Source: Escherichia phage LPEK22 | Sequence record: OK283619.1 | Reading direction: 5' to 3' (one strand) | Length of the DNA: 64,000 nucleotides | Shown here: positions 1 through 64,000 of the stretch, one piece after another | Position numbering within the stretch: the first letter of the stretch is position 1 | Layout: each line of letters opens with the position of its first letter | The notes under the pieces: generated by a model | Databases searched by the model: none | Seen by the model: the letters and a program-made list of their open reading frames with translations, nothing else | What the model was told of the DNA's origin: nothing | Made by a program: the position numbers and the translations under genes

Positions 1-1121
1 AAGCGTTCCAAGTTCGGATAATCGCCTTTTAATGCCAAAGCCAAAATGCGTTTGGCAACGGAAGTTCCGGTGATATCATAGCCACCCCAGCGAACACGAT
101 TGTCTGAAAGGTCAACCATGCCTGTGGTGAATTGTTTGATGGCTTCACGCGGTTTCATCAGAGTGTACGCTGTTTTGACGTCACGATTTTTAATCGCTTC
201 AACAATACGGTCATACGCCTGGTGGCTCGTTGTGATCGTTTCCGGTTTACCATCAACCACGATTACGATACTTTCCGGCAAAATCATGATCTGGTGTTCG
301 TTCAGGAACACAGACAGATCTTTTTCATTAAATGAATTCTGAGTTTGCTTGTCGCCTGTTTCTCCAACAACCGCAACAGTCTTGACCACGAATAATACGG
401 ATGACAATGCCAGACGAAGTGTACGGCCTAAAATTACATCAAAGTAACCCACGCGCCGACGGGCATCAAGGGAACCGCGCATCGGGTATGTTTCGCCGTC
501 ATGTTGTACACTGATTACCACGCCATCATTGACTTTGGTAACGCCATCAACCAGTGCTGTCGCCAATTCGGCCAACGGCGAAATATTTTCTTCATTGAAG
601 CGGCTTGACCGAGTTTCTAACGGTTTCAGTTCTTCGCTTCTGAAAAGTTTGGCCTGAATAGCAGCAGAGCTATCGTAACGCATACAGATAAACACTGTTT
701 GGTTTTCCAGGAAACGGCCAACATACCATTCTTCGCCTTCAGAATCGACAGACACCGAACCTTCCAGAACTTCATAGGTGTCGGGGATTTTCCCTTCTTC
801 AGTCAATTCTTTAATTGGCGAAATCACGACCACGTTATTAGATTCTTTGATGATACGAACCATCAGGGCGCGGGCAATTGTTTTGGCACTGACGCCATAA
901 ACTGATGCCAGAGAAGAATTGCTTTCACCTTTGCTGCTCTTGGTTTGTATTTCTTGAATCTGTTCAGTGGTCAGAGACTTAATCGAAGCTGGATCCACTC
1001 CCAGTTCTTTATCCGACACGCGTTGTATCATTGAGCGCGGTACGCCCAATTCACTGGCTATTGAACTTTGACTTCTGTTCTCATTCAACAGCTTGAGAAT
1101 ACGTTTTTCTATAGCATTCAT
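1..1121 (-). CDS. rIIB-like protein, 3' end beyond window (partial)
   Basis: ATG at 1121 (minus); reverse translation MNAIEKRILKLLNENRSQSSIASELGVPRSMIQRV stays open to position 1; two HTH-like repeats; lies directly downstream of the rIIA-like gene as in T4. Confidence 0.45.
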   Translation of the reverse strand, partial: MNAIEKRILKLLNENRSQSSIASELGVPRSMIQRVSDKELGVDPASIKSLTTEQIQEIQTKSSKGESNSSLASVYGVSAKTIARALMVRIIKESNNVVVISPIKELTEEGKIPDTYEVLEGSVSVDSEGEEWYVGRFLENQTVFICMRYDSSAAIQAKLFRSEELKPLETRSSRFNEENISPLAELATALVDGVTKVNDGVVISVQHDGETYPMRGSLDARRRVGYFDVILGRTLRLALSSVLFVVKTVAVVGETGDKQTQNSFNEKDLSVFLNEHQIMILPESIVIVVDGKPETITTSHQAYDRIVEAIKNRDVKTAYTLMKPREAIKQFTTGMVDLSDNRVRWGGYDITGTSVAKRILALALKGDYPNLER

Positions 1122-1153
1122 CTTGTAGTTCTCACTGTGGGGTAATGGGGCTA

Positions 1154-3895
1154 TTATGCCCCGAGAATACGTTTTGAAATAGCCTTCACAAATCTAGTGG
1201 CATCTTCAATCGCGTTGTGTGCCGAAGGCTGATATGTTGACATCATGAATTTCACCAAACGATGACATTCAACTCGGTATCGGTTTTTGGCCTTTTGCTT
1301 TTGAGATATAGTGCTAGTGACCTTTATCTCATCAAATCCTTCAGCAGTTAATTTTTCATTCAATAAATCAACAACTTGAGTTAACTGGTTACAGGCGCGG
1401 AAAAATCTCGTAGTTGAGAAAGGCATTTCTATATGATAATGTAATTCCTCAACAGCCTTGCGGAAATAACCGTACCCCGATCCAGACGGATTTCGTTTGG
1501 CCAGCATACGAACAATCTTCCATTCTTCTTCAGTGATTTGTTGTTTCGCATAACTGATGATTGCTTTTGCCCTGTGTTGATGATGGGCATAGCCATCCGT
1601 AACTTTTCCATGGGAATCAATCAACAGCTTGGCACCATAATCAATGCGATGAGACATGATGTTTATGCCCTTGCGAAGTTTCAGGAGTTTCTTAGATTCA
1701 AGCGCCTGAAATTCATCTTTATAATGCTCAAGCAACATATCAAACACTGCGTCAATGGGGATGAATACTTCTGGGAATTTCTTCATCATCGGAACAGATT
1801 TACGACGCGCAAGAACGATTGTTGGATGTGCTCCCAGCAAATCAAACAGGTTTTCGTTTCCATTCTCGCCGAACTTCGTTCTTTCCATCGCTTCACGCAA
1901 ATGTCCAGCCGCGGATTGTCGTAAGGTAATACCATGAATTTTATGGATACCTTCTCGGCCAGATACTTCGATATATACGATCTTTTTGCCCGAATCAATA
2001 ATATCTGAAACGGTTTTTCCATCTAATTCATAAACGCTGTCGAAGTTAAATGAATTGTAATGGAAACTAAACATCCCAGGATCTTTTTCAACGGTCGGGC
2101 GAACATATTCCATTTCATGCATGAAATAGACTTCATCCGGATTGAATAAATCGCCAAAAACCTCGATCAGTTTATCGGCAAAGACCAGGTAGTCCGGCGT
2201 TGTTTCTTGTACACCGATCCATGATTCAAAATAAGACTTCAATTCCTCATGGTTGGTAAATGATTCTTTATGTGCCGCCAGCTGATTCCGATTACTGAAA
2301 TAATTTTCATTCGGTTTGACGACGATAACGACATTGAAGTTATTGCGTGCTGTTTGTATCTTCAGGTTTCGAGCACGATTCGAGTTATCAATAATAACAG
2401 CAATTTTTGATTTAGATTTCAACCAATTTCCGACAGAGTTCACATAAATGCTGTCGTGTACTACACCGTTGTCGTGTACTTCAATTTCGTAAGGACTACC
2501 AATAGACCGGAAAGGTGCATCCAAAGAGTAATCGCGCACGACGTCCGGCGCTCCGATATAACGGAACGTGCCTTTGTAGAAACGGTTATCTGCAGGAAAT
2601 TCTCGCTCCACTAATTTACGGAAACCACTACCGAACATATCAGTCAGCTGAGTCTTTTTCATATACAACATAAGAGGACCCATTGACTCCGCTTGGCGAA
2701 GTTCATACATCTTCGCTTGCATGATATTTTCGGCCACATGCTTGAACACGCGGTTCAGGCTTTCACGAGTGAATTCGTCGTATGACAAGTCTTCGCGTGA
2801 AGGCGGTACATTCAGTTCCCCAAGTTCGAAGAAGGTATAGGAACTCGGGAATTTTTCCAGCACGGTGCATATTTCAGAGTCCAATTGGTCGAGATCTATC
2901 GGGTAAGAAACCCCGCCCATGACAGCATAGTGGATGTTGTCGGAATCTGACTTCGGTTGGATATATGTGTTGCCTACACGGTTTTCGAAGTTGATGTCAG
3001 ACCAACGGAAAGCATAACTGGCGTTTTCAACCTTCGGACGCATTGAAGGTCGCATCACTCGACCCAAACGGACCAACTCTTGTTCAAAGGCGGTAAAACG
3101 CTGATTCTTTACAGGAACTTTAACAGTCAGGCCGTTGAACTCATCAGTGTCCTCCGGTTTAGGATCACGGGTATCTAAATCCTTGGTAATGAGATCCACA
3201 GTTGGGATTCTGTCCGCATTCAGATACATCAGGAAGCGATACAGTTTCCCTTCATAGCGACTTTCTACTGTAAATGAATCAGATACCGCAAATGGGGATT
3301 TAGAACCTAGCCCAAACGCCCCTATTTGCCCGTCGTCGTCCTCTTTTGTACTATGGAAGAGTGTTGTATACAAACCAGGACCACGAATGATCTCGCCATC
3401 CTCAGCGCGGAATACCAGTACCCCATTATAATAACCAGGTGTACCAATAACAGCAGTGCTATCAGGGATTTCGTCTTCCTTCACGACGATATTACCTTCA
3501 ACCAGCACTTCATCTTCACGCGCTGTAATAGGCTCGCCGATGATCATTTCTAATGGAAGACCAACCCCATAATCTTTAATTTCCAGCCAGGGTTCCATAA
3601 CATCCGGTAAATGTACAACAACAGGAGTTCCCTTGGGGGCAAGATGTTTGCTGTATCGTTGAGGCATAGGAGTGAGAGGAGCATAATGCGATGGCATCCA
3701 GCGTTGTTGGCGATCACGCATATTATGTGAGTCTATACCATTACACAACGTCTCACGCAAAGACGCCGCCTCTTTATATTTGTAGAGACTTGAAAATAAT
3801 GTTTCAAATAATTTATCCGTCATCTTGACATTGAATGTCTGTCCGACGATGGTAGAAGAAGAGCGCACGAAATGCTCGGACTTGCGCATTTTCAT
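1154..3895 (-). CDS. rIIA: rIIA-like protein with GHKL-type ATPase motifs
   Basis: 913-aa ORF; N-box-like LRETLCNGIDSH, G1-like DYGVGLP, G2-like GAFGLGSKSPF, and LNVPPSREDLSYDEF resembling T4 rIIA as recalled; AGGAA RBS before ATG. Confidence 0.7.
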   Translation of the reverse strand: MKMRKSEHFVRSSSTIVGQTFNVKMTDKLFETLFSSLYKYKEAASLRETLCNGIDSHNMRDRQQRWMPSHYAPLTPMPQRYSKHLAPKGTPVVVHLPDVMEPWLEIKDYGVGLPLEMIIGEPITAREDEVLVEGNIVVKEDEIPDSTAVIGTPGYYNGVLVFRAEDGEIIRGPGLYTTLFHSTKEDDDGQIGAFGLGSKSPFAVSDSFTVESRYEGKLYRFLMYLNADRIPTVDLITKDLDTRDPKPEDTDEFNGLTVKVPVKNQRFTAFEQELVRLGRVMRPSMRPKVENASYAFRWSDINFENRVGNTYIQPKSDSDNIHYAVMGGVSYPIDLDQLDSEICTVLEKFPSSYTFFELGELNVPPSREDLSYDEFTRESLNRVFKHVAENIMQAKMYELRQAESMGPLMLYMKKTQLTDMFGSGFRKLVEREFPADNRFYKGTFRYIGAPDVVRDYSLDAPFRSIGSPYEIEVHDNGVVHDSIYVNSVGNWLKSKSKIAVIIDNSNRARNLKIQTARNNFNVVIVVKPNENYFSNRNQLAAHKESFTNHEELKSYFESWIGVQETTPDYLVFADKLIEVFGDLFNPDEVYFMHEMEYVRPTVEKDPGMFSFHYNSFNFDSVYELDGKTVSDIIDSGKKIVYIEVSGREGIHKIHGITLRQSAAGHLREAMERTKFGENGNENLFDLLGAHPTIVLARRKSVPMMKKFPEVFIPIDAVFDMLLEHYKDEFQALESKKLLKLRKGINIMSHRIDYGAKLLIDSHGKVTDGYAHHQHRAKAIISYAKQQITEEEWKIVRMLAKRNPSGSGYGYFRKAVEELHYHIEMPFSTTRFFRACNQLTQVVDLLNEKLTAEGFDEIKVTSTISQKQKAKNRYRVECHRLVKFMMSTYQPSAHNAIEDATRFVKAISKRILGA

Positions 3896-4002
3896 AGTAT
3901 AGAATTCCTGTTCAGATCAAAGAAGAACACATTATTGGGTAAGGTTATGATACTGGCGGGTGGTTCAATAGAAAAGCCTCCAATCGGAGGCTTTAATCAG
4001 GA

Positions 4003-4356
4003 TTAACTTCCCTGAACGTTTACAACGGTGGCGTTGAAATTGAATATCGGGTGGGTGGCACCTGGCTCTAACGTCTCTTCCAGATAACCCACAATATTGC
4101 GTGTCACAGATTTCGGCTCTGCGCGGGAAGGCTTCGTTGCGCCGAGGTCAATAATGCTCGAAGTGACTTGTTCAACCTGAGTGTGATTGACAACAAAATG
4201 ATAACGACTACCGAAGGCCGCAACTTCAACTTCTGTTATTTCTAAACCACTCAATTCAGAGCTGTTCAACTGCTTCACATTCAATTGAGAGCGGAGGTGC
4301 TCTACAATATTGCTGTAAACATATTGTGGTGTGATCAGCTGTTCAATAGAACTCAT
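4003..4356 (-). CDS. hypothetical protein
   Basis: 117-aa ORF with GAGGA RBS upstream of ATG at 4356. Confidence 0.55.
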   Translation of the reverse strand: MSSIEQLITPQYVYSNIVEHLRSQLNVKQLNSSELSGLEITEVEVAAFGSRYHFVVNHTQVEQVTSSIIDLGATKPSRAEPKSVTRNIVGYLEETLEPGATHPIFNFNATVVNVQGS

Positions 4357-4525
4357 GACATATCCTCATTTCTTTGGGGGTTTATTGTTACTTAAACGGA
4401 TCACCTCTGCTCGAAGGAAGAGGATTTCATCGGCCATCATTTTACCTTCTTGAAACATAACATGACATCGTGATGATCTGGGTTCACCTTCCGATAATGC
4501 GTGAAGGCGATATTCGGGGATGACA

Positions 4526-4732
4526 TCATTTACGGCGTTTCTTTTTGTTCTTTCCATGGGTCTTGGCCTTTTTAGGACGACTGACGGAAGGACGAGCATG
4601 CCCAGGTTCCCCAGGGGTACACCCTTGTGCATAACGATGATCATCCCAGAGACGACCATTATGCGTCATATCTTCAGCCATGGCGGACAAAGCAAGGGTT
4701 GCTACAGCCGCAGCAGATAATGGTTTAGACAT
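4526..4732 (-). CDS. small secreted-type protein with basic C-terminal tail
   Basis: Second in-frame ATG (MSKPLSAAAVATLALSAMA...) has a perfect AAGGAG RBS 7 nt upstream; signal-peptide-like N-terminus; KKRRK-rich tail. Confidence 0.45.
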   Translation of the reverse strand: MSKPLSAAAVATLALSAMAEDMTHNGRLWDDHRYAQGCTPGEPGHARPSVSRPKKAKTHGKNKKKRRK

Positions 4733-5171
4733 TTGTTTCTCCTTTTGCTGCATACGACAGAGCTTTTACGATCATAACAGCCAAACCGATAGGATCGTAT
4801 GCATTGTCGAATTCTTGTTCTATGTTCTGACGAATTTCATCAGAAGATTGTACTTCAGAGCAGTTCTTACTCTGTCTGCGTTGCTCTTGCTCGACTAGAT
4901 CTTTGAACAGAAGGTCTTTGAAAGAATACTCATCGAAGTTTTCAAGATACCGTTGGATGCTTGGTTGTTTTACATCCATCGTTTGACGCAAATTGCTAAT
5001 AGTTGAACTTGCCTGTTCGCGGTGTTTGTTCATAACAGCAAAGTTAACGGGCTTGCCCCAAGCATTCATCACTGGATTAGAGCATACTTGGCCAAAGAGA
5101 TCTTGGAAGGCATCATCCATGTGGATCAACGCAGTGGCCAATTCCTCATAAGTCGGTTTTTGAGTAGTCAT
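4725..5171 (-). CDS. hypothetical protein
   Basis: 148-aa ORF; GGAG RBS; ATGA overlap with upstream gene. Confidence 0.55.
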   Translation of the reverse strand: MTTQKPTYEELATALIHMDDAFQDLFGQVCSNPVMNAWGKPVNFAVMNKHREQASSTISNLRQTMDVKQPSIQRYLENFDEYSFKDLLFKDLVEQEQRRQSKNCSEVQSSDEIRQNIEQEFDNAYDPIGLAVMIVKALSYAAKGETNV

Positions 5172-5551
5172 TTTCGTTTACTCCGATTTTTATATTTCTT
5201 AGCCTGACGTTTATGTTGGGCGGCTCCATATAGGCGCGGCGGCTTTTGATAACGTTGTGACGCAATTATGTCTCTGTCATCGGCTTCTGCTTCACAATAC
5301 GAAATATCTGCCTTCCGTAACTGAGCCACCGCTTGAGATACCAATGTTTTGCGTTCACTTTCTACCAGATCATCACAAATTATCATGCGTTCACCTGGTT
5401 CACAACGACGTTTAGGAATATCGTCTACACTGATACATTCTACTTCAACACCTTTCAACTTTTCTTGAAGGATAATGGCCATAGTCCGAGCGCCGATTCC
5501 TCCTCCAATAATCGCTATCTTTCTTGGCTTGTCTGTCATGTTCTTGTCCAT
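5168..5551 (-). CDS. hypothetical protein with N-terminal GxGxxG dinucleotide-binding-like motif
   Basis: Track ORF starts with a TTG; first ATG at 5551 (MDKNMTDKPRKIAIIGGGIGARTMA); start uncertain. Confidence 0.45.
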   Translation of the reverse strand: MDKNMTDKPRKIAIIGGGIGARTMAIILQEKLKGVEVECISVDDIPKRRCEPGERMIICDDLVESERKTLVSQAVAQLRKADISYCEAEADDRDIIASQRYQKPPRLYGAAQHKRQAKKYKNRSKRK

Positions 5552-5555
5552 GAAA

Positions 5556-5583
5556 AGGGGATAGAGCAATAATACCCTATCCC
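5556..5583 (-). terminator. putative intrinsic terminator (minus-strand transcript)
   Basis: Hairpin GGGGATAG...CTATCCCC followed by a U-run on the minus-strand RNA, just downstream of gene 5601-6023. Confidence 0.4.
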
Positions 5584-5600
5584 CATTTATTGAAGAATTA

Positions 5601-6023
5601 TTAGTCTTCCGAACCTACAACCCCACCACGCAGATCCTGTGCTGGCTTACCATCAGGTGCCATGACATAGATGGTATTGATGGTCTCAAACCAAGACAAT
5701 AAATCAACTCCTTCAGTGTATGGCGTTACCGGAACAGAAGTTTTGATTTCTTTCTGTTCATCCTTCAAATCCGGATGACTTCCCGATAGGGTTAACCAAG
5801 CGAATCTTCCGTTGGGATAAATAATGCCTTCTTTGAACATTACAATCTTTTTGCGAGGATTATTGGCTTCGCCCAGACACACCACCAAATGATGTATCAT
5901 TTCGGGGCGCGTCAACAACGTGTCATCTTTGATAATGCCCTGCTTGACAGCAGAGATTACCACTTCATCCAGTAACGCCTGTTGCTGTTCCAGCGTCAGA
6001 GATTCGGTTAGTTTCACGCTCAT
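5601..6023 (-). CDS. hypothetical protein
   Basis: ORF trimmed to ATG at 6023 (MSVKL...) to avoid overlap with upstream gene. Confidence 0.5.
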   Translation of the reverse strand: MSVKLTESLTLEQQQALLDEVVISAVKQGIIKDDTLLTRPEMIHHLVVCLGEANNPRKKIVMFKEGIIYPNGRFAWLTLSGSHPDLKDEQKEIKTSVPVTPYTEGVDLLSWFETINTIYVMAPDGKPAQDLRGGVVGSED

Positions 6024-6027
6024 AAGA

Positions 6028-6597
6028 TCAGCCTTTGAAGTTAATCGGAGTCTGGACACCAGAGTCAAATGCGGCCTGGGTACGGGTGTCACTCACCACC
6101 TGACATGTCTTGTCAAGATCGATACGCGGATATCCAAAGATTCCTGCTATCAGAGAACCAGGGAACTGGCCAAGTTTAGTTTCATAGATCGCACATGCGT
6201 CCAATTTTTTAGTTTGGCTAATGCGGAATTCATCCCGACCTGAGCTGATAACAACCTGAATCTCTTTGTACAAAGATGAATCAAACTGAATATTCTGTTC
6301 CTGAATCCATTGCATTACTGCTTTGGAACCGTCTGCACCATAACGGCCTTGGAAAGTATCTTTGATCACTTCCTTCAAACCGTTTTTGTACATGTCAGGA
6401 ATCTGCGCCGTCTCCTGAACTTTGAGCGTGTAGTTGCTCAGGTGGTTTTCAGAATCTTTGTTGAACTTTTTGACCTGTTGTTCAATGCGGTTGAAATCAT
6501 TGAAATAGCTAACCACACTGCCAATCCCAATTACAGCAAATGCTAGAATTGCCAACCCAACGATCCAACCAATTGAAATACCTTTACGTTGTGACAT
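6028..6597 (-). CDS. membrane-anchored protein, possibly LemA-like
   Basis: 189 aa; N-terminal TM helix (ISIGWIVGLAILAFAVIGIGSVV) then soluble domain whose start (YFNDFNRIEQQVKKFN) resembles the LemA pattern from memory; GAGGAAG RBS. Confidence 0.45.
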   Translation of the reverse strand: MSQRKGISIGWIVGLAILAFAVIGIGSVVSYFNDFNRIEQQVKKFNKDSENHLSNYTLKVQETAQIPDMYKNGLKEVIKDTFQGRYGADGSKAVMQWIQEQNIQFDSSLYKEIQVVISSGRDEFRISQTKKLDACAIYETKLGQFPGSLIAGIFGYPRIDLDKTCQVVSDTRTQAAFDSGVQTPINFKG

Positions 6598-6612
6598 CTT
6601 TACTTCCTCTTG

Positions 6613-7722
6613 TTAAAACAAACGTTTGTAAGTGCGACCATTGTACTGCATGCGGCCTAATATGAAAACTGCGGTAAATGGGATACATCCAAACAACACG
6701 ACGATAATCACTTCCCAAGTTTTAAGATCTCGCCATTTCAGATATTCCATTTCCTTCATCTCGACTCGGTTGTATCCCTTACTGATATTGACCGCAACTT
6801 CTTGGAACACGGATATGCCCATTGGTTTCCCAGTCAATGAAAGTCCGTTACGAGAATGGAGTTCCATGTTGTTCATGCCGTCGGCAAATGACGTAGACTT
6901 ACCCCAATTAATTTTCATATCCTTTGAAATATCGGTGACTACAATAACATCGTTCTTTTTACCGCCAGACCATGCATATAGAAGTCCCTGAAAATATTCA
7001 ACAGGCTGGCCAGAAGTCACAACCCAAACGATATTAACCTGACGTGAAGCACCTAATGTTTTCAGAGTATTGTTCAGATAATCATTCCAGTAATCAACAG
7101 GAATGTCCATCCCTGACATATTCAGAACACGAGTTACTCGGTAATAATCATACACCCTCGGATATGAAGGGATATGCTCTTTGAACTTCTCGGCGAATTG
7201 CTGGTCAGATTTAGAGAATAATGAATCTTTGTTGCCCAGCACATAATTCATATATGAATGTTCACGTGCCGCAGGTTCCCCGATTTTAACTTGTGCCCAA
7301 CGCGGAGGCTCTGTAGTACCCTGACGATCAATACGGTCAATGCTCAGATCACCGACGGTTGTTAATACGTCCCAATCAACGTCATAAGAGTGCTCATAGC
7401 ATGTGCTGCAATGACGCGTTTGTGTACAAGATCGGTTATTTCCTGAACCAGAGCAAGATGTTGTGTAATAACACATACATTCATAAGAATGTTCACAACC
7501 CACCTTATTCCGTTGCTTATCAGTTACATATCCATTCAGGATTTCCACGTCCCCAGAACTACCAAGGGAGAAAGCAGCATATAATCCCGACTGGATAAGG
7601 CAAGACAATACGATAACAATGGCCGTGGCGATCAAAGTCTCCTTTGGCTCATGGGTCTTGCGGTGATATATTATAAACAAGATGGCCAAAATTACAGGAA
7701 CCACAAACAGAAGGTAAATCAT
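6613..7722 (-). CDS. membrane protein with Cys-rich extracytoplasmic domain
   Basis: 369 aa; hydrophobic N- and C-terminal segments; Cys-rich stretch GCEHSYECMCYYTTSCSGSGNNRSCTQTRHCSTCYEH; ATGA overlap with next gene. Confidence 0.55.
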   Translation of the reverse strand: MIYLLFVVPVILAILFIIYHRKTHEPKETLIATAIVIVLSCLIQSGLYAAFSLGSSGDVEILNGYVTDKQRNKVGCEHSYECMCYYTTSCSGSGNNRSCTQTRHCSTCYEHSYDVDWDVLTTVGDLSIDRIDRQGTTEPPRWAQVKIGEPAAREHSYMNYVLGNKDSLFSKSDQQFAEKFKEHIPSYPRVYDYYRVTRVLNMSGMDIPVDYWNDYLNNTLKTLGASRQVNIVWVVTSGQPVEYFQGLLYAWSGGKKNDVIVVTDISKDMKINWGKSTSFADGMNNMELHSRNGLSLTGKPMGISVFQEVAVNISKGYNRVEMKEMEYLKWRDLKTWEVIIVVLFGCIPFTAVFILGRMQYNGRTYKRLF

Positions 7723-8105
7723 AACACACCATCCACGAGTTGTTCCTTCGTCATACCAAGAAGTTGATTTTTATGCTCAGATTTAGCCCCATTTTTCAAC
7801 AACAGATCCCAACGTTCTTCATGATACTGTGGAGTCATTGCATCGTCAAAAGAAACATGGTGGCGATGCATAATTGTTGCAACGGTATGAAGAACGATTG
7901 CTGTTTCTCTTTTTAAAGCACGTGTATCCGTGATGTGGTCTTCGTATTCGATTCCCATCAAATCGAGTTCTTTTCGGATATATGCTATAGACAAATCACC
8001 TTCAGAATGCAATTTAACAATAGTCGCTTTCTTAGGATGTAACACGCCGTCTGTTTCTTTCATGAACAGATCGTACAAATATTGTTTGTATTCGGGGCGC
8101 TTCAT
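7719..8105 (-). CDS. hypothetical protein
   Basis: 128-aa ORF; ATGA-type overlaps at both ends. Confidence 0.55.
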   Translation of the reverse strand: MKRPEYKQYLYDLFMKETDGVLHPKKATIVKLHSEGDLSIAYIRKELDLMGIEYEDHITDTRALKRETAIVLHTVATIMHRHHVSFDDAMTPQYHEERWDLLLKNGAKSEHKNQLLGMTKEQLVDGVL

Positions 8106-8323
8106 CTCGTAATCCCTCCGGCACAGATGATATTCAGTTCACCGCGACGGAAACCGCCTTGCCCACCGTTCAATTTAGTCGGAAGCGTATCTTGAACTTT
8201 TTGTGCGAACTCTTCCGACACTACCAGATGACCCTTTTCTTGTTTCGGGGTAGATTCAAAATAGTCGCCAAATGTCGCTTCCATATCGAGCACAGACATG
8301 TCTTCAATTCGTTGCATTGCCAT
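8102..8323 (-). CDS. hypothetical protein
   Basis: 73-aa ORF; GAGG RBS. Confidence 0.5.
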   Translation of the reverse strand: MAMQRIEDMSVLDMEATFGDYFESTPKQEKGHLVVSEEFAQKVQDTLPTKLNGGQGGFRRGELNIICAGGITR

Positions 8324-8334
8324 GATATAGGACC

Positions 8335-8526
8335 TCAGTATAATTTCGTATAAACTTGTTTAACGCCAATATCGGCAGGAGCTGTGCTCTGCTGCATATT
8401 ATAGAATGCCAAATCTGCTTGTTCTTTGTTTTCAAAATCAACTACAACTGTGTGTACTGATATTGCTTCACCCTGTCCATAAGCATAACAACGGCTGGTG
8501 ACCAATATTTTGTATTGAGGTGTCAT
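8335..8526 (-). CDS. hypothetical protein
   Basis: 63-aa ORF; AAGGA RBS. Confidence 0.45.
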   Translation of the reverse strand: MTPQYKILVTSRCYAYGQGEAISVHTVVVDFENKEQADLAFYNMQQSTAPADIGVKQVYTKLY

Positions 8527-8607
8527 AAATCAATCCTTGCAAAAAGAAAGGGGAACGGGCTAATAATAACCCATTCCCCTTTATTGAAGAACGCAATCGC
8601 AATCAGA

Positions 8608-8775
8608 TTACTTTTTCTTCAGCTCGTCCAGTTTGGCTTCGATTTGTTCCAGGATGTCTTTACCCTTCTGAACAATCACTTCACCGTCTTGCGCGTGTTT
8701 ACGAAAGACCAGAGCGCCAGCTACGAAGCCGACAACAACGCCAGGAAGCGCGTACACCAACAGATCTTGTAACAT
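8608..8775 (-). CDS. small membrane protein (56 aa)
   Basis: Hand-translated, below the ORF-track cutoff: MLQDLLVYALPGVVVGFVAGALVFRKHAQDGEVIVQKGKDILEQIEAKLDELKKK; AGGA RBS upstream. Confidence 0.45.
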   Translation of the reverse strand: MLQDLLVYALPGVVVGFVAGALVFRKHAQDGEVIVQKGKDILEQIEAKLDELKKK

Positions 8776-8811
8776 GATAATATCCTCACTTTATAGGTGA
8801 GGATATTTATA

Positions 8812-10047
8812 TCAGCGCTTCAACAAAGACATGAGGTTTACACTGGTCGACTTCGGATTGTCCTCTATCTTTCGGACGGGCATTTTCAGATTAGTGTAAA
8901 CCTCAGATGGTTCCCAACGCGTACCCTGCTGTAAATGCCATATATGTAGAGGAACACCCGTCTCAAAGAACACAGGCATCTTCCACTTCTGGACGCCAGG
9001 AACGTGCCCTGCAGGAGCTTTTTCGCACAACAGGGTATCTGGTAGCCAGAGTGAACGGGCTTCCCATAATGCCTTACAGGAGTATTCAGGCCAAATACGT
9101 TCCATATAATCGATCTCGTCCCATGTACGCTCGGCGTCCCACCCGATGTAACGGGTATTCTTCAGTCGGAAGAATTTCTTCAGCCAACAAGCACCGGAGG
9201 TCTCAAAGTTCAGACGATTGATAAACGTGATGTGGCCAAACTCTTCAACGCATTCCTGAAACGCTTTCTCAAGGTCGGTTTCGAGTATATCACATTCTTC
9301 GTCTGTAATAGGACAACCGTTGATCTTTTTCTTCCCGTGCTTGGTCACCCAGTCGTCACGGTTTGACAAGAATGCCGCGCCGTTGCGGTTGGACTCGCTG
9401 CCATCGCGGTCACGCAGCATGAACCCAGGGACGTCGATCTCCCACATGTTGCCGAATACCATGTTCAGGGCTTCCAGGAAGTTCCAGGCGCTCAGGCGGC
9501 CAAAGTATTTCCAGGACATCGCCGTGTCCCACAGATTCGTGAATTGGTGGACAGGGATATCCAATTCAAGCATCGGTCGGAATGCTTCCATCTGAGTACG
9601 CCCAGCCAGCCAATCAATGTAGGACTGAACACACGGGATCATCTTCGACTTACGGTAACGGCAATCGGTATCGAAGCGCATACGCTCAAAGTTCAGGTTG
9701 TACCAATCAGAAAAGCGCTGCATCTCTTCTTTGGACTGAGGAGGCACAGGGAACTCACTGTAGATTGTCCATGGACCGATGGCGTTATAACAGCAGCCCC
9801 AAAGGAACGACATCCAGATCTTGCGCTCGATCTTCTCAAGCTGTGTGATGCCTTCAGTGACTTCGATCGCATAGTCCATCAGACGCATCTGCTGGTTGTG
9901 CTCTTCGGTGTAGGACAGCGCCTCCACCCAAGCCTTGAGCAGGTACATCCGATTCTCAGGCTTGCGATAGTCAACAGCCAGGTCAATCGGGTACTTCCAT
10001 TCAGCCGGGGGCGCATAGCCAGTCGGCATTTTAGAAATGTTATTCAT
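8812..10047 (-). CDS. hypothetical enzyme (411 aa), candidate amino-acid:DNA transferase of a thymidine-hypermodification pathway
   Basis: 411-aa ORF with GGGAG RBS; functional suggestion rests only on size and proximity to the P-loop kinase and polymerase. Confidence 0.55.
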   Translation of the reverse strand: MNNISKMPTGYAPPAEWKYPIDLAVDYRKPENRMYLLKAWVEALSYTEEHNQQMRLMDYAIEVTEGITQLEKIERKIWMSFLWGCCYNAIGPWTIYSEFPVPPQSKEEMQRFSDWYNLNFERMRFDTDCRYRKSKMIPCVQSYIDWLAGRTQMEAFRPMLELDIPVHQFTNLWDTAMSWKYFGRLSAWNFLEALNMVFGNMWEIDVPGFMLRDRDGSESNRNGAAFLSNRDDWVTKHGKKKINGCPITDEECDILETDLEKAFQECVEEFGHITFINRLNFETSGACWLKKFFRLKNTRYIGWDAERTWDEIDYMERIWPEYSCKALWEARSLWLPDTLLCEKAPAGHVPGVQKWKMPVFFETGVPLHIWHLQQGTRWEPSEVYTNLKMPVRKIEDNPKSTSVNLMSLLKR

Positions 10048-10229
10048 CCGATTTTACTCCCGAGTTCAACACGGAACGCCAGATAGAAGAAAGTGGCGAT
10101 AGATACAGGACATATCACCAAGAATGGGCGCTGTTGCACCCCTTCTGTGACCATGACGCCGACCAGCGAAACCGTAAAGATAACGAACATCAACATCATG
10201 AAGATAAAATCAACCTGCTTGATTTTCAT
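10044..10229 (-). CDS. small membrane protein
   Basis: 61 aa, two hydrophobic helices; GAGGAAG RBS. Confidence 0.45.
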   Translation of the reverse strand: MKIKQVDFIFMMLMFVIFTVSLVGVMVTEGVQQRPFLVICPVSIATFFYLAFRVELGSKIG

Positions 10230-10596
10230 CTTTCACTTCCTCTACAGGAGAAACAACTTCAGGCTCAGCTTCGGGAGCCAGCTGAATTTCTTCGGGGCTT
10301 ACTACGGGCTGTCCCAGAGACCAGATAGGCAGGAAACGACGATCATTCGTCACCAACCAAATTTGCTTGGCGGTTTTCGTCTTTTCGGAAATAAAATGCT
10401 GGGCATTGACTTGGGTACGAGACAAACCCACCTGACGCCAAGAACCGAAATCCTTAGAAGAAGGATTGGTATTCAGTTGAAATTGTGGGACGATTTTATT
10501 CTGTTCCGGATAGTAACGGACAGCGTTAATCATCTTCGCATCACCACGGTAATCAATAGCAACAGCGACAACGTTGCGTGGAATGAGGATTTTCAT
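10210..10596 (-). CDS. hypothetical protein
   Basis: 128-aa ORF; AAGGA RBS. Confidence 0.5.
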   Translation of the reverse strand: MKILIPRNVVAVAIDYRGDAKMINAVRYYPEQNKIVPQFQLNTNPSSKDFGSWRQVGLSRTQVNAQHFISEKTKTAKQIWLVTNDRRFLPIWSLGQPVVSPEEIQLAPEAEPEVVSPVEEVKDENQAG

Positions 10597-10597
10597 T

Positions 10598-10801
10598 TTA
10601 ATTCCTTTTGAAACTCTGAATTATGTTATAGACGAAAGGCGTTAATAAGATAGCACCCCCCAAATAATATAACGCGTAAACGTTCAATATTTCGGTTGAA
10701 TCCAACTCAACGATGCCCAAATATTTCATGACACCGACGAGCACAGCTGTGATACACATCACCAATCCGACGAACACAAAATATTTAGACATCTGTTTCA
10801 T
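10598..10801 (-). CDS. small membrane protein
   Basis: 67 aa, hydrophobic throughout. Confidence 0.45.
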   Translation of the reverse strand: MKQMSKYFVFVGLVMCITAVLVGVMKYLGIVELDSTEILNVYALYYLGGAILLTPFVYNIIQSFKRN

Positions 10802-10803
10802 TT

Positions 10804-11709
10804 CTAACCCTTACTCAACAGGCCGAGAAGGGATACAGAGGACTTTGTTACCTCTCCCTTGGCGCTCGCCTTGGTTTTAGATTTGGTCACCTTCTCAGGG
10901 ACTCGATGCGCTAGAGGATCATCCCCACCGACTTCGCGCGTCATTGGGTCAGTTTCACAGAATCCGTAGAAATCTTTGATGTCCAGACCCATGGCGTGAA
11001 ACTCACCACGCATTTGATGATGAATAGCGTTGCCAATCACCCACAAAGGTGCATCAAACGGCATCATGGCTAATTCGCTATCATTTCCTGTTTTGAATTC
11101 TTGAGTGTTTGTAGGCGATTGACGATACAACACGTCTTGCCCGCTGTAGTCATTGACCACCACTTCCCAACCCAGCACCAGCATTTCAGTCTTCGACTTC
11201 TCAAACTCCTTGGAGTAAGATTCGTTGCGTGACCAGCCGGAGTCCCCTGCTTCCTTACCAGAGCGACCACGGATGCGCGCATCATACTGATAGCGGTCTG
11301 GGTATGCAAAATAAAGCAACGCCAGAGATTCAATCGGATAGTTCTTGAACATCCATTCAGGACGCCATTTATCTGACAGCATGAGGGGTTCACCCTCGCA
11401 CACCAAAGTGTAACCCTGAGCCAGCCAGCCTTTGACCAGATCACGGGCGATATCACCCGAGCCTGTGGCGGCGTGGATGGCGTCCATGGAAGTCCAGGAA
11501 GCCAGACCGGATTTGTTGGACACAGTATACTGGCCGACGAAGATTAACTTCAGCTCTTCGAATTTCAGGCCGAATGGGCGCGTCTTGTCACCAATGGTGT
11601 AGGTGAGTTCAGTAGGCTCCAGCTTAGTGCGGAGCCATTCGATGAACTGGACTACTCTCGTACCCTTGCCCACGCCACTTGTTCCTTTCACTACAATTAT
11701 TTTAGCCAT
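10804..11709 (-). CDS. P-loop kinase, candidate 5-hydroxymethyl-dU DNA kinase
   Basis: 301 aa; N-terminal Walker A GTSGVGKGT; GAGGAAG RBS; sits among small genes beside the DNA polymerase. Confidence 0.6.
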   Translation of the reverse strand: MAKIIVVKGTSGVGKGTRVVQFIEWLRTKLEPTELTYTIGDKTRPFGLKFEELKLIFVGQYTVSNKSGLASWTSMDAIHAATGSGDIARDLVKGWLAQGYTLVCEGEPLMLSDKWRPEWMFKNYPIESLALLYFAYPDRYQYDARIRGRSGKEAGDSGWSRNESYSKEFEKSKTEMLVLGWEVVVNDYSGQDVLYRQSPTNTQEFKTGNDSELAMMPFDAPLWVIGNAIHHQMRGEFHAMGLDIKDFYGFCETDPMTREVGGDDPLAHRVPEKVTKSKTKASAKGEVTKSSVSLLGLLSKG

Positions 11710-12014
11710 TATGCATCTTCCTCAATACGCCAGCTCACACCGCCCAACCAGGGAGACCAGAAAACAGCAACCTGTGGGCGATCGTTTTCTACAAACTTCA
11801 CTTTATACTGGTCGTCGAAGTTATAGAAAATTTCATCGTCATCTGGTGCCATACCGTTTTCTATCAGAACACGCTTTAACTCCAGCGCCGCACCAACGGA
11901 AGTGGGTGTGGTTTGTTTACGAATGAAGTTGTTCACATGGATAATAACGCCATCCATATCGCTATCACCGGAACGCTTGTCTGGGGTTTCCCCAAACTTG
12001 GATTGTTCTTGCAC
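11709..12014 (-). CDS. hypothetical protein (start uncertain)
   Basis: Track ORF begins with TTG; a GTG preceded by GAGGAG gives a plausible start at 12014. Confidence 0.35.
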   Translation of the reverse strand: MQEQSKFGETPDKRSGDSDMDGVIIHVNNFIRKQTTPTSVGAALELKRVLIENGMAPDDDEIFYNFDDQYKVKFVENDRPQVAVFWSPWLGGVSWRIEEDA

Positions 12015-12024
12015 GATGTCCTCC

Positions 12025-12807
12025 TCAATGGACGTATTGATAATGGCCAATCAGGCGGTTCACCACTTCGACAATATTGCGGTTCAGGAAGTCGAAGTGG
12101 TTCTGGCCTTCGACTGGTTTAATATAAAGCATATCTTCCGAGTTCGAAAGATCCAGTTTTTCATAATTTCCCTGGGGAACAAAGATGACAAAAATATTGT
12201 TCATCGCACAGGGTTCAACGTATTTCGGGTTATCATCAATTAAAACATCACCTGCCAAAAGATGCTTTTCGTCGGTGCTGACAAACCCGTTGAAGATGCC
12301 AGGGAACTTGTCATAGACAAACTGGCGCTTGCTGCGCTCGTGTTCTGGCTCACACTTAGATACTGCGATCAATTCAACATTTTCAAAGTCTTCGAGAAGG
12401 ATCTTCTTCAGATTCACCAGGAACTCGTAAGCGCCTGGAAGCGGGTTCATCTTGGCATACAGGTCCGGCATGCGCCACCAATCCATAGGATCACGTCCTG
12501 TAGGTGAATCCATCCATTGACCAGCAACAAACACACGGCGCGTCAACCATGCTGGGTGAGCGCGTTCCCGCATGAGGATCGCCAAATCACCAGCATGAGC
12601 CATATAGCACTCTTTGGTGATACGCTGGAAATCATTGGGATAATCATGACAACCCATGTTTTCAGCAGCAGCTTTTGAATTGGAAATATTAAACCAATCC
12701 ACCCAAGGGGAGAGGCTATCAACCAAAGTCAAGTCTACGTCTACCAGGATACGATACATTCCACCGATTTTAGAATTGGCATCATACAGACCAACATGAT
12801 TATTCAT
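12025..12807 (-). CDS. HAD-like hydrolase/phosphatase-like protein
   Basis: Motif VDVDLTLVD (HAD motif I-like DxDxT) and C-terminal GDVLIDDNP (motif IV-like); start set at ATG 12807 with GGAG RBS. Confidence 0.5.
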   Translation of the reverse strand: MNNHVGLYDANSKIGGMYRILVDVDLTLVDSLSPWVDWFNISNSKAAAENMGCHDYPNDFQRITKECYMAHAGDLAILMRERAHPAWLTRRVFVAGQWMDSPTGRDPMDWWRMPDLYAKMNPLPGAYEFLVNLKKILLEDFENVELIAVSKCEPEHERSKRQFVYDKFPGIFNGFVSTDEKHLLAGDVLIDDNPKYVEPCAMNNIFVIFVPQGNYEKLDLSNSEDMLYIKPVEGQNHFDFLNRNIVEVVNRLIGHYQYVH

Positions 12808-13144
12808 CAGACTTCTCCACTTGATCATAACCAGTTGCGGTGCATTGCTCTTCTGTGCAATCTGCATACAGAACCACAGAAGATTCCTTCACGTAAGTGG
12901 TACAGTGATAGGTTTCATCTTCCTGGATGGAATCGTCATAATTGCAAACAGTTTGCAACGGACCAGGAGTGGTGTTATCCAACGCAGCATGTGCCTTGAT
13001 TGTGTCTTCCATCTTATTCACCGCTTGCTGATTGGTGAACGTCGGCGCATCGAGGTCAACAGTAGACGCAACGTCCAGAAGGGTAGAGCATGCAGTGGTA
13101 GAGAAAGCCAGAGCACACACCAGAAGAATCTTATTGAGTTTCAT
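12800..13144 (-). CDS. putative lipoprotein
   Basis: MKLNKILLVCALAFSTTACS: signal peptide with lipobox-like TTAC; track start is a TTG, first ATG at 13144. Confidence 0.5.
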   Translation of the reverse strand: MKLNKILLVCALAFSTTACSTLLDVASTVDLDAPTFTNQQAVNKMEDTIKAHAALDNTTPGPLQTVCNYDDSIQEDETYHCTTYVKESSVVLYADCTEEQCTATGYDQVEKSDE

Positions 13145-13204
13145 AACAATACCTGTTGTCAAAGGGATAACAGGGGGAATTATATCCCCCTTTGGTTTAT
13201 TGAA

Positions 13205-16201
13205 TCAACCTTTCTTGCCCATCATGGACAACAGATTAACTCGACGTTTATGAGACCAACCAACCACATCCAAGATAGACTGAATTGGCTCTATAAAGGT
13301 CTTTTCAAACGTGGTGTGGTAATCCACCCATTTATCCAATCCCAATTCTGGAGGAAGGAAGTCAGGGAAGGCTATGCGATCATTCCCCACAGGATTGCCA
13401 GGTTTCAGGTTGATGATTTTAACCTTATCGCCAGATTCGATAGGGGGAAGACCGAGATCTTCGTGCTTATCGATCAGCTTGTTGTACATAATACAAGCCT
13501 TGGCAGCAAAGTGCGTACCGCTGATGTAATTCCCGTTCGCGTCTAACCACTTCTCAATATCGCTTACACCAGATGCCTGAGCGATATCATCCACGGTGAG
13601 TTCCATATATTCCTTTTTGTATCCAGCGATTAATTCCTGAACCTCTGCCTCAGTACCGAGCAGGACTTTCTCATAACATTTAACCAGACGCTCACGACAC
13701 CACTCAGGAGTGGTTGATTTACGCGCTTCCAGACCTTTGAATTTGATCTTTGGCTTCTCATACTTGATGCCTTCGCTATCGTATACTGCCATGCAATACA
13801 TCTTCTTGGCTCGCCATACAGCAGACGATGCGATGACCTCACGTTCCCAGACCATGCGCTGCTCAAACCCGTTCATGGTATTACACAACAACTGCGCCCA
13901 TTCACTGGTTTTTGGCTGGTAATTCTCTTTGATCCATTGGTCAATGTTATCAACGAGTTTATGATGATCCTTTTCTTCAGGCCACAATTGCTTGACCAGG
14001 CGTTCAATGCAAATGTAGTTGGAGTCTGTATCACCTGCGATAACAAAATCCTGACCAGTAGTACCACAAAGTTTGTTCAGATAATCATCAGTGTGGCGTT
14101 TGTTCCATTTATTGATCAACTGGCCGGAAGTGGTAATTGCTTCAGCGATGTTGATGTTGAAGTATTCTTTAAACCAGACGTTAGAAATTGCACCATATCC
14201 TGCGTTCATCAAGATCTTCAGACCTTGTTGTAACGTATCTTGGGCAACTCCCAAATCTTCCCACTTGTGCATGACTTCAGTCAGGTGATCAAGGTCGATA
14301 TGCTTGTGTTCTTCATACCATTCAGGATCGTAGAAACGAGACTTCATGGCAGATTCAAGGTGGAAATCACCTTTAGACATTTCCTTACACCAACCAGCCC
14401 ATTGCTCATACTTCAGACCAGTTGCTTTCTCTCCTTTACGGTCAGCGTATATGCCTCGCATAATTTCGGAAAGGAAAGACATCTTCTCATTACTGAAGAA
14501 TTGAACGTTCGGGGTAAACGAAACGTTATATCGGCGTAATGTTTCAAAATGGAATTCACCCAGCGCGACCAATTCATCAACAACTTGTATGCGTTCATCA
14601 ATAGCACGCTGCAGCTTGTCGTGAAGATTTTTGAGATGACGGCGCTTGTTCATAGGCGTTGTCATATCATTCATCGCTTTGGTCAATTCTTCACACATGG
14701 ACTCAATGATATCGCGACGTGTGTGCTTGTCAGAAACGATAGTCTCAGGACCAAGGTTGTATTGCTGTATGATGTGGGGATACAGGGAGTTTAAGTCCTC
14801 AGAGAATACCCAGAAATATATCCCTGGTGCAACCTCCATGACATATGCGCCTTCAAAGTCCGTTGGACCATCATATACACGCTGTATTTTAGGGACAATC
14901 CCCTTTTCATAAAGACGATAGTAACACATCGCCAGCCATGGTGCTACAGTCCCAAGACCGTCTTCATAGTTAGATTTGGTGCGATACGCCAATACGAACA
15001 TCAGCTGTATCAAACGCAGCTTTTGTTCTAAACGCCACACGAGTTTGACGTCTTTGATACCATATCGGGTGTGTTTGCAATAATCATTAAAATATAGATC
15101 ATACAATGACTTGCTTTCACTATAATCCAACTTCTTCTCACCGAGTTCACAATAAGCGATCCAATCCAGTGAGTATTTTTCGCGGGTTGTGTACGTGTGT
15201 TTCTTGTAAACTTGCATGTAGTCCATCATAGGACAACCCACGAATTGATAAGAAGTCACGTCGCCTTTACGGTCTTTGATGAAACGTTTCTTGAGTTTGC
15301 CCCAAGGACTGAGGCGCTCTGCCTGAGTTTCACCGAGAACCTGCGTAATACGTTCAACCAAGTACGGGCTATCAAACGTTTCGATGTTCCAGCCAGTCCA
15401 ACCATCAAATTGACGTTCAGACCAATAATCTAAGAAAGCGCGAAGAAGTTCTTGTTCAGTCGTGTATTCTTTGTATTCAACCTCAAGACCACCTATCTCT
15501 TCATCATTTGGATCATATTTGAATTTATGGCGATCCTTAGAACACGGCATACCCCAGACATAGAACTTGTTGGTGTTCATGTCTTGAAGCTGGATGAGCG
15601 TAATAGGGAAGGCGGCATTCATGTTCTGTGTGATCTTACCATTACTATCAATGATAGGGAACTGGTCAGTCACGTTGTTGGAAATAAAGGAACCTGGGAA
15701 GTGCTCTCGAACGAAATCATGGTTGGCCAACACTTGCTTATGGAATCGGCGAACACGCGCCTCGCTCCCCTTAAACGTGTGGGATTCAATCGTCGCGTGA
15801 GGAAATGGGCCTTTAGTCATTTCTCCATCGCGCCACCCAGCCGAGAAAACTTCGATATCCACGTTGGCGATGTGAATATTTGAGTAATCGGGGGTAATCA
15901 TCCCAGGAAAACTATGCGCTATGAATTGATATGCATAATCCGTTTGTCCGTAAACGGCAGCGCCTTCGACCTCCTTATATTCCTCCAGATAGTTGTCGGC
16001 GTCACGCATTGACGCAAATTTTTTAGACACCAACGGTTCATTGAGGAGGCCAATCTTTTCAACTTTGGAATAATCGGCTGTGGGTAAATACAAGGTGGGT
16101 TCGAATTTCTTACGCAACATACGGCGATTGCCGTTGTCGTCTGCAATACGAATCAGAAGGTCGTTACCCTGTCGGGCAACGTTCGTATAGAAAACAGTCA
16201 T
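13205..16201 (-). CDS. DNA polymerase, family B
   Basis: ORF trimmed to ATG at 16201 (MTVFYTN...; GGAG RBS); exonuclease DIE motif (NVDIEVFSAG), motif B KILMNAGYGA, motif C VIAGDTDSNYI. Confidence 0.9.
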   Translation of the reverse strand: MTVFYTNVARQGNDLLIRIADDNGNRRMLRKKFEPTLYLPTADYSKVEKIGLLNEPLVSKKFASMRDADNYLEEYKEVEGAAVYGQTDYAYQFIAHSFPGMITPDYSNIHIANVDIEVFSAGWRDGEMTKGPFPHATIESHTFKGSEARVRRFHKQVLANHDFVREHFPGSFISNNVTDQFPIIDSNGKITQNMNAAFPITLIQLQDMNTNKFYVWGMPCSKDRHKFKYDPNDEEIGGLEVEYKEYTTEQELLRAFLDYWSERQFDGWTGWNIETFDSPYLVERITQVLGETQAERLSPWGKLKKRFIKDRKGDVTSYQFVGCPMMDYMQVYKKHTYTTREKYSLDWIAYCELGEKKLDYSESKSLYDLYFNDYCKHTRYGIKDVKLVWRLEQKLRLIQLMFVLAYRTKSNYEDGLGTVAPWLAMCYYRLYEKGIVPKIQRVYDGPTDFEGAYVMEVAPGIYFWVFSEDLNSLYPHIIQQYNLGPETIVSDKHTRRDIIESMCEELTKAMNDMTTPMNKRRHLKNLHDKLQRAIDERIQVVDELVALGEFHFETLRRYNVSFTPNVQFFSNEKMSFLSEIMRGIYADRKGEKATGLKYEQWAGWCKEMSKGDFHLESAMKSRFYDPEWYEEHKHIDLDHLTEVMHKWEDLGVAQDTLQQGLKILMNAGYGAISNVWFKEYFNINIAEAITTSGQLINKWNKRHTDDYLNKLCGTTGQDFVIAGDTDSNYICIERLVKQLWPEEKDHHKLVDNIDQWIKENYQPKTSEWAQLLCNTMNGFEQRMVWEREVIASSAVWRAKKMYCMAVYDSEGIKYEKPKIKFKGLEARKSTTPEWCRERLVKCYEKVLLGTEAEVQELIAGYKKEYMELTVDDIAQASGVSDIEKWLDANGNYISGTHFAAKACIMYNKLIDKHEDLGLPPIESGDKVKIINLKPGNPVGNDRIAFPDFLPPELGLDKWVDYHTTFEKTFIEPIQSILDVVGWSHKRRVNLLSMMGKKG

Positions 16202-16280
16202 TGTTTGTCTCCGGTTAACCGTGCCGTTAGCACGTCCCCGTAATTTAGCCGAGGAACGTTCAATGACCAAGGAGTTTATT

Positions 16281-16853
16281 ATGGCAATCCCCTTTGTGAG
16301 TATGATCCCAGGGGCGCTCAAGCAACTCTGGAACCTCGGGACTGATTTGATCCAATACAAGCGGGAAGTTGTTCAGGCCAAACACGATGTCAAGCTAGAG
16401 GCTATCAAGTCCTCCTCAGATTGGGAGCTGTCTAAGATCACCGAAGTCGGCGGGTCTTGGAAAGACGAATTCTGGACTATCGTGTTAGCTGTTCCCGCTA
16501 TCCTCGTCATGACTGCTCCGGTTGTGGAACTAATTCTGTTCCCTGATGAGTATCATAAAGGGGATTTCATCAAAGCAGTAATCGACGGCCTCCAGGCGCT
16601 CGATACCACACCTGAATGGTATACCTATTCGTTATTGACAGCAATTAGTGCATCATTCGGTATCAAGGGGTATAACCATTACAAAAGCAACAGCCGGAAG
16701 GCGCAAGCTGTGGATGCTCTCAAGCAGTTTGGGGTCAAAGTGGTTAACAAAGATCCCACTGTTGTTACTCAGTCGGGTTCTCCCGATCTTGAGTCTGCTC
16801 CCCCAGCTGGGTCTACTGCGACCTCTGGTGCGTGGCCTGATCTGAAGAAATAA
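16281..16853 (+). CDS. hypothetical membrane-associated protein
   Basis: AAGGAG RBS 7 nt before ATG 16281 (MAIPFVSMIPG...); hydrophobic segments. Confidence 0.55.
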   Translation: MAIPFVSMIPGALKQLWNLGTDLIQYKREVVQAKHDVKLEAIKSSSDWELSKITEVGGSWKDEFWTIVLAVPAILVMTAPVVELILFPDEYHKGDFIKAVIDGLQALDTTPEWYTYSLLTAISASFGIKGYNHYKSNSRKAQAVDALKQFGVKVVNKDPTVVTQSGSPDLESAPPAGSTATSGAWPDLKK

Positions 16854-16859
16854 GTTAGA

Positions 16860-16885
16860 GGGGAGGAAACTCCCCTTTCTTTTGG
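16860..16885 (+). terminator. intrinsic terminator
   Basis: Hairpin GGGGA-GGAAAC-TCCCC followed by TTTCTTTTGG. Confidence 0.5.
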
Positions 16886-16894
16886 TGTTAAGGA

Positions 16895-17107
16895 ATGAAA
16901 GTGGTAAACAAGAGATTGCTCGTCACCCAAGGCGGGGCGACGATAGTGAGAGGAAGGATTTACGAACAGATTCAGCTGGGTGATCATAAGACACGCCTGA
17001 CTGTCAAAGCACCGGACGGCGGATGGCCCACAAAGGTGGTTGTCCCCGACGGCCTCATAGAACGAGGGACAGCAGTGTACAAAGGAGCAGAGTTCAAAAT
17101 TTATTAA
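16895..17107 (+). CDS. hypothetical protein
   Basis: 70-aa ORF; start may be ATG 16895 or GTG 16901. Confidence 0.4.
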   Translation: MKVVNKRLLVTQGGATIVRGRIYEQIQLGDHKTRLTVKAPDGGWPTKVVVPDGLIERGTAVYKGAEFKIY

Positions 17108-17124
17108 AATATTTATTGAATAAA

Positions 17125-17153
17125 GTTTACTTCTTCAATAACTGGCGTATACT
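17125..17153 (+). promoter_or_regulatory. sigma70-type early promoter candidate (GTTTAC-N17-TATACT) with AT-rich upstream element
   Basis: GTTTAC 17125-17130, 17-nt spacer, TATACT 17148-17153; preceded by TTTATTGAATAAA; about 50 nt upstream of gene 17204. Confidence 0.4.
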
Positions 17154-17203
17154 TCTAATTGTAGTACGAACAAACAACAATCTGAAGAGAAGGAAATACA
17201 TCA

Positions 17204-17760
17204 TGGCAATCGAAATTATCGCTCAATCCAAATCCGGCAAAACTGTATTGTTCGGCACCGAAGAAGGCCGTGTAATCACCACTTTGGGCACAGTTGACGG
17301 CAGCAACCCCGTAAAAGGCGGTCGCTTCCTGGTTGAGTACGGTTCTCGTGTCGTGATGGTAAGTAAAATTGATGGGCGTGATATCACTGCTCCTCGTCAA
17401 GAATTCTTTGATTCACGTTCTGCCGCCATGCAATTCTTTTTCTTCCAGAAACGTCACGAACTGTTCGTTGAAGCGAAAGACGCAGGTCTGGACGACGCAA
17501 CGGCTGAGCTGATTGCCGAAGGTAAAATGACTCTTGAGACTGCTCTGGGAGACATGGATTACGAAGCCGAAGCGCATTATATTGAATATTCCGCATATCA
17601 GAACGAATGTGAAGATGATCCGGAAGATGATGGATTTGATCCAGATCTTCACGGCGGCGAGGATGACAATACTCCTTCTCTGGAAGTTATCATGGCTGGT
17701 GGTCAGGCCGCTTGGGAATGGCAGAATGAAAAGAACGCATGGTTGGATTCCCGCCTCTAA
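17204..17760 (+). CDS. hypothetical protein with acidic C-terminal region
   Basis: AAGGA RBS then ATG 17204 (MAIEIIAQSKSGK...); acidic stretch ECEDDPEDDGFDPDLHGGEDD. Confidence 0.55.
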
Positions 17761-17769
17761 TATGACAAA

Positions 17770-17790
17770 GCCCCTTCGGGGGCTTACTTT
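17770..17790 (+). terminator. intrinsic terminator
   Basis: GCCCC-TTCG-GGGGC hairpin followed by TTACTTT. Confidence 0.5.
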
Positions 17791-17808
17791 GAACTGAAGG
17801 ACTATATT

Positions 17809-17958
17809 ATGATTTTTATCGTGTGGGTAGTATTCGCATTTCTGGCCATGGCCGACATCGGCAAGTATCACCTAATCCCCAGTGACCTGACTGTCCTGCT
17901 GTACGGTATGGTTTCGTACATCCTGGGTTATGTCCGCGCCCGTCTTCTGTCTGAATGA
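17809..17958 (+). CDS. small membrane protein (49 aa)
   Basis: Hand-translated MIFIVWVVFAFLAMADIGKYHLIPSDLTVLLYGMVSYILGYVRARLLSE; shares the leader GAAGGACTATAT with the next gene. Confidence 0.4.
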   Translation: MIFIVWVVFAFLAMADIGKYHLIPSDLTVLLYGMVSYILGYVRARLLSE

Positions 17959-17969
17959 AGGACTATATC

Positions 17970-18512
17970 ATGAATATACCAAAAACTCCTGTCCGTATTG
18001 CCGTCGAGCCTCTGCTGGTTGATGCTGAGAATGCTGCTGAGCAGTACGCGAACAAAGTCATCAAGAACATAATGGACGATCTGGCATCCAACGGCTGGGA
18101 CGTCGAGAAGTGCGCTCCGTGGCCATCTTCGGTTGGTGTCAAGTTTGGTGATCCAGATTACCAACGAATGAAATCAAAACATGCGCTCTACCGTTCTTTG
18201 ACCCAGGCAGTGAATCCTTCTTACATACCTGGGAAGCCGGATATTGTCAAAGCTGATCCTGAGCGCCATGCTCTGTTTGTCAAAGAAGCACGTCGAAACG
18301 CTGCGATGCAATATGAGTCTTTCATTTGTAAACTGGAAGACAAAATTGGTGGGCACAGCGCGGCTGTGCTGAATGGTTCCCATATATGGGGTTATTCAAT
18401 CCTAACCGTGACTACACCAGAGGGGATCGAGCGCTGGAAGACTCAGACGATTATCAATGTGTCCAAGCTGGGCAAACTCTTTAACCAATATCCAACGAGG
18501 AAGGTGAAATGA
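17970..18512 (+). CDS. hypothetical protein
   Basis: ATG 17970 (MNIPKTPVRIAVEP...) preceded by GAAGGACTATATC. Confidence 0.55.
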   Translation: MNIPKTPVRIAVEPLLVDAENAAEQYANKVIKNIMDDLASNGWDVEKCAPWPSSVGVKFGDPDYQRMKSKHALYRSLTQAVNPSYIPGKPDIVKADPERHALFVKEARRNAAMQYESFICKLEDKIGGHSAAVLNGSHIWGYSILTVTTPEGIERWKTQTIINVSKLGKLFNQYPTRKVK

Positions 18513-18883
18513 TGAAAAACTTCGCACAAGAATTACAGACTACGATTGACCAGGCTCAGATTTGGGAAGCCATGGGGATAGTTGAAAAAGCCGTTGATAT
18601 CTTTGTTTGCAAAATGAAGAAGCAACTCGTTTCCCAAGCAAATCGCGGAGTTGAAATTGATGACATGGTGTACGCTGTTGGTGGCCACAGGTTTGACGAA
18701 ATATTAACCGCATTTCAACAGGCATATAAGTCTCAAAAATACCCAACAGACAAGCAAGTCGAAAAGTTCAAAACATTGTTGGTGGCGAGTCTTCTGAAGG
18801 AAGGTTTGAAGTTCGAATTACACAAGGATGAAAGAACAGATGTCGTAACAATGAGATTCACAGTACACACAAACGATATCTAA
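18509..18883 (+). CDS. hypothetical protein
   Basis: 124-aa ORF; GAGGAAGG RBS; ATGA overlap with upstream gene. Confidence 0.55.
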   Translation: MMKNFAQELQTTIDQAQIWEAMGIVEKAVDIFVCKMKKQLVSQANRGVEIDDMVYAVGGHRFDEILTAFQQAYKSQKYPTDKQVEKFKTLLVASLLKEGLKFELHKDERTDVVTMRFTVHTNDI

Positions 18884-18884
18884 A

Positions 18885-18909
18885 ACAAAGGGGCATTAAG
18901 CCCCTTTGT
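18885..18909. terminator. bidirectional terminator between convergent genes
   Basis: ACAAAGGGG-CATTAAG-CCCCTTTGT hairpin flanked by A-runs and T-runs. Confidence 0.5.
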
Positions 18910-19368
18910 TTATTTCCCATCCCAAAAGTCGTCTTCATCGTCTACTTCATCAAACGCAGAATCCAATTCTTCGTCAGAGTACTCTGGAAGACGACCATTC
19001 TGTTTCAGATATTCAATTTCGTCATCTTCCAATTGAAGATCCGTGGCTATAAACAGCGCCCCTGTTTCTTCATCGTGCTCAATACTGTAAGATGTATATT
19101 CAGCACCCTGGACTGTAATGATGATAGACGTCGGGTCTTCTGGGTCCACATGGGCTTCAAACGGGATACCGTCAATCGGGGCGTCCTCTAAAAATGTAGC
19201 AAGAGCTACGGCGGCGCGGACGACGTCTGTCCCTTGCACGGAAGCATAAATCTCTTCAGCGCCTGTTTCCCCGCGCTCAAAGAATTCAATCGTAGTCCCG
19301 TCTTGAACACCAGTCCAGATAGGCATGTCTGCTGGGGAATCCGCTTCAAATAATTTCGAAATTGGCAT
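18910..19368 (-). CDS. highly acidic protein
   Basis: 152 aa, very rich in D/E (EDDEIEYLKQNGRLPEYSDEELDSAFDEVDDEDDFWDGK); GAGGA RBS. Confidence 0.55.
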   Translation of the reverse strand: MPISKLFEADSPADMPIWTGVQDGTTIEFFERGETGAEEIYASVQGTDVVRAAVALATFLEDAPIDGIPFEAHVDPEDPTSIIITVQGAEYTSYSIEHDEETGALFIATDLQLEDDEIEYLKQNGRLPEYSDEELDSAFDEVDDEDDFWDGK

Positions 19369-19403
19369 GGTAATGTCCTCTTGAATAAACCGCTTTGGAC
19401 TAT

Positions 19404-19853
19404 TTAGGCTTCTCTGGTCGCCAACCCTGGCTTAAACACCACCATTTCCTCAACGTTATTGGCACTCATAGAGGCTATAGAATCGAACCCTTTGTTGATA
19501 AGTTCTTTCACATTATCATGTATCTTACCAGGCTTTATCCCCAACTCTCGCATTTTATTTTCCCACACCGAAACATTGTTGGAATCTATTACAAGAGTCT
19601 TCTTGGCCTTGACACGAAATGCCATGACAATAGGTTCACCAGATTGACGATAGCGCACGGCATTTTCTGCGTAGATCTGTGCCTTTTCTGGATCCCCCGT
19701 CAGGTAAAACCCAGCACCCATCGTACCAGAGTCAGTCTGGCCAAATTTTTCAAAATCAAAGATATCGAATTCAACATTAGACCCATGATACAAAACGATA
19801 TTCGTAAAATCAGGTAACGTTGATTCGCGATAAAATTCTAGAAAGGTTTTCAT
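19404..19853 (-). CDS. hypothetical protein with H-G-S motif
   Basis: 149 aa; LYHGSNVEF, GAGFYLTGD and a later EE pair, weakly reminiscent of H-Y-E ADP-ribosyltransferase/Tpt1-like folds. Confidence 0.5.
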   Translation of the reverse strand: MKTFLEFYRESTLPDFTNIVLYHGSNVEFDIFDFEKFGQTDSGTMGAGFYLTGDPEKAQIYAENAVRYRQSGEPIVMAFRVKAKKTLVIDSNNVSVWENKMRELGIKPGKIHDNVKELINKGFDSIASMSANNVEEMVVFKPGLATREA

Positions 19854-19892
19854 AGATACCCCACACTGGTCGTATGGGGTATTTAGGATGGA

Positions 19893-21086
19893 TTAGCTGG
19901 GGACAAACTCATTCACAGGGACATGTTCAGGTATTGATAATTCAGGACAAGCAGCTTTCATCGCTTCCAGATATGGCTTGCTACCCACGATCCAAAACAA
20001 TGAGTTCTCATTAAGCAATTCTGGTTTGTGTTCCTGTATCCATGTCATCACCTTCCCTTCATAACGAGGATGCAACTCAATATCTCCCCACTGGTAATCC
20101 ATGAGGTCGTTGTAACGAACCCAATTAGTGGTATGAAGATCCCAATGGTGTACCTCAAAGCGAGGAAGCACGATATCCGGCTCGTTCTTTGGCCTGATAC
20201 CACTTAGGAGGCCAGCCAGCGAAACGCTCTTAGAGGCATGCTGAAGATCCTTCTTACCATACACATAATCTGGGTTGTCGTGATAGCGACGAGTGAAATC
20301 AGTTATGTGAGGGAGGTTTGCTTGCTTACCGATAATGCGCAAACGACTTTCAATGAAATCTAATCGGTTAGGTCCAATCCCGATCAGATAGACATTCTTC
20401 AGATTTGGTTTCGGATGCATCGCTAAACCTGTCAGGATACTGGTGCATGAATTACAAGAACCAGCAGGAATGATCAGATCAGTGATATGGTCTGGGATAT
20501 TGGCAACCTGCTCGCCACCCAGCATATGGAATCCAGCAATGCGTTCTGGTGAATGAACGGTATGATCCAATGTAATGCCATATTCCAGATAATACGCCTT
20601 TGGATTTAATTGTTCAATGAGTTTCTTACAGCGCGGCTGAATGGTGCTATTGTAACCAGATCCAACAAAGTTGAACTCACTACCAAACCATGCTGACATT
20701 GAAACCATATCATGATTCATGCATGTGGTTGGTTTAGTGGCACCCAGCACAGTGGTTGTCTTGCCGCCGAAATGCCGTGAGACTGCCGTCGCCATAGGGG
20801 ACTGCGGACTACCAACTACAGTACCATGGATAAGATCTGGGGATCCTCCAGCTTTCAGATGCTCCATCATGAGCCAGATGGCCTGGCGGAGTTTGCTGCC
20901 ATTGATCCCCTGCTTGCCATTCATATAGCATGACAAAGGCGCGAAGTAATCTTCACGTTTGAACCAAACCTGCTGATTGGTTTCTGGATTGGCAATAAGT
21001 TCGCACGGGGTGTGTTTGTAGAGATAGTCTTCCCAGTGAACCAGATTACGGTCGAGGGAAAGGGTATCGAAGATGGTTTTGTTCAT
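19893..21086 (-). CDS. PLP-dependent enzyme (fold-type II, ACC-deaminase-like)
   Basis: 397 aa; N-terminal KREDYFAPLSCYMNGKQGINGSKLRQ resembles the ACC deaminase/D-cysteine desulfhydrase lysine-containing motif; AGGAG RBS. Confidence 0.55.
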   Translation of the reverse strand: MNKTIFDTLSLDRNLVHWEDYLYKHTPCELIANPETNQQVWFKREDYFAPLSCYMNGKQGINGSKLRQAIWLMMEHLKAGGSPDLIHGTVVGSPQSPMATAVSRHFGGKTTTVLGATKPTTCMNHDMVSMSAWFGSEFNFVGSGYNSTIQPRCKKLIEQLNPKAYYLEYGITLDHTVHSPERIAGFHMLGGEQVANIPDHITDLIIPAGSCNSCTSILTGLAMHPKPNLKNVYLIGIGPNRLDFIESRLRIIGKQANLPHITDFTRRYHDNPDYVYGKKDLQHASKSVSLAGLLSGIRPKNEPDIVLPRFEVHHWDLHTTNWVRYNDLMDYQWGDIELHPRYEGKVMTWIQEHKPELLNENSLFWIVGSKPYLEAMKAACPELSIPEHVPVNEFVPS

Positions 21087-21155
21087 TCTATTTCTCCTGT
21101 AGGCATTGGCTTATCATAGCGTATCTACAGGAGTATAGAAAAGGAGAATCTCGGA

Positions 21156-21857
21156 TTACTTCTTGAACAGACGAAGGAACTTCATCATGTTATCCATGAA
21201 AGTCGGCTTCTCGACCTTTTGTTTTACCGGAGCGCCCTGATCATTCAGAACACGACTGGCCGGAGGAGTAGGCGGTGTCGGGATTGAACTGTCATGTTTA
21301 ACAACCGGAGCACCACTGGCCAGAGGAGTTGGCTTCAAAGATTTAATTGCCTGATTCAAATCGGAATTATCCACGACACCCACTTCTTCACCGACCGTAA
21401 CGCATGGTTTGATCAGAACGGATTTCTTAGACTGCTCATACTGATGAGCGATGTCCAGATATTTCTTGCGCTCTGTGTAGAAATCAACATTCTTTACTTT
21501 ACGGCGGCGAGCAGTAGAACTCTCTTCACCATAGAAATCATAACCATTTTTGAATAACCAATTCACGGCTTGCTCAAATGTGTTGAACACCATATACAGA
21601 CCGCGTCGACCATTTACCATGTCGTCTTCGCTGGAATAACCAATGAATACCGCTTGCCCTTTCTTGTTGATATCAAAAGGAGTACACACACCAGTTTCTT
21701 CAAGTGATCGCGGAGCAAGATGCCCGTCCCGATAGATATATGCCGGATACAAGAACTCATTAAGAGTACGTTTGTTCCCTTTGTATGTGTACAGGCGAGC
21801 AAATGGAGGCAGGTCACAAACGACATCGTTGTAATCCCAAATCGTAACATTACGCAT
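21156..21857 (-). CDS. hypothetical protein
   Basis: 233-aa ORF; GAGGAAA RBS; Pro/Thr-rich linker PTPPTPPAS. Confidence 0.55.
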   Translation of the reverse strand: MRNVTIWDYNDVVCDLPPFARLYTYKGNKRTLNEFLYPAYIYRDGHLAPRSLEETGVCTPFDINKKGQAVFIGYSSEDDMVNGRRGLYMVFNTFEQAVNWLFKNGYDFYGEESSTARRRKVKNVDFYTERKKYLDIAHQYEQSKKSVLIKPCVTVGEEVGVVDNSDLNQAIKSLKPTPLASGAPVVKHDSSIPTPPTPPASRVLNDQGAPVKQKVEKPTFMDNMMKFLRLFKK

Positions 21858-21928
21858 GTTGTTTCCTCAAATCAATGAAGGGGTTTATAAACGGTTAAAT
21901 TTTAAACCCCTTATTCTCATTGAACAAA

Positions 21929-22447
21929 TCAAATACTAGTCATATAGAGTGGGACAACCTGCTCAGCGATCAACACGACCTCGGTAATGGTAAAGTCACC
22001 ACCATAAGAGTACAGTTTCATTTGCGCTCCGTTGGTCGCCAGGTTCCCATCCTTGTCAACGCTGAAGAATGTAATGAAAGACAAAGTGTCCGGCGGCGGT
22101 ACGCTAGCATCACGACTTCTTGATAACTGGTTCCCCACAGAACCCACAAAATCTAATATCATGGTTCTATTAGAAGTAGACCCAGACCATGATCCGACAA
22201 TATTAACCTTCACCGGAAGAATAGAATCATAGGGAAACGCATGAAATTTGTGATCTGATAATTTAAAAAACGGGGCTAAACCAGTAGGAGAAGAAGGGTT
22301 CGGAGTCTTCCCATCCAACACAGTTAATAAATCTATTCCAGTTGCCCCAGAAGTTAGCAGTTGTGACAACCCAGAAAATCTGACTTCTGTTTTAATGCGG
22401 TGGGTCTGAAGCATATTCCCCAAATAGGGAGATGTCAAAATAGCCAT
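21929..22447 (-). CDS. hypothetical protein
   Basis: 172-aa ORF; AAGGAGG RBS. Confidence 0.55.
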   Translation of the reverse strand: MAILTSPYLGNMLQTHRIKTEVRFSGLSQLLTSGATGIDLLTVLDGKTPNPSSPTGLAPFFKLSDHKFHAFPYDSILPVKVNIVGSWSGSTSNRTMILDFVGSVGNQLSRSRDASVPPPDTLSFITFFSVDKDGNLATNGAQMKLYSYGGDFTITEVVLIAEQVVPLYMTSI

Positions 22448-22456
22448 ACCCCCTCC

Positions 22457-22690
22457 TTAAGAAACGATAACTGTCGCATCAGAATTAATTGCCTTAACCC
22501 AACCCACCGTCGGCGGGGTTAAAACGACCATATTTCCTTGATATACGATGTGCGCGTTGTTACCCGTTGGAATACTAGGGCTATCGCACAAATACACAGA
22601 ACCGTGAGTCACTTGAAGAGTTTTCAAAGATGTTCCGTCTGAGACTTGTGTCCATGTACTTGCGTTTGGTGTGATCTTAGCAGTTGCCAT
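22457..22690 (-). CDS. hypothetical protein
   Basis: 77-aa ORF; AAGGAGG RBS. Confidence 0.5.
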   Translation of the reverse strand: MATAKITPNASTWTQVSDGTSLKTLQVTHGSVYLCDSPSIPTGNNAHIVYQGNMVVLTPPTVGWVKAINSDATVIVS

Positions 22691-22735
22691 AATAGACCTC
22701 CTTTACAAGTCAGATCTATTTATTATAGACAAAAA

Positions 22736-22760
22736 GAAGCCCGATCTTCCTGATCGGGCT
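22736..22760 (-). terminator. intrinsic terminator closing the tRNA-cluster transcript
   Basis: AGCCCGATC-loop-GATCGGGCT hairpin followed by UUCUUUUUGU on the minus-strand RNA. Confidence 0.5.
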
Positions 22761-22986
22761 ATGTTAAACCATCGTGGGGATGGAAAGACTACTCACAGCA
22801 ATTTCTAGTATTAGGCGTTTGGGAGAGTGCGTCGGGAATCGAACCCGAAACCGTCAGGACAATGAAAAGCTATTGCATTTCACCTTGCATATCCTCCGGC
22901 TTTCTTAACTTCCTTAACCCCAGATTGTTATGAAGTCAGCATGCACACCTTCTTCATCTTCAGGAAGTCACACTCATTATTCTGAT

Positions 22987-23071
22987 TGCTTCAACTGGAT
23001 TCGAACCAGTGACCTCAGGCACCTTGTTCTCTCGAAACTTTCCTGCGCTCTACCACTCGAGCTATGAAGCA
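22987..23071 (-). tRNA. tRNA-like element, atypical (85 nt)
   Basis: Perfect 7-bp acceptor stem (TGCTTCA/TGAAGCA), canonical D-arm (GCTC-GAGTGGTA-GAGC) and T-arm (ACTGG-TTCGAAT-CCAGT), but no standard 5-bp/7-nt anticodon arm. Confidence 0.35.
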
Positions 23072-23074
23072 ATT

Positions 23075-23163
23075 TGGCGGAAGGTGAAGGATTCGAACCT
23101 TCGGGGGCTAAAAGCCCCACTCGATTAGCAGTCGAGTCCCTTAAACCTCTCGGGCAACCTTCC
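23075..23163 (-). tRNA. tRNA-Ser (anticodon GCU), type II with long variable arm
   Basis: Hand fold of reverse complement: acceptor GGAAGGT/ACCTTCC, anticodon stem CTCGA/TCGAG, loop CUGCUAA, variable hairpin GGGGC-TTTTA-GCCCC, T-arm GAAGG-TTCGAAT-CCTTC, encoded CCA. Confidence 0.6.
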
Positions 23164-23989
23164 GTATACTGCGCTTCGGTCAAGAATTTCCAAGCCATGA
23201 CCTAAATCTGGGTTCTTGACCTGACCGAAACGACTTATTGGTGCTCGTTAGAGGATTTGAACCCCAGCACTCTGGTGATCAACCCAGAGAGTCGCGCCTC
23301 ATCCATTTGTTAGCCTAAACGAGTCTTGCAAAACCCGCACCGACCGTCTACAAACAGACTGCTTGACCGAGCGTAATATGGACGGGCTTCACACCCGATT
23401 GTGCATTTGATCTGCCGTAGCCCAACTCCCCGCGCTTATCAGCGCCGATTGGTTAACTGACACCAGTGCCTTCTGGTTCGATCTCCTGGAACTTTACAGG
23501 CTTCGCGCCCGACCATTTCTGGAAGTTGGGGCATCGTTTCCGATGTGGAGTCACCCCATTTTATACACAGCTGGCTGCAACGCTTACTGTGTTTGGTCTA
23601 CCACCACGTGCTGGGCCACGCTTGAGGACATCGGCCATCCTTCCTCAGCTAATCCACGCGGTGGTAGATTTTGTATCAGAGTGTCCGGTGTAGCTTTCCG
23701 TGAGGTGCGCACTACTGTAGCCTCTACACTCTGAATTTGGTGGGCGTTACTTTCGTCGGGTTCAGATTCCGTTCGGCTATTAGACGTCGCTCGAGAGAAC
23801 TTGTCGTTCGCGTACTTCGTGCTTACTTGCTTTCGTTTCACACCCATTGTTTGTCGTCGGGCGGGGGATTCAAACCCCAATCTTTAGTTTGTGTTTCTTC
23901 AAAGCTATCATATGTTCACTTTGAATACTAGACTCCCCTGGACATCAAAACAGAATCTCTATTCCATCCTGCAAGACCCGACATAATCC

Positions 23990-24065
23990 TGGCGACGATG
24001 ACAGGACTTGAACCTGCGACATACGATTTAACAGACCGCCGTTCTACCGACTGAACTACATCGTC
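23990..24065 (-). tRNA. tRNA-Asn (anticodon GUU)
   Basis: Hand fold: acceptor GACGATG/CATCGTC, D-arm GTTC-AGTCGGTA-GAAC, anticodon loop CUGUUAA, T-arm GCAGG-TTCAAGT-CCTGT, encoded CCA; close to E. coli tRNA-Asn. Confidence 0.6.
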
Positions 24066-24480
24066 TCTATTCTTACTTTCGTAAACACTCTTTATTCTGC
24101 ATGAAGATCCAGGGCAGGATCATAACGATCGTAAGTTTTTGGATGAGACCCGTTCTTGATGCTCACCATCCGACCTTCCCAACTAGCGCGAATTCTGTTG
24201 GAAATCACCACCCAAATATTCTTCATAATATAGAACCCTTCAACTATGTTTATTCGCTTCGATCGCCCTTAATTGGGCGTCCGCGTCAGCTTTGGTGCCA
24301 TGTGTCCCAAGAACATTAGTCTTGGTGTGGTCAAGGACAACCCACTTATCGCCTCGCTTTTCAACAAACTCAACAATCTCTTTGTTGTCGGTAGCGAGAC
24401 CATCCCACTCAGTAAGAAAATCACCGAACGTTTTCATCATACTCACCAATTGTTTATTGAACAACTGGTTTATTTAGTGG

Positions 24481-24556
24481 TGACCCTGGCTGGACTTGAA
24501 CCAGCGACCAATCGATTATGAGTCGACTGCTCTAACCACTGAGCTACGGGGCCAAA
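24481..24556 (-). tRNA. tRNA-Met (anticodon CAU; Met or Ile2)
   Basis: Hand fold: D-arm GCTC-AGTGGTTA-GAGC, anticodon stem GTCGA/TCGAT with loop CUCAUAA, T-arm GCTGG-TTCAAGT-CCAGC, encoded CCA. Confidence 0.6.
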
Positions 24557-26144
24557 ATTTGGCGGGGTCTGAGGATTTTCACCTCTCCTTGCTGGTTTGG
24601 CCGCCAGCCTGTTCTCTCTGGGGACTCGCTGTCCGGACAGCTGTCCCTTAAACTATCGCCCCATAATTTATTGTGTGACCAACCAAGGTCTCTCAACCCT
24701 TTATCCCGTTTGTGCATGATCAGTTCATGCATGCCTGTTTGTGCGCCTCACGGCAACGCGCTTCTGTGGGTCTTTGGCTTGCACCGTAGCCTCACCACAG
24801 GCGTTTATTTTTCCAGGGCTTTCCACTTGCAAGTCTTGACCATACAGGGATACGGGCTTGCAAGATCGGGTTGGACACAACTTTGATGGCTCTGGTACTA
24901 AAGATCCCGCGTCACCCATAGACATGGTTTATGAAATCCAGAGCCATCAAAGTTGCAACCAAATGTCACAACTCGCATTCAATGTCTTCGTCACACCGAA
25001 TACTTGTCCTCTATCGCTCGGACCAAACGAGGCTGGCCGACAGAAACATAACACCACTCATCACTAGAGCGAGGATGTGGTTGATGGCCACGATGTAATG
25101 TCTCTATCGAAGAGTGATCACACTTGTCAGATGATCACTGTTTTGCGAACTCGAGAATACTGCGCCTGTCTCGGGTTTCCCCTTAGTTCGGCCTCTCATT
25201 GTTCGTCTAGTCAGGGAGCTACCCTTGATGACCAGCTTATATTGAGATCTTCGCCAGCGCCCACCAGTGTCTAGAATGTGTAGGCGTCGAGGTCTGCAAG
25301 GCATTGCCCTATTTCATACAACGCTCTCTCAAGTACGCAAATCGAAGTTCTCTGGGCTTAACAGGTTCGACCCAACATGTTGTATATCGCCTAACTTACT
25401 CATGGGACGGCCACTTCTGTGTACAGACCTTGAGGGTTAAAAGATATACCCAGAGAACTTCGATTTGCGTTGCCCTTCACTTGCCAGAGATCAGGGCAAT
25501 TGGTAAGACTTCGCTCACATCTTAGAGGACACTGCACGGGACTCGAACCCGCCACGAACATTTGGCGCCAAATGCTTCCACCTGTCAATGTCCTCTAAGA
25601 TGTGGAGCCGTTTTAGGGAGTCGAACCCAAATGCTTGGCCAGCGCTGACCTTACATCCCATCTGACTTAGGCAACCCACCTCTGCCTACTCAGGAGCTTA
25701 TCCCCTTTGGACAGTCAGATATAACGGCTTTGGGATTGGAGGAAGGACTCGAACCTTCTCATGTACGCTCCTGATTTCTCAGAAGTAGTCTGCTCCCATC
25801 GACCTATTAAGTACACGCTCCGCTCATTGTCGGCGGGAGATTATTAATCACACCCTCCCGCCTATTTTAGTGCGCCGAATTTTGTTATGAGGAATCGGAA
25901 GACCTCACTGGTGTATGGCTATTAAGCTACTGCCAGGAACGTGTTATCATTAGCGATTATTTTTGTGGTCAGTTTCTAAAAACCCGCAAAGTCACGCACA
26001 ACGAAAACGAAAACCTGTTTGAGTCCTAAACCTACCTGTCTTGGTCTCACATCGCTATGAGTGGCCAGGACTCAAACAGCTTGCCGTTCAGTGAGTTAAC
26101 TATACTTTGTAACCCGTTATTGATAAAACCTTTTATTTTTGTTG

Positions 26145-26244
26145 ACGAGGGTGTGGAATCGAACCACACTTCTGAGCGCTGCCCCGTGTCACCAATGCAC
26201 CACCTCACCATCGATTTGCCGGAACTTACGCATCCGGCCTCGTC
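26145..26244 (-). ncRNA. tRNA-like element, about 100 nt
   Basis: 6-bp acceptor-type stem (ACGAGG/CCTCGT) plus T-arm GTGTGG-TTCGATT-CCACAC, but about 25 nt too long for a tRNA; inner hairpin CCGGA-N9-TCCGG. Confidence 0.3.
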
Positions 26245-26872
26245 CTGTCGGTGTTCTTCTGAATCCGGGAAGATCAGCAGGAACTATGAATCAAGTTAAT
26301 TCAACCAACAGGAATCCTCTTGTTGCCCTTTGACGCAACATTATGAACCCTCTATGAAGATTCATAATGTTGTCGGCGTGATGGAGATTAGCGCCCCCGA
26401 CCTCCCCTTATATGTTGGTGTCGACTTGCCAACGGGGTGCTCTCGTTTTTCTGAGCTAATCACGCTACAACAGGGAGTTTCGTTCTCCGACGGTCAAGTG
26501 CGTCCACTGACACCAGCGAGGTGGCTATTACGCCTCTATTCACACAAGCCCCTGAGACTAGGGGTTAACTGGTTTTGGGCTGCAAACCCGACTCCCACTG
26601 TGTTATTTCCCTCATGTTTAATACTTTACCGCAGCCCAGCTAATTTGAAAAGTCCTCTCCCCTTTGAGCTACACTGCCCACAGCAGTGCGGACGAACCTT
26701 CACTCAAAACCGGATGCGCCGAAGTGGGCAACTGTTTACCGGACTGATCAGGTAGACCCAGGAGAGAGCAGGTAATCCCGATCAGGAGGATGAGGAGTAA
26801 CATCATGTAAAACATAGTGTTCCCTCCCTTCCATGCAACTAACTTTACTACAATTATTTATTGAATAAAGCG

Positions 26873-27442
26873 TTATTTTAACACTTCTAACTTCACAACA
26901 CGACGCAGAAGGTAAACATATTCGCCAGCAGCTTCATGCGTCATATAATGGGTAGAAGGTGTGGAATGATTGTTCTGGGTTTCTTTTAATCCAACACGTT
27001 CTACCCAACCATTAATAGAGTTCCCATAGAAACCGATAATCGCGCCAAAATAAATGCGCTGGCTTTCTGGCTCTAAAACATAGTTGACAGTGAAGCAAAT
27101 ATCAGAACGAATAGACTCCAGTTTCATACCAACACGACCTTCGGAGAATTCGTTACGAACATATAAATGACGGAAACGATCGCGCCGCGCTTGTGATGAT
27201 TCTTCCAATTCTTGTCGAAGTGAAGAAGTTACGTCAATATTAAATGAAAATGTTGGATTTTGTAAATCAGAACGGGCCAACTCTAACGCAGATTCAACAA
27301 CGCGACGGAAATTGATACTTTTACCTGTCAGGCGTTTCACTTCATCTGTGATTGTTCCAAAAGGGATTTTCGTGGCGCGTTCCCCTTCGTATTTTGCCAA
27401 TAAAGGAATAATGTGTTTCATGATTGCTGTGTTAATGTGCAT
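26873..27442 (-). CDS. hypothetical protein
   Basis: 189-aa minus-strand ORF isolated between the tRNA cluster and the late operon. Confidence 0.5.
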   Translation of the reverse strand: MHINTAIMKHIIPLLAKYEGERATKIPFGTITDEVKRLTGKSINFRRVVESALELARSDLQNPTFSFNIDVTSSLRQELEESSQARRDRFRHLYVRNEFSEGRVGMKLESIRSDICFTVNYVLEPESQRIYFGAIIGFYGNSINGWVERVGLKETQNNHSTPSTHYMTHEAAGEYVYLLRRVVKLEVLK

Positions 27443-27758
27443 TCCGGAGCCTCACCGAATTGATTAAATGTCTCCATTATTATATTGGAGATACGTTTAT
27501 TGAATATAAACGCAGGAATGGCCAATAAAATAATGACAGTGATTATTAATAGGTAAAAACTACTTTTCTACAACATCAAGAAACTGTATCTTAACGCGGT
27601 GCCCTTCGAGTTGTGAGTGTTAACGAACAACGAGAAGCAGCCTCCATGGCTGTGGAATGGGACTGCCTGTCAAGGCGGTGTTACGAGCGAGGGCGTCAGC
27701 CCCCTCGCGAGTATATTCGAATAAATTAAACGCGCGCGAGCGTTTTGATTCCCGTTGG

Positions 27759-27766
27759 CTAAATAT
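27759..27766 (+). promoter_or_regulatory. late promoter motif CTAAATAT
   Basis: CTAAATAT about 40 nt upstream of the first late gene; same motif recurs before other late genes. Confidence 0.45.
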
Positions 27767-27805
27767 CTTCAACACCATATTCAAACTCAGGTGATGGAGA
27801 TTATC

Positions 27806-29587
27806 ATGGCCACGCAAACAGTTCCTTCACTCGACGTCAGAGCATTTGAATACATTATTAAACAGCGAATGAAAGCTGATCCCACCTTTAAAGATTATGA
27901 CTTTGAAGGTTCTGGTCTTAGTGCGATTATTCGTTTGTTGGCATCTGACGCGAACGCCATAGCCTTTATGCAAAACATGCTTAATGGTGAAGGCCATTTG
28001 AAGACAGCAAATCAACGTTCAAACGTCGGTTTATCTGCTGCATTTCTTTCCTACACGCCTGACAACTATCGGGCAGCATACATGTATGTCAACATCAAAG
28101 TTACGCCTTATGACGCCAGCACAGCCCCCAATGAGATCATCATGGATCGGCGCGTAATGTTCGTTGGGGCAAAAGACGGCAGTTCCTACAACTTTACTGT
28201 TGAGAAACCAGTGTCGGCAACGTTGACTGCAGACGGTTATTACATGTTCAACAATGTAAAGTTGGTACAGGGGAATTGGTTGTACAAGACATATGATGTT
28301 GAAGGAAGCGCGATTTCAACATATACGATTCCTTCTGGGAATGTCGATATCAATCATATGGTCGTGCAAGTACAAGAATCAGAGTCTTCCGACGTTTCGA
28401 CGACATATCAACGTTACAACAGTCCATTTGATCTGAGCCAATATGCCTACCTGTATTTCGTAGAATTGGGTATTGATGGTCTGTATGTGTTTGAATTCGG
28501 AGATGGTTATCTTTCGCGTCGAGTAGAAGATGGGAACGTCATATTCCTTCAATACTTAGAAACTTCTGGTGCTGATGGGAATGATATTACAAGCCTGTCA
28601 TCAGCGTCATCCATAGGCGGGTTTAACCAGGTCGACGTAGAATTGGTTTCCGAACGTAGCGCAGGTGGAGACGATCCGGAATCTATTGAGGACACTAAAC
28701 GGTTGGCTCCTTTAGCTTATCAGGCTGATGGTGCGGCGGTTACAGAAACAGATTATGGTGTATTGACTGAAAGGTTATTCTCCAACGTCTCCCGAGCTAA
28801 ATCATATGGTGGTGACACGCTGTCTCCTCCTGATTCTGGCTATGTTTACATCGCTGTTATACCTTCTGTTGGTGAGACACTTTCGGACGCTGAGAAGGCC
28901 GATATCGTTGCTGCTCTGGACAAGTATAATGTGGGATCTATTACCCCCAAAGTGGTAGACTCCGAGATCACATATATCCAAGTCTCAACGACTATATTTT
29001 GGGATCCTACTTCTACAGTCTACGTTGAAGAACAGATGAAAGTTGTTGTTGGAAACAGTATCGTTAAATGGGGTGAAAATAATCTCGGCGGATTTGACCA
29101 ATTGTTTGACAAAGAAATATTGCAGGAAGCAATTACAAAAATGGAACGTTCTATCAACTCGAATATTACTTCAGTTGGTTATAAACGCCATTTTAAACCT
29201 GATTATGGAGTCTTAGACAGTTTCACATTCAGTTATGGACGAAGTATCAAACCTGGTTCTGTGAAAATAACGGGGTTCAAACCGCTTCCTGCCGAGGTGG
29301 ATTTCACTTACTACATGCGCGACAATAATGGCGATTTGAACATGTATAAAGTGAATAACAATGACACGACAAAAGAGTTTTTAGTTCAAAAAACAGGGGT
29401 TGTGGATTATGCAAATGGGGTTGTAGACCTTCAGCAGATCACGGTCTCTAACTATAACCCTGAAGGGGTGACCATAGTCGTGTTACCGGATGGACTGAAC
29501 CAGAACATACAGGCTACACAAAACCAAGTATTCAAGATTGGTGATGTGGTTGTTACGCCAGAGGTGCGCTATGTCCAAAGATCTTAA
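27806..29587 (+). CDS. baseplate wedge protein (gp6/Baseplate-J-like), putative
   Basis: 594 aa from ATG 27806 (GGAG RBS; MATQTVPSLD...); first gene of the late block; size and position fit a baseplate wedge subunit; no motif verified. Confidence 0.45.
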   Translation: MATQTVPSLDVRAFEYIIKQRMKADPTFKDYDFEGSGLSAIIRLLASDANAIAFMQNMLNGEGHLKTANQRSNVGLSAAFLSYTPDNYRAAYMYVNIKVTPYDASTAPNEIIMDRRVMFVGAKDGSSYNFTVEKPVSATLTADGYYMFNNVKLVQGNWLYKTYDVEGSAISTYTIPSGNVDINHMVVQVQESESSDVSTTYQRYNSPFDLSQYAYLYFVELGIDGLYVFEFGDGYLSRRVEDGNVIFLQYLETSGADGNDITSLSSASSIGGFNQVDVELVSERSAGGDDPESIEDTKRLAPLAYQADGAAVTETDYGVLTERLFSNVSRAKSYGGDTLSPPDSGYVYIAVIPSVGETLSDAEKADIVAALDKYNVGSITPKVVDSEITYIQVSTTIFWDPTSTVYVEEQMKVVVGNSIVKWGENNLGGFDQLFDKEILQEAITKMERSINSNITSVGYKRHFKPDYGVLDSFTFSYGRSIKPGSVKITGFKPLPAEVDFTYYMRDNNGDLNMYKVNNNDTTKEFLVQKTGVVDYANGVVDLQQITVSNYNPEGVTIVVLPDGLNQNIQATQNQVFKIGDVVVTPEVRYVQRS

Positions 29588-30425
29588 TAATGGACACAAC
29601 GGGGTTAAGTATGAAACTCCGTTGTTCTACCAGAATGATTTCCCTCTGTTCATAGAATTTATGGACACGTTCTTCAATTGGTTGTATAGACAGCAGGGGT
29701 TCACTCAAGAAGAGATCTTGGCATATCTGGCAGATACGTCTAGTTGGATGAATCCTGAGAGTGAAGATTCTCCGGTTAAACAGCTGATTGATTTAAAGGC
29801 TGACAAGACTCCAGGCTCAGAGGCCAAGGATTATTTGTCTGATAAATTCTTGGTTCGTACCTTTGAGAACATGATGGCTCTGGATGCCGAAGAACTTTTA
29901 GATGCCGACGGAAGGCCGCTACTGTCAATAGAAGATAAGAACAAACAGATAGATGACTGGTATAATGATTTTGGTTTCCAACGAACCGTTGATAAATCAT
30001 TTCAGGAATTTGGTCATTTTATCCCAGTTGGTTCGGATTCTTTGTTGACAACCACGGGCGATACGTTCTCTGTTTATATCGAAGGAACTAAACGAAGAAC
30101 TCTGGATCATCCGCGTTGGCTGAAATTGTTGAAACACATCTATAAAATACGTGGAACAAAGAAAGCGATTGAATTGTTCTTTTGGATATATTTCGGTTGT
30201 CCAGTCAGCGTCTATTTTACGAAAGAAGACATAGGCGGTCTGGACGGAAATTTTGAATGTGACGGCACGACAGGGATGCGTGATGATTACTATTATGATG
30301 AATACACTTATGTTATAGGAGTCCCAGGCGACGTATCTGATTTTGAAGGTGTGTTTGAGCGCGTCTTCCGTCAGCATTTTCATCCTGCTGGATTTACTGT
30401 ATTCCTAGAAAGCACAAGGAGCTAA
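29571..30425 (+). CDS. baseplate/tail-fibre-associated protein, putative
   Basis: About 284 aa from internal ATG (MSKDLNNGHNG...), overlapping the upstream gene end. Confidence 0.4.
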   Translation: MSKDLNNGHNGVKYETPLFYQNDFPLFIEFMDTFFNWLYRQQGFTQEEILAYLADTSSWMNPESEDSPVKQLIDLKADKTPGSEAKDYLSDKFLVRTFENMMALDAEELLDADGRPLLSIEDKNKQIDDWYNDFGFQRTVDKSFQEFGHFIPVGSDSLLTTTGDTFSVYIEGTKRRTLDHPRWLKLLKHIYKIRGTKKAIELFFWIYFGCPVSVYFTKEDIGGLDGNFECDGTTGMRDDYYYDEYTYVIGVPGDVSDFEGVFERVFRQHFHPAGFTVFLESTRS

Positions 30426-30427
30426 AA

Positions 30428-31618
30428 ATGGCCGATTTCCTGAGTCAATATACAGGTCAGCAGATAGATCAGATATTGGGTTCTGTTGACGACAAAGTAA
30501 GTAAAAACGACGTCATTGATGATTTTGAAGTCAGCGACCCATTGTTTCCACCGTCTGCTCGCCTGACATACGAGTTGAAAAGATCTGTTGACACAATCAA
30601 TGATACTTTGGCCAACAAAGTTATTCGGACAGATAGTGGTGAACAAACAATCAATGGCAAAAAGACTTTCAATGCTTTGTTGGTGACCAATGGGGGTATA
30701 CAAGTCCCTGCTGGAAAATCCGTTTCAATCACAGATGAACCAACGAACTCGACAGATGGTGTTAACCTGAGTATGTTGAGAAAGCATGGCGTCAGTGAAG
30801 ACACTACCCCGCCTGGTTCTGGTTTGGCTGGGGAGTTGTTGACATCCGGATATTACAAATTCAATTTGGATTTCACCAGATTGTCTGCGTATACCGGACC
30901 AACGTTGCCGACTTCAGTTCCAGTACAAACAGATTCTGGAGCGCGTTATTGGGCAATGACTGCATTTTTTGATGCGTTGTTTGCAGATAACCGATTTAAT
31001 GGATATGTGACAACGACAGCGTATGATGCAGATATGCTGAGTTTAGAGTCTCAAATTAATAACATCAACACGTCGTTGAACGGGAAAGTCAACACCTCGA
31101 CTTACAACACTAAGATGGCGTCGTTGGATTTGAGTATCTCCAATATCAACACGTCTCTGGGTAATAAAGTCGAGGTCAGCACATATAATACGAAGATGAC
31201 TTCCTTGGACGGCAGTATCAGTTCTCTCACGACTGGTAAGGTCGATGTATCAACGTATAATGCCAAAATGACCACAATTGATAACAGTTTAGGGAACGCA
31301 GTTTATCGCACAAAAACAAACTTGTCGTCATACACGGTTTCGGCTTCTGGAACGACGGCTCTTCCAGATTTTGATTTGGTGAACCTTTGTCAAATACTGG
31401 TAACTGCGCAATGGGGGACGGGTAACGTTGTTGACACATATCGAGTAACCATAACTCGTGACGGAACGATCAAATCAGAGTTGTTGGTTCAGAAAAGTAC
31501 GAGTGGTACAGTGACGTTCACAGGGGCTGTGGTGGGTGGTAAATTGAGAATTTCCGTTGTTAATGCGAATACAACAACCGCTTGTTCTGTCGATTATTCT
31601 ATTGCAGCTTCTTTCTAA
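30428..31618 (+). CDS. tail-fibre-like protein with internal tandem repeats
   Basis: 396 aa; four imperfect repeats of about 26 aa (STYNTKM[AT]SLD.SIS.INTSLGNKV); Ser/Thr/Asn-rich. Confidence 0.55.
   Translation: MADFLSQYTGQQIDQILGSVDDKVSKNDVIDDFEVSDPLFPPSARLTYELKRSVDTINDTLANKVIRTDSGEQTINGKKTFNALLVTNGGIQVPAGKSVSITDEPTNSTDGVNLSMLRKHGVSEDTTPPGSGLAGELLTSGYYKFNLDFTRLSAYTGPTLPTSVPVQTDSGARYWAMTAFFDALFADNRFNGYVTTTAYDADMLSLESQINNINTSLNGKVNTSTYNTKMASLDLSISNINTSLGNKVEVSTYNTKMTSLDGSISSLTTGKVDVSTYNAKMTTIDNSLGNAVYRTKTNLSSYTVSASGTTALPDFDLVNLCQILVTAQWGTGNVVDTYRVTITRDGTIKSELLVQKSTSGTVTFTGAVVGGKLRISVVNANTTTACSVDYSIAASF
31010..31300 (+). repeat. imperfect tandem repeats (about 78 nt unit) inside the fibre-like gene
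   Basis: Repeated DNA coding the YNTKM-SLD-SIS-INTSL-NKV peptide unit; coordinates approximate. Confidence 0.5.
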
Positions 31619-31620
31619 AA

Positions 31621-31631
31621 CTAAATACCCC
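31621..31631 (+). promoter_or_regulatory. late promoter motif CTAAATACCCC with downstream 5'UTR hairpin
   Basis: CTAAATACCCC then inverted repeat TACCCCTA...TAGGGGTA immediately before ATG 31665. Confidence 0.5.
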
Positions 31632-31664
31632 TAGATGACATGAATACATTTAGGGGTATTACAA

Positions 31665-34600
31665 ATGGCCAACAAACCAACACAGCCTCTTTTCCCTTTG
31701 GGTTTAGAAACTTCTGAGTCTTCGAACATAAAAGGCTTCAACAACTCCGGCACTATTGAGCATTCCCCTGGTGCCGTAATGACATTTCCTGAAGATACTG
31801 AAGTTACAGGTCTTCCATCTTCTGTACGTTACAATCCTGATAGTGATGAATTTGAAGGTTATTACGAAAACGGTGGTTGGTTGTCTTTGGGGGGCGGTGG
31901 AATACGCTGGGAAACGCTCCCTTACGCTCCCTCTAGCAATTTGTTAGAAGGTCGTGGTTATCTCATTAATAATACCACAGGGACATCTACAGTGGTTCTC
32001 CCTTCCCCTACGCGTATTGGGGATTCCGTTACTATTTGTGATGCTTATGGGAAATTTGCCACTTACCCATTGACCGTGTCTCCTTCTGGAAATAATTTGT
32101 ATGGCTCCACTGAAGACATGGCTATAACAACTGATAACGTATCAGCAACGTTCACTTGGTCTGGACCTGAACAAGGTTGGGTTATCACATCCGGCGTCGG
32201 TCTTGGCCAAGGCCGTGTCTACAGTCGTGAAATCTTTACACAAATTTTGGCGTCTGAAACAAGTGCTGTCACTCTCAATACTCCACCAACAATCGTGGAC
32301 GTGTATGCTGACGGAAAACGTCTTGCGGAATCCAAATATTCACTAGATGGGAATGTAATCACTTTCAGTCCTTCTTTGCCAGCCAACACAGAACTTCAGG
32401 TGATTGAATATACTCCGATTCAATTGGGTAATGGCGGTGGTTCTGGTTCTTCTACGATTACCTGGGTCTATAATGGGGGTTCAGCGATTGGCGGTGAAAC
32501 CGAAATCACGTTAGACATCGTTGTTGATGATGTTCCGGCCATTGATATAAACGGAAGTCGCCAGTATAAAAATCTGGGGTTCACATTCGATCCATTAACC
32601 AGTAAAATCACTCTTGCGCAAGAACTGGATGCAGAGGATGAAGTTGTTGTAATTATCAATGGAACGCCAAACATCTATAATCAAATTGATTATACTTTGC
32701 GGGAAGTGGCTCGTGTAACCAATGTTAAAGATACAGAGGTCGTTTATTTTAGTGTTGGTGCTGTGTTAAGCGGGTATAAAGTTATCTACGATAAAATAAC
32801 ACAGAGATCATATTTTATTCCAGAGTTACCGACTGGAACCACGGCAGTCAGCCTTAGTTCTTCGGCTGTGCTTGTACATTCTGCTGGTAGTGTTGATCTG
32901 GGCGCATTAGCTGTATCTCGTGAAGAATATGTTACCTTGGCTGGGACATTTGATTCTGGTGCTGTCATCAATACTAAAAATGAATTACTCACCCATACTG
33001 ATGGAAAGTATCGTTGGGATGGTACACTTCCTAAAACTGTAGCTGCTGGCTCAACACCTGCAACAACTGGAGGCGTTGGTTCGGGAGCGTGGTTGAGTGT
33101 TGGTGATGCCACTGCCCGCCAGTGGGTAGCTAATAATTATATCAATAGTAAATTCGAGAAGTTTGGGTCTTTCTTGCAAGGTTCAGTTTTAACCACCAAC
33201 GAGCAAGCTCTTGTTGATTCAAGTGGTCTTTTCTGGGTTAAATATGGTGCTATACAAAGTGGTGGTTATACAGTAGCGCCGGGAACTGTTCCAGACTATC
33301 CCGATTTTTACTGTGTTGGATATTTAACAGATTATGATTGGCAGTCTGTTACAAACTGGGGTGCTGATAACAACTATTCTATCGCAGATAAGATCGGTGT
33401 AGACGCGGTCGATGCTATAAACCTCGCAGGTTATCATGCGGAGAAACGTGCGGAACTATTCGGATCCCAGCAAGTTGTCATGGTTCCTGCTGGCACTTAT
33501 CTGTTGGATAAAACGACTCTTGTGGAAGGCACGGCGCATGGTCTGACTATTTATCGTAATCAGGAAGTTATGATTTTTCTTCGCAACAACGTTACTTTCA
33601 TCGGCGATGGCGACGCAACGTTACTGTATGTTGCCGATGGTGTTGTTGAGCGCAATAAGGAAAACGGGGGCACTAAAGGCTTTGTAGTTTTCGGTGATGG
33701 TATTCGTGAAATTCAGAACGCATATGTCCACGATATGCTAATTGATGAAAATGGTGACAATAACCTTGTCCCGCCATTGAACTGGTCTGGAGCACAAGCT
33801 CATTGTCCAGCAGTAGCTTGTTACGAAGGTAGTAATGGTGTGACTGTTTCTGGAGTTAACGTCAAGAATGCTCCTGGTGCAAACGTAATGGTATTCCAGG
33901 AAGCTCAGGCAGCGTTCAACAGCTACAATACGCGTGTAGAGAATTGCAACTTCTATCGCGTTGCTGACGCTGTGACTGGAAACAGTAACCTAATAGACCA
34001 CTCATCAATAAGAATTCATTCCGATGGCTACGTTATAAATAACGTTAAATGTATCCAGCCAACCATGTCAGACATGTGTACGGTATTTGAGTGTCATGGT
34101 AATGGGATCGTTGATGGATGCATCACCAAAAAAGCTCGCTACCCATTCCTGAAGGCTAACGACGGTGCTACATCGACATCTATAGTCACCTTCACAAATA
34201 ACGTCTGTGAGGACGCAGGTAGTGCTTTGGTTCTGGATACCGTACCTAACGTTACAACTGTTGCCAGATTTATTGGTAATACTGTAACGCTACGATCAGA
34301 AAAGCAAGTTATCGGGTATCCTAATACTGCGGCATTCACAACACAGCAGCCGTCTGTTTTGTCATCTGACCCAACCACTATTAATGCAATTATTTACTCT
34401 GCAAATAATAACATATTGCAAAAAAACAGAGCCGCAGATTGGACAACTGAACAAAAAGCTGCAAACGTTGCTTATGACCTGGACTATTTCAAAGAAGTTG
34501 TTAGTGAAAATAACACTTTCTCAGGTTTTTGGGGGTGTGTTCGCTTGGGTAAACAAAAAACAGGTGCTACTTTCAACAGCAATGACTCTTTTGTCTCTTG

Positions 34601-35168
34601 CGGGACCAACGGTTCACCTCAATTATCAGACAACACAGCCATAAGGTTTACCAATAAATTTGCCAACGATTATCTTGTTCACCTTGATGAAATGCATATT
34701 AAATGGAATATGACAAAATGTCAGTTTGGTGGTGTCCTGGGTTTATTGCAACAAGCAGCAGGAGTGACTGTTGGTGTTGTGCAATTCACTGCTGATATTA
34801 AAACAGATAGATGGATGCATCCAGCGCTTGGGATAGCTCCACTATCCGTACAGGATTACTACTTCAACATTGATGTATACAGTGATGTGAATACCAGTGA
34901 ACCTTTATACGGATACGCTGGTATTCATGGGCAAATTAATGTTGACTCGCCAACTCAACCATATGTTAAACAATTTTACAAATACAAACCAAACACCCAG
35001 AATGGATGGTGGTTTAAAGGCATTTTAGCAACTGACACAACTTCTGTTCCTGACAGGCCTTTTGGTAATGCGTCTGGTGACAGATATGATGTTATTGCTG
35101 GGGCATCAAATATTTTCGGGTATCGACATAATGGTACAACATGGGATGCAATGAAATTTACATCATAG
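31665..35168 (+). CDS. tailspike protein, long form (N-terminal anchor region + shared module + C-terminal catalytic/receptor-binding domain)
   Basis: 1167 aa; shares the module VKDTEVVYFSVGAVLSGYKVIYDKITQRSY...KYRWDGTLPK...GAWLSVGDA with the three downstream genes; Gly/Asn-rich C-terminal region. Confidence 0.75.
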   Translation: MANKPTQPLFPLGLETSESSNIKGFNNSGTIEHSPGAVMTFPEDTEVTGLPSSVRYNPDSDEFEGYYENGGWLSLGGGGIRWETLPYAPSSNLLEGRGYLINNTTGTSTVVLPSPTRIGDSVTICDAYGKFATYPLTVSPSGNNLYGSTEDMAITTDNVSATFTWSGPEQGWVITSGVGLGQGRVYSREIFTQILASETSAVTLNTPPTIVDVYADGKRLAESKYSLDGNVITFSPSLPANTELQVIEYTPIQLGNGGGSGSSTITWVYNGGSAIGGETEITLDIVVDDVPAIDINGSRQYKNLGFTFDPLTSKITLAQELDAEDEVVVIINGTPNIYNQIDYTLREVARVTNVKDTEVVYFSVGAVLSGYKVIYDKITQRSYFIPELPTGTTAVSLSSSAVLVHSAGSVDLGALAVSREEYVTLAGTFDSGAVINTKNELLTHTDGKYRWDGTLPKTVAAGSTPATTGGVGSGAWLSVGDATARQWVANNYINSKFEKFGSFLQGSVLTTNEQALVDSSGLFWVKYGAIQSGGYTVAPGTVPDYPDFYCVGYLTDYDWQSVTNWGADNNYSIADKIGVDAVDAINLAGYHAEKRAELFGSQQVVMVPAGTYLLDKTTLVEGTAHGLTIYRNQEVMIFLRNNVTFIGDGDATLLYVADGVVERNKENGGTKGFVVFGDGIREIQNAYVHDMLIDENGDNNLVPPLNWSGAQAHCPAVACYEGSNGVTVSGVNVKNAPGANVMVFQEAQAAFNSYNTRVENCNFYRVADAVTGNSNLIDHSSIRIHSDGYVINNVKCIQPTMSDMCTVFECHGNGIVDGCITKKARYPFLKANDGATSTSIVTFTNNVCEDAGSALVLDTVPNVTTVARFIGNTVTLRSEKQVIGYPNTAAFTTQQPSVLSSDPTTINAIIYSANNNILQKNRAADWTTEQKAANVAYDLDYFKEVVSENNTFSGFWGCVRLGKQKTGATFNSNDSFVSCGTNGSPQLSDNTAIRFTNKFANDYLVHLDEMHIKWNMTKCQFGGVLGLLQQAAGVTVGVVQFTADIKTDRWMHPALGIAPLSVQDYYFNIDVYSDVNTSEPLYGYAGIHGQINVDSPTQPYVKQFYKYKPNTQNGWWFKGILATDTTSVPDRPFGNASGDRYDVIAGASNIFGYRHNGTTWDAMKFTS
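32700..33125 (+). repeat. shared tailspike N-terminal module, copy 1
   Basis: DNA/protein similarity to 35325-35750 and 40360-40790; approximate coordinates. Confidence 0.6.
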
Positions 35169-35174
35169 TAAAAA

Positions 35175-35195
35175 CCCCGCTTCGGCGGGGTTCTT
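35175..35195 (+). terminator. intrinsic terminator CCCCGC-TTCG-GCGGGG
   Basis: Hairpin followed by TTCTT; same stem-loop reused at four other sites. Confidence 0.6.
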
Positions 35196-35231
35196 ATTAT
35201 ATCCATGTTTATAAAATTTTGTTAATTCAGA

Positions 35232-35242
35232 CTAAATACCCC
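35232..35242 (+). promoter_or_regulatory. late promoter motif CTAAATACCCC
   Basis: Motif followed by hairpin CCCCATA-N12-TATGGGG that ends 7 nt before ATG 35272. Confidence 0.5.
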
Positions 35243-35271
35243 ATATTGGTCATCCTTTATGGGGTATTATC

Positions 35272-37368
35272 ATGATTTCTCAATTCAATCAACCACGCGG
35301 CTCCACTTCCATAGAAGTTAACAAACAATCTATCGCTCGAAATTTCGGTGTCAAAGAAGACGAAGTCATTTATTTCACTGTCGGTATTGATCTCAGCGGA
35401 TTTAAAGTAATTTATGATGAGTCTACCCAACGGGCTTATTCTCTTCCTTCAGGTATTGTTTCAGGAACGACTGCGATAAGTCTGAACGAACAAGCCATCC
35501 TTACTCATTCTTCTGGCTCTGTTGATCTCGGGGAATTAGCAGTAAGCCGCGAAGAATATGTGACTTTACCTGGTTCTTTTAATTTCGGCCATACTATTAA
35601 TGTGAAAAATGAACTTCTTGTTCACGATGATGAAAAATATCGATGGGATGGTGCATTACCTAAAGTTGTTCCTGCTGGTTCAACTCCAGCATCAACTGGT
35701 GGCGTTGGTTTAGGTGCTTGGGTTAGTGTTGGTGATGCTGCATTTAGGCAGGAAGCTAATAAGAAATTCAAATATTCAGTAAAGTTATCTGATTATTCTA
35801 CATTACAGGATGCAGCGACAGCAGCCGTAGATGGATTGCTTATTGATGTTGACTACACTTTTACTGCAGATGAGAATGTAGATTTTAGCGGTAAAGTTTT
35901 AATCATTGAATGCAAAGGAAAATTCATTGGCGATGGTATGTTGGTTTGGAATGGTTTGGGTGCGGGCTCAGTAATTAAGAAACCGCACATGCATACTAAA
36001 ACTACGCCGTATACTGTTTACCGATTCGATGCAAACGGTAATTGGGTTACAGACCCAACACAAGTTCTGGCATCTGTTCAGCAGCGTTTGGATGTTGGAT
36101 ATAAGCCAAATATTAACGATTTAGATATTTGGGACGACCTTCCTGATAATGTAAAAAATCAGGTTGCTGGTGCTACTTTGCGAATAATGAGCGGCGATAA
36201 TATCATCGTAGAGAACCCAGAAGCTACATTTGGTGGTTATCTATTTACTTTATGTAATAGGATTCTTGTTAAGAATCCACGCAATTTTATTGCTTTGGAA
36301 TCGGGCATTACATTTGAGAACCATCATACAACTGCATGGGGTACTGGCAACTGGGTTGTTGGGGGTGAGATAAAATATGGCTCTGGTTCCGCTGTACTGT
36401 TCATTCGCAATGATGGTGGTACAGACCATGATGGTGGAGTAAGGGATTTAATCTCATACCGTGTTGGAGAATCAGGTATTAAAACCTATCAGAACGAAAT
36501 TGGAGGTCGTTCAGCCAGGAACTACCGTTTAGTGTTCGACAATATAACTACAATCCAGTGTTACTATGATGGTATTGATGTTAATGCTGACACAGGGTCG
36601 CCAACTGAACGTGTGGATGACTACTCACTCGCAGAGTATCCATGGTTCCACCTACCTACTCAACATATCATCCGTAATATTATTACTCGTGATTGTATGG
36701 GGATTGGTGCTTGGTGGGATGGTCAGAAAAATATTATTGATAATGTTGTTACTTATGAGGCCCATAAGGAAGGCGTCTTCGATAGGGGTACTAACAATGA
36801 TATTACTAACATTACTGTAGTAGGTGCGAATAAGGATTTAACTAACCTAAATCAGCTTACCTGTGAGGGAGGTAGTAGACTTCGTGGTATTAACATCCAT
36901 GCATATACTACACAAGGTTACGCTATATACGCTCCGTCTTCAGAAGTAAGTAATGTTTCCTGTGCTGGTTCCGGTACTAAGAAATTACTATGTACCTATA
37001 TAAGCGATATTCAGGGAGGTAATATCAATGTTCAGCATAGTGCCAACCAAATGACACTTGCAATGCAACCTGCTATGGGTGGTACTACAAACCCATCTTT
37101 GCTTATGACGGCAGATTGCCAGGTTGCTACACCAGGGGGTGAGGCAAGTATTGTCAAGCTTTCGGCAATTCAGGAGGGTGTACGTGTAGGTGAGTTTCAG
37201 CTTAACCGCTTAGGCTTTAAGCATATGAGTATACCTGCTGCCCCTTTACAATTACCAGAGAGCGCTCTGGAACATAATTCATCTATAGGATTCTTCTTCG
37301 GAAGTGACGGAGCATTGAGGTTGCTTGCTAAAAAACCAGATGGAAGTTATGTAACATACACACTTTAA
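35272..37368 (+). CDS. tailspike protein, short form (shared module at extreme N-terminus)
   Basis: 698 aa; begins directly with VKEDEVIYFTVGIDLSGFKVIYDESTQRAYSLP...KYRWDGALPK...GAWVSVGDA; distinct C-terminal domain. Confidence 0.75.
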   Translation: MISQFNQPRGSTSIEVNKQSIARNFGVKEDEVIYFTVGIDLSGFKVIYDESTQRAYSLPSGIVSGTTAISLNEQAILTHSSGSVDLGELAVSREEYVTLPGSFNFGHTINVKNELLVHDDEKYRWDGALPKVVPAGSTPASTGGVGLGAWVSVGDAAFRQEANKKFKYSVKLSDYSTLQDAATAAVDGLLIDVDYTFTADENVDFSGKVLIIECKGKFIGDGMLVWNGLGAGSVIKKPHMHTKTTPYTVYRFDANGNWVTDPTQVLASVQQRLDVGYKPNINDLDIWDDLPDNVKNQVAGATLRIMSGDNIIVENPEATFGGYLFTLCNRILVKNPRNFIALESGITFENHHTTAWGTGNWVVGGEIKYGSGSAVLFIRNDGGTDHDGGVRDLISYRVGESGIKTYQNEIGGRSARNYRLVFDNITTIQCYYDGIDVNADTGSPTERVDDYSLAEYPWFHLPTQHIIRNIITRDCMGIGAWWDGQKNIIDNVVTYEAHKEGVFDRGTNNDITNITVVGANKDLTNLNQLTCEGGSRLRGINIHAYTTQGYAIYAPSSEVSNVSCAGSGTKKLLCTYISDIQGGNINVQHSANQMTLAMQPAMGGTTNPSLLMTADCQVATPGGEASIVKLSAIQEGVRVGEFQLNRLGFKHMSIPAAPLQLPESALEHNSSIGFFFGSDGALRLLAKKPDGSYVTYTL
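35325..35750 (+). repeat. shared tailspike N-terminal module, copy 2
   Basis: See copy 1; approximate coordinates. Confidence 0.6.
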
Positions 37369-37385
37369 TTTATCTTGAGCAAAAA

Positions 37386-37406
37386 CCCCGCTTTGGCGGG
37401 GTTCTT
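37386..37406 (+). terminator. intrinsic terminator CCCCGC-TTTG-GCGGGG
   Basis: Hairpin followed by TTCTT. Confidence 0.6.
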
Positions 37407-37441
37407 ATTATACCTTTGTTCATAAATTTTATTAGTTCAGA

Positions 37442-37452
37442 CTAAATACCCC
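37442..37452 (+). promoter_or_regulatory. late promoter motif CTAAATACCCC
   Basis: Same arrangement as upstream of gene 35272. Confidence 0.5.
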
Positions 37453-37483
37453 ATATTGGCAAATCCTTATGGGGTATTTTCAA

Positions 37484-40249
37484 ATGACCAGAAATGTAGA
37501 AGAATTATTCGGCGGCGTAATCACAGCTCCCCACCAGATTCCTTTCACGTATAAATCAAATGTCGGTGGAGAAACTTTCCTTTCTTTGCCGTTCCATCCC
37601 GTCACTGGTGTTATCACAATCAACGGTGGTATGCAAGTTCCGTTAGACAACTTTGAAATCGAAGGAAATACATTGAATCTCGGACGCGCATTGTCCAAAG
37701 GCGATGTTGTGTATTGCTTATTCGATAAAATTCTTTCGCCAGAAGATACAGCCAAAGGTATCCGCATATACAAATTTCAGGCCGTAGGAGGTGAAACCGA
37801 GTTCACTCCTGATTTCACATCTTATGGAGTCCAATCTCTTTATATCGGTGGCGAGTACAAAACCCCCGAAATTGAATATTCCTATGACAGTACGACAGGA
37901 AAAGTATCTTTGCAAACTGCACTGACTGCAGGCGTTTGGGTAGTCGCTGAAATGTCTGTTAAACAACCGAATATCAGTCCGGCGTTTGACCGAAGTATTC
38001 AAGAAATCGCCCGTTCTGCTAATGTAAAAGACTCTGAAGTCATCGTTAGTACGGACACCATATCTTTGTTGGATGGGAAGAAAGTTGTTTATGACATAGC
38101 GGCGCAAACCAGTTATGGTTTACCAACCATTCCTGATGGTTCTGTCATTTCTTCTGTATCTGCTGGGAAATTGAATTACAATCCAGGTGATGTGCAGGTT
38201 GATTTGTTGCCTTTAGAAGATTCATTTATTAATGTGATAAACACTCTGGGGCGAAATGATGGTGCCAAGTATATTGGAGAATGCCATTCTGTTGCTGATC
38301 TCAGGAATACTGAACCCACTATGGATGGACAACGCATTATTCTTAAGCAACACACTGCGGGTACTCTTCTTGGTGGAGGGGTATTCCGTGCGTTAATTGA
38401 TGGTACAGGAAAGACTGATAATAACGGTACTGTGATCAAAACTGTTGGCGGCGCAGCATGGTTACGTGTTAATGCTGATAGAGTTAACCCATTCATGTTT
38501 GGTGCTTTGGGTGGTTCTAATGATGATACTATTCCAGTACAATCTTGTGTGGATAGTGGTAAGGCCACACAATTAACTGGTGTACATTACGTTAGCAATA
38601 TCCAGTTAAAATATAATACGTCGTCTATTTATGGGTCTGGATTACATTACTCAAGGTTGCATCAGTTGCCTTCTGCTACTGGGAATTGTATTACCATAAA
38701 AGATACATGCTCCCTTATTGTATTAGACGCCTTTGGGGTATATGGCACAGGTGCACAACAAGGCACGTCATTTACTGCGGGCACAACAGGTATCTATGTA
38801 GAAACTCCTTCAGGTCTCTCAGCCGATTATCCGTTCCACACTACCGCAGACCCAAGACGGGACTTGTGTATTTCTAAGGTCCATATAGCAGGTTTTGATG
38901 AATATGGGTTAAATATTGATAGTGGTAACTTTAGTGTTACTACAGATTCTCTTTTAGTCAACCACATCAATCAGGTGGGTGTCCGTTGTGCTACTACTGA
39001 TTGGACTTGGACAAATATCCAGGTTAATACCTGCGGTAAACAATGTCTAGTTCTTGATGGTTGTGGTAATGGTCGTATTATTGGCGGTAAATTCATTTGG
39101 GCTAACTGGCAACCTTATGGTACAGTAGGACAGTTCCCAGGCATTACTATTAATAACAGCCAGAATATGGTTATTAATGGTATTGAGGTACAAGATTGTG
39201 GCGGGAATGGTATTGAGATTAGCGAGTCATATTCAATTTCCATGAACGGATTGAACACCAATCGTAACGGCATCAATGCTAACAACACTTTCTACAACAT
39301 CGTATTTAACAAAAGTGATGCAGTTATCAACGGATTCGTAGGACTCAATTATGCCGCGAATAGTGGTTCAGGTGCTAACTCTAGTGCAGGCAATTTTCAG
39401 TTCCTGTCTAATGATTGTAGTGTCACCATTAATGGTGTGGTTGAGACTGGTTATATGGGCATTAACTTTATTGGTGATAACAATATTATCAACCCCACCA
39501 ATTCCGACCTGAGCATTAACGGATTGGTTAATTATTCCAAGACTGGTTTGCAAACCATGAACGAGACCCCTACATTTGATGGTGTTAGCACTACACCTGT
39601 TTATGTAAGTGTCCCATCTTCTGTAGGGCAAGTAAATGGTCTGAGACTATCACAAGCCAACAAAGATAAATTACTGTATTCAAGAACAGCAGGTCCAGAA
39701 GGTATTACCATGGCTGCTGTTGTAGTACCCACCATATCTGGAGCTGAAGTATTTAACTTCATGGCCATTGGTTCAGGGTTTAGTGATACATCCAACAGTC
39801 TTCATCTTCAATTAGTTATAGACGCTTCTGGAAAACAAACAATTGCTTTGCTATTGGGGGGCGATGGTACAACCCAAATTTTATCTGGGGATTTACCTAA
39901 CGACCTTAAACTACAAAGTGGTGTACCATATCATATAGCTATTGGTGCTAAACCTGGATATTTCTGGTGGAGTATTCTTAATATTCAGACGGGTAAGAGA
40001 ATCAGACGGTCATTCCGAGGCGCTTATTTAGCCGTACCATTTAATTCTATATTCGGATTAACTTCTTCATTAACATTCTTCTCGGATAGCAATGCTGGTG
40101 GGGATGCTTGTTCTGGGGTGGGCGCTAAAGTGTATGTTGGTATGTTCTCTTCCGAGAACGATTATGTAGCTTCACGATACTACAATCTGATTAATCCGGT
40201 AGACCCTACTAAGTTAATTAGTTACCGTATATTGGATTCTTCTATTTAA
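37484..40249 (+). CDS. tailspike protein, long form (diverged copy of the shared module)
   Basis: About 921 aa; start set at second in-frame ATG 37484 (MTRNVEELF) by analogy with the neighbouring gene, track start is 37469; diverged module IQEIARSANVKDSEVIV; Asn/Gly-rich C-terminal region. Confidence 0.7.
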   Translation: MTRNVEELFGGVITAPHQIPFTYKSNVGGETFLSLPFHPVTGVITINGGMQVPLDNFEIEGNTLNLGRALSKGDVVYCLFDKILSPEDTAKGIRIYKFQAVGGETEFTPDFTSYGVQSLYIGGEYKTPEIEYSYDSTTGKVSLQTALTAGVWVVAEMSVKQPNISPAFDRSIQEIARSANVKDSEVIVSTDTISLLDGKKVVYDIAAQTSYGLPTIPDGSVISSVSAGKLNYNPGDVQVDLLPLEDSFINVINTLGRNDGAKYIGECHSVADLRNTEPTMDGQRIILKQHTAGTLLGGGVFRALIDGTGKTDNNGTVIKTVGGAAWLRVNADRVNPFMFGALGGSNDDTIPVQSCVDSGKATQLTGVHYVSNIQLKYNTSSIYGSGLHYSRLHQLPSATGNCITIKDTCSLIVLDAFGVYGTGAQQGTSFTAGTTGIYVETPSGLSADYPFHTTADPRRDLCISKVHIAGFDEYGLNIDSGNFSVTTDSLLVNHINQVGVRCATTDWTWTNIQVNTCGKQCLVLDGCGNGRIIGGKFIWANWQPYGTVGQFPGITINNSQNMVINGIEVQDCGGNGIEISESYSISMNGLNTNRNGINANNTFYNIVFNKSDAVINGFVGLNYAANSGSGANSSAGNFQFLSNDCSVTINGVVETGYMGINFIGDNNIINPTNSDLSINGLVNYSKTGLQTMNETPTFDGVSTTPVYVSVPSSVGQVNGLRLSQANKDKLLYSRTAGPEGITMAAVVVPTISGAEVFNFMAIGSGFSDTSNSLHLQLVIDASGKQTIALLLGGDGTTQILSGDLPNDLKLQSGVPYHIAIGAKPGYFWWSILNIQTGKRIRRSFRGAYLAVPFNSIFGLTSSLTFFSDSNAGGDACSGVGAKVYVGMFSSENDYVASRYYNLINPVDPTKLISYRILDSSI

Positions 40250-40299
40250 AAAATACACCCCTCTTAGGAGGGGCTTACTAGAAAAACAAAGAGGTATGT

Positions 40300-42612
40300 A
40301 TGAACGAGATGTTTAGTCAAGGTGGTAAGGGTTCAACTGGAATCCTAACCAACAAACAAGCAGTAGCTAGACACTTTGGGGTTAAGCAATCTGAGATTGT
40401 TTACTTTTCGGTTGGTGTAGATTTAGGGGGGTATAAAGTTATCTATGACAAGGAAACGCAAAGAGCTTATTCCTTACCTGCTGGTATTGCTTCTGGTACT
40501 ACTGCCGTCAGTCTTAATACTGCTGCTGTACTTGTACATTCAGCAGGTTCTGTAGACTTAGGTGCATTAGCTGTATCTCGTGAAGAATACGTAACCTTAC
40601 CTGGTTCGTTTGATTCTGGCTCTACGCTTAACGTTAAAAATGAATTACTCACTTATACAGATGGTAAGTATCGCTGGGATGGAGCATTACCTAAAGCTGT
40701 CCCTGCCGGTTCAACTCCTGCATCAACTGGTGGTATTGGTCTTGGCGCGTGGGTTAGTGTTGGTGATGCTTCTTTGAGAACACAACTGGCAAACGGCAAT
40801 GGCTCGTTGATTGGAATTCACCCGCAGGGAACGCTAAATAATGTATTAACTGTGCGCACACCTGAACAGTACAATGCGGTAGGCGACGGAATAGATGACG
40901 ATACTTCAAAATTAAAAGAAATGCTTTCAGACATAAACAACGTTCCTGAAACACTTCCTGATGCTGCGGCTGTAAACTCGTACATGGAGCAAGTAGCAGT
41001 AAAAATTAACCTGACCAAGTTATACCGATTCACAGAGACGCTATACATACCCCCAGGTGTTTCAATTGAAATGCCAGCACCAAACTTTTTTACTCGTGAG
41101 TGTAAGCAAGGATTGTTTTATGACCCAGTAGATAAGAATACAGCAGCAATCAGCTTAATGGTGTACCGTAAACAACCTGATGGTTCATACAAACTCAATA
41201 AAGATGTAGATTATTATCCTACTGGGTTAGATATTGATAATGGGTACGCTGTAACATGTGCCAGAAAAATTGATATTAGTAACCTTAACCTGATTACAGC
41301 ACCAGGTGTAAAGGTTGGTGTTAAATGGATAGGTGGGGCAGGTTGCACTACAAAAGGGTTATCTATTGGGGAGAATACAGGGAGCGATATTACAACAGCA
41401 AGACTGCCAAGAGTAGGATTGTTGCAGTCAGCATCATGGGGTTCTGTTCATGAAAATCTACGCATCCTGTATAAAACTCAGGGCGCAGTGTTCATTGACT
41501 CTAATGGCGGTGCTACTGTAAACAATGCTTACATTTCCCGCCTTGGTAATACCAATGGTGAGCTAGAACAAGCGGTGTATAAACCAGCAGGGTTTACTGA
41601 GGTAGGTGATGTTGCCATCACTCAGTTTGCAGGTTCAGAGGTTAAGTTTAATAGCCCAATCATCGAACAAGCATCATTCGACTTTGTTCACGCTGGCCGG
41701 GATACTGATTCCTACGGTTTATTTATGGTTGATAAACCCCACATTGAATCATCTGGTGGGAAGAAAAAACATAGTTTCTACCTGATCAATACCAGTTCAG
41801 ATGTTACGTTGTCAGGGGTAGGTCTTTCCGGACAAGACCCTGATCTAGATAGTATGTACTTCCTTAAAAACTGCCCAGAAACTGCCCGAAATGTTGTCAG
41901 AGGACAAATGCCAGTAGGTGGTTTAAAACTCGTTAGAGGTACTGGTAACTACCCTACATTGGTACTCGACTGTACAAATATGGGAAGTCAATTCCAATTT
42001 GGGGAAGTTGGTGACATTTTCTATATCAAAGATGTTGTTGGTGTAAAAGCAGACACTCTATACATAGATCCTGTAAATGGTAATAACTACAACTGGGGAT
42101 TTAACGGAACCAAACCTATAAGAGAGCTACTTAATATTTCAAAGTTATGCCAGCTATTCAAGTGCAAAAGAGTTTATCTTAACCCAGGTGAGATAGCCAT
42201 TACCTCTAACACGGAGTTGCCGATGGTTAATTTTGAAGGTACTGGTAGCTTGAAGGCAAATTCTGGTAGTAGCTTCCTTATCAAAACCGGTGGGACATTA
42301 TCATTAATTGGGCTTGCTGGTATATCTACAGATGGCGGCCATATGTTTAGAGTCTCCACCACGGAAAAAGTAAACATACATACTAACTGCCCAGTGGATT
42401 CTGGTGCGGCCTATGTTGTACTAAGTGAGATTCAGGGTAATATTGAATACAGGCAATTATTCTATTCTGTAAATTGTTCTAAGTATGTAGGTGCAACAGC
42501 TGGACAAACTATCGCTGGTGTCATGGTTAAGACAGCGTCAAGACCGACAGGAATAGATGCTGATCCAGTTGATGGTAATACTTCTCTAACCTATAAAATT
42601 ATAGGATCATAG
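40300..42612 (+). CDS. tailspike protein, short form (shared module at N-terminus)
   Basis: 770 aa; N-terminus VKQSEIVYFSVGVDLGGYKVIYDKETQRAYSLP...KYRWDGALPK...GAWVSVGDA; distinct C-terminal domain. Confidence 0.75.
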   Translation: MNEMFSQGGKGSTGILTNKQAVARHFGVKQSEIVYFSVGVDLGGYKVIYDKETQRAYSLPAGIASGTTAVSLNTAAVLVHSAGSVDLGALAVSREEYVTLPGSFDSGSTLNVKNELLTYTDGKYRWDGALPKAVPAGSTPASTGGIGLGAWVSVGDASLRTQLANGNGSLIGIHPQGTLNNVLTVRTPEQYNAVGDGIDDDTSKLKEMLSDINNVPETLPDAAAVNSYMEQVAVKINLTKLYRFTETLYIPPGVSIEMPAPNFFTRECKQGLFYDPVDKNTAAISLMVYRKQPDGSYKLNKDVDYYPTGLDIDNGYAVTCARKIDISNLNLITAPGVKVGVKWIGGAGCTTKGLSIGENTGSDITTARLPRVGLLQSASWGSVHENLRILYKTQGAVFIDSNGGATVNNAYISRLGNTNGELEQAVYKPAGFTEVGDVAITQFAGSEVKFNSPIIEQASFDFVHAGRDTDSYGLFMVDKPHIESSGGKKKHSFYLINTSSDVTLSGVGLSGQDPDLDSMYFLKNCPETARNVVRGQMPVGGLKLVRGTGNYPTLVLDCTNMGSQFQFGEVGDIFYIKDVVGVKADTLYIDPVNGNNYNWGFNGTKPIRELLNISKLCQLFKCKRVYLNPGEIAITSNTELPMVNFEGTGSLKANSGSSFLIKTGGTLSLIGLAGISTDGGHMFRVSTTEKVNIHTNCPVDSGAAYVVLSEIQGNIEYRQLFYSVNCSKYVGATAGQTIAGVMVKTASRPTGIDADPVDGNTSLTYKIIGS
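40360..40790 (+). repeat. shared tailspike N-terminal module, copy 3
   Basis: See copy 1; approximate coordinates. Confidence 0.6.
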
Positions 42613-42618
42613 TAAAAA

Positions 42619-42640
42619 CCCCGCTTCGGCGGGGGTTTTA
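42619..42640 (+). terminator. intrinsic terminator CCCCGC-TTCG-GCGGGG
   Basis: Hairpin followed by GTTTTATTT. Confidence 0.6.
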
Positions 42641-42666
42641 TTTCTATCCTGTTTGTTGGCTGTATA

Positions 42667-42674
42667 CTAAATAT
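42667..42674 (+). promoter_or_regulatory. late promoter motif CTAAATAT (TATAAATG nearby)
   Basis: Upstream of ATG 42706; GGAG RBS. Confidence 0.4.
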
Positions 42675-42705
42675 CTCTATAAATGGCACTCTATGGAGCA
42701 TCAAA

Positions 42706-45700
42706 ATGCAATCTACAAATTTAAACCGTCGCCCGTATTGGGATGACTGGAATCCTGGGAAACGTTTTTCACGGATTCTTTTTCGTCCGATGCCTATCAA
42801 GGTTCAGACTCGAGAACTGAACCAGATGCAGACTATTCTTCAGGATCAAATTGAAAAACTAGGCAACCATTTGTTCAAAGATGGTTCTATGGTTATCCCT
42901 GGCGGTCTGACGATTACCAATGCCGCAGTCTCTTTGAAATTCACTTTGGCTGGTGGTACTGAATTCACTGATCTGGAAGGTATTTCTGAACTCTACGTTT
43001 TGGGGAAGGACAATAATGCCAAAGCACGTGTGTTGTCTCTTGAACGTGATCTGTCTGCTCCTGATACGATGCTGGCTATCCTTGAGATGACTGAAGCGGG
43101 TAATGCTGACGGATTCCATGTTAACGATAATCTGTATTTCCAGACTTACGACGTGAATGATAATTTCATTCGTATTGGTTATGGTATCGCAGCTGCAGTA
43201 ACTGGTTCTATCGTCGCTCGTATGACGAAAGGCGTTTACTTCATTCGTGGGATGTTCCTAGACGTTGATGACGCAACTCTTATCGTTGATAAAACTTCTA
43301 ACATCACTTCCCACCGCATCGGATTTAAAGTCACCGAAACTATTGTCACCGAAACAGAAGATGAATCCCTTTATTCAAATGCTCAGGGAACGATTAACTC
43401 CAAAGCCCCAGGCGCTCATCGTCTTCGAATAGATCTGGTCTTATCTCGATTTGATTATGACGCCGTGGTTGAAGATTTTGTTGAACTGGCCAAAGTTCGT
43501 GATGGTAAAATCCAGTCTATGGTGACTCAGTCCACCTATAATATTCTGGAAGACACGTTGGCCCAACGGACGTATGAAACCAACGGCGATTACAACGTTT
43601 CAACGCACCAGATCGACATCCGCGAACACCTGAAAGTCAATAACAATGGCGGGGTATTCAATGCCGCTGATGGCGGTGACGAGAGCAAATTTGTTTCTGT
43701 GATGAAACCAGGCATCTCCTATGTTCGCGGTCGACGTATCGAAAATGTCGGGGAAGAACTGGTTATTGTCGACAAGGCGCGGGATACCGATGTCCTGAAT
43801 AACACCCCTGTTGCGGTGGCCACAGGCAATTATCTGGTCACTAAGAATTCTAAAGGTGTGCCAGTGATATCCCGCACCGTTCGATACAAATTACTGAATG
43901 CTTCAGGCGTTACCCAGGCTACAGCACTTTGTATATCAGCTGAACGTAATTCAACAGAATTTCGTCTGTATATGCGCGACCTGGTCGTTACTGGCGATGC
44001 ATCCACTATCACCAAAGTGTCTTACGAAGAAAGCGGTATCACCATGTTCTCTGCTGAACTGGAATCCAATCAGTTTAACCAGAGTTCTATGATAGATCTG
44101 ATCTTCTCTCTTCCGGTATTCGGTGTCAAGACTTTAGCACCAACTGGCTCCGTGGATATCAACTACACTGTTCTCAGAACGTATAAAGTGACGTTGGACA
44201 ACAGCGGCGCGGGTTCTATTTCTGCTCCATTGGGATATAGTTTTTCCCCAGAATTTTCGTTGTACTCTGCAGCGAAATCTGATGGTTCTGAAGCGCAGTT
44301 CGATATCTCTGGTTCTTTGTCTTTGACTGGTTCTCCGGTCGGTTCGGCGCTGCAGATTTCTCTGGGCAGTGGTAATGCTAACCAGTCAATCAATTTGCTG
44401 GCGCTGATGATTCGTACCACGGCCACAATCAAAACGAAGACCATCACTGAAACAACTGAAACAGTGACATTCACCTCGCAGACTAGCCGTCCTTTGGCGA
44501 ATCACGATGGTTGGAAATTGGTGTCGGTCAAAAACGATACTGGCGCAGACGTGACCTCCAGCTTCGTCCTAGATGGCGGACAGCGTGATGCAGGGTATTA
44601 CAAGTCTAACTTGTTATCCAGCGCTGGAGCAATCTCAGGGACGTATACAGTGGTGTATCAATACTTCGCCCACAGTTCCGGTGATTTCTTCTCTGCTGAT
44701 TCGTATACTTCGATGGATTATAAAGATATCCCGAATTATACATCTTCTACATCAGGCGCGGTGTACGGCCTGGCAGATAGTTTGGATTTCCGTCCGAAAA
44801 TCACCAACGGAACTTCTGACACAGATATGGTTCGTCCAAACACTGCAGTTATTCTGGACACAGAATATTATCTGCCGCGTATCGACGCGATTTATCTGGC
44901 AGACAACGGCGTGTTTGGTGTGGCTCGTGGCATCAGTTCTAATAATCTGGCTTCTCCAGCAATCCCAGCGAACGCCATGCGTTTGTATGAATTGTTGATC
45001 CCGCCGTATACACCGAATATTGATGATATCCAAATTCGAACTATTGATAATCGTCGTTATACAATGCGCGATATCGGTAAACTGGAAACCCGTATTTCCA
45101 ATGTTGAATACTATACCTCTCTGTCACAGCTGGAATCTTCAGCGATGACACAGCAAGTGTTCGACCCCATTACGGGTAATCCTCGTTTCAAAAATGGTAT
45201 CGCAGCTGATCCGTTCAAAGACTTCCGGTTGATTGATGACTTGTCTGAAGATTGGATGGGTTCTATCGATACCGAAAACGGACGTCTGCGCCCGTTTGTA
45301 CAACAAAACGTTGTTGACATGACTCCGGTTGGCTGGAACAAAGTGATGGATGGGATGGTGGTTTGTAATTACACGCCTGAAATCTCGGTGAACCAAGAAT
45401 ATGCGACGACGACGATCAACGTTAACCCGTATGCAGTATTCAATTGGGAAGGTTTCTTGAAGATTAACCCGACCACAGACTACTGGTTCGAAAACTATTA
45501 TGTTGCGCCGCGTATTATCAATGAAACGATCAACACCCGTGGTACTGTACAAGAAGGTTCAGTGTACGGAACATGGCGTACTGTTTCTGTTTCTGATCGT
45601 GTTTGGGAACCGCATGGTGCTGGTGGTGTGTGGTGGGGATATCGTTACCGCACGACTGTTTCTGCCCGTGATGTCACCACATATACATACACGGACAAAA

Positions 45701-47544
45701 CAACCACGACCATGACTGGTGAACAGATTGTGGAGACGCAAGTTATCCCATACATGCGCGAGATCGATATTTCTTTCGACGCATCTGGGCTGCGACCTTT
45801 CACTCGTATGTATGCGTTCTTCTCTGGTCGTGACGTCAATCTGTATTGCAAACCGAATGGTGGTAATTTCGGAGACCCAATCACCACTGATGCCAATGGT
45901 GCTGTTAAAGGTGTATTCCGCGTTCCACAGAACGATACAATCAAGTTCAACACAGGCGACAACGTGTTCCGCTTAACGGATAGCCCTGTTGACAGTAAAT
46001 CTGCGGATGATACACTGACCAATGCAGAAATTGTTCATAAATCTTTCGGTAAGAAACAAGGTATTCAAAAGACCTTTGTCAACACTCGTGTCCTGGGTTA
46101 CACTGCTAGTACTCGCACCGAAACTTCTACTTCTGAAGTGGTTGTTGATCAATGGCGTGATCCGATTGCCCAATCGTTTATGGTGGCGACTAAGATTGGC
46201 GGCGAGTATATCGAAGGCGTGGAAGTATTCTTCTCTACCAAGTCACGTGATGTTCCGATCACTCTGGAAATTCGCGAGATGGAGAATGGCTTACCTTCTC
46301 ATACAGTCATTACTCGTAAAACTTTGAACCCGTCTGAAGTGACGATCTCTACAGACTCTTCCGGCGGTACGAAGTTCACCTTTGATTATCCGGTGTATCT
46401 GCAAGCATCGACTGAGTTTGCTATCGTTTTGTTGGCGAATACTCAGGATTACAACGCGTATATCGCGGAAATGGGCAAGAAAAACCTTCTGTCCAACGAA
46501 TATATCGCCAAACAACCGTATACAGGGGTGTTCTTCACTTCTTCAAACGGTTCTACATGGTCTCCAAACCAAATGGCTGATATGAAATTCCGCATATATC
46601 GTTGTAACTTCGCTGCGGGACAGAACGTTGTAACATTTGATCCGAAGCTCGGGCCAAAACAACGTCCGTTGGGATTGAACACTCTGAACTGCGTAAGCGG
46701 GTCTTCTGTTGTGACTGTGTTTGCAACTGGTCATGGTTTGGTTGCTGGGAACAATGTTACTCTTTCTGAATTGACAGGCGGTTGTGGCTTTACTCCTGAA
46801 CAACTTAACAAAACGTTTACTGTGACAGATGCGAGCTATACTTCATTCAAGATTGACGTCGGTACGGCAGCAGACAGCAATGGACAAATCGGTGGAGATA
46901 ATGCTTCTTTCTTGGGCAATTATCTAGTTGATATGTTCTATGCCAGCGTTACCAATTCGGCTCTGGAAGGTTCAATTCTGAAATTGGAATACCGTTATCG
47001 CGATGCCACTTCAAATTCTATGTCTGATTGGGCTGAGTTTGAAACTGACACTGACGTGGCATTGCCGACTGAAGGTATCTATCGCCAGGTCGGGGATTTC
47101 CAAATCCGAGCCACCATGACGCGTAGTGAAAACAACGTGTACACTGCTCCAATGATTGATGGCGATGACCTGAGCGTAATCTTCAACTCATACGGTGTGG
47201 ATCCATTTGAAGATGTCTTCAAATACGTGACAAAGGACATCGGATTTGATAATCCGTGTTCTACTGTGAAGTTGTTCTTTGGTGCAATGCTCCCATCTCA
47301 GTCTTCGATGAAGGTGCAGGTGAAACTTCTACGAGCAGGGCAAGAGATGGATAGTGTGGCTTGGGAAGACGTCACCCCAACTTCGCCTCTGGTTAACGAC
47401 GGTTCCACATTCTTTGAATATGAGTATGACAAGACTGTGGCGAGCAATAACCCGTTTGTTGGCCTGAAAGTCCGAGCGCTTGTACGGGGGAACCGCGTTG
47501 CTCCTCCATCATTCAAAGACTTCCGTCTTATTGCTCTGGCATAA
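42706..47544 (+). CDS. large virion-associated protein (1612 aa), function unknown
   Basis: Single uninterrupted 1612-aa ORF inside the late operon between tailspikes and neck genes; no motif recognised. Confidence 0.65.
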   Translation: MQSTNLNRRPYWDDWNPGKRFSRILFRPMPIKVQTRELNQMQTILQDQIEKLGNHLFKDGSMVIPGGLTITNAAVSLKFTLAGGTEFTDLEGISELYVLGKDNNAKARVLSLERDLSAPDTMLAILEMTEAGNADGFHVNDNLYFQTYDVNDNFIRIGYGIAAAVTGSIVARMTKGVYFIRGMFLDVDDATLIVDKTSNITSHRIGFKVTETIVTETEDESLYSNAQGTINSKAPGAHRLRIDLVLSRFDYDAVVEDFVELAKVRDGKIQSMVTQSTYNILEDTLAQRTYETNGDYNVSTHQIDIREHLKVNNNGGVFNAADGGDESKFVSVMKPGISYVRGRRIENVGEELVIVDKARDTDVLNNTPVAVATGNYLVTKNSKGVPVISRTVRYKLLNASGVTQATALCISAERNSTEFRLYMRDLVVTGDASTITKVSYEESGITMFSAELESNQFNQSSMIDLIFSLPVFGVKTLAPTGSVDINYTVLRTYKVTLDNSGAGSISAPLGYSFSPEFSLYSAAKSDGSEAQFDISGSLSLTGSPVGSALQISLGSGNANQSINLLALMIRTTATIKTKTITETTETVTFTSQTSRPLANHDGWKLVSVKNDTGADVTSSFVLDGGQRDAGYYKSNLLSSAGAISGTYTVVYQYFAHSSGDFFSADSYTSMDYKDIPNYTSSTSGAVYGLADSLDFRPKITNGTSDTDMVRPNTAVILDTEYYLPRIDAIYLADNGVFGVARGISSNNLASPAIPANAMRLYELLIPPYTPNIDDIQIRTIDNRRYTMRDIGKLETRISNVEYYTSLSQLESSAMTQQVFDPITGNPRFKNGIAADPFKDFRLIDDLSEDWMGSIDTENGRLRPFVQQNVVDMTPVGWNKVMDGMVVCNYTPEISVNQEYATTTINVNPYAVFNWEGFLKINPTTDYWFENYYVAPRIINETINTRGTVQEGSVYGTWRTVSVSDRVWEPHGAGGVWWGYRYRTTVSARDVTTYTYTDKTTTTMTGEQIVETQVIPYMREIDISFDASGLRPFTRMYAFFSGRDVNLYCKPNGGNFGDPITTDANGAVKGVFRVPQNDTIKFNTGDNVFRLTDSPVDSKSADDTLTNAEIVHKSFGKKQGIQKTFVNTRVLGYTASTRTETSTSEVVVDQWRDPIAQSFMVATKIGGEYIEGVEVFFSTKSRDVPITLEIREMENGLPSHTVITRKTLNPSEVTISTDSSGGTKFTFDYPVYLQASTEFAIVLLANTQDYNAYIAEMGKKNLLSNEYIAKQPYTGVFFTSSNGSTWSPNQMADMKFRIYRCNFAAGQNVVTFDPKLGPKQRPLGLNTLNCVSGSSVVTVFATGHGLVAGNNVTLSELTGGCGFTPEQLNKTFTVTDASYTSFKIDVGTAADSNGQIGGDNASFLGNYLVDMFYASVTNSALEGSILKLEYRYRDATSNSMSDWAEFETDTDVALPTEGIYRQVGDFQIRATMTRSENNVYTAPMIDGDDLSVIFNSYGVDPFEDVFKYVTKDIGFDNPCSTVKLFFGAMLPSQSSMKVQVKLLRAGQEMDSVAWEDVTPTSPLVNDGSTFFEYEYDKTVASNNPFVGLKVRALVRGNRVAPPSFKDFRLIALA

Positions 47545-47596
47545 ATAATGTTGAAAGGTGGGCGTAAAGCCCACCAAACCAATAGAGGATAAAGAT

Positions 47597-47845
47597 ATGC
47601 GTGGAGTGAAAGTACAGGGGCACGCATCCATGTTGAGAAGCAGTTCTTGCCCTGGCGCGATTATTTGCACCGATCACGCCGCTGGCATGGCTGCATTGCA
47701 AGCCCGTCAACGCAATGAAACCCGTGAAGCCACCATTGTTGAACAATCAAACCAGATATCTAATCTGGAGGCGACAATCAAAATGATGGCCGAAAAGTTG
47801 GGGATCGAAATCCCCGAAGGAGGTCAGAATGGCGACGCAAGCTGA
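47597..47845 (+). CDS. hypothetical coiled-coil protein
   Basis: Start at ATG 47597 (GAGGA RBS); Ala/Gln/Glu-rich. Confidence 0.45.
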   Translation: MRGVKVQGHASMLRSSSCPGAIICTDHAAGMAALQARQRNETREATIVEQSNQISNLEATIKMMAEKLGIEIPEGGQNGDAS

Positions 47846-48170
47846 AAGAACGGGGCTTGACATCCGTGGTATCTTAACCGCTGTCGTGGCTTCTGCATTG
47901 GTCTCGGCAGCATCGTTCCTTTGGTTCATGGGCGGGATGGAAACGCGCGTGAATGTATTGGAACGAGATTCCAACAAGATGGATCAAGTTCTTCAGAAAG
48001 TGAATGACATGAGTGAACGTATGGCGATCATGAATACTGACCTCGCATATGTCAAACAAAACATGGCTGAGTTAAAACTCAATAGCAGCAGTCTTTCAGA
48101 TGATGTTCGCACACTGCGGATTACTGTATCTGATTTGCAGCAAAAGGGGAATAACAATGGCCGTCAATAA
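47829..48170 (+). CDS. membrane-anchored coiled-coil protein
   Basis: 113 aa; TM-like segment ILTAVVASALVSAASFLWFMGG then heptad-like sequence. Confidence 0.5.
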   Translation: MATQAERTGLDIRGILTAVVASALVSAASFLWFMGGMETRVNVLERDSNKMDQVLQKVNDMSERMAIMNTDLAYVKQNMAELKLNSSSLSDDVRTLRITVSDLQQKGNNNGRQ

Positions 48171-48909
48171 GATTCGAGACAAAAAATCTTTTATGAATTA
48201 TGTCTTGCGTAAATTGGGTGCTCCTGTGATCCAAATTAACCTTGACAGTTCACAAGTCGAAGATGCAGTCGATGATGCTCTGCAGAAATTTTGGGAATAT
48301 CATCGTGATGGTAGCCAAGATGCGTTCTTCCTGTACCAAGTTAAACAAGAAGATATCGACAAGGGATATATAGAATTTCCCGATGATATTGACGATGTGA
48401 TTGAAGTTATCCCTGGACCTCCTATTGAGTCAATCGGAAACTGGGCAACTCCTCAATGGCAAATGGCTCAAGCAATGCTTGTCCCCAAAGCAGCGCTGGT
48501 TTCTATTCGTCTCATTGATTATGTTTCCATGCAACAACGCCTGTCGGATATCACAAGCGTCTTAAATGTTCGCCGTAATTTTGTGTACAAGAAGTTCCAG
48601 CGACGCCTTTACCCGCAGTTTGCTGCCATTGTTGATGAAACTCTGGCTTTTCGTTGTTATCAAAATATCGACCCCGAATCGGAAGAAAACGCTGAAGCAT
48701 GGAATGATATGTGGTTGAAAGCGTATGCGACTGCATTGGTCAAGCGCCGTTGGGCAGAGGTGCTTAAGAAGGCAAGAGGCATCCGTCTCCCTGGTGGTAT
48801 CGAACTGGATGGTGATAGTATGTTCAGTGAGGCCGAGACCGAGATAGAGCGGCTGGAGGAAGAATTGCGTACTGGTCAGCAATACCCCATTGATTTTATG
48901 ATGGGATAA
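48157..48909 (+). CDS. neck/head-completion protein (gp13-like by position), putative
   Basis: 250 aa from ATG 48157 (MAVNKIRDKK...); fourth gene upstream of terminase, matching T4 order 13-14-15-16-17. Confidence 0.45.
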   Translation: MAVNKIRDKKSFMNYVLRKLGAPVIQINLDSSQVEDAVDDALQKFWEYHRDGSQDAFFLYQVKQEDIDKGYIEFPDDIDDVIEVIPGPPIESIGNWATPQWQMAQAMLVPKAALVSIRLIDYVSMQQRLSDITSVLNVRRNFVYKKFQRRLYPQFAAIVDETLAFRCYQNIDPESEENAEAWNDMWLKAYATALVKRRWAEVLKKARGIRLPGGIELDGDSMFSEAETEIERLEEELRTGQQYPIDFMMG

Positions 48910-48911
48910 GA

Positions 48912-48937
48912 GAAGGCGGGTTATCCCGCCTTTCTTT
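48912..48937. terminator. bidirectional terminator hairpin
   Basis: AAGGCGGG-TTAT-CCCGCCTT followed by TCTTTTTA; between convergent genes. Confidence 0.5.
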
Positions 48938-49150
48938 TTATAACTTGATGTCGCGTCCGGAAGGATCTGAATTTGCTAGAATATAACCATCAACCACGTT
49001 CTTTTCGTCCCACCATTCAATAAAATCATTTCCCTTTTCGCCTTTGATAAGACCCACAATGTTATATGAACCATCGGCGATTTTAGCATCTACACAGATA
49101 ATTCTCACACGCCTTCCGTCACGAGTTTCTTTAATATCTTCAACCTTCAT
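48938..49150 (-). CDS. small protein on the opposite strand inside the late operon
   Basis: 70-aa ORF with strong GAGGAA RBS 8 nt before ATG 49150. Confidence 0.5.
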   Translation of the reverse strand: MKVEDIKETRDGRRVRIICVDAKIADGSYNIVGLIKGEKGNDFIEWWDEKNVVDGYILANSDPSGRDIKL

Positions 49151-49181
49151 TTATCAATTCCTCAAAAGAATTAATGATTGA

Positions 49182-49190
49182 CTAAATACC
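49182..49190 (+). promoter_or_regulatory. late promoter motif CTAAATACC
   Basis: About 22 nt upstream of ATG 49212. Confidence 0.45.
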
Positions 49191-49211
49191 TTCAAAATTG
49201 AGGGTAAAGTC

Positions 49212-49853
49212 ATGGCTACTTCAAAATATTTCAACTATACAGCACATCAAGGTACTCAAAAATTAATTGATGACTTGGTGGTCGAGATGATACAATTGCG
49301 TGGGATTGACGTCAAGTATATCCCACGTTCTATTGTTGAAAAATACCCAATTTTAAACGAGGCCGAACACAAATTCGACCAAGCGTTTGACATCGAAGTG
49401 TATATGCAGGATTATCAAGGCTTCAACACACAGATGTGGGAAAAGTTCGGCGGTATCCAATTACAAGATGAAGTGACATTCACTATTGCTCGTCGTCGTT
49501 TTTCAGAAGTTATTGGTAATGGTCCAGGCCTTGAACAAATGCCTCAAGAAGGTGATTTGATATATCTGCCTATGGCTAACAAAATATTTAAAGTGAATAA
49601 CCCGAATAACGATGAAGAATTCATGCAATTTGGGAAATGGTACACATATTCCCTACCATGTACGTTGTTCCAATACGGTAACGAAGATTTCGATACAGGT
49701 GTATCTGAAATAGACGATATTGATAAACGATTGCAGGATCTGGAAGGAGACGGTGTGTACAAAGACGCCAGCCTGCAAACGGATAACCAATTTGCGGACG
49801 AAATAGAGAAAGATCTTTCGCCCAATAAAATGAAGATAGACTTCGGGGAATAA
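49212..49853 (+). CDS. neck protein (gp14-like by position), putative
   Basis: 213-aa ORF; synteny only. Confidence 0.45.
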   Translation: MATSKYFNYTAHQGTQKLIDDLVVEMIQLRGIDVKYIPRSIVEKYPILNEAEHKFDQAFDIEVYMQDYQGFNTQMWEKFGGIQLQDEVTFTIARRRFSEVIGNGPGLEQMPQEGDLIYLPMANKIFKVNNPNNDEEFMQFGKWYTYSLPCTLFQYGNEDFDTGVSEIDDIDKRLQDLEGDGVYKDASLQTDNQFADEIEKDLSPNKMKIDFGE

Positions 49854-49855
49854 TC

Positions 49856-50554
49856 ATGGCCAGACCATTTGAAAAATATTTCTATCATGAATCATTGTTG
49901 AAATACATACATGTGTTCAACGCTATCATGTCAGATTTAAAAGTCAAAACCGAACGTGGCTTGATGGAAATCCCGCTGCATATGGCCATTGGCCGCCGTA
50001 ATGACCTCAACAGGAACGTGCCAGCCAATATGCTGCCATTTGCAACAATGTCCTTTGGTCAGTTCGAAATCAATAAACAGGTGACGAAGTCATACCACAA
50101 CCAAATATCGACCGCTACGGCACGGTCCAAACAACGCATTCCGATCATTATAGATTTTGAATACAATATCAGAACTAAAAAATTGGTCGAAATGTTGCAA
50201 GTATTAGAACAAATTTATTCTGTGTTCACTCCTTCTGTTGACTGTCAGATAAAGGACAACGATACTTTATCTCAAGATCAGAACGTGAAGATAATGTTGG
50301 TAAATCACACGATTTCTGACAACTGGGAAGGGGACGCAACAGAATCACCACACATAGATTGTTCATTCAATTTTCAATTACATGGTCACATCTATGGAGA
50401 AGATTATTGGGTTGATGATGGTTCGGGCGGTGGGGATCCAAACGTCATCAAAGAGATAATTATTGAAATGTCTAATGATTTGAACATGCCATGGTCGGAA
50501 CTTCCTGAGTGGTTCCGAGTTGATAAAGACGGCATACATCATCCGGAGGATTGA
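49856..50554 (+). CDS. tail completion/sheath stabiliser (gp15-like by position), putative
   Basis: 232-aa ORF; synteny only. Confidence 0.45.
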   Translation: MARPFEKYFYHESLLKYIHVFNAIMSDLKVKTERGLMEIPLHMAIGRRNDLNRNVPANMLPFATMSFGQFEINKQVTKSYHNQISTATARSKQRIPIIIDFEYNIRTKKLVEMLQVLEQIYSVFTPSVDCQIKDNDTLSQDQNVKIMLVNHTISDNWEGDATESPHIDCSFNFQLHGHIYGEDYWVDDGSGGGDPNVIKEIIIEMSNDLNMPWSELPEWFRVDKDGIHHPED

Positions 50555-50556
50555 TC

Positions 50557-51237
50557 ATGAGCAATATGTCAGAAAGGTTACTCGCCACGCTTGATGCAGT
50601 GACCGCCCGAGACGAAGTCGGGAAGGAGGCGATGGAGGCTGTCGCCCCTCGTCCAGGTATTGACTTCGATGAAAATACAGGTGAATGGTTTGGTGAACGT
50701 CCGGAAGGGTATCAGCCGATTCCTGAACCTCCTTCATTGGAGGATATTGCTTCCAAGGAATCCAAAGTACCTGAGTTTGCGGACACTGATGCTACAACGG
50801 ATTACAAACGGATACGCGACACAACATATGCCATGCAAGAAGCCACAATGTTCATGATGGGACAAGCCGCTAAATTGGCTGCATCCACAGAAGCTCCGCG
50901 AGCATTTTCTGTTTTCCGTGAATTGGGTGAACTCATGCGCGGTCTGAATAAAGACTTGATGGAAAACCAGAAAACCATCAAGGCAGTAACAGGTGATAAA
51001 GAACCACCTGTTGATGACACGACAGTGGATGTTACAACTTCACCAGACGGAACAACAACAGTATCGGTTGGGAAAAAGGCGCGATCTTCTCGCGATTTAT
51101 TGAAGACGATTGAAGATGCCCGCCGTCGCGCTGAAGAAAGATCACAAGCAAAGGCCGCACAACAACCAGAAGATGAAATCATTGATGGTGAAACAGTTGA
51201 TGTGAAGGAAGAAGACGATGGCGTATCAGAAGCGTGA
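50557..51237 (+). CDS. terminase small subunit (gp16-like by position), putative
   Basis: 226 aa from ATG 50557 (GGAGG RBS); immediately upstream of and overlapping the terminase large subunit; acidic C-terminus. Confidence 0.5.
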   Translation: MSNMSERLLATLDAVTARDEVGKEAMEAVAPRPGIDFDENTGEWFGERPEGYQPIPEPPSLEDIASKESKVPEFADTDATTDYKRIRDTTYAMQEATMFMMGQAAKLAASTEAPRAFSVFRELGELMRGLNKDLMENQKTIKAVTGDKEPPVDDTTVDVTTSPDGTTTVSVGKKARSSRDLLKTIEDARRRAEERSQAKAAQQPEDEIIDGETVDVKEEDDGVSEA

Positions 51238-53428
51238 TATAGAATATGCCCCAATTAAAACGGGGTTCAAAATAGACGATGTGAAATTGCGTATGGACCA
51301 AACGTTCATGCGCAAACCTTCTGTGCGTGCTCCCCGAGTCGAGTTAATGCTGACAGATGAACAAGAAGACGAATTCGTTGAATGTTCAATGGACGCGCAT
51401 TACTTCGCCGCCAACTATTACAAGATAACCACGATCGATAAAGGCTTTATCCTTTTCGATATGCATGATTATCAGAAGCAGTTGTTCCATGACTTTCAGG
51501 ACTATCGATTCAATGCGGTCGTCCAGGCTCGTCAGTCCGGTAAATGCGTCCGTGGTGATACTCTTGTTTATGTCTATGATACAATCAGTCAACAAGAGTT
51601 GCATCTCACCATAGAAGAGCTTCACAAGCGCTTCGAAGGACCTAACCATGCTGTGCCACTGAATACCATTGGCAACCACAATAAGTTTGTAGACAGCCGT
51701 TTCGGGAAACGATATTTTGTTGAGTCCGACACTGGCTGGGTTCCGGTTATTGCCGCTCATAAAACGAAAGAATACGCTGAATACGTTGTCAGGACTGAAA
51801 CCGGACGCACAATTCATGTCGCAGATGAGCACATGTTCTTCAATGAATATGGGCGCGAAGTATTTGCTAAAGACATGGAGGCCGGAGATGCCATAATGAC
51901 CCAGGAGGGAATAGAATTCATCTCTGAGATCTGGGAGACTGGTGAGTACCACCACATGTATGACTTGCAAGTCAAGTCCAGCGATCAACGTTATTACACG
52001 AATGGGTTCCTCAGCCATAATACCACGGTCGTGGCTGCGTTTCTTCTTTGGTATGCGATGTTCCACTCAGACAAAGAAATCGCGGTACTGGCAAACAAAG
52101 AGAAACAAGCGATTGAAATTCTTGACCGTATCAGGAAGGCGTATCAGGACCTCCCATTCTTCCTTCAGCAGGGTTGTGAGAAGTTTGGTTCTACACTGAT
52201 AGAGTTTGAGAACGGCTCTAAGATATATGCTTATGCAACGTCTTCGGACTCTATTCGTGGTCGTTCTGTATCTCTCTTGTACGTGGACGAAGTAGCGTTC
52301 ATCGAAAATGACTTTGAATTTTGGGAATCAACATTCCCAGCGATCGCATCTGCTGATACTTCACGTTGTATCCTGACCAGTACTCCGAAAGGCCAGCGAG
52401 GGTTGTTCTACGATATCGTTACAAAAGCCGACCCACGCCATCCACAATACAACGATTTCCATCTTACCGAAGTCCCTTGGTACAAGGTTCCGGCGTACAC
52501 CAAAGACCCTGATTGGGAAACCAAACAACGCGCTCGTCTGGGGGATGCTCGTTTCGATCAAGAATTTGGCATTAAGTTCCGTGGTTCCGTGGGTTCATTG
52601 ATTCCGGCCAAATGCTTAGATAAAATGACGTCCAAGTTGTATCGGGAACCTAATGAATTCACCAAGATTTATAAGGAATACGACCCACAACGTCTCTACT
52701 TTGGGATTGCGGACACTGGGAAGGGGGTGGAAGGAGATTATTCCGTCTTAACAATTCTGGATATAACTGAATATCCGCATGTCATAGCAGCCAAGTACAG
52801 GAATAACACGATACCTCCTATGATGTATGCATACACGATAGCTGATATGTGCACCGAATACGGGGAATGCCCTGTCCTTGTTGAAACAAACAACGACGTC
52901 GGTGGACAGGTTATCACGATCTTGTATCAAGAAATTGAGTATCCAGAGATCATATTCACGTCGACGGATAACAAAGGGACAGGGAAACGGATTGGTGGTC
53001 GTAAACCAGAGCCAGGCATTAACACCAACAGGAAAGTGCGATCTATTGGTTGTGCTAACCTGAAAGCGCTTATTGAGAAAGAAATGTTGGTGATCGAAGA
53101 CCAAGACACGATAGATGAACTCAGCACATTCGTGTTCCGTGGTGCGCGTTATGAAGCAGATGATGGATGCCACGACGACTGCGTTATGCCGTTGGTATTA
53201 TATTCTTGGGCAGTTAAACAAGAATGGTTCAGTGATCTGACTTCTACCAGTATTTCTCAAGACATGAGAAATAGAATGTCTTCGACTGAGTCACAACAAG
53301 TATTCCCGTTTGGTGGTTTAGTCGTGGGAGACACTCCATCTGGAACTGAGCATCTCCCTGGGTTCGGTGGTGTTCAAGTCTTCGACGAACGTTCAGGGAT
53401 GACAATGGACGAGTGGTTTAAGAATTGA
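51218..53428 (+). CDS. terminase large subunit, interrupted by an in-frame mini-intein
   Basis: 736-aa ORF; Walker A split as VVQARQSGK | intein | TTVVAAFLLWYAMF, which rejoins as RQSGKTT; overall T4 gp17-like position. Confidence 0.85.
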   Translation: MAYQKRDIEYAPIKTGFKIDDVKLRMDQTFMRKPSVRAPRVELMLTDEQEDEFVECSMDAHYFAANYYKITTIDKGFILFDMHDYQKQLFHDFQDYRFNAVVQARQSGKCVRGDTLVYVYDTISQQELHLTIEELHKRFEGPNHAVPLNTIGNHNKFVDSRFGKRYFVESDTGWVPVIAAHKTKEYAEYVVRTETGRTIHVADEHMFFNEYGREVFAKDMEAGDAIMTQEGIEFISEIWETGEYHHMYDLQVKSSDQRYYTNGFLSHNTTVVAAFLLWYAMFHSDKEIAVLANKEKQAIEILDRIRKAYQDLPFFLQQGCEKFGSTLIEFENGSKIYAYATSSDSIRGRSVSLLYVDEVAFIENDFEFWESTFPAIASADTSRCILTSTPKGQRGLFYDIVTKADPRHPQYNDFHLTEVPWYKVPAYTKDPDWETKQRARLGDARFDQEFGIKFRGSVGSLIPAKCLDKMTSKLYREPNEFTKIYKEYDPQRLYFGIADTGKGVEGDYSVLTILDITEYPHVIAAKYRNNTIPPMMYAYTIADMCTEYGECPVLVETNNDVGGQVITILYQEIEYPEIIFTSTDNKGTGKRIGGRKPEPGINTNRKVRSIGCANLKALIEKEMLVIEDQDTIDELSTFVFRGARYEADDGCHDDCVMPLVLYSWAVKQEWFSDLTSTSISQDMRNRMSSTESQQVFPFGGLVVGDTPSGTEHLPGFGGVQVFDERSGMTMDEWFKN
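51545..52021 (+). mobile_element. mini-intein (159 aa, Hint domain, no endonuclease domain) in the terminase P-loop
   Basis: Starts CVRGDTLVYVYD (block A with Cys1), internal TIHVADEH (block B-like), ends YDLQV...YYTNGFLSHN with +1 Thr. Confidence 0.8.
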
Positions 53429-53431
53429 TCA

Positions 53432-53439
53432 CTAAATAT
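53432..53439 (+). promoter_or_regulatory. late promoter motif CTAAATAT
   Basis: About 42 nt upstream of ATG 53481. Confidence 0.45.
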
Positions 53440-53480
53440 CTTTCAAATTGAGCGAAACTCTACCGAGAAGGAATAACATT

Positions 53481-55376
53481 ATGGCAACTCAAAGCTTCAG
53501 CGTTGCGCCGTCCGTTCAGTGGACTGAGCGTGATGCCACGCTTCAGACGTCCCCGTCCGTTGTTGTTCAGGGCGCGACCGTCGGCAAATTTCAATGGGGT
53601 GAAGTTGAACTTCCAGTGCTGGTGACTGGTGGTGAGACAGGTTTGGTGAAGAAATTCTTCAAACCCAACGACAGTACTGCGACAGATTTCCTTGTGATTG
53701 CAGACTTTTTGTCTTACAGCTCTATGGCATGGGTGACTCGTGTTGTTGGTCCTCTGGCCAAGAACTCTGTCACCAAAGGCCAGACAGCCATCACGATCAA
53801 AAACAAGCTGGATTTTGAAACAGCAAGTCCGTCAGCGTCTATCACTTGGGCTGGTCGTTATCCAGGTTCCCTGGGTAATGATATTGCTATCAATGTTTGT
53901 GACTCCGCTGGATTTCCGACCTGGGAATTCCGCAACAACTTTGCGTACGCACCTCAGTCTGGTGAATTCCATGTTGTGGTTGTAGACAAAGTTGGGCGCA
54001 TTACTGACTCTGAAGGCGCAGTCGGTCAGGTTGATCGTATATCTGTTTCTGGCACGGCAACTGCAGCTGGCACCATCAGTGTGGCAGGTGAAGATATTGC
54101 ATATCTGGATACTGATACTCCGGCCACTTTGGCGACCAAAATCGGCGCGGCGCTGACGGCGCTGACAGATGTTTATTCTTCTGTCGTTGTTAAGTCTAAC
54201 ACTGTCATCGTGACCCATAAAGCTATTGGTCCCCAGACAGTTACTGCTATTGTTCCAGATGATAAGGGGCTGACTGCAACCGCCGTGATTACCACTGTTG
54301 GCGCATCTGGTTCTATTATCGAAAAATACGAACTCATGCAGAACACACAGGGTTCCAAAAAGTCCGATGGCGCGAATGCGTACTTCAAAGATGTCATCAA
54401 TGATACATCAAATTGGGTGTACACCTTCGCTACCGCTCTGGCCGCAGGTGTTGTTGAATTAGAAGGCGGCGTAGACGATTATAACATCAACCGCGTGGCG
54501 GCTATCCAAGTCTTGAACAATGCCGAAGCATATGATGCGAAGCCAGTATTTGCATACTGTGAAGAGTTGATTGAGCAACAAGCATTGATCGACTTATCTA
54601 CTGAGCGAAAAGATACAGTATCTTTCGTATCCCCGCTCCGTGATACGGTTGTTGGCAACCGTGGTCGTGAAATGGATGATGTCGTTGCTTGGCGTGAAAG
54701 CCTTGTTCGCGACTCTTCTTATTTCTTCATGGATGATAACTGGGCATATGTGTACGACAAGTACAACGACAAAATGCGTTGGATTCCGGCTTGTGGTGGC
54801 ACCGCAGGTGTTTGGGCGCGAAGCATTGAAATCGCGGGTATCTACAAATCTCCGGCGTTCCACAACCGTGGTAAATACAACAACTATAATCGAATGGCGT
54901 GGTCTGCGTCTTCTGATGAACGTGCTGTGTTGTACCGCAATCAGATCAACAGCATCGTAACCTTCTCCAATGAAGGCATCGTCCTGTATGGTGACAAAAC
55001 TGGCCTGACCCGCCCGTCGGCGTTTGACCGTATCAACGTTCGTGGCCTGTTCATCATGGCTGAGCAGAACATCGCCGCAATCGCCAAATACTATCTTGGT
55101 GAGAACAATGACGCGTTTACACGTAGTCTGTTCAGCAATGCGGTTCGTCCATATATTCGCCAGCTGGCAAATATGGGCGCGATTTACGATGGTAAAGTCA
55201 AGTGTGATGAAGATAACAACACTGCTGATGTCATTGCGGCAAACCAAATGGTTGCTGGTATCTGGTTGAAGCCTGAGTACAGCATAAATTGGGTGTATCT
55301 TGACTTTGCTGCAGTTCGACCAGATATGGAGTTCAGCGAAATCGAATCCGGTGGCGGCATCGTTGCTGCTTCATAA
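53481..55376 (+). CDS. tail sheath protein (gp18-like)
   Basis: 631 aa from ATG 53481 (AAGGA RBS; MATQSFSV...); follows terminase as in T4; size fits sheath. Confidence 0.65.
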   Translation: MATQSFSVAPSVQWTERDATLQTSPSVVVQGATVGKFQWGEVELPVLVTGGETGLVKKFFKPNDSTATDFLVIADFLSYSSMAWVTRVVGPLAKNSVTKGQTAITIKNKLDFETASPSASITWAGRYPGSLGNDIAINVCDSAGFPTWEFRNNFAYAPQSGEFHVVVVDKVGRITDSEGAVGQVDRISVSGTATAAGTISVAGEDIAYLDTDTPATLATKIGAALTALTDVYSSVVVKSNTVIVTHKAIGPQTVTAIVPDDKGLTATAVITTVGASGSIIEKYELMQNTQGSKKSDGANAYFKDVINDTSNWVYTFATALAAGVVELEGGVDDYNINRVAAIQVLNNAEAYDAKPVFAYCEELIEQQALIDLSTERKDTVSFVSPLRDTVVGNRGREMDDVVAWRESLVRDSSYFFMDDNWAYVYDKYNDKMRWIPACGGTAGVWARSIEIAGIYKSPAFHNRGKYNNYNRMAWSASSDERAVLYRNQINSIVTFSNEGIVLYGDKTGLTRPSAFDRINVRGLFIMAEQNIAAIAKYYLGENNDAFTRSLFSNAVRPYIRQLANMGAIYDGKVKCDEDNNTADVIAANQMVAGIWLKPEYSINWVYLDFAAVRPDMEFSEIESGGGIVAAS

Positions 55377-55386
55377 AAATGACCAA

Positions 55387-55410
55387 CCCCGCTTCGGCGG
55401 GGTTTTCCTT
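55387..55410 (+). terminator. intrinsic terminator CCCCGC-TTCG-GCGGGG
   Basis: Hairpin followed by TTTTCCTTT. Confidence 0.6.
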
Positions 55411-55434
55411 TGTCTTATTGATTTGAGTTATTGA

Positions 55435-55893
55435 ATGATATACGCATACAAAATTGAAACGATAACTAATGGAAAGGTCTACATCGGTGTGACCAATCAC
55501 CCACAACGAAGATATGATCAGCATTTTGCGAATGCTTTTCATCATGGAGTCCAAAGTGAATTGTATGATGCTATGCGTAAGTATGGAACATCTGGATTTA
55601 CTTTCGTTGTAATTGCTCAGACCGATGAAGTCCATAAATGGGAATTAGAGAAGCAACTCATCGCTCAATATAATTCTTATGAGATGGGTTACAACATGAA
55701 TAAAGGCGGTAATGATGGAAGTCATATGCTGGGTAAAACTGCAGCAAAATTGACATCCACAGGTGAACACATTGGTCTTGTTTCTCTCATAGATCCCCGT
55801 TGGGAATTGTGTGAAATCGAACCTGTTTCAAGTAATGTTCATCATGGTTTCGATCTTTCTTCCATGAAGATTAAAAGATTGACGACTAATTAG
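55435..55893 (+). CDS. GIY-YIG homing endonuclease (free-standing)
   Basis: 152 aa; N-terminal IYAYKIETITNGKVYIGVTNHPQRRYDQH matches the GIY-(N10)-YIG motif with conserved Arg; inserted between sheath and tube genes. Confidence 0.75.
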   Translation: MIYAYKIETITNGKVYIGVTNHPQRRYDQHFANAFHHGVQSELYDAMRKYGTSGFTFVVIAQTDEVHKWELEKQLIAQYNSYEMGYNMNKGGNDGSHMLGKTAAKLTSTGEHIGLVSLIDPRWELCEIEPVSSNVHHGFDLSSMKIKRLTTN

Positions 55894-55923
55894 AATTGTG
55901 TACTCTTATTTGGAGATATAAAA

Positions 55924-56457
55924 ATGGCGACAGTCAATGAGTTTCGCGCAGCCATGTCACGAGGGGGCGGCGTACAACGCCAACACCGCTGGCGTGTGAC
56001 TGTAAACTTTCCTTCTTTTGTTGCTGGTTCCGACACAATTCGTGACGTGTCCTTGCTGGCTGTAACCACCAACACCCCAACAGGTCAGCTGGGCGAAATT
56101 CTGGTGCCCTGGGGTGGTCGTGAACTTCCGTTCCCAGGGGATCGTCGTTTCGAAGCGCTTCCTGTGACGTTCATTAACGTGGTGAACAACGCTCCATACA
56201 ATGCTTTTGAAGTGTGGCAGCAATTCATCAACGGTAGTGAAAACAACCGCGCCAGCGCGAATCCAGATGATTATTTCCGTGATATCATCATGGAACTTCT
56301 GGACGCGAATGACAACGTGACTAAGACATGGACTTTACAGGGCGGCTGGCCTCAAAACCTCGGCCAACTGGAACTCGATATGTCGGCAATGGACTCTTAC
56401 ACACAGTTCACTGTCGACTTGCGTTATTTCCAAGCCGTTTCTGACAAGTCATTGTAA
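55924..56457 (+). CDS. tail tube protein (gp19-like)
   Basis: 177 aa; position after sheath; C-terminal GQLELDMSAMDSYTQFTVDLRYF resembles recalled T4 gp19 C-terminus. Confidence 0.6.
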   Translation: MATVNEFRAAMSRGGGVQRQHRWRVTVNFPSFVAGSDTIRDVSLLAVTTNTPTGQLGEILVPWGGRELPFPGDRRFEALPVTFINVVNNAPYNAFEVWQQFINGSENNRASANPDDYFRDIIMELLDANDNVTKTWTLQGGWPQNLGQLELDMSAMDSYTQFTVDLRYFQAVSDKSL

Positions 56458-56524
56458 TGTCCTCGGTGCTGGGGGAATGTTATTCCCCCTCACTAATTAC
56501 AAGAAAACGTTGAGGACTTAGATC

Positions 56525-58207
56525 ATGGCTGGATACGGCATGGGGTTCTTCGGTTTGTTTGGTGGCGGCGGTTTAGTCAATGCCAAAGTCGACACCGATA
56601 AGTTAGCCCAAAAACAAGATGAATTGTTGCTCACCAAGGCGACAGTTGTTGCTCTGGACGATGCTCAAGACGGTTCTATAATCCTTCAGGGCGGTGCAAA
56701 CACCTACAACTATGTTGGCGTTGAGAGTGAACTTCTCAGCGTTAAAACAGTTGTGGAAGAATATCAGTCCATGGCTCAACAGCCTGAAATTCGCAAAGCT
56801 GTGGACATTATTGTCAATGATGTTGTCACCTGTGAGGAAGATGAAACTCCAGTGACAGTAAACCTTGACAAAGTTGAAGGGATATCTGATACTGTTAAAG
56901 AATCTATCACCGAATGCTTCAAAGAAGTTATGCACTTGATGGACTTTGACAATACAGCATATCAGAAGATCCGGAAATGGTATGTTGACGGTCGACAAGC
57001 ATATCATGTCATCGTTGATCCCACGAATAAAAAAGGCGGGATCAAGAAATTGGTTATGCTTGATTCTCGTTGCATTCGTCCTGTCTATATCGTTGAGAAG
57101 GCGATGCGTGAAGGCGGTATTGAAGCAATAGAATCTGTAACATTGAAGTATTATTACAACCCGAATTATAATCGAAACCAATTCACTGGCCAATCTGGTA
57201 CTTCTCAAAACTTCCAGCCTTCACAGCAAGAACTCGTATTCGATGACGAAAGCATTGTTTACATCGATAGTGGTGAAGAGCCATTGGCCAATGGTATTGT
57301 CCCAGGCCTTTTAAATCCTGCTATCCGTCCGTTGAACAACCTGGTTACGACTGAAGATGCGACTGTAATTTATGCCATCACTCGCGCCCCTGAGAAACGC
57401 GCATTCTATCTTGACGTCGGTACTCTCGGTAAGAAATCTGCTGAAGAATACATGACCATGATGATGGGTAAATTCAAAAACCGCAACGCATATGACCGCA
57501 CCACTGGTAAGATAACAGGTAATGCCCATCTTATGGGTATTGCAGAGGATTATTGGTTGCCGCGCCGCGAAGGTCAGAATGCTACAGAGATTGCGACTGT
57601 TGGGGGTGGGAATCAATTGGGCGAAATGGATCACGTGAACTATTTCCGTGAAAAACTCTATGATGCTCTAATGATCCCTAAGAGCCGCCTCCAAGAGGAA
57701 GGATCTATTAACATTGGGGGTTCTAACCTTGCGGAGATTACACAGGAAGAGCTGCGCTTCAGCAAGTTCTGTGCTGGGTTACGACGCCGTTACTCCCATT
57801 TCTTTATGGAATTCTTGCGCCGCCAGTTAATTTTGAAAGGCGTTACGGATGAAAAGGATTGGAATGAGAAGATCAAACCGTTTATAAAGTTTGAATTCAC
57901 ATCCGATAGTTACATTCGTGAACAACAAGAAAACGCTATCTTGAATGATCGTCTGGCTTCATTGAACACTGTTGAGCCATTTGTTGGTTCCATTTTCTCC
58001 ATAGACTACGTCATGAGAAATGTATTGCGTATGTCTGATGAAGAAGTTAAAGAACAACAAACGAAGATCGCGGAAGAGAAGAAGAAAGGTCTCTATCCGA
58101 AGGTTCAAGCAGATGAAACTGGCAATTATAGCGGTTCAGATGTTAGTCCGTTGAAGTTTAAACCTGAGACTATCCCATTCTCCGGTTCAACAGACGATAG
58201 TATTTAA
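56525..58207 (+). CDS. portal protein (gp20-like)
   Basis: 560 aa; position between tube and prohead-core genes; size fits portal. Confidence 0.6.
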   Translation: MAGYGMGFFGLFGGGGLVNAKVDTDKLAQKQDELLLTKATVVALDDAQDGSIILQGGANTYNYVGVESELLSVKTVVEEYQSMAQQPEIRKAVDIIVNDVVTCEEDETPVTVNLDKVEGISDTVKESITECFKEVMHLMDFDNTAYQKIRKWYVDGRQAYHVIVDPTNKKGGIKKLVMLDSRCIRPVYIVEKAMREGGIEAIESVTLKYYYNPNYNRNQFTGQSGTSQNFQPSQQELVFDDESIVYIDSGEEPLANGIVPGLLNPAIRPLNNLVTTEDATVIYAITRAPEKRAFYLDVGTLGKKSAEEYMTMMMGKFKNRNAYDRTTGKITGNAHLMGIAEDYWLPRREGQNATEIATVGGGNQLGEMDHVNYFREKLYDALMIPKSRLQEEGSINIGGSNLAEITQEELRFSKFCAGLRRRYSHFFMEFLRRQLILKGVTDEKDWNEKIKPFIKFEFTSDSYIREQQENAILNDRLASLNTVEPFVGSIFSIDYVMRNVLRMSDEEVKEQQTKIAEEKKKGLYPKVQADETGNYSGSDVSPLKFKPETIPFSGSTDDSI

Positions 58208-58214
58208 AGTTCAA

Positions 58215-58222
58215 CTAAATAT
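58215..58222 (+). promoter_or_regulatory. late promoter motif CTAAATAT
   Basis: About 27 nt upstream of ATG 58249. Confidence 0.45.
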
Positions 58223-58248
58223 AGAAAATTAATTCGGAGATCAAAATC

Positions 58249-58419
58249 ATGAGCGCAATTGATATCGTTCGTGCAGTAATTGACGGTGACACTGAAACTG
58301 CTGTTGCAGAATGCAACATGGAACTTGATGCACGTAGTCAAGAACTATTAAACCAAGGCACAGCATATGTTCTGGATTCTATCGCAGCTGATATGAATTC
58401 AAACAACAACGGCCAGTAA
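58249..58419 (+). CDS. small acidic prohead core protein (gp67-like), putative
   Basis: Hand-translated 56-aa ORF (MSAIDIVRAVIDGDTETAVAECNMELDARSQELLNQGTAYVLDSIAADMNSNNNGQ), below track cutoff; GGAG RBS. Confidence 0.45.
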   Translation: MSAIDIVRAVIDGDTETAVAECNMELDARSQELLNQGTAYVLDSIAADMNSNNNGQ

Positions 58420-58427
58420 GGAGATGC

Positions 58428-58745
58428 ATGATGGAAATCACAGAGATCGCCACGTTCGCTGATTTCCTGGCCTCTCGTATGGACGAGCAGCGAGTCATCG
58501 ATAAAGTGAACGCTCGTGGTAAACGCCGCCGCCGCTTGAAATGTGCCCCTGGGTTCAAATTGTCGGCTGATGGTTCACGTTGTGAAGTCATGGATGCCAG
58601 CGAACGTCGTGTGCGCAAAATCGGCAACCGAAAAGCTCTTCGCTCCAAAAAGCGTATGGGTATGGGCTACCAACGAAAAATCGAGCGTCGTAAGAAAAAG
58701 GCTATGAAGTTCCGCAAAATGATGGGACTGAGTAAGAACAAGTAA
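58428..58745 (+). CDS. basic prohead core protein (gp68-like), putative
   Basis: 105 aa, very Arg/Lys-rich; AAGGAG RBS; between portal and protease. Confidence 0.5.
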   Translation: MMEITEIATFADFLASRMDEQRVIDKVNARGKRRRRLKCAPGFKLSADGSRCEVMDASERRVRKIGNRKALRSKKRMGMGYQRKIERRKKKAMKFRKMMGLSKNK

Positions 58746-58752
58746 GGAGTTT

Positions 58753-59421
58753 ATGATGAAACTGTTGCGTGAGATCACAGCGATAGGGAAGGATCTTCAA
58801 ATCGGTGAGGATACGACCTCAACTGGTGGGAAGGCCATGTTCATCGAAGGTCCGTTTGTGATGTGTAACCAAGTAAACCGGAACGGGCGTAACTATGATC
58901 TACAGAAAGTGGGTATCCCTGCTGTCGAAGCATATGACAAAGAGTATATCCAAGATCGTCGCGCAATCGGTGAAGTCACACATCCTGACTATCCTTTCCC
59001 TAATCTGGTGGAAGCAGCGCTCAAAACCGAATCCCTTCGCTGGGAAGGCACCAATGCCATCGGTCGGGCGCGAATTTTAAATACACCAAAAGGCCAAATC
59101 ATACGTGCATTGGCTGAAGCAGACTTCAATCTGGCCGTGTCTACACGTGGTCTGGGTGAGACCAAGTCAGTAAACGGTTATGACGACGTTCAACCTGGCT
59201 TTATGCTCACCGCTGTTGATGCAGTCGACCGTCCTTCTGGACAAGTTTGTTATGTTAAGGCTGTGAGTGAATCTGTTGAATGGCAGCTTGATGAGGCTTC
59301 TGGTATTTGGATGCCTCGGGATGTTAAAGGAAACGTTGTTGATCAGTTGGTGAAAGCCAATATTCAAGTAGAAGACGACTTCCTGCGCCGCCTTGATGCA
59401 GCATTGAATCATCTGGGCTGA
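58753..59421 (+). CDS. prohead core protease (gp21-like)
   Basis: 222 aa; position before scaffold and capsid; GPFVMCNQVNRNGRNY...GEVTHPD...STRGLGE fits the T4 gp21 pattern as recalled. Confidence 0.65.
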   Translation: MMKLLREITAIGKDLQIGEDTTSTGGKAMFIEGPFVMCNQVNRNGRNYDLQKVGIPAVEAYDKEYIQDRRAIGEVTHPDYPFPNLVEAALKTESLRWEGTNAIGRARILNTPKGQIIRALAEADFNLAVSTRGLGETKSVNGYDDVQPGFMLTAVDAVDRPSGQVCYVKAVSESVEWQLDEASGIWMPRDVKGNVVDQLVKANIQVEDDFLRRLDAALNHLG

Positions 59422-59432
59422 AATTCAGCTCA

Positions 59433-59440
59433 CTAAATAC
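59433..59440 (+). promoter_or_regulatory. late promoter motif CTAAATAC
   Basis: About 28 nt upstream of ATG 59468. Confidence 0.45.
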
Positions 59441-59467
59441 TGAAAAATCGTTCAGAAGGAAACTATC

Positions 59468-60307
59468 ATGAAACCTGAATTGCAAAAACTGTTTGAAGGC
59501 GTTAATGGCCTCAGCACCGATTTCTTGGACAAAGTATCTGGTCTGCTGGAATCTAAAGTTGAAGCCGCCCGTCTGCAAGCTATTCAAGAAACTGAAGCGG
59601 CTGGTAACGTTGAGCGCCTGACTCTGGTAGAAGCCCACCAGAAAGAAGTCGCAGACCTTAAAGAAAATTTCACTCTTCAGTTGGCGGAAAAAGTTGATTC
59701 GTTCCTCAACGCGGTTGTTGAAGAATGGGCTAACAAAAATGCTCCGGCTATTGACGCTCAGATCAAAACCGAAGCTGCTGAACGCTTCCTCACTGGTTTC
59801 TCTAATGTTCTGAAAGAAGCAGGTGTTAGTTTCGCCACTGACCCAGACGGTCAGATTGCAGCTCTCACCAACCGCCTGGCTGAAGCAGAGCAACGCGCCA
59901 GCATTGCCAATACTGAATTGGCTCAGCTCAAAGAAAGTGAAACCAAACGCCAGCGCAATGATGTCATTGATCGTATTTGTGAAGGTATGGTTGACACCAA
60001 GAAAGACACTGTTGTCAACCTGCTGGAAGGTATTGAATTCCAGACCGAGTCTGAATTTGAATCCCGTGTGCGCACCTTCCGTAACCTGGTAGAAGGCAAA
60101 GATGACTTCTCTGATAAAGTCGGCAAAGACAATGAAAAAGGCAAGCCGGATGGCGACAAGTCTGAAAAAGACATCAAAGAAGGTAAAAAACCGAAGAAAG
60201 AAGGTGAAGCCGACGATGATGACGATGACGATGATGACAAAGACGAAGTTGGCAAAGAAGTCAACGAAGCCGTCCGTCGCCAGATCAGTGCTTTGCTGAA
60301 CGGCTAA
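59468..60307 (+). CDS. prohead scaffold protein (gp22-like)
   Basis: 279 aa, highly charged, ends in EADDDDDDDDKDE; immediately upstream of the major capsid gene. Confidence 0.6.
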   Translation: MKPELQKLFEGVNGLSTDFLDKVSGLLESKVEAARLQAIQETEAAGNVERLTLVEAHQKEVADLKENFTLQLAEKVDSFLNAVVEEWANKNAPAIDAQIKTEAAERFLTGFSNVLKEAGVSFATDPDGQIAALTNRLAEAEQRASIANTELAQLKESETKRQRNDVIDRICEGMVDTKKDTVVNLLEGIEFQTESEFESRVRTFRNLVEGKDDFSDKVGKDNEKGKPDGDKSEKDIKEGKKPKKEGEADDDDDDDDDKDEVGKEVNEAVRRQISALLNG

Positions 60308-60398
60308 TTTTAGCAGCCACAGCCCTCGAAAGGGGGCTTGATTTTGAACTACTAAGTAATTTCAACTTAACTGAATATCAATGTAAGGAACGAGCATC

Positions 60399-61721
60399 AT
60401 GACTAAGAAACTTGTAACCGAAGAAATGCGCAAACAGTGGCTGCCAGTTCTCCAAAAAGAATCTGAAGCTATTCAACCTCTGTCTGCCGAAAACGTAACC
60501 ATCCGTCTGATGCAGAACCAGGCTGAATGGAACGCAAAAAACCTGGGCGAATCTGACGCACCTGGTTCTGTGAACAGCACTGTCGGTAAATGGCAGCCAG
60601 TTCTGATCGACATGGCAAAACGTCTGGCGCCGATCAACATCGCGATGGACTTCTTCGGTGTTCAGCCGCTGTCTGGTCCTGACGGTCAGATCTTTGCACT
60701 GCGCGCTCGCCAGGGTATTGGTGACAGTTCCAACACCGCACAGTCTCGTAAAGAACTGTTCATGCAGGAAGCCGATTCCGGCTATTCCGGTGATGGTACT
60801 GTACAGGCTGGCGACCCGTCAGGCTTTAGTCAGGCTGAGATCGAAGGTTCCGGCTCTGGCGTGACCACTATCGGTAAAGGTATGCCGTCAACCGACGCGG
60901 AACTGCTGGGTACTACCACCAATCCGTGGGCGCGTGTTGGTATCACCGTTCAGAAAGCGACCGTTACTGCCAAGTCTCGCGGCCTGTATGCTGATTACAG
61001 CCATGAACTGCGTCAGGATATGATGGCAATTCACGGCGAAGACGTGGATAATATCCTGTCTGACGTGATGGTAACTGAAATTCAGGCGGAAATGAACCGT
61101 GAATTCATCCGTACCATGAACTTCAGTGCTGTTCGCTTCAAAAAATTCGGCACCAACGGTGTTGTTGATATCGCGCAGGACATCTCTGGTCGTTGGGCGC
61201 TGGAAAAATGGAAGTTCCTGACTTTCATGCTGGAAGTTGAAGCGAACGGTATCGGTGTTGACACCCGTCGTGGTAAAGGCAACCGTGTTCTGTGTTCTCC
61301 GAACGTGGCATCCGCTCTGGCGATGTCTGGCATGCTGGACTATGCTCCAGTTCTGCAGGAAAACACTAAACTGGCTGTTGACCCGACTGGCCAGACCTTC
61401 GCTGGTGTTCTGTCCAACGGTATGCGCGTCTATGTTGACCCGTATGCTGTAGCAGAATATATCACTCTGGCATACAAAGGCGCAACTGCGCTGGATGCCG
61501 GTATCTTCTTCGCGCCGTATGTGCCGCTGGAAATGTACCGCACCCAGGGTGAAACCACCTTCGCTCCGCGTATGGCGTTCAAAACCCGTTACGGCATCTG
61601 TGCTAACCCGTTCGTACAGATTCCGGCTAACCAAGACCCGCAGGTTTACGTGACTGCTGACGGTATTGCTCAAGACAGCAACCCGTATTTCCGCAAAGGT
61701 CTGATCAAATCTCTGTTCTAA
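60399..61721 (+). CDS. major capsid protein (gp23-like)
   Basis: 440 aa; DFFGVQPLSGPDGQIFALRARQG matches T4 gp23 FDICGVQPMNSPTGQVFALRAVYG as recalled; high-expression-type codon usage; terminator follows. Confidence 0.8.
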   Translation: MTKKLVTEEMRKQWLPVLQKESEAIQPLSAENVTIRLMQNQAEWNAKNLGESDAPGSVNSTVGKWQPVLIDMAKRLAPINIAMDFFGVQPLSGPDGQIFALRARQGIGDSSNTAQSRKELFMQEADSGYSGDGTVQAGDPSGFSQAEIEGSGSGVTTIGKGMPSTDAELLGTTTNPWARVGITVQKATVTAKSRGLYADYSHELRQDMMAIHGEDVDNILSDVMVTEIQAEMNREFIRTMNFSAVRFKKFGTNGVVDIAQDISGRWALEKWKFLTFMLEVEANGIGVDTRRGKGNRVLCSPNVASALAMSGMLDYAPVLQENTKLAVDPTGQTFAGVLSNGMRVYVDPYAVAEYITLAYKGATALDAGIFFAPYVPLEMYRTQGETTFAPRMAFKTRYGICANPFVQIPANQDPQVYVTADGIAQDSNPYFRKGLIKSLF

Positions 61722-61742
61722 TCGACAGGTTTTGATAACAAA

Positions 61743-61768
61743 CCCCGCTTCGGCGGGGTTTTTCTTTA
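61743..61768 (+). terminator. intrinsic terminator CCCCGC-TTCG-GCGGGG
   Basis: Hairpin followed by TTTTTCTTT after the capsid gene. Confidence 0.65.
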
Positions 61769-61815
61769 TAGGGATATGTAAGATAATAAAGCCTCATTTA
61801 TCAAAGGAGGTTAAA

Positions 61816-62052
61816 ATGTCTCATCAATTATCTGGCGGTGCAGTCGATACTCTATTCGTTCTTTTCTGGTTTGGACCTCGTGAAGCTGGGGAAATACCTG
61901 CTAAATCTGGAGAAGCCGAATTGGCCTCCCTGGGGTTTTGTAAACGAGTTGATGTTAAAAACGTACCAAAAGGTCGAGATACACATCTGTGTGTACTCAC
62001 CGAGGAAGGTTACAAATACGCATATCTGAAATATGTTTCTCAAAATGCGTGA
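61816..62052 (+). CDS. hypothetical protein
   Basis: 78 aa from ATG 61816 with AAGGAGG RBS. Confidence 0.5.
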   Translation: MSHQLSGGAVDTLFVLFWFGPREAGEIPAKSGEAELASLGFCKRVDVKNVPKGRDTHLCVLTEEGYKYAYLKYVSQNA

Positions 62053-62139
62053 TTGTTTATCGTAACGATTTAATACGCGAATAGTTCAATAACAATTCCT
62101 GTTGTACGATATAACTTTCTTACAACAGGAGTATCAGTC

Positions 62140-62454
62140 ATGACAACCCGAAATATTACCTCTGAACAATCCGTGTCACAAATCCTCATTAATTCCCGCA
62201 CCCAAAAAGAACGTCTTTTTGACATCCTCACTAATGTGATCAATATTCGTCGACAATTAGATGGTGAATTTCCCGAATCTGATTCTGAAGAAAAATCAAC
62301 ACACAATCCAGGTCTTGTTGGTGCTATCCTTAACATACAAGGAGAGCAGGACGATATCATCGATAGAATCAATGCCCACATGGACGTCATCCATACTAAA
62401 CTGGGAACGTTTTATCACCCAAATTGTGAAGACGAGTCTAAAGATAATTGTTAA
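62140..62454 (+). CDS. hypothetical protein
   Basis: 104-aa ORF; AGGAG RBS sits in the 3' arm of an upstream hairpin. Confidence 0.5.
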   Translation: MTTRNITSEQSVSQILINSRTQKERLFDILTNVINIRRQLDGEFPESDSEEKSTHNPGLVGAILNIQGEQDDIIDRINAHMDVIHTKLGTFYHPNCEDESKDNC

Positions 62455-62515
62455 TGTTTTCAATAAATGGGTAATGAACCATCATTACCCAACTTTCACA
62501 ATAGGAATACAACTC

Positions 62516-62710
62516 ATGGCAAAAGAAACTCTTAACAATGAAAACTCCAACTTTGCAGAATGGCATACCGAATTAGAGCGCGTTGCCCGTTCTCAACATG
62601 GTTCTGCCGCTGATGCAGATGCTTGGCGTGAAGATTATGAATCTGGAAAAACTCCACGTCAGGCTTGGGAAGACGAATGGGGGTGGGATGATGCCGACTC
62701 TAATCCGTAA
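62516..62710 (+). CDS. hypothetical Trp-rich small protein
   Basis: 64 aa from ATG 62516 (MAKETLNNENSNFAEWHTELERVARSQHG...WEDEWGWDDADSNP). Confidence 0.45.
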   Translation: MAKETLNNENSNFAEWHTELERVARSQHGSAADADAWREDYESGKTPRQAWEDEWGWDDADSNP

Positions 62711-62921
62711 GATATATCTGGATAAGAACTATTTGGAATCTAAAATCGAAGTTTTCACGGCTCAAAAAATATTTGAAGACGGTGAAACGAGATATTATCT
62801 GAATCCAGACCTTTATCTCCCAGGAAGTAATTTGAATCGCGACATATCCCAAATAGACGGCACAATCATTCGTTGGGAAATAGCGACGCAAGAAGACAAC
62901 TGTCACAACATAACACTTTGA
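62688..62921 (+). CDS. hypothetical protein
   Basis: 77 aa from ATG 62688; overlaps end of previous gene. Confidence 0.4.
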   Translation: MMPTLIRKIYLDKNYLESKIEVFTAQKIFEDGETRYYLNPDLYLPGSNLNRDISQIDGTIIRWEIATQEDNCHNITL

Positions 62922-62936
62922 AGAGAGAACTACATC

Positions 62937-63383
62937 ATGTCTAAACAAAATTATATCTTTATTAGTCCAGGACGTTCCCAGTTTTTTCGTAGCGACATCG
63001 ATACACCTATCGAAGGTTTTCGCATTTTCAAATGCTATAAATTGGCCAGCGGTGACATTGATTATCAAAGTCACGACAATGACCGCCAAGACTTGGTTGA
63101 TAACGGTTGGGAAGAAATAGATTCTCCTCAATATCTGACCGTCAACCTTTATTATATGAAGGAAAGCGGTAAATATTATTCGACTGGGGAGTTGAAAATC
63201 CGAGTTTCAGAAGCCCAATCCAATCCAGCAAAAAGTTGGTATGACACGCAAGAGTTAGTGCGTGATCTCCTGAAGAAAGGCGAACTGCCTGGCTTGGTTA
63301 AAGGTTCCCGTTTTGATACCTTCATGTCCTGTGAACAACACCCGTGCTATGTTCCGACTTTATTTAAAATCAGCAACATGTGA
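62937..63383 (+). CDS. hypothetical protein
   Basis: 148-aa ORF. Confidence 0.5.
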   Translation: MSKQNYIFISPGRSQFFRSDIDTPIEGFRIFKCYKLASGDIDYQSHDNDRQDLVDNGWEEIDSPQYLTVNLYYMKESGKYYSTGELKIRVSEAQSNPAKSWYDTQELVRDLLKKGELPGLVKGSRFDTFMSCEQHPCYVPTLFKISNM

Positions 63384-63394
63384 GAGATTAATAT

Positions 63395-63769
63395 ATGAGC
63401 AATTTACCACTGCTTCAAGTCGGCGATGTGTTCGTTCTCACAGAAGAAATGACCATTGAAACTCAGGTGCCTAAGCATTTCTTGTATTCTAATTGCAAGG
63501 GAGATTGGCAAACGGACTCTGGTTATATCACCCCTGAGGGATTCTTCGGTTACATGCAAGGGCATTATGTCGTTACCAAAACAGCTCTACAAGGAGGTAG
63601 CGCTGGTCACGACCCATACCCAGACGGTCATCATGTTTGGGCACAGCATACCGAAAATGAACGCATCAGGATCTGTTTTTATCAGACAGGCAGCTTCAGA
63701 AACATGCACCGTAACGTTCCAGTAGTCGGAAAAGCCAAGGCGCAAACATGGACTTGGGAGAAATTATGA
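63395..63769 (+). CDS. hypothetical protein
   Basis: 124-aa ORF. Confidence 0.5.
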   Translation: MSNLPLLQVGDVFVLTEEMTIETQVPKHFLYSNCKGDWQTDSGYITPEGFFGYMQGHYVVTKTALQGGSAGHDPYPDGHHVWAQHTENERIRICFYQTGSFRNMHRNVPVVGKAKAQTWTWEKL

Positions 63770-64000
63770 GAATCAAAAAGATTGGAGCAAGCCCGTTGAC
63801 GGGCACTATCTTCCAAGGTACATTGAATACCAAAACCAGTATGTGGGTAGGTGAGAAGACCGACGTGACTAACGACTGTGTAGCGGCTACGGCTGAACAT
63901 ATGCGCCACATCAAGAAAGACTACTGCTTCCCTACTAAAGACGGCAAGTTCCTGGTGCTGAGCGCTGAGGTTCACGACACTCTTCCTGATCGCTTCAAAT
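63766..64000 (+). CDS. hypothetical protein, 3' end beyond window (partial)
   Basis: ATG 63766 with ATGA overlap; open to the window edge. Confidence 0.45.
   Translation, partial: MRIKKIGASPLTGTIFQGTLNTKTSMWVGEKTDVTNDCVAATAEHMRHIKKDYCFPTKDGKFLVLSAEVHDTLPDRFK

Follow-up and report, generated by a model that had tools for sequence, protein, structure and literature searches.

Three enzymes encoded around the DNA polymerase of an SFP10-species Kuttervirus phage are probably the post-replicative arm of the ViI-type thymidine hypermodification pathway

Introduction

The thymidine hypermodification pathway of Salmonella phage ViI comprises two kinases (gp243 and gp67), a serine:DNA transferase (gp247), a PLP-dependent decarboxylase (gp226) and gp160 (Lee et al. 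2018 PNAS; Lee et al. 2021 NAR). For the ViI proteins, both the activities of the enzymes and the end product, 5-(2-aminoethoxy)methyl-2'-deoxyuridine (5-NeOmdU), have been demonstrated (PMC8989533, PMC5889632): gp243, gp247 and gp226 were all purified and assayed, and gp243 yielded a phosphorylated nucleotide of 418 u (Lee et al. 2021, PMC8989533). The corresponding 301 Da nucleoside has been measured by mass spectrometry in phages ViI, CBA120, CBA6 and 1.255.O, and the Taipeivirus phiHS2, which encodes a homologue of every ViI modification protein, was found to contain 5-NeOmdU by HPLC-MS. Phage SFP10 is named among the phages that encode a 5-HMUDK (Lee 2018, Table 1), and 5-NeOmdU was predicted in the same work for all ViI-like phages. 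The modification protects ViI DNA against restriction, with resistance to about 71% of the more than 200 Type II enzymes that were examined (PMC6449724).

Here we analyze a 64,000-nucleotide stretch of Escherichia phage LPEK22 (OK283619.1; hereafter the window), in which an initial annotation, made from the sequence alone, had proposed a set of thymidine-hypermodification genes flanking the DNA polymerase.

Results

The phage is a Kuttervirus of the species SFP10, family Ackermannviridae. Phage kage (MT074476, species Kuttervirus SFP10) is 98-100% identical to the window, and the DNA of the hypermodification region is 99.6-100% identical to that of SFP10 (NC_016073), kage and Escherichia phage KEP4 (PP047754), with full identity to kage and KEP4. 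The transferase and PLP proteins described below are identical in this comparison, the transferase matching its SFP10 and KEP4 counterparts at 100%. In the public records of SFP10-species phages these genes appear under the names 'hypothetical protein', 'guanylate kinase' and 'threonine ammonia lyase'.

The four open reading frames singled out by the initial annotation are all present where it had placed them, and all lie on the minus strand. They are grouped about a family-B DNA polymerase (13205-16201, minus strand; Pfam DNA_pol_B_exo1 and DNA_pol_B, PHROG 262), the counterpart of which is annotated as DNA polymerase in the kage and ViI records; position 16201 is the annotated start, and the longest open reading frame reaches 16360. 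The polymerase heads a tightly packed minus-strand gene array. The modification genes are not contiguous but scattered around the polymerase, an arrangement that is the same in ViI. Just upstream of the kinase lies a gene for a DUF7254 protein (11709-12014, minus strand; E 6.8e-51; labelled 'putative thioredoxin' in kage), which overlaps the kinase gene by one base, its last being the first of the kinase start codon (a gap of -1 nt). The transferase gene and a 55-aa open reading frame are followed by a strong terminator-like hairpin (8547-8582, minus strand; 16 base pairs, then a T run), which probably marks the end of a transcription unit running from the polymerase to the transferase; such sites number 22, against 11.7 +/- 3.3 in shuffled sequences.

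The P-loop kinase (10804-11709, minus strand, 301 aa) had been put forward as a 5-hmdU DNA kinase, and the profile and orthology data bear this out. Residues 1-300 align to positions 1-298 of the 298-position HMUD2 profile (PF18747), that is, over its full length, with an E value of 3.5e-149 and 496.4 bits (cutoff 25 bits), which places the protein in clade 2 of the family. It is 85% identical to ViI gp243 (YP_004327565), of which it is the orthologue in syntenic position, and its Walker A motif, GTSGVGKGT at residues 9-17, reads GTSGTGKGT in ViI; its C-terminal tail diverges from that of gp243. A match to a nucleotide-kinase or polynucleotide-kinase family, named beforehand as a result that would speak against the assignment, was sought as well, and neither guanylate-kinase nor polynucleotide-kinase Pfam families matched at E <= 0.01. 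The predicted activity is phosphorylation of 5-hmdU in replicated DNA at its 5-hydroxymethyl group.

The 411-aa protein for which no fold had been recognized (8812-10047, minus strand) can be assigned as the amino acid:DNA transferase, an aGPT-Pplase of clade 2 and the orthologue of ViI gp247. Residues 49-292 align to positions 2-228 of 232 in the ADDT profile (PF18724; E 2.8e-61, 207.7 bits, cutoff 26.2 bits), so that both profile searches suggested as a check, for the kinase and for the transferase, returned the anticipated family. Identity to gp247 (YP_004327568) is 92% across all 411 residues, with 33 differences, and all ten cysteines are identical in the two proteins. The transferases of CBA120 and of the Klebsiella-type Ackermannviridae are farther from the window protein than that of ViI, at about 87%. 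When the window and ViI sequences were aligned with those of Vibrio phage K493 and Mycobacterium phage Magpie (26% identical), C287 was the sole invariant cysteine and E282 was also invariant; on the strength of this four-sequence alignment, they probably correspond to the cysteine and glutamate whose mutants were published as essential. The predicted reaction is the exchange of the phosphate of 5-PmdU for the side-chain oxygen of serine. That the donor would be serine, attached through oxygen, is suggested by the identity to gp247 and by the presence of 5-NeOmdU in phages with more diverged transferases.

The PLP-dependent enzyme (19893-21086, minus strand, 397 aa) is the syntenic orthologue of ViI gp226 (YP_004327553), with 93% identity over 394 residues, which upholds its designation as a decarboxylase. 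Within the motif GINGSKLRQ, its Lys65 is aligned to ViI K92, which has been proposed as the lysine that forms the Schiff base (Lee 2021, PMC8989533). The protein annotated in ViI has 424 aa, and the one here is shorter because its open reading frame cannot extend farther upstream. The match to Pfam PALP (E 1.6e-7, 31.4 bits) falls just below the curated cutoff of 35 bits, a PDB sequence search gave no match, and the AlphaFold single-sequence model, at pLDDT 38, is too low in confidence for use. For gp226 itself, Lee 2021 (PMC8989533) recorded the absorbance spectrum of PLP and, with Phyre2, a match to 1j0a with a confidence of 98.9%. By orthology, the enzyme would convert O-serinylthymidine in DNA to 5-NeOmdU.

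Of the five ViI genes known to suffice for the modification, the window therefore holds three (those of the gp243, gp247 and gp226 types), and the proposal of a ViI-type gene set stands for these three enzymes and not for the whole set. In the 64 kb of the window there is no dUMP hydroxymethylase, second kinase (HMUD1) or gp160-type protein. All three have counterparts in the near-identical complete genome of kage, where the suggested search for a hydroxymethylase turned up a thymidylate-synthase-like gene: kage_116 is a Thymidylat_synt homologue and putative dUMP hydroxymethylase (E 4.3e-16), adjoining kage_115, the second kinase of the gp67 type (HMUDK_HMUD1, E 2.4e-113), and kage_48 is the gp160-type protein (HMUDK_hel, E 1.6e-83). 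A dNMP kinase and a dUTPase are also encoded in kage.

The remaining gene of interest (12025-12807, minus strand, 260 aa) encodes a HAD-superfamily homologue of NT5C-like 5'(3')-deoxyribonucleotidases. Its start at 12807, an internal ATG of a longer open reading frame reaching 12867, is the one annotated in kage and ViI. The match to Pfam NT5C (PF06941; E 8.7e-8, 32.7 bits, cutoff 24.8 bits), which like the HMUD2 and ADDT matches is far from what chance would produce, spans just residues 130-223 of the 280-aa open reading frame, and matches to solved 5'(3')-deoxyribonucleotidases in the PDB are weak (E 0.011-0.08). HAD motif I, DVDLT, is found at residue 23 of the 260-aa protein, and LIDDNP at residue 191. 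The protein is 86% identical to ViI orf00239, and Vibrio phage K493 also has a HAD-like gene between the polymerase and the kinase of the gp243 type.

Discussion

We consider it highly probable that the region encodes three enzymes which act after replication in the known ViI-type 5-NeOmdU pathway. The basis for this assignment is sequence orthology, conserved residues and synteny, and the presence of 5-NeOmdU in the virion DNA of this phage is what would be expected from ViI proteins that are 85-93% identical. In such a pathway, a thymidylate-synthase-like dUMP hydroxymethylase, a dNMP kinase and a dUTPase/NTP pyrophosphatase, encoded outside the window, would supply 5-hmdUTP before replication, and the phage polymerase would presumably incorporate it. 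The kinase at 10804-11709, together with the second kinase encoded elsewhere in the genome, would then use ATP to phosphorylate 5-hmdU in DNA on its hydroxymethyl group. In the transferase, a cysteine thiolate, probably that of C287 aided by E282, would attack C6 of the base; expulsion of the phosphate would leave an exocyclic methylene, to which the side-chain hydroxyl of free L-serine would be added to give O-serinylthymidine. The PLP enzyme, through Schiff-base Lys65, would finally decarboxylate the serine moiety to yield 5-NeOmdU, with about 40% of thymidines expected to be modified.

The database labels invite a different interpretation, in which neither the kinase nor the PLP enzyme has a part in DNA modification: both would act on free metabolites, the former as a guanylate or nucleotide kinase and the latter as a threonine ammonia-lyase or ACC deaminase. 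PHROG 4409 and RefSeq do label the kinase 'guanylate kinase', and in the kage record the label 'putative threonine ammonia lyase' is attached to the PLP enzyme; however, these names are older automatic annotations, and the kinase shows no match to the guanylate-kinase Pfam family at the threshold given above while matching HMUD2 along its entire length with 496 bits. Given also that the 85%-identical ViI kinase phosphorylates 5-hmdU in DNA and that the 93%-identical ViI PLP enzyme decarboxylates O-SerT in DNA, this interpretation seems to us extremely improbable. Nor do we find it at all likely, although slightly less remote, that enzymes of the same families produce a final base other than 5-NeOmdU by attaching a different group, such as another amino acid. 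The donors used by ADDT enzymes do vary (M6 and PaMx11 take glycine, PhiW-14 takes putrescine and ViI takes serine; Lee 2021, PMC8989533), and the window transferase is not identical to gp247, from which it departs at 33 of 411 residues. Yet, among the sequences compared, the transferases of CBA120 and of the Klebsiella-type Ackermannviridae are more diverged, and mass spectrometry detected 5-NeOmdU in CBA120 itself as well as in phiHS2. The proteins of the region that were scanned include no tailoring enzyme of the radical-SAM, flavin or acetyltransferase kind.

A further proposal would supplement the ViI-type pathway rather than replace it, namely that the HAD/NT5C-like gene, perhaps with the DUF7254 gene, is an unrecognised part of it. 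The protein could possibly have an accessory role in shaping the nucleotide pool, for instance as a dTMP/dUMP nucleotidase favouring 5-hmdUTP over dTTP as in the hmU phages of Bacillus. Lee 2021 (PMC8989533) counts phage dTMPases among the pre-replicative enzymes of hmU phages. The NT5C family match, the intact HAD motifs and the position of the gene between polymerase and kinase, within a tight co-directional and presumably co-transcribed array, are consistent with this role, as is the retention of that position in Vibrio phage K493, with proteins that are ~34-52% identical. Nevertheless, a conserved place beside the polymerase does not by itself link a gene to modification, and ~60% of the thymidine in ViI DNA stays canonical, so total exclusion of dTTP is not evident. 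The gene is also absent from the five that suffice for in vitro reconstitution of the ViI pathway; thus, the HAD-like hydrolase included in the initial annotation is a real gene, but its membership of the pathway is conjectural, and on balance we regard it as rather unlikely. If the nucleotidase role were true, the canonical thymidine of the virion would arise after replication and not from dTTP.

As to its significance, the ViI-type assignment offers a correction for annotation, since the mislabelled genes of SFP10-species phages can be given as the 5-NeOmdU kinase, transferase and decarboxylase. Because the modification makes DNA resistant to restriction, as shown for ViI, it would affect the cloning and sequencing of Kuttervirus phages and their use in phage therapy.

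The modification system itself has already been described, and our analysis brings nothing biologically new to what was reported by Lee et al. 2018 and 2021. Among the more distant systems, the Pseudomonas phages M6 (5-NedU) and PaMx11 (5-AcNmdU) likewise use a 5-hmdU DNA kinase and then a clade-2 aGPT-Pplase (ADDT) with a covalent cysteine mechanism, the same logic as here, and M6 carries a homologous PLP decarboxylase (gp52). They attach glycine through its amine, whereas the predicted linkage here is an ether from serine, and they then proceed with a radical-SAM isomerase in M6 and with a flavin lyase and an acetyltransferase in PaMx11, enzymes with no counterpart among the proteins scanned here. 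At the other extreme, the regions of SFP10, kage and KEP4 show essentially no difference from that of the window. ViI (Vi01, NC_015296) belongs to the same genus, Kuttervirus, but to another species (ViI as against SFP10 here). Its orthologues, 85-93% identical, share with the genes here their order and orientation about the polymerase, no functional difference between the two sets of proteins is apparent, and both sets conserve the Walker A motif, the lysine of the PLP enzyme and the ten transferase cysteines.

Results

The hypermodification genes around the DNA polymerase

The initial annotation had proposed a ViI-type thymidine-hypermodification set flanking the DNA polymerase, and all four of its reading frames were found at their coordinates on the minus strand: a 411-aa amino-acid transferase (8812-10047), a 301-aa kinase (10804-11709) with the Walker A string GTSGVGKGT at residues 9-17, a 260-aa HAD-like protein (12025-12807) and a 397-aa PLP-dependent enzyme (19893-21086), with a family-B DNA polymerase (13205-16201) lying between them. 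The HAD-like frame starts inside a longer ORF, which could reach 12867, and its ATG at 12807 is the start annotated in both Salmonella phage kage (MT074476) and Salmonella phage ViI (NC_015296). The 12.3-kb region shows 100% identity to both kage and Escherichia phage KEP4, and 99.6% to SFP10; over the whole window the identity to kage is 98.3-100%, in an alignment that wraps around the termini of kage's linear record. Kage is classified in Ackermannviridae, Cvivirinae, Kuttervirus, species Kuttervirus SFP10, a genus that it shares with ViI. A small indel after the major head protein gene (62501-62897, about 400 bp missing from kage) overlaps small ORFs of 112-149 aa and is flanked by segments that are 98-99.7% identical.

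The polymerase heads a co-directional array that continues with a DUF7292 lipoprotein gene (12800-13144, minus strand), the HAD-like gene, a DUF7254 gene annotated 'putative thioredoxin' (11709-12014, minus strand), the kinase gene, three small ORFs, the transferase gene and a 55-aa ORF, with intergenic gaps of -20 to +60 nt. The DUF7254 and kinase genes overlap by one nucleotide, the former's final base also serving as the first of the kinase start codon, and a strong terminator-like hairpin at 8582-8547 closes the array. Both DUF proteins are restricted to this phage family. A sigma-70 promoter scan returned 25 candidates against 22.4 expected, which is chance level, and no promoter is claimed. 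The Rfam search found nothing beyond three tRNAs, which form a cluster at 23075-24553 (minus strand; Ser(GCT), Asn(GTT) and Met(CAT)) on which ARAGORN and Rfam agree. Just past the Asn gene kage carries a 135-nt 'tRNA-OTHER' (approximately 24086-24220 of the window) that is absent from the output of both programs; tRNA-Met lies beyond it. Near the PLP enzyme gene, 19404-19853 (minus strand) encodes a 149-aa protein with matches to DUF3990 and to Pfam ART-PolyVal (ADP-ribosyltransferase in polyvalent proteins, E 2.2e-10). In kage the corresponding product carries the annotation of a virion structural protein; the protein could be an ADP-ribosyltransferase that is packaged or ejected.

Family assignments

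The full length of the kinase matches Pfam HMUD2, '5-hmdU DNA kinase 2' (PF18747, E 3.5e-149), with no match at E <= 0.01 to the guanylate-kinase or polynucleotide-kinase families. For the 411-aa protein the matching profile is ADDT, 'amino acid:DNA transferase' (PF18724, E 2.8e-61). Profile searches bear out both proposed enzyme classes. The PLP enzyme reaches PALP (E 1.6e-7) with 31.4 bits, slightly below the 35-bit cutoff, and its single-sequence AlphaFold model is unusable (pLDDT 38); its assignment is settled by the ViI counterpart, a characterised enzyme to which it is 93% identical. The HAD-like protein exceeds the cutoff of NT5C, 5'(3')-deoxyribonucleotidase (E 8.7e-8), has intact HAD motifs (DVDLT and LIDDNP) and weakly resembles 5'(3')-deoxyribonucleotidases of solved structure. 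Searches of the PDB with single sequences produced no hit for the kinase, PLP enzyme or transferase; PaMx11 gp46, whose structure is solved, is too distant for phmmer to detect. NCBIfam gave no hit for any of five proteins tested. PHROGs assigns each of the four proteins to a family that either lacks an annotation or carries a misleading name, such as 'guanylate kinase'. We rejected this reading of the kinase, as well as that of the PLP enzyme as a threonine ammonia lyase. Public records likewise mislabel gp243-type kinases as 'guanylate kinase', name gp226-type enzymes variously 'threonine ammonia lyase', 'threonine dehydratase' or 'DNA repair protein', and in RefSeq label ViI gp67 (NC_015296 38203-38865), a 5-hmdU DNA kinase, 'terminase small subunit'.

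Comparison with ViI

In ViI, orf00226, orf00243 and orf00247 lie around the polymerase in the same order as in the window. The transferase is 92% identical to gp247 over all 411 residues, the kinase 85% to gp243, the PLP enzyme 93% to gp226 over 394 residues, and the HAD-like protein 86% to orf00239. Lys65 of the PLP enzyme aligns with ViI K92. When the transferases of the window, ViI, Vibrio phage K493 and Mycobacterium phage Magpie (26% identical) were aligned, C287 was the sole invariant cysteine; E282, five residues upstream, was invariant too.

Nothing in the window matches the remaining ViI proteins, namely gp67, the thyA-like protein, dNMP kinase, dUTPase, gp160 and the adjacent MazG-like protein; kage encodes homologues of all of them (69-95% identity to ViI). 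Among the kage products, kage_115 matches HMUDK_HMUD1 (E 2.4e-113), kage_48 HMUDK_hel (E 1.6e-83) and kage_116 Thymidylat_synt (E 4.3e-16). Because the near-identical kage carries this thymidylate-synthase-like gene, a putative hydroxymethylase, the objection that the genome might have none does not apply.

Discussion

Our analysis confirms the observed gene set and supports its ViI-type interpretation. In ViI, lysates containing gp67, gp160, gp226, gp243 and gp247 suffice to form 5-(2-aminoethoxy)methyl-2'-deoxyuridine (5-NeOmdU) on DNA containing 5-hydroxymethyl-dU (5-hmdU) (Lee et al. 2018, PMC5889632). There, gp67 and gp243 phosphorylate 5-hmdU in DNA; purified gp247 forms O-serinylthymidine by attaching L-serine via the side-chain oxygen, an activity requiring an essential cysteine and glutamate; and purified gp226, which binds PLP and has K92 as its proposed Schiff-base lysine, decarboxylates this intermediate to 5-NeOmdU (Lee et al. 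2021, PMC8989533). Judging from the alignment, C287 and E282 are probably this essential pair.

The place of the HAD-like gene in the set is less firm: its reading frame, NT5C match and motifs stand, and it is outside the five genes sufficient in vitro. Since its position is conserved and dTMPases have a role in Bacillus hmU phages (Lee et al. 2021, PMC8989533), we conjecture that it could conceivably shape the nucleotide pool. Residual novelty lies only in the putative role of the HAD-like and DUF7254 genes.

Vibrio phage K493 (OZ196434), whose compared proteins are approximately 34-52% identical to those of the window, retains the polymerase, HAD-like, kinase 2 and transferase genes in that order, and its 3986-20435 stretch also holds gp160-like, thyA-like, dNMP-kinase, NTP-pyrophosphatase and PLP enzyme genes, the set being contained within approximately 17 kb. 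The 30 kb examined yielded no kinase of the gp67 type (HMUD1); an inserted homing endonuclease lies immediately upstream of kinase 2. In Mycobacterium phage Magpie (MN234171, 827-3462) the ADDT homologue (gene 3) adjoins an 'adenylate kinase' (gene 4), and a 'carboxylate deaminase' of the related phage Vincenzo matches the PLP enzyme; these look like a thymidine-hypermodification cluster in a mycobacteriophage genus.

A product different from that of ViI is unlikely in this phage, because SFP10 is named among the phages with 5-hmdU DNA kinases, and the same 301 Da nucleoside, at approximately 40% of thymidines, was measured in ViI, CBA120, CBA6 and Vibrio phage 1.255.O (Lee et al. 2018, PMC5889632), the CBA120 transferase being more distant from that of the window (87% identity) than the ViI one. 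Moreover, a Taipeivirus with homologues of all ViI modification proteins contains 5-NeOmdU by HPLC-MS (2026 preprint), and the modification genes are highly conserved across Ackermannviridae (2024 review). The system is one already known, and an explicit prediction of it existed for this phage species.

Follow-up and report, generated by a model that had tools for sequence, protein, structure and literature searches.

A conserved, strongly acidic virion protein of the Ackermannviridae is a candidate head-internal protein delivered with the phage DNA

In this work, we analyzed a highly acidic protein of 152 residues encoded in a stretch of 64,000 nucleotides from Escherichia phage LPEK22 (sequence record OK283619.1), referred to here as the window. 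The evidence gives good support for a conserved and abundant virion protein of the Ackermannviridae that is made late, and it thereby joins a known class, that of phage proteins packaged in the virion. By analogy with phage T4, the protein is probably located inside the head and carries a scaffold-like leader that a prohead protease could cleave. We tentatively propose, with a probability of about 0.35, that, after trimming by the prohead protease, it leaves the particle together with the DNA to act as a polyanionic decoy.

The coding sequence occupies positions 18910..19368 of the minus strand, starts with ATG and encodes 152 amino acids according to the ORF call and its translation; composition, PHROGs family, identity to a described phage and virion proteomics, all detailed below, further support it. 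The 5 kb of the window that were tested are 100% identical to Salmonella phage kage (MT074476, Kuttervirus, Ackermannviridae), where the gene is kage_199, and the orthologs in the phages Sajous1, LIMEstone1 and ViI are gp115, ORF174 and Vi01_184, respectively. A Shine-Dalgarno-like AAGAGGA lies upstream (19377..19383, minus strand), with AGAGGA 8 nt before the ATG. The stop codon is followed by a bidirectional terminator-like hairpin (18887..18906, AAGGGGC-loop-GCCCCTT, with T-runs on both strands) that is common to the acidic gene and the convergent gene at 18509..18883, and a terminator is annotated at the equivalent position in the LIMEstone1 record. So far, the protein has been annotated as “hypothetical” or “putative structural”, the “putative structural protein” label deriving from Dickeya phage LIMEstone1.

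The composition reported in the first-pass annotation, which had been made from the sequence alone, was borne out: 21 Glu and 20 Asp (41 residues, 27%) against 3 Lys and 3 Arg give a net charge of -35, and the C-terminal end is, as quoted there, DEVDDEDDFWDGK. The calculation of isoelectric point and charge that it had suggested returned a pI of 4.05, probably the floor of the calculator since exactly 4.05 was obtained for every ortholog. At a typical Asp plus Glu frequency of 12.5%, the chance of finding at least 41 such residues in 152 is about 1e-6. With -0.23 net charges per residue, the protein is well ahead of the runner-up (-0.11) among the window ORFs of at least 80 aa; its ortholog gp115 likewise tops the whole Sajous1 proteome in acidity (runner-up, -0.148), and the net charge lies between -30 and -37 in all orthologs compared, from six lineages. 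A strongly acidic C-terminal segment had also been claimed for a neighboring plus-strand gene starting at 17204. The segment is indeed acidic (net -21), but it covers residues ~101-160 of 185 rather than the extreme C-terminus, and the gene actually starts at 17203. This gene lies on the strand opposite to that of the acidic gene and forms a separate transcription unit.

The acidic protein is a full-length match to phrog_3852, a PHROGs family without assigned function. By tblastn it was found in 277 phage records, essentially all of enterobacterial Ackermannviridae, a number close to the 271 records that hold scaffold homologs of at least 60% identity. Among 1.84 billion representative proteins, a profile search matched 7 clusters, all belonging to the same narrow family, and no paralog was found in the genome. 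Judged from these searches, the family is confined to the Ackermannviridae and nearly universal among them. Between kage and Sajous1 the gene shows a pN of 0.0056 and a pS of 0.44 (pN/pS 0.013); relative to LIMEstone1 its pN/pS is 0.17, compared with 0.31 for the scaffold gene and 0.29 for the upstream gene, which encodes an ADP-ribosyltransferase-like protein (ART). The alignment of the acidic protein contains 64 invariant columns, 20 of which are Asp or Glu. The database matches and the substitution patterns indicate a real gene under strong purifying selection and, because of this selection and of its near-universal presence, it seems to be closer to a core part of the virion than to an accessory gene of the arms race.

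The gene appears to be expressed late, as judged from its promoter motif and from the presence of its product in virions. A CTAAATA core (19401..19407, minus strand) is located ~33-39 nt 5′ of the ATG and corresponds to the late/structural motif CTAAATAcCcc published for the Ackermannviridae (PMC7283392). At the acidic gene, the copy in kage is degenerate (CTAAATAGTCC), that in Sajous1 is fuller (CTAAATATCCCA) and that in LIMEstone1 is complete (CTAAATACCCC); the LIMEstone1 record annotates a late promoter before each of ORF174 and ORF173. Complete copies of the motif are found in the window ahead of the ART gene and of three tailspike/tail-fibre genes. CTAAATA occurs at most 80 nt upstream of 16 Sajous1 genes, and the products of 13 of them belong to the virion proteome, as compared with 60 of 214 overall (Fisher p 6e-6); the genes preceded by the motif include those for tail fibres, sheath, neck and scaffold. 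A sigma-70 scan revealed no promoter-like site in the intergenic region 5′ of the acidic gene; the sole nearby minus-strand match (19148..19121, 9/12) falls within the gene itself, past the start codon. The first-pass annotation had regarded the product as an early protein. Because of the CTAAATA core upstream of the gene and of the detection of the product in three virion proteomes, this premise is unsupported and indeed contradicted.

Mapping of the published proteomes onto the acidic gene placed its product in the purified virions of ViI, LIMEstone1 and Sajous1. In the LIMEstone paper, ORF174 and the upstream ART-like ORF173 are listed as “confirmed structural proteins”, and the 12 structural proteins without known function described there all have ViI structural counterparts; Vi01_184 is annotated in ViI as “phage associated protein”. 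The coverage reported for ORF174, 12.5%, equals exactly one 19-aa tryptic peptide, EETGAEEIYAGVEGTDVVR, which spans residues 33-51. Because ORF174 yields only four tryptic peptides (5, 27, 19 and 101 aa), one peptide is approximately the maximum detectable. In CsCl-purified virions of Sajous1 (PMC10892097), 31 spectra were recorded for gp115 and 10 for gp116, alongside 33 for the neck protein and 24 for the baseplate tube; the identity of gp115 as the acidic protein and of gp116 as the ART was confirmed by coordinates and translation. The 31 spectra of gp115 come from only three detectable tryptic peptides. When expressed per detectable peptide, gp115 ranks second with 10.3, behind the major capsid protein (46.2) and ahead of the tail tube (7.4), the portal (3.7) and the sheath (3.0), which suggests a high copy number in the virion, spectral counts being a crude proxy. 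The phiD3 and EspM4VN proteomes, limited to 10 and 18 abundant proteins, do not inform on the acidic protein. Neither the acidic gene nor the ART gene is mentioned in the 2024 review of the family Ackermannviridae.

We then considered the architecture of the protein. An AlphaFold2 model built on 22 sequences (mean pLDDT 76.8, pTM 0.72) divides it into three parts. Residues 1-16, ahead of the first strand, have low pLDDT and would form a floppy leader, whose first eight codons (19345..19368, minus strand) encode MPISKLFE. Residues 17-125 (18994..19320, minus strand; net -22) form a confidently predicted alpha/beta core with the topology three strands, helix, four strands, helix. The remaining residues, 126-152 (18913..18993, minus strand; net -11), make up an acidic tail delimited by pLDDT and invariant columns, in which residues 131-152 have pLDDT below 50 and are predicted to be disordered. 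Leader and tail are nonetheless conserved: M1, S4, L6, F7 and E8 are invariant in the alignment, as are D144, D147, F148 and W149 of the tail (D-x-x-D-F-W; codons 147-149 at 18922-18930), and the motifs S-(K/T)-L-F-E-(A/S) in the leader and D-(D/E)-D-F-W in the tail are kept in orthologs of only ~35-45% identity. We considered DDFW as a C-terminal motif of the type found at the tip of SSB and rejected it, given that 0-9 residues follow FW depending on the phage; the phiEa2809 ortholog extends nine residues past FW, so that the motif is not strictly C-terminal. No similar tail was found on the phage's own SSB.

Scans of the acidic protein against Pfam, NCBIfam and PADLOC gave no match, and the profile search of PDB sequences returned only AliC, with an E value of 0.04 that is at chance level. 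The model retrieved nothing significant from the PDB with Foldseek (best E 0.12) and only its own family from BFVD. According to this model, the core is without a known fold relative. Compact fold matches that recurred, all of them below significance, were the type III secretion chaperones ExsC, ShcA and STM2138, which belong to class I, and AvrPphF-ORF1. Acidic type III secretion chaperones handle effectors.

A location of the protein inside the head is suggested by its leader. The window contains a T4-type head module ~39 kb from the acidic gene, with a gp21-like prohead maturation protease (58753..59421, plus strand; phrog_207, E 1e-69), which is the enzyme proposed to remove the leader, a gp22-like prohead scaffold (59468..60307, plus strand; phrog_237, with gp22 homologs in cyanophages and vibriophages) and a gp23-like capsid protein. 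The scaffold starts with MKPELQKLFEG in three genera and has ...KTLFEG in a Vibrio member of ~33% identity, so that the K-L-F-E of the acidic leader is the same tetrapeptide as that at the scaffold N-terminus. In T4, gp21 cleaves core proteins, the internal proteins (Ips) and Alt after (L/I)xE and takes off short N-terminal propeptides, as at ITE-6, at LTE-619 and at the IAE of gp22 and Inh; the Ips are targeted to the core by the 10-residue leader MKTYQEFIAE, and this capsid targeting sequence (CTS) shares I-A-E with the N-termini of gp22 (MLKEQLIAE) and Inh (MIDKDYIAE). L6-F7-E8 fits the T4 (L/I)-x-E site, is invariant in the 22 sequences and is kept in distant orthologs, and together with the scaffold N-terminus and the T4 sites it makes L-F-E a candidate prohead-protease site. 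Serratia phage Kevin has LF-LKE in place of LFE, and thus L-K-E. Furthermore, the acidic protein of kage has Asp at position 10, and in T4 an Asp at position 10 prevents processing at that position. The CTS score of the acidic protein (7) is within background and its leader is off the consensus M-K-x-F-x-x-(F/Y)-x-x-E. A relationship to the T4 core proteins themselves was not detected by hhalign, which gave no homology to gp67, gp68, gp22 or Inh (probability 0.2% for gp67; at most 1% for gp67, gp68 and gp22). The acidic protein as the gp67/gp68 equivalent was rejected on this ground and because its gene is not between the portal and protease genes, where the positional equivalents in Sajous1 are gp153 and gp154.

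The gene context adds further virion proteins. Directly upstream and co-oriented lies kage_200 (19404..19853, minus strand), the ART-PolyVal ADP-ribosyltransferase-like gene (Pfam PF18760, E 2e-10, above the curated cut-off), with its own copy of the late motif, CTAAATACCCC, at 19880-19886; in one record, the ART ortholog is labeled “DarB-like”. Because no terminator was detected between the two genes, co-transcription of the ART and acidic genes is possible. The ART leader, MKTFLEFYRE, is a T4-type CTS whose score is the joint best of 572 window starts and the best of the 214 Sajous1 coding sequences, and the ART ortholog is a virion protein in both Sajous1 (gp116, with the spectra given above) and LIMEstone1 (ORF173). 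Three of the top four CTS matches in Sajous1 are virion proteins (gp116, gp215 and gp216), and from these sequences the Ackermannviridae appear to use a recognizable T4-like capsid targeting leader. The carriers of such a leader are the ART, Sajous1 gp215 and gp216, and a 65-aa ORF. The ART was found in 226 records, as compared with 277 for the acidic protein, which ~50 phages keep without the ART, and the gene upstream of the acidic ortholog is a different one in phiEa2809, Kevin and the metagenomic relative L006. In addition, the ortholog of ViI gp226, a decarboxylase shown experimentally to complete the thymidine hypermodification 5-NeOmdU, is encoded two genes upstream of the acidic gene. 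Tail-associated virion proteins (“tail needle knob”, “phage associated protein”) are the products of the nearby genes kage_203/204. Basic proteins co-detected in Sajous1 virions are gp214 (pI 8.5, 196 spectra), gp216 (pI 8.0) and gp154 (pI 11.4).

In the model that we propose, the leader M-x-x-S-K/T-L-F-E, by copying the N-terminus of a gp22-type scaffold, would carry the acidic protein into the core of the prohead; there, the gp21-type protease would cut after L-F-E and leave Ala9 as the new N-terminus (ADTPADMPIWTGVQDGTTIEFFER). The mature protein of ~144 residues, with a net charge of -35, would stay in the DNA-filled head and be ejected with the DNA. As infection begins, it would then act on host DNA-binding proteins as a decoy. 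It would thus be a pre-made, delivered counterpart of early mimics like Ocr and a functional equivalent of the injected T4 Ips. By analogy with the T4 Ip proteins, which inhibit Type IV restriction, such a delivered decoy for host DNA-binding proteins at DNA entry would be the most likely role. Virion association, late expression, the leader, the T4 precedents, the gene context and the conserved Asp/Glu residues count in favor of this model. Counting against it are (i) the departure of the leader from the CTS consensus, (ii) Asp10, (iii) the LF-LKE of Kevin and (iv) the lack of similarity to any known mimic. Purifying selection and near-universality are, besides, unlike the hypervariability of the T4 Ips and would fit a purely structural role equally well, and a protein of net charge -35 packed alongside DNA is electrostatically awkward. 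A bolder version, which we regard as doubtful, is that capsids are pre-loaded with many copies of a folded, DNA-like polyanion that gains access to the prohead by a leader mimicking the scaffold and is injected with the hypermodified genome; such a packaged mimic would block host DNA-binding defences or nucleoid proteins ahead of all phage gene expression. A packaged DNA mimic would be a combination not described for either the Ocr/ArdA-type mimics, which are early and cytoplasmic, or the T4 Ips, which are basic inhibitors of specific targets.

The decoy model has as its main rival a protein of the head interior that serves structure or assembly alone and has no host target; it would enter with the scaffold and be retained in the mature head, where its tasks could be the tuning of DNA packing, the balancing of basic internal proteins or the organization of ejection. 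We consider this a serious possibility, though short of a probable one. It draws on a distribution that parallels that of the scaffold (277 and 271 records), on purifying selection as strong as or stronger than that on the scaffold, on the high apparent copy number, on the scaffold-like leader, on the precedent of T4 gp67 as a very acidic core protein and on the co-detection of the basic virion proteins gp214, gp216 and gp154. Scaffold-type proteins, however, are normally degraded and expelled, whereas the acidic protein persists with a folded domain, to which the LIMEstone1 peptide (residues 33-51) belongs. Positional equivalents of gp67 and gp68 (Sajous1 gp153 and gp154) are already present, homology to gp67, gp68 or gp22 was not found, and the gene stands outside the head module and adjoins that of a likely ejected enzyme. 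This last circumstance brings in the idea that the acidic protein is a partner (chaperone, inhibitor or neutralizer) of the co-packaged ART or of the basic CTS-bearing proteins, keeping its cargo inactive or soluble until delivery, somewhat like type III chaperones. A gene directly downstream of that of a virion-borne ART and maybe co-transcribed with it, a small, acidic, alpha/beta product and a conserved D-x-x-D-F-W tail that resembles a short docking motif would all suit such a partner, which we nevertheless consider unlikely. About 50 of the records with the acidic protein lack the ART (226 against 277), another gene takes its place upstream in phiEa2809, Kevin and the metagenomic relative, and the acidic protein is apparently more abundant than the ART, with 31 spectra against 10 despite far fewer peptides. 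An obligate partnership with the ART, in particular, is weakened by the co-occurrence counts.

A position outside the head, as a capsid decoration or as an accessory of the neck, tail or baseplate, seems less probable still. The proteomic data place the protein in virions without giving its position there, the neighboring kage_203/204 are tail-associated virion proteins and the leader does not follow the CTS consensus of the phage; yet an invariant N-terminal KLFE shared with the scaffold, and a flexible leader, would be hard to explain on the outside, and the spectra per peptide far exceed those of low-copy baseplate or neck proteins. At the far end of the scale stands a cytoplasmic DNA mimic like Ocr, ArdA or Arn that is expressed early, right after DNA entry, which we hold to be very improbable. 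Ocr and ArdA are small proteins with approximately -0.2 to -0.25 net charges per residue, and the size and charge density of the acidic protein are typical of such proteins; in these respects the candidate DNA mimic of the first-pass annotation still fits. Its premise of early expression does not, in view of the late/structural promoter core upstream, the absence of an intergenic sigma-70 site and the presence of the protein in virions in three studies, and searches of Pfam, PDB sequences and folds revealed no similarity to Ocr, ArdA or other mimics. The early-mimic reading is therefore largely refuted, and DNA mimicry by the acidic protein as such is neither supported nor excluded. The same annotation had named the predicted structure of an ordinary enzyme or structural protein, together with no effect on restriction, as the outcome that would speak against a mimic; the structural half of this agrees with what was found, namely a virion component.

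The decoy model, if true, would have implications beyond this phage. ViI-like Ackermannviridae are widely isolated and are used against Salmonella, E. coli O157, Klebsiella and Dickeya; over half of the Ackermannviridae genes are without function, and the acidic protein is both near-universal in the family and abundant in the particle. A delivered decoy would extend the injected anti-restriction principle of T4 to a second family, with a different DNA hypermodification, and would mean that DNA-mimic-like proteins can arrive ready-made instead of through early expression, with a bearing on host-range prediction and on the engineering of therapeutic phages. The T4-like leader, for its part, would offer a simple rule to list the ejected proteins of the Ackermannviridae and possibly a tag for the packaging of foreign proteins.

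The features discussed here have parallels in several described systems. T7 Ocr, ArdA and T4 Arn are comparable to the acidic protein in small size and in charge density, and possibly in a role against DNA-binding defences; they are, however, early, non-virion proteins, whereas the acidic protein is late and packaged. The head-packaged Dar anti-restriction system of P1 and the polyvalent proteins offer examples of anti-defence proteins that are placed in the capsid in advance and reach the host along with the DNA. The link to them is by neighborhood only, through the adjacent ART-PolyVal domain, which was defined in polyvalent proteins, and the Dar proteins are large multidomain enzymes without homology to the acidic protein. 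T4 gp67 is similar in its composition, with 35 of 80 residues D/E and a poly-acidic C-terminus, in its N-terminal L-I-E and in its place in the prohead core, but it is half the size, encoded between portal and protease and cut into fragments, being a precursor of internal peptides. The acidic protein, by contrast, remains in virions, has a confidently predicted fold in its core and is encoded at another place.

The closest comparison is with the internal proteins of T4. Ip1, Ip2 and Ip3 are injected and each inhibits a distinct Type IV restriction enzyme that attacks modified DNA. The T4 Ips are described as highly basic and hypervariable, in contrast to the acidic protein, which is the most acidic of its proteome and strongly conserved; its leader is scaffold-like and differs from the MK(T)F..F/Y..E consensus of the ART and of Sajous1 gp215 and gp216; and the two lack similarity in sequence or fold, cleavage and ejection being what we infer for the acidic protein. 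Notwithstanding, Ip1, Ip2, Ip3 and Alt are small-to-medium, late proteins with a leader ending in (L/I)-x-E that are cut by gp21, kept in the head and injected, and the acidic protein shares with the Ips its late expression, its presence at high copy number in the virion and a short flexible leader with L-F-E, in a phage that, like T4, possesses gp21- and gp22-type proteins together with hypermodified DNA.

The first-pass annotation had pointed to a strongly acidic C-terminal segment in a gene on the plus strand near that of the acidic virion protein (kage_199). This gene, kage_195 (185 aa; phrog_4823, no assigned function), occupies positions 17203-17760 (+), so that its start lies at 17203 and not, as previously given, at 17204. 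The acidity was confirmed (38 D/E versus 16 K/R overall), but the segment (net -21) is placed at residues ~101-160 of 185 rather than at the extreme C-terminus. kage_195 lies on the opposite strand to the acidic virion protein gene, as a separate unit, and its product is not among the proteins detected in Sajous1 virions; no connection between kage_195 and the acidic virion protein was found.

The Vi01 reference ortholog of the acidic protein, Vi01_184 (P0004; L004 4001-4456), is out of frame at residues ~41-63 relative to all other members, probably reflecting two compensating sequencing errors in the Vi01 reference genome. Genes 100% identical to those of Salmonella Kuttervirus occur in OR844942 ("Enterococcus phage Efm 3-10") and in one "Pseudomonas" phage record. 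Such records bear the names of Gram-positive or Pseudomonas hosts, and mislabelling or contamination is likely. The family B DNA polymerase appears as a mechanical ORF with a TTG start (13205-16360 (-), 1051 aa), within which the annotated gene (2997 nt, 998 aa) begins at an internal ATG; in LIMEstone1 this gene is interrupted by two homing-endonuclease introns. In addition, the gene at 19893-21086 (-) is orthologous to ViI gp226 (YP_004327553), an experimentally characterised PLP-dependent decarboxylase converting O-serinyl-thymidine to 5-NeOmdU, and gp226 orthologs are wrongly annotated in several records as threonine ammonia lyase or deaminase.

At four sites in the window, 19886 (-) and 31621, 35232 and 37442 (+), the full late motif CTAAATACCCCATA forms the 5' arm in an inverted repeat of 8-10 bp, and this explains the "cCcc" of the published motif. 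The 3' arm reads TATGGGGTAT or TGGGGTAT and is placed immediately 5' of the ribosome-binding site or ATG. The repeat, which may act as an RNA structure, a processing site or a DNA-level signal, precedes three tailspike genes and the gene of the ART-PolyVal-domain protein (19404-19853 (-), 149 aa; motif CTAAATACCCC, 19880-19886 (-)).

The N-terminus of the ART-PolyVal protein, MKTFLEFYRE, nearly matches the T4 capsid targeting sequence MKTYQEFIAE. A second T4-like leader in the window, MKTFGDFLTE (L-T-E at positions 8-10), opens a 65-aa ORF (24240-24437 (-)), which matches no more than a part of the uncharacterised phrog_3684; this ORF may encode a small internal (Ip-like) protein. Leaders of the form F-x-x-(F/Y)-x-x-E are also carried by the products of the Sajous1 (MW021757) operon gp214-gp216 (L014 1641-4897), listed as MAIPSFLNFLEE, MKPFIEYFKE and MKGFPDFLKE. 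Sajous1 virions are rich in all three products (gp214: 795 aa, pI 8.5, 196 spectra), which are probably internal head proteins of the phage family; the source paper (PMC10892097) took gp215-217 to be a tail entry system related to ferritin. Sajous1 gp82 (L012 37-258) also bears a leader, MKSFQDYLED, yet the protein went undetected in Sajous1 virions.

The ART-PolyVal protein itself is contained in the virions of LIMEstone1 and Sajous1. It matches the PADLOC candidate families PDC-M13A/B, and LIMEstone1 ORF173 retains its putative H-Y-E motifs (LYHGS, GFYLT and EEMVVF). It has the look of an ADP-ribosyltransferase that is packaged and ejected, analogous in function to T4 Alt.

Follow-up and report, generated by a model that had tools for sequence, protein, structure and literature searches.

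Which RNAs does a long stretch of phage DNA that is crowded with tRNA-like elements encode, and are these elements remnants of tRNA genes or working parts of something else? The question is raised by the window analyzed here, i.e., a 64,000-nucleotide stretch of Escherichia phage LPEK22 (OK283619.1) that is ~99% identical to Salmonella phage BSP101; the phage is a Kuttervirus (ViI-like), infecting Salmonella and E. coli. The initial annotation described positions 22780–26300 as a non-coding block with a few canonical tRNAs among degenerate relatives. The structured-RNA part of this description holds; however, the block is not wholly non-coding, since two small CDSs match PHROG families, and the limits are too narrow, the RNA-rich stretch running from ~26668 down to a strong terminator, the counterpart of which is annotated in phage Mutine. 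All array elements, i.e., three canonical tRNAs, seven tRNA-shaped modules, long hairpins, other structured segments and the two CDSs, sit between a promoter region and this one terminator (Table 1). The position of the block is the same in every Ackermannviridae phage examined, and, as read from its sequence, it forms a conserved RNA island that is polycistronic and lies on the minus strand. The block is a mosaic with modules shuffled between genera, and HNH homing endonuclease genes are inserted there in Mutine, SNUABM-02 and 0507-KN2-1. To judge from the PHROG matches, both CDSs represent real protein families, and the 65-residue one is annotated in relatives. GOLLD and ROOL gave no Rfam match in the block, even at E ≤ 10.

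Table 1 Features of the LPEK22 RNA block, listed from high to low coordinates
Feature	Position	Strand	Basis or remark
tRNA-like module a, 100 nt, four arms	26143..26244	-	T-arm and acceptor scan; cloverleaf-like MFE
Sigma-70-like promoter, TTATCA-16-TATAGT	26099..26126	-	consensus scan; upstream of tmRNA-like RNA
HP1, ~22-bp hairpin	26002..26092	-	inverted repeat I3
tmRNA-derived RNA without tRNA-like domain ('tmRNA body')	25832..26015	-	model R1, 163.5 bits, E=7e-47
5' arm, antisense to host tmRNA nt ~68-107	25977..26015	-	collinear complementarity to E. coli ssrA
mRNA-like domain	25919..25960	-	sequence reading; alignments A1/A3
Helix-5-like hairpin, CUGG/CCAG outer stem, stop codons in loop	25908..25936	-	covariation
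Pseudoknot 'PK2'	25875..25907	-	stem UGAGG/CCUCA; loop CCGA pairs with downstream UCGG
Pseudoknot 'PK3'	25832..25874	-	hairpin GGCGGGAG/CUCCCGCC; loop GUGUG pairs with upstream CGCAC
tRNA-like module b, D-arm-less	25731..25800	-	weak tRNA-Sec match; T-arm and acceptor scan; folding
tRNA-like module c	25603..25729	-	T-arm and acceptor scan; folding
Module d, 19-bp terminal stem around hairpin and T-arm	25516..25604	-	inverted repeat I4
HP2, long hairpin, 22-bp perfect stem	25335..25470	-	inverted repeat I2; z=-8.0
HP3, long hairpin, ~19-25 bp stem	24866..24966	-	inverted repeat I1; z=-6.3
X2a, conserved ~200-nt structured RNA	24665..24866	-	RNAalifold, 45 pairs
tRNA-Met (CAU)	24478..24553	-	ARAGORN and Rfam, 68.4 bits
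Small CDS, 65 aa	24243..24440	-	phrog_3684, E=3.5e-25
Small CDS, 44 aa	24092..24226	-	phrog_6110, E=8.7e-27
tRNA-Asn (GUU)	23990..24065	-	ARAGORN and Rfam, 70.6 bits
Two conserved hairpin modules	23597..23743	-	m74 at 23670-23743; hairpin at 23597-23668
tRNA-like module e	23239..23324	-	T-arm and acceptor scan; folding
tRNA-Ser (GCU)	23075..23163	-	ARAGORN and Rfam, 56 bits
tRNA-like gene, expanded anticodon-loop region	22986..23071	-	permissive Rfam run, tRNA 48.7 bits
tRNA-like module f, 151 nt, four arms	22820..22975	-	RNAalifold, 6 genera-level sequences
Intrinsic terminator, end of RNA array	22738..22760	-	9-bp GC-rich stem, then T run

ARAGORN and Rfam at the gathering threshold return exactly the three tRNAs (Ser, Asn and Met) that had been folded by hand as the only complete cloverleaves, and a full canonical set free of residual structure is not what emerged; the Met-CAU assignment stands, but its earlier coordinates (24481–24556) were 3 nt off. 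Relatives hold extra canonical tRNAs (Tyr, Gln) that are missing from the LPEK22 genome, and the tRNA-Tyr of Vi01 and KP6F1 was not found in the window. A scan for T-arms (5-bp stem and TTCRANN loop) detects 10 in the block (22.7–26.3 kb), all on the minus strand and none on the plus strand, compared with 17 in the rest of the window on both strands (~124 kb of strand); with ~0.5 sites expected in the block, this is a ~20-fold enrichment on one strand only. The 10 T-arms belong to the three canonical tRNAs, one Rfam-positive tRNA-like gene and six further modules.

The Rfam-positive gene (22986–23071) exceeds the Rfam tRNA gathering score of 29, and its counterpart is annotated as 'tRNA-OTHER' in relatives, e.g., ST-W77. 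Its anticodon loop counts 22 nt versus 9 in the Rfam model, and the insert is a conserved motif in its own right that also occurs in lambdoid prophages, its pattern GCGCAGGA.AG.UUCG..AGAACAAGGUGCCUG being common to a module in HK620, swi2 and prophage late leaders. The earlier suggestion of tRNAs with short insertions or introns fits this gene only, and as a description, with an insertion of 13 nt; no intron family was detected by Rfam in the block. The T-arms near 22833, 25540, 25615 and 25750, previously taken for isolated fragments, each have a matching acceptor stem and correspond to modules f, d, c and b, respectively. The acceptor stems differ in sequence: GACGAGG/CCUCGUC with A73 followed by ACA in module a; AUGGGAG/CUCCAAU with a G3·A70 mismatch, C73 and CCA in b; AGCCGUU/AACGGCU followed by CCA in c, which has two internal arms besides the T-arm; a stem with a 1:72 mismatch and A73-CCA in e, which contains a 6-bp stem with the 8-nt loop GUUGAUCA; and GAGUGUG/CGCACUC with the tail UCCCA in f. 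Of the six extra modules, b, c and e have an encoded NCCA directly behind the acceptor stem. Module d (MFE -46.8 kcal/mol, z=-7.5) gives weak matches to the tRNA-Sec and mascRNA-menRNA models. Furthermore, the modules are lineage-specific and exchanged independently: Agtrevirus Gloob has a version of a with 95% identity, Vi01 carries another tRNA-like module of 143 nt in its place, b is found in only part of Kuttervirus, and e has homologues upstream of tRNA-Tyr in Vi01 and KP6F1. Module c, limited to Ackermannviridae, is 98% identical to its counterpart in Klebsiella phage KP6F1 while its neighbours reach 70–80%, which indicates independent transfer.

Base-pair conservation extends to the segments between the modules. 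Compensatory changes are seen in 10 of 43 pairs of module f across six sequences, including the acceptor (UA<->CG) and T stems, in 8 of 32 pairs of HP3 (five sequences), in 9 of 45 of X2a (all by RNAalifold for f and X2a), in three pairs of HP2 (only three sequences) and in two of the 31 pairs of HP1 (RNAalifold, six Ackermannviridae sequences). X2a is 91% identical to Dickeya phage Ds9CZ and has no Rfam match. The hairpin module m74, for which an alifold structure was computed, shows 83–86% identity to two N4-like contigs (L085 and L090), and the adjacent hairpin (23590–23670) has z=-3.8; an ORF annotated in BSP101 overlaps both modules and is without PHROG match. The conservation across genera and the compensatory pairs in f, HP3 and X2a support the proposal of structured small RNAs.

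The segment at 25832–26015 is, by covariance and alignment, a ~185-nt RNA derived from tmRNA that comprises its message part only, hereafter termed the mimic; model R1 finds a single copy in the window. The tmRNA clan is the only Rfam clan that matches, in five independent phage backgrounds and in all of them below the gathering score. Conversely, a model built from phage copies alone finds the message region of all eight genuine tmRNA genes offered (E=0.008–0.15). When the structure is placed on 46 sequences, 94.9% of cells are paired versus 26–46% when it is slid, and 14 of 30 pairs show changes on both sides. The mimic is widespread among unrelated phages, with 667 phage records (lambdoid, Felix O1-like, N4-like and siphoviruses) as well as 144 of 5426 E. 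coli genomes containing it; it is missing altogether from Dickeya Limestonevirus. Practically no record annotates it as an RNA, and in a few of them hypothetical-protein CDSs are placed over it. ARAGORN, including its permuted-tmRNA search, found no tmRNA, and T-arm and acceptor scans of 110 mimic loci revealed no consistent tRNA-like partner. The mimic is the most informative element of the block and, like the two CDSs, had escaped the initial annotation.

The mRNA-like domain aligns to the Rfam tmRNA consensus AAAAAAUAAuUGCaAACgA and reads, from an upstream AUAAUC, through a GCU resume codon (25952–25954) into the tag ORF ANDNTFLAVA (25925–25954) and the stops UAA UAG (25919–25924), keeping the U-5, A-4 upstream signal and the alanine resume codon. 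Among 100 unique relatives, gathered with an ORF-independent pattern, all have 10 codons and a stop, which may be TAA, TGA or TAG; the predicted phage-type tags would be AANDNTFLAVA, AANDDVVLMAA and similar, and the C-termini LAVA, LMAA and LAAA are degron-like. Downstream, helix 5 and the two pseudoknots are retained in five or more phage families. The helix-5-like hairpin covaries (CG<->UA in nine sequences, GC<->AU in 16), as do PK2 in its stem (UA<->CG in 22, GC<->AU in 12, AU<->GC in 11) and its loop-tail pairs (GC<->AU in 15, AU<->GC in eight), and all four hairpin pairs of PK3 (CG<->GC in nine, CG<->UA in four). The PK3 loop motif GAUUAAUAA is invariant in the 46-sequence alignment A3; the Bue1 variant GGAGU/ACUCU keeps the knot with the loop motif changed to UAUUAAAGAA.

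The stretch of host tmRNA to which the 5' arm is complementary spans the 3' strand of PK1, the resume codon and codons 1–6 of the tag. Its alignment score against E. coli ssrA is 36 (shuffles: mean 17, maximum 26), and the RNAduplex optimum always lies at ssrA nt 72–131, starting at nt 72–76; of seven arm types, six have z values between -2.3 and -5.1. The 30-mer of the window, TCGTTTTCGTTGTGCGTGACTTTGCGGGTT, reaches -32.6 kcal/mol with ssrA, in the 0.4% tail of genomic 30-mers; four arm types, this one included, fall within the 0.1–0.8% tail, and the weaker Felix and 'type 2' arms in the 5.6% and 19% tails. The complementarity is thus statistically modest for some lineages. The whole 35-nt arm of the window has z=-2.3 against E. 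coli tmRNA and -1.4 against Salmonella-like tmRNA, where the tag ANDETYALAA brings a mismatch or bulge. The first 8–10 nt (GUUUUCGU) are at least 90% invariant across families, and different lineages keep different sub-segments of the same host target. Pairing with the host (-24 to -35 kcal/mol) is stronger than with the mimic's own message region (-13 to -18), and the C of a C·A mismatch, unpaired in cis in every case (0/37), forms C-G with the host throughout (37/37). The part CUUUGCGG can, however, pair in cis with CCACAAAG in a PK1-like helix of 7/8 pairs, equal to the host count. In Ackermannviridae, the predicted fold sequesters the arm start (GGUUUUCGUU) in the 3' strand of HP1, a hairpin absent from non-Ackermannviridae carriers of the mimic.

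The mimic has either its own predicted promoter or lies within the pR'-tR' late leader between Q and holin. Erwinia phage Bue1 and Serratia phage KNP4 share the position of the TATAGT -10 element, and Felix-like and swi2 phages have TTGACA-17-TATAGT/TAGATT directly upstream of the mimic. In lambdoid prophages, the mimic begins right after an acceptor stem followed by U-CCA and stops right before the next acceptor stem; in many prophages, '...AGUGCUCUU-U-CCA/GUUUUCGU' precedes it and 'AAGAGCAUU' comes after.

We give about even chances to the block being an RNA operon punctuated by tRNA-like elements, with a mimic that blocks or reprograms trans-translation in the host. The tRNA-shaped modules would serve mainly as punctuation, at which RNase P and tRNA 3'-end enzymes would cut to free the RNAs in between, although they may have functions of their own; the freed mimic would then use its 5' arm to pair with host tmRNA in the message region of the latter. 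Tagging might thereby be silenced, as by a laboratory anti-ssrA oligonucleotide. Alternatively, the mimic's resume codon and tag ORF might dock onto the host tRNA-like domain (TLD) and SmpB, in which case rescued proteins would receive a phage-specified tag. In our view, the latter version is the only one to explain the conserved ORF, stops and frame-setting signal; the geometry of such a host-TLD/phage-message hybrid on the ribosome is putative. A mimic that is never decoded and acts as a plain antisense inhibitor, masking the resume codon and tag of host tmRNA, is unlikely. The complementarity of the arm and the in-vitro precedent of anti-tmRNA oligonucleotides suit such an inhibitor, in which the tmRNA-like body would be a scaffold or would close the arm until needed, and the cis pairing and HP1 fit a closed/open switch. 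However, it leaves unexplained the strict 10-codon length, the turnover among stop codons with a stop always kept, the invariant U-5/A-4 context, the degron-like C-termini, and the retention of helix 5 and both pseudoknots in at least five phage families.

Other readings move the emphasis to the modules. It is improbable that these are the functional products and the intervening RNAs secondary, whether as decoys or substitutes for host tRNAs that come under attack from tRNA-directed defences, e.g., anticodon nucleases, or by sponging up tRNA-binding proteins (SmpB, modification enzymes or CCA-adding enzyme, for example). Their preserved acceptor and T-arm geometry, the NCCA ends, horizontal exchange as units, as is frequent for counter-defence genes, and a TLD-only phage RNA reported to inhibit tmRNA (PMC4131195) agree with this; but most lack a look-alike of the anticodon arm, where nucleases usually attack, the modules have completely different interiors, and none is shared outside Ackermannviridae, unlike the mimic. 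We hold it for quite improbable that the mimic is the coding piece of a self-sufficient two-piece phage tmRNA, with a neighbouring module charged as acceptor and delivered with SmpB. Natural two-piece tmRNAs exist (PMC10085705), D-arm-less module b lies directly downstream, and Felix-like phages have a downstream module with the alanine identity set G3:U70 and A73-CCA. Yet module b carries G3·A70 and C73 and is confined to some Kutterviruses, HK620, TR2 and many of the 110 loci have no T-arm nearby, no base-pairing was found between the mimic ends and any module, and the permuted-tmRNA search was negative. DNA-level features, such as recombination or homing sites or an origin, would suit a shuffled region with homing endonuclease insertions, but are very unlikely, as every motif is strand-specific, helices tolerate G-U pairs, pseudoknots covary, and promoter and terminator bracket the region. 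Decayed tRNA genes, the first explanation offered for the irregular elements, together with chance hairpins in junk spacer, are exceedingly improbable. The extra tRNAs of relatives do imply gain and loss of tRNA genes here; this reading is nevertheless contradicted by compensatory changes that keep acceptor, T and internal stems across Ackermannviridae genera, by the NCCA ends, by the one-strand T-arm enrichment, and by identities of 85–98% across genera versus 70–80% in neighbouring non-coding modules of the block.

The proposed tRNA-punctuated operon has partial parallels. The tRNA cluster of phage T4 yields small stable non-tRNA RNAs, species 1 and 2 (RNA C and D), which share their transcript with the phage tRNAs and mature through tRNA-processing enzymes; T4 is not among the sequence matches, and the likeness seen is one of arrangement. 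GOLLD and ROOL are likewise structured non-coding RNAs near phage tRNA genes, but each is one large RNA, whereas the block consists of many small modules. Anti-ssrA antisense oligonucleotides serve as laboratory tools in ribosome display and cell-free translation. Their classic sequence is overlapped by the phage arm (UAGUUUUCGUC..GUU.GCGAC), which is complementary to the same tmRNA stretch (resume codon and tag codons); unlike the oligonucleotides, it is part of a natural RNA, has bulges, lies inside a larger tmRNA-like fold, and its activity is putative. An anti-tmRNA oligonucleotide suppresses release from stalled ribosomes in vitro (PMC3384345). Acceptor/T-arm mimics also flank other RNAs in mascRNA (MALAT1 3' end), plant mitochondrial t-elements and the tRNA punctuation of polycistronic transcripts, and NCCA after the stem is the known RNase P recognition element (PMC12710915); mascRNA and t-elements are eukaryotic or organellar, whereas the seven phage modules are diverse, some being four-armed with 100–150 nt, and their cleavage is putative.

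The closest relative is tmRNA itself (SsrA; RF00023, two-piece/permuted RF01850, RF04321), with which the mimic shares the A-rich linker with U-5/A-4, the alanine resume codon, a 10-codon ANDxxxLxxA tag ORF, stops in the helix-5 hairpin loop, downstream H-type pseudoknots, and weak reciprocal covariance-model matches. It differs in lacking the tRNA-like domain, helix 2 and the G3:U70 acceptor, in having only two pseudoknots after the ORF, in a 5' region that is antisense to host tmRNA instead of a canonical PK1, and in scoring below the tmRNA gathering thresholds (20–31 bits against 47; 15 against 47). Like the tmRNAs of mycobacteriophages (Bxz1 and others) and Bacillus phage G, it is a phage gene derived from tmRNA; its hosts are Enterobacterales phages, unflagged in phage-tmRNA surveys (PMC4131195, PMC11915505). 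The truncated, TLD-only tmRNA of mycobacteriophage DS6A is thought to interfere with host trans-translation (PMC4131195, PMC11915505). Whereas Bxz1-type and phage G tmRNAs keep the tRNA-like domain and DS6A retains only that, the mimic is the converse, i.e., the message part alone.

A headless tmRNA derivative, i.e., a tmRNA-like RNA that lacks the tRNA-like domain (TLD), is carried by phages of at least five unrelated families and by prophages of ~3% of complete E. coli genomes (144 of 5426, with none annotated among the matches listed). It was found by searching with the tRNA-free half of the block, of which a stretch of ~100-170 nt (25840-26008) matched unrelated phages, including the P22-like HK620, Felix O1-like and N4-like phages, Klebsiella and E. 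coli siphoviruses, 7-11, SSU5 and others. The stretch matches 667 records, nearly all of them unannotated at this position and a few bearing hypothetical-protein CDSs. This family, here termed the tmRNA mimic, is present in more than 600 sequenced phages and in many prophages of pathogenic E. coli, where it lies between Q and the lysis genes, and is missing from Rfam and from genome annotation. In HK620 and in an O26:H11 prophage, the mimic lies within the late leader that runs from Q/pR' to the holin gene and is oriented with late transcription; in Felix-like phages it resides inside the tRNA cluster, and in swi2 it is placed 300 nt upstream of tRNA-Met.

The message part of the mimic has the consensus AUAAAU-GCA-AAC-GAU-GAU-...-UAA, and the copy in the window reads AUAAUC GCU AAU GAU AAC ACG UUC CUG GCA GUA GCU UAA UAG, which specifies ANDNTFLAVA. 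The features of a tmRNA mRNA-like domain are present, i.e., a conserved upstream signal, an alanine resume codon, a short tag ORF with a hydrophobic/Ala-Ala-type C-terminus and an in-frame stop. Tags in relatives include ANDDVVLMAA, ANEEMYLAVA, ANDNVFLAVA, ANDEQFLAVA, ANDSEVLMAA, ANDNEFKVAA and ANDNAYLMVA, among others, to be compared with the host tmRNA tags ANDENYALAA (E. coli) and ANDETYALAA (S. typhimurium). All 100 unique sequences gathered by a pattern that leaves out the ORF have exactly 10 codons plus a stop, for which TAA, TGA and TAG all occur. U-5 and A-4 before the resume codon are invariant; in E. coli tmRNA, these positions (U85/A86) are the frame-setting ones.

An alignment of 46 sequences (A3) that represents every carrier group served to test the structure. 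Three elements make up the fold: a helix-5-like hairpin whose loop contains the stops, an H-type pseudoknot in which the stem is UGAGG/CCUCA and loop CCGA pairs with UCGG further downstream, and another pseudoknot formed by a hairpin plus CGCAC with loop GUGUG. In the alignment, 94.9% of the cells are paired, compared with 26-46% when the partners are slid; both sides change in 14 of the 30 pairs, and none of 500 shuffles reached the observed values. The two pseudoknots downstream of the ORF have strong covariation support. A PK1-like helix displays no covariation and an invariant C.A mismatch, and the mimic is without PK4.

Among Rfam families, only those of tmRNA match the mimic, in the window and in four unrelated phages, and all matches are below the gathering score: RF04321 at 20.6-30.6 bits and RF00023 at 15.4 bits (gathering 47 for both), and RF01850 at 14.6-18.7 bits (gathering 84). 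Conversely, a covariance model built from phage copies only (R1), which scores 163.5 bits in the window and finds diverged mimics in Erwinia phage Bue1 and Serratia phage KNP4 (82 and 77 bits), picks out the message region in each of the eight genuine tmRNA genes presented to it (E=0.008-0.15). On sequence and structure comparison, homology of the mimic and tmRNA is thus supported in both directions. The hallmark TLD of tmRNA (G3:U70 acceptor, T-arm, 3' ACCA and helix 2 closure) is, however, absent from the mimic, which therefore fails the defining test and is not classed as a tmRNA. ARAGORN, with permuted genes included, finds no tmRNA in the window or in seven related loci; its call in swi2 overlaps tRNA-Met and is spurious. 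A one-piece tmRNA at 26080-25603 (5' GCUGUUU with 3' AAACGGC-U-CCA) was rejected, as it has U3.G70, not G3.U70, its 5' strand is already within the long hairpin HP1, no compensatory change is seen, and its 3' module (c) is missing from EspM4VN, where the mimic persists. Origin from a bacterial tmRNA of the same sequence was likewise dismissed: the exact pattern occurs in 4 of 185,579 species genomes, all of them Enterobacterales, and these matches are presumed to be prophages.

The first 8-10 nt of the 5' arm of the mimic, (U)AGUUUUCGU, are at least 90% invariant in all families, have no covarying partner within the RNA in the A3 alignment, and exactly complement codons 3-6 of E. coli ssrA (GAC GAA AAC UA). 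Complementarity continues collinearly as UAGUUUUCGUC / GUU.GCGAC / UUUGCGG.UUUUUA with ssrA nt 106-68, a segment that reaches from the PK1 3' strand through the linker and resume codon to the sixth codon. The arm-ssrA alignment scores 36, compared with a mean of 17 and a maximum of 26 for shuffles. The best site returned by RNAduplex always lies in ssrA nt 72-131, starting at nt 72-76, and the duplex amounts to -22 to -35 kcal/mol versus -13 to -18 kcal/mol for the arm with the mimic's own message region; codons 4-6 of the mimic have diverged from those of the host, so that the arm fits the host better than the mimic itself. The z-scores are -2.3 to -5.1 in six of seven arm types, with four types at -3.4 to -5.1 and the others at -0.8 to -2.5. 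Against 2844 natural 30-mers of the window, four arm types, including that of the window, fall in the 0.1-0.8% tail, and the Felix arm (5.6%) and the 'type 2' arm (19%) are outside it. Different lineages keep different sub-segments of the one target, i.e., GCGUCUAUUUUGC versus GCAAAAAAUAGUCGC for Felix and GCGGCUGUUUUUA versus UAAAAAGCCGC for type 2.

The sole cis helix open to the arm, CUUUGCGG/CCACAAAG, contains the C.A mismatch, paired in 0 of 37 sequences, whereas host CCGCAAA provides a C-G pair at the same position; the cis and trans arm helices have equal pair counts. A cis partner of the invariant GUUUUCGU was rejected, with a ACGAAAAC-type complement present only in Ackermannviridae, where the arm start is sequestered in HP1, and in 2 of 110 other loci. 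The fit is weaker with a Salmonella-like ssrA recovered from a metagenome (97% identical to E. coli), for which the window arm gives z=-1.4. Kissing of the GAUUAAUAA loop with UUAAUCA of E. coli ssrA is treated as chance, since the target is changed to CGAAUCA in the Salmonella-like ssrA. Whole-length RNAduplex and pairwise alignment of the mimic with ssrA were uninformative, and only analyses restricted to the arm were useful.

We would as readily accept as doubt that the mimic acts on host tmRNA and trans-translation by way of its 5' arm. As to the form of this action, we tentatively favor a hybrid, itself somewhat doubtful, in which host TLD and SmpB rescue ribosomes but append a phage-encoded tag. 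The arm would displace the PK1 3' strand and message of the host by strand exchange, thereby masking the host resume codon, the CCAC-linker-resume codon of the mimic would take the corresponding place beside the host PK1 5' strand, and the host tRNA-like domain with SmpB would then deliver the tag specified by the phage. Such a hybrid would amount to a natural case of trans-translation reprogrammed in trans by a host-phage two-piece tmRNA, and it is preferred because it explains the kept frame signal, resume codon, fixed-length degron-like ORF, stop, helix 5 and two pseudoknots. The same features, conserved in at least five phage families, are left unexplained if the mimic only inhibits, as a pure antisense block of tmRNA; this we consider unlikely, although anti-tmRNA oligonucleotides against the same tmRNA region suppress release from stalled ribosomes in vitro (PMC3384345). 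A self-sufficient two-piece tmRNA that recruits a neighboring module appears quite improbable. No T-arm/acceptor partner near the mimic is consistent across 110 loci, and HK620 and TR2 have none nearby. With an upstream module (a, or the lambdoid 'AGUGCUC-UUUCC'), the complementary 5' strand follows the mimic rather than preceding it, so that in a permuted or two-piece scheme the mimic would be an excised spacer; the permuted search by ARAGORN was also negative. The proposed action of the mimic is directly testable, since the RNA is short, its seed is defined, and the encoded peptide tag can be predicted.

The island that harbors the mimic in the window is ~99% identical to Salmonella phage BSP101 and at least 95% identical to many genomes of the genus Kuttervirus (ViI-like, Ackermannviridae), among them that of E. 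coli phage CBA120, to which it is 100% identical. The same site measures 2.3-4.1 kb, with few or no annotated CDSs, in every Ackermannviridae genome compared, and is bordered on one side by the gene of a small conserved membrane peptide, which lies downstream of the gp6 baseplate-wedge region, and on the other by the gene preceding 'tail needle knob'. All RNA features of the window are on the minus strand. The initial annotation had described the block as non-coding, which is not entirely so, given the two small CDSs with PHROG family matches listed below. Four other ORFs, 23584-23880(-), 26330-26755(+), 25104-25304(-) and 24725-24925(-), were rejected as genes, as they have no PHROG match and overlap structured RNAs; the first (98 aa, a hypothetical protein in the BSP101 annotation) and the second (141 aa) are probably annotation artefacts.

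Features of the RNA island in the window, with coordinates, strand and basis or remarks.
Feature	Coordinates	Strand	Basis or remarks
Intrinsic terminator	22738-22760	-	Strong; closes array
Module f	22820-22975	-	T-arm + acceptor; U-CCCA, only approximates NCCA
Seventh tRNA-shaped module	22986-23071	-	'tRNA-OTHER' or 'undetermined' in relatives
tRNA-Ser (GCU)	23075-23163	-	ARAGORN + Rfam
Module e	23239-23324	-	T-arm + acceptor; encoded A-CCA follows
74-nt hairpin module	23670-23743	-	Outer stem CAGAGUGU/ACACUCUG
tRNA-Asn (GUU)	23990-24065	-	ARAGORN + Rfam
Small CDS	24092-24226	-	PHROG family match, E=8.7e-27
Small CDS	24243-24440	-	PHROG family match, E=3.5e-25
tRNA-Met (CAU)	24478-24553	-	ARAGORN + Rfam
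X2a	24665-24866	-	Structured RNA, ~200 nt; no Rfam match
HP3	24866-24966	-	~20-bp stem kept
HP2	25335-25470	-	~20-bp stem kept
Module d	25516-25604	-	T-arm; 19-bp terminal stem
Module c	25603-25729	-	T-arm + acceptor; encoded CCA follows
Module b	25731-25800	-	T-arm + acceptor; encoded C-CCA follows
tmRNA mimic	25832-26015	-	
5' arm of mimic	25977-26015	-	
HP1	26002-26092	-	Long hairpin
Module a	26143-26244	-	T-arm + acceptor; A-ACA, only approximates NCCA
Region upstream of module a	26250-26668	-	~420 nt, from 48-aa membrane-peptide gene; no credible ORF

Canonical tRNAs amid tRNA-like elements had been noted from the sequence, and this view holds: ARAGORN and Rfam at gathering thresholds give exactly the three tRNAs folded by hand, i.e., Ser-GCU, Asn-GUU and Met-CAU. 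These three score 56-70.6 bits, exceed the RF00005 gathering score (29 bits) with a full cloverleaf, and have a 7-nt anticodon loop on a 5-bp stem with a readable anticodon. The seventh module is also an Rfam tRNA under permissive filters (48.7 bits, above the 29-bit gathering score); its 4-bp anticodon stem encloses 22 nt versus 9 in the model. Modules a, b, c, d, e and f have no tRNA (RF00005) match at E ≤ 10, and an anticodon arm was found only in e (8-nt loop) and in the seventh module. Within the block, the T-arm scan returned 10 minus-strand sites and no plus-strand site, with 17 sites in the rest of the window on both strands. T-arm fragments had been regarded as isolated, but every one of them comes with a complementary acceptor strand. 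Modules c and d share bases at 25603-25605, where the encoded CCA of c runs into the start of the d stem, so that maturing one of the two would affect its neighbor's end.

The island is a mosaic, in which modules are present, absent or reordered from genus to genus. Some modules far exceed their surroundings in similarity: module c is 98% identical to its counterpart in Klebsiella phage KP6F1 (locus L005, 4962-5090) versus 70-80% for neighboring modules, which indicates that single RNA modules have been exchanged horizontally in recent times; no copies of modules b and c were found outside Ackermannviridae. HNH homing endonuclease genes are inserted in the island of the relatives Mutine, SNUABM-02, 0507-KN2-1, PMBT18 and SeF3a, and the canonical tRNA set differs among close relatives. 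The window genome has lost tRNA-Tyr (GUA) (23235-23265, compared with 2044-2124 of related locus L001 and 6650-6956 of L004), retained by ST-W77, Vi01, KP6F1, EspM4VN and Gloob, and tRNA-Gln, retained by Vi01 and KP6F1.

Decayed tRNA genes, tRNAs with insertions or introns, and structured small RNAs had all been considered for the tRNA-like elements, and the last option proved right, with helices kept through compensatory changes across genera. In an alignment of Kuttervirus, Agtrevirus and Taipeivirus sequences (72-78% identity), module f keeps a four-arm fold with changes on both sides in 10 of 43 pairs, including the acceptor and T stems. Compensatory pairs number 8 of 32 in HP3 (folding z=-6.3), 3 of 44 in HP2 (z=-8.0) and 9 of 45 in X2a, which is conserved from Kuttervirus to Limestonevirus and Miltonvirus, is 91% identical to a Dickeya phage and has an invariant stretch, GUGGAAAGCCCUGGAAAAAUAAAC. 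As judged from these changes, the island elements are selected RNAs rather than decayed genes; decay is hardly credible as a general explanation, and it is very unlikely that the features act as DNA-level elements. Introns or insertions fail in the same general role, as Rfam gives no match at E ≤ 10 to group I/II introns, nor to Y RNA (YrlA), GOLLD, ROOL or self-cleaving ribozymes. In the seventh module, the anticodon-loop 'insert' GCGCAGGAAAGUUUCGAGAGAACAAGGUGCCUG is 85% identical to part of a lambdoid 126-nt module (compared in loci L010, L008, L025, L032, L051 and L094), so that the expansion is a conserved motif and not a random insertion or intron.

The surroundings of the mimic suggest a role for the tRNA-shaped modules. 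In many prophages, the mimic starts directly after '...T-arm-AGUGCUCUU-U-CCA' and stops directly before 'AAGAGCAUU', the 5' strand of the next module, which has the same 9-bp acceptor helix; the copies in Felix-like phages, swi2 and Ackermannviridae are instead preceded by a predicted sigma-70-type promoter of their own. This arrangement is the one expected under release by tRNA-processing enzymes: RNase P would cut at the acceptor stem that follows the mimic, and the 3'-end enzymes at the CCA that precedes it. Extended to the window, the same logic would make its seven tRNA-shaped modules chiefly punctuation between RNAs, and the long perfect hairpins HP1, d, HP2 and HP3 are candidate RNase III substrates by appearance. 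Features of an RNase P substrate mimic (coaxial acceptor/T-stem stack, T-loop, 3' NCCA directly after the stem) are found in modules b, c and e; the tail is U-CCA in the lambdoid modules, and A-UCA in the seventh module versus A-CCA in its Vi01 copy. That the tRNA-like modules are decoys seems improbable to us. Diverse tRNA-shaped modules in phages are probably processing punctuation, horizontally mobile as units.

Related elements were observed elsewhere. Modules are arrayed along the lambdoid pR'-tR' late leader, each with the same closing helix of 9-11 bp (AAGAGCAU.../...UGCUCUU) followed by UCC(A/G), as seen in HK620 (locus L010, RNA-sense 2310-2900), swi2 (L008, 2660-2870) and many IMG/VR prophage loci. 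The leader also contains, as one further module, the 126-nt tRNA-like RNA (UGUGGUG...CRCCACA-ACCA), with a canonical T-loop in some prophages and a degenerate one in HK620. The 74-nt hairpin module is shared at 83-86% with N4-like phage contigs (L085, 2000-2073; L090, 6621-6692) and is the second family-crossing module besides the tmRNA mimic. The region upstream of module a is 80-95% identical across four genera, and its hairpin ending ...AAUCUCC..GCCGACAA resembles the 3' hairpin of the mimic. Directly downstream of the mimic of E. coli O157 typing phage 11 (Felixounavirus; L009, 2665-2742) is an unannotated 78-nt tRNA-like gene without a D-arm (Rfam tRNA, 31.7 bits), which combines the alanine identity set G3:U70 + A73-CCA with the anticodon-like loop CUUCUAA, whose UCU is an arginine anticodon; in other Felix-like contigs, this position is taken by an ordinary 73-nt tRNA. 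Such a gene could supply the mimic with an Ala-charged acceptor piece, or it could encode a mis-incorporating tRNA.

Trans-translation is the main bacterial ribosome-rescue and protein-tagging pathway and also an antibiotic target, and ssrA has long been linked genetically to the growth of P22/lambda-type phages. Should the mimic function in the proposed way, it would rank as the first known natural RNA that targets or hijacks this pathway, and it would explain those old links. Whatever the mechanism, a 3.9-kb region that annotators left empty or gave spurious ORFs is shown to be a selected, modular RNA operon. Our literature search found no description of the mimic RNA, nor of its pairing with or effect on tmRNA, and in tmRNA surveys phage tmRNAs are confined to mycobacteriophages and Bacillus phage G, together with the TLD-only RNA of DS6A (PMC4131195, PMC11915505). 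The island as a whole is a variant of tRNA clusters, tRNA-like processing signals and tmRNA; what specialists would find surprising is the headless, antisense-armed tmRNA derivative.
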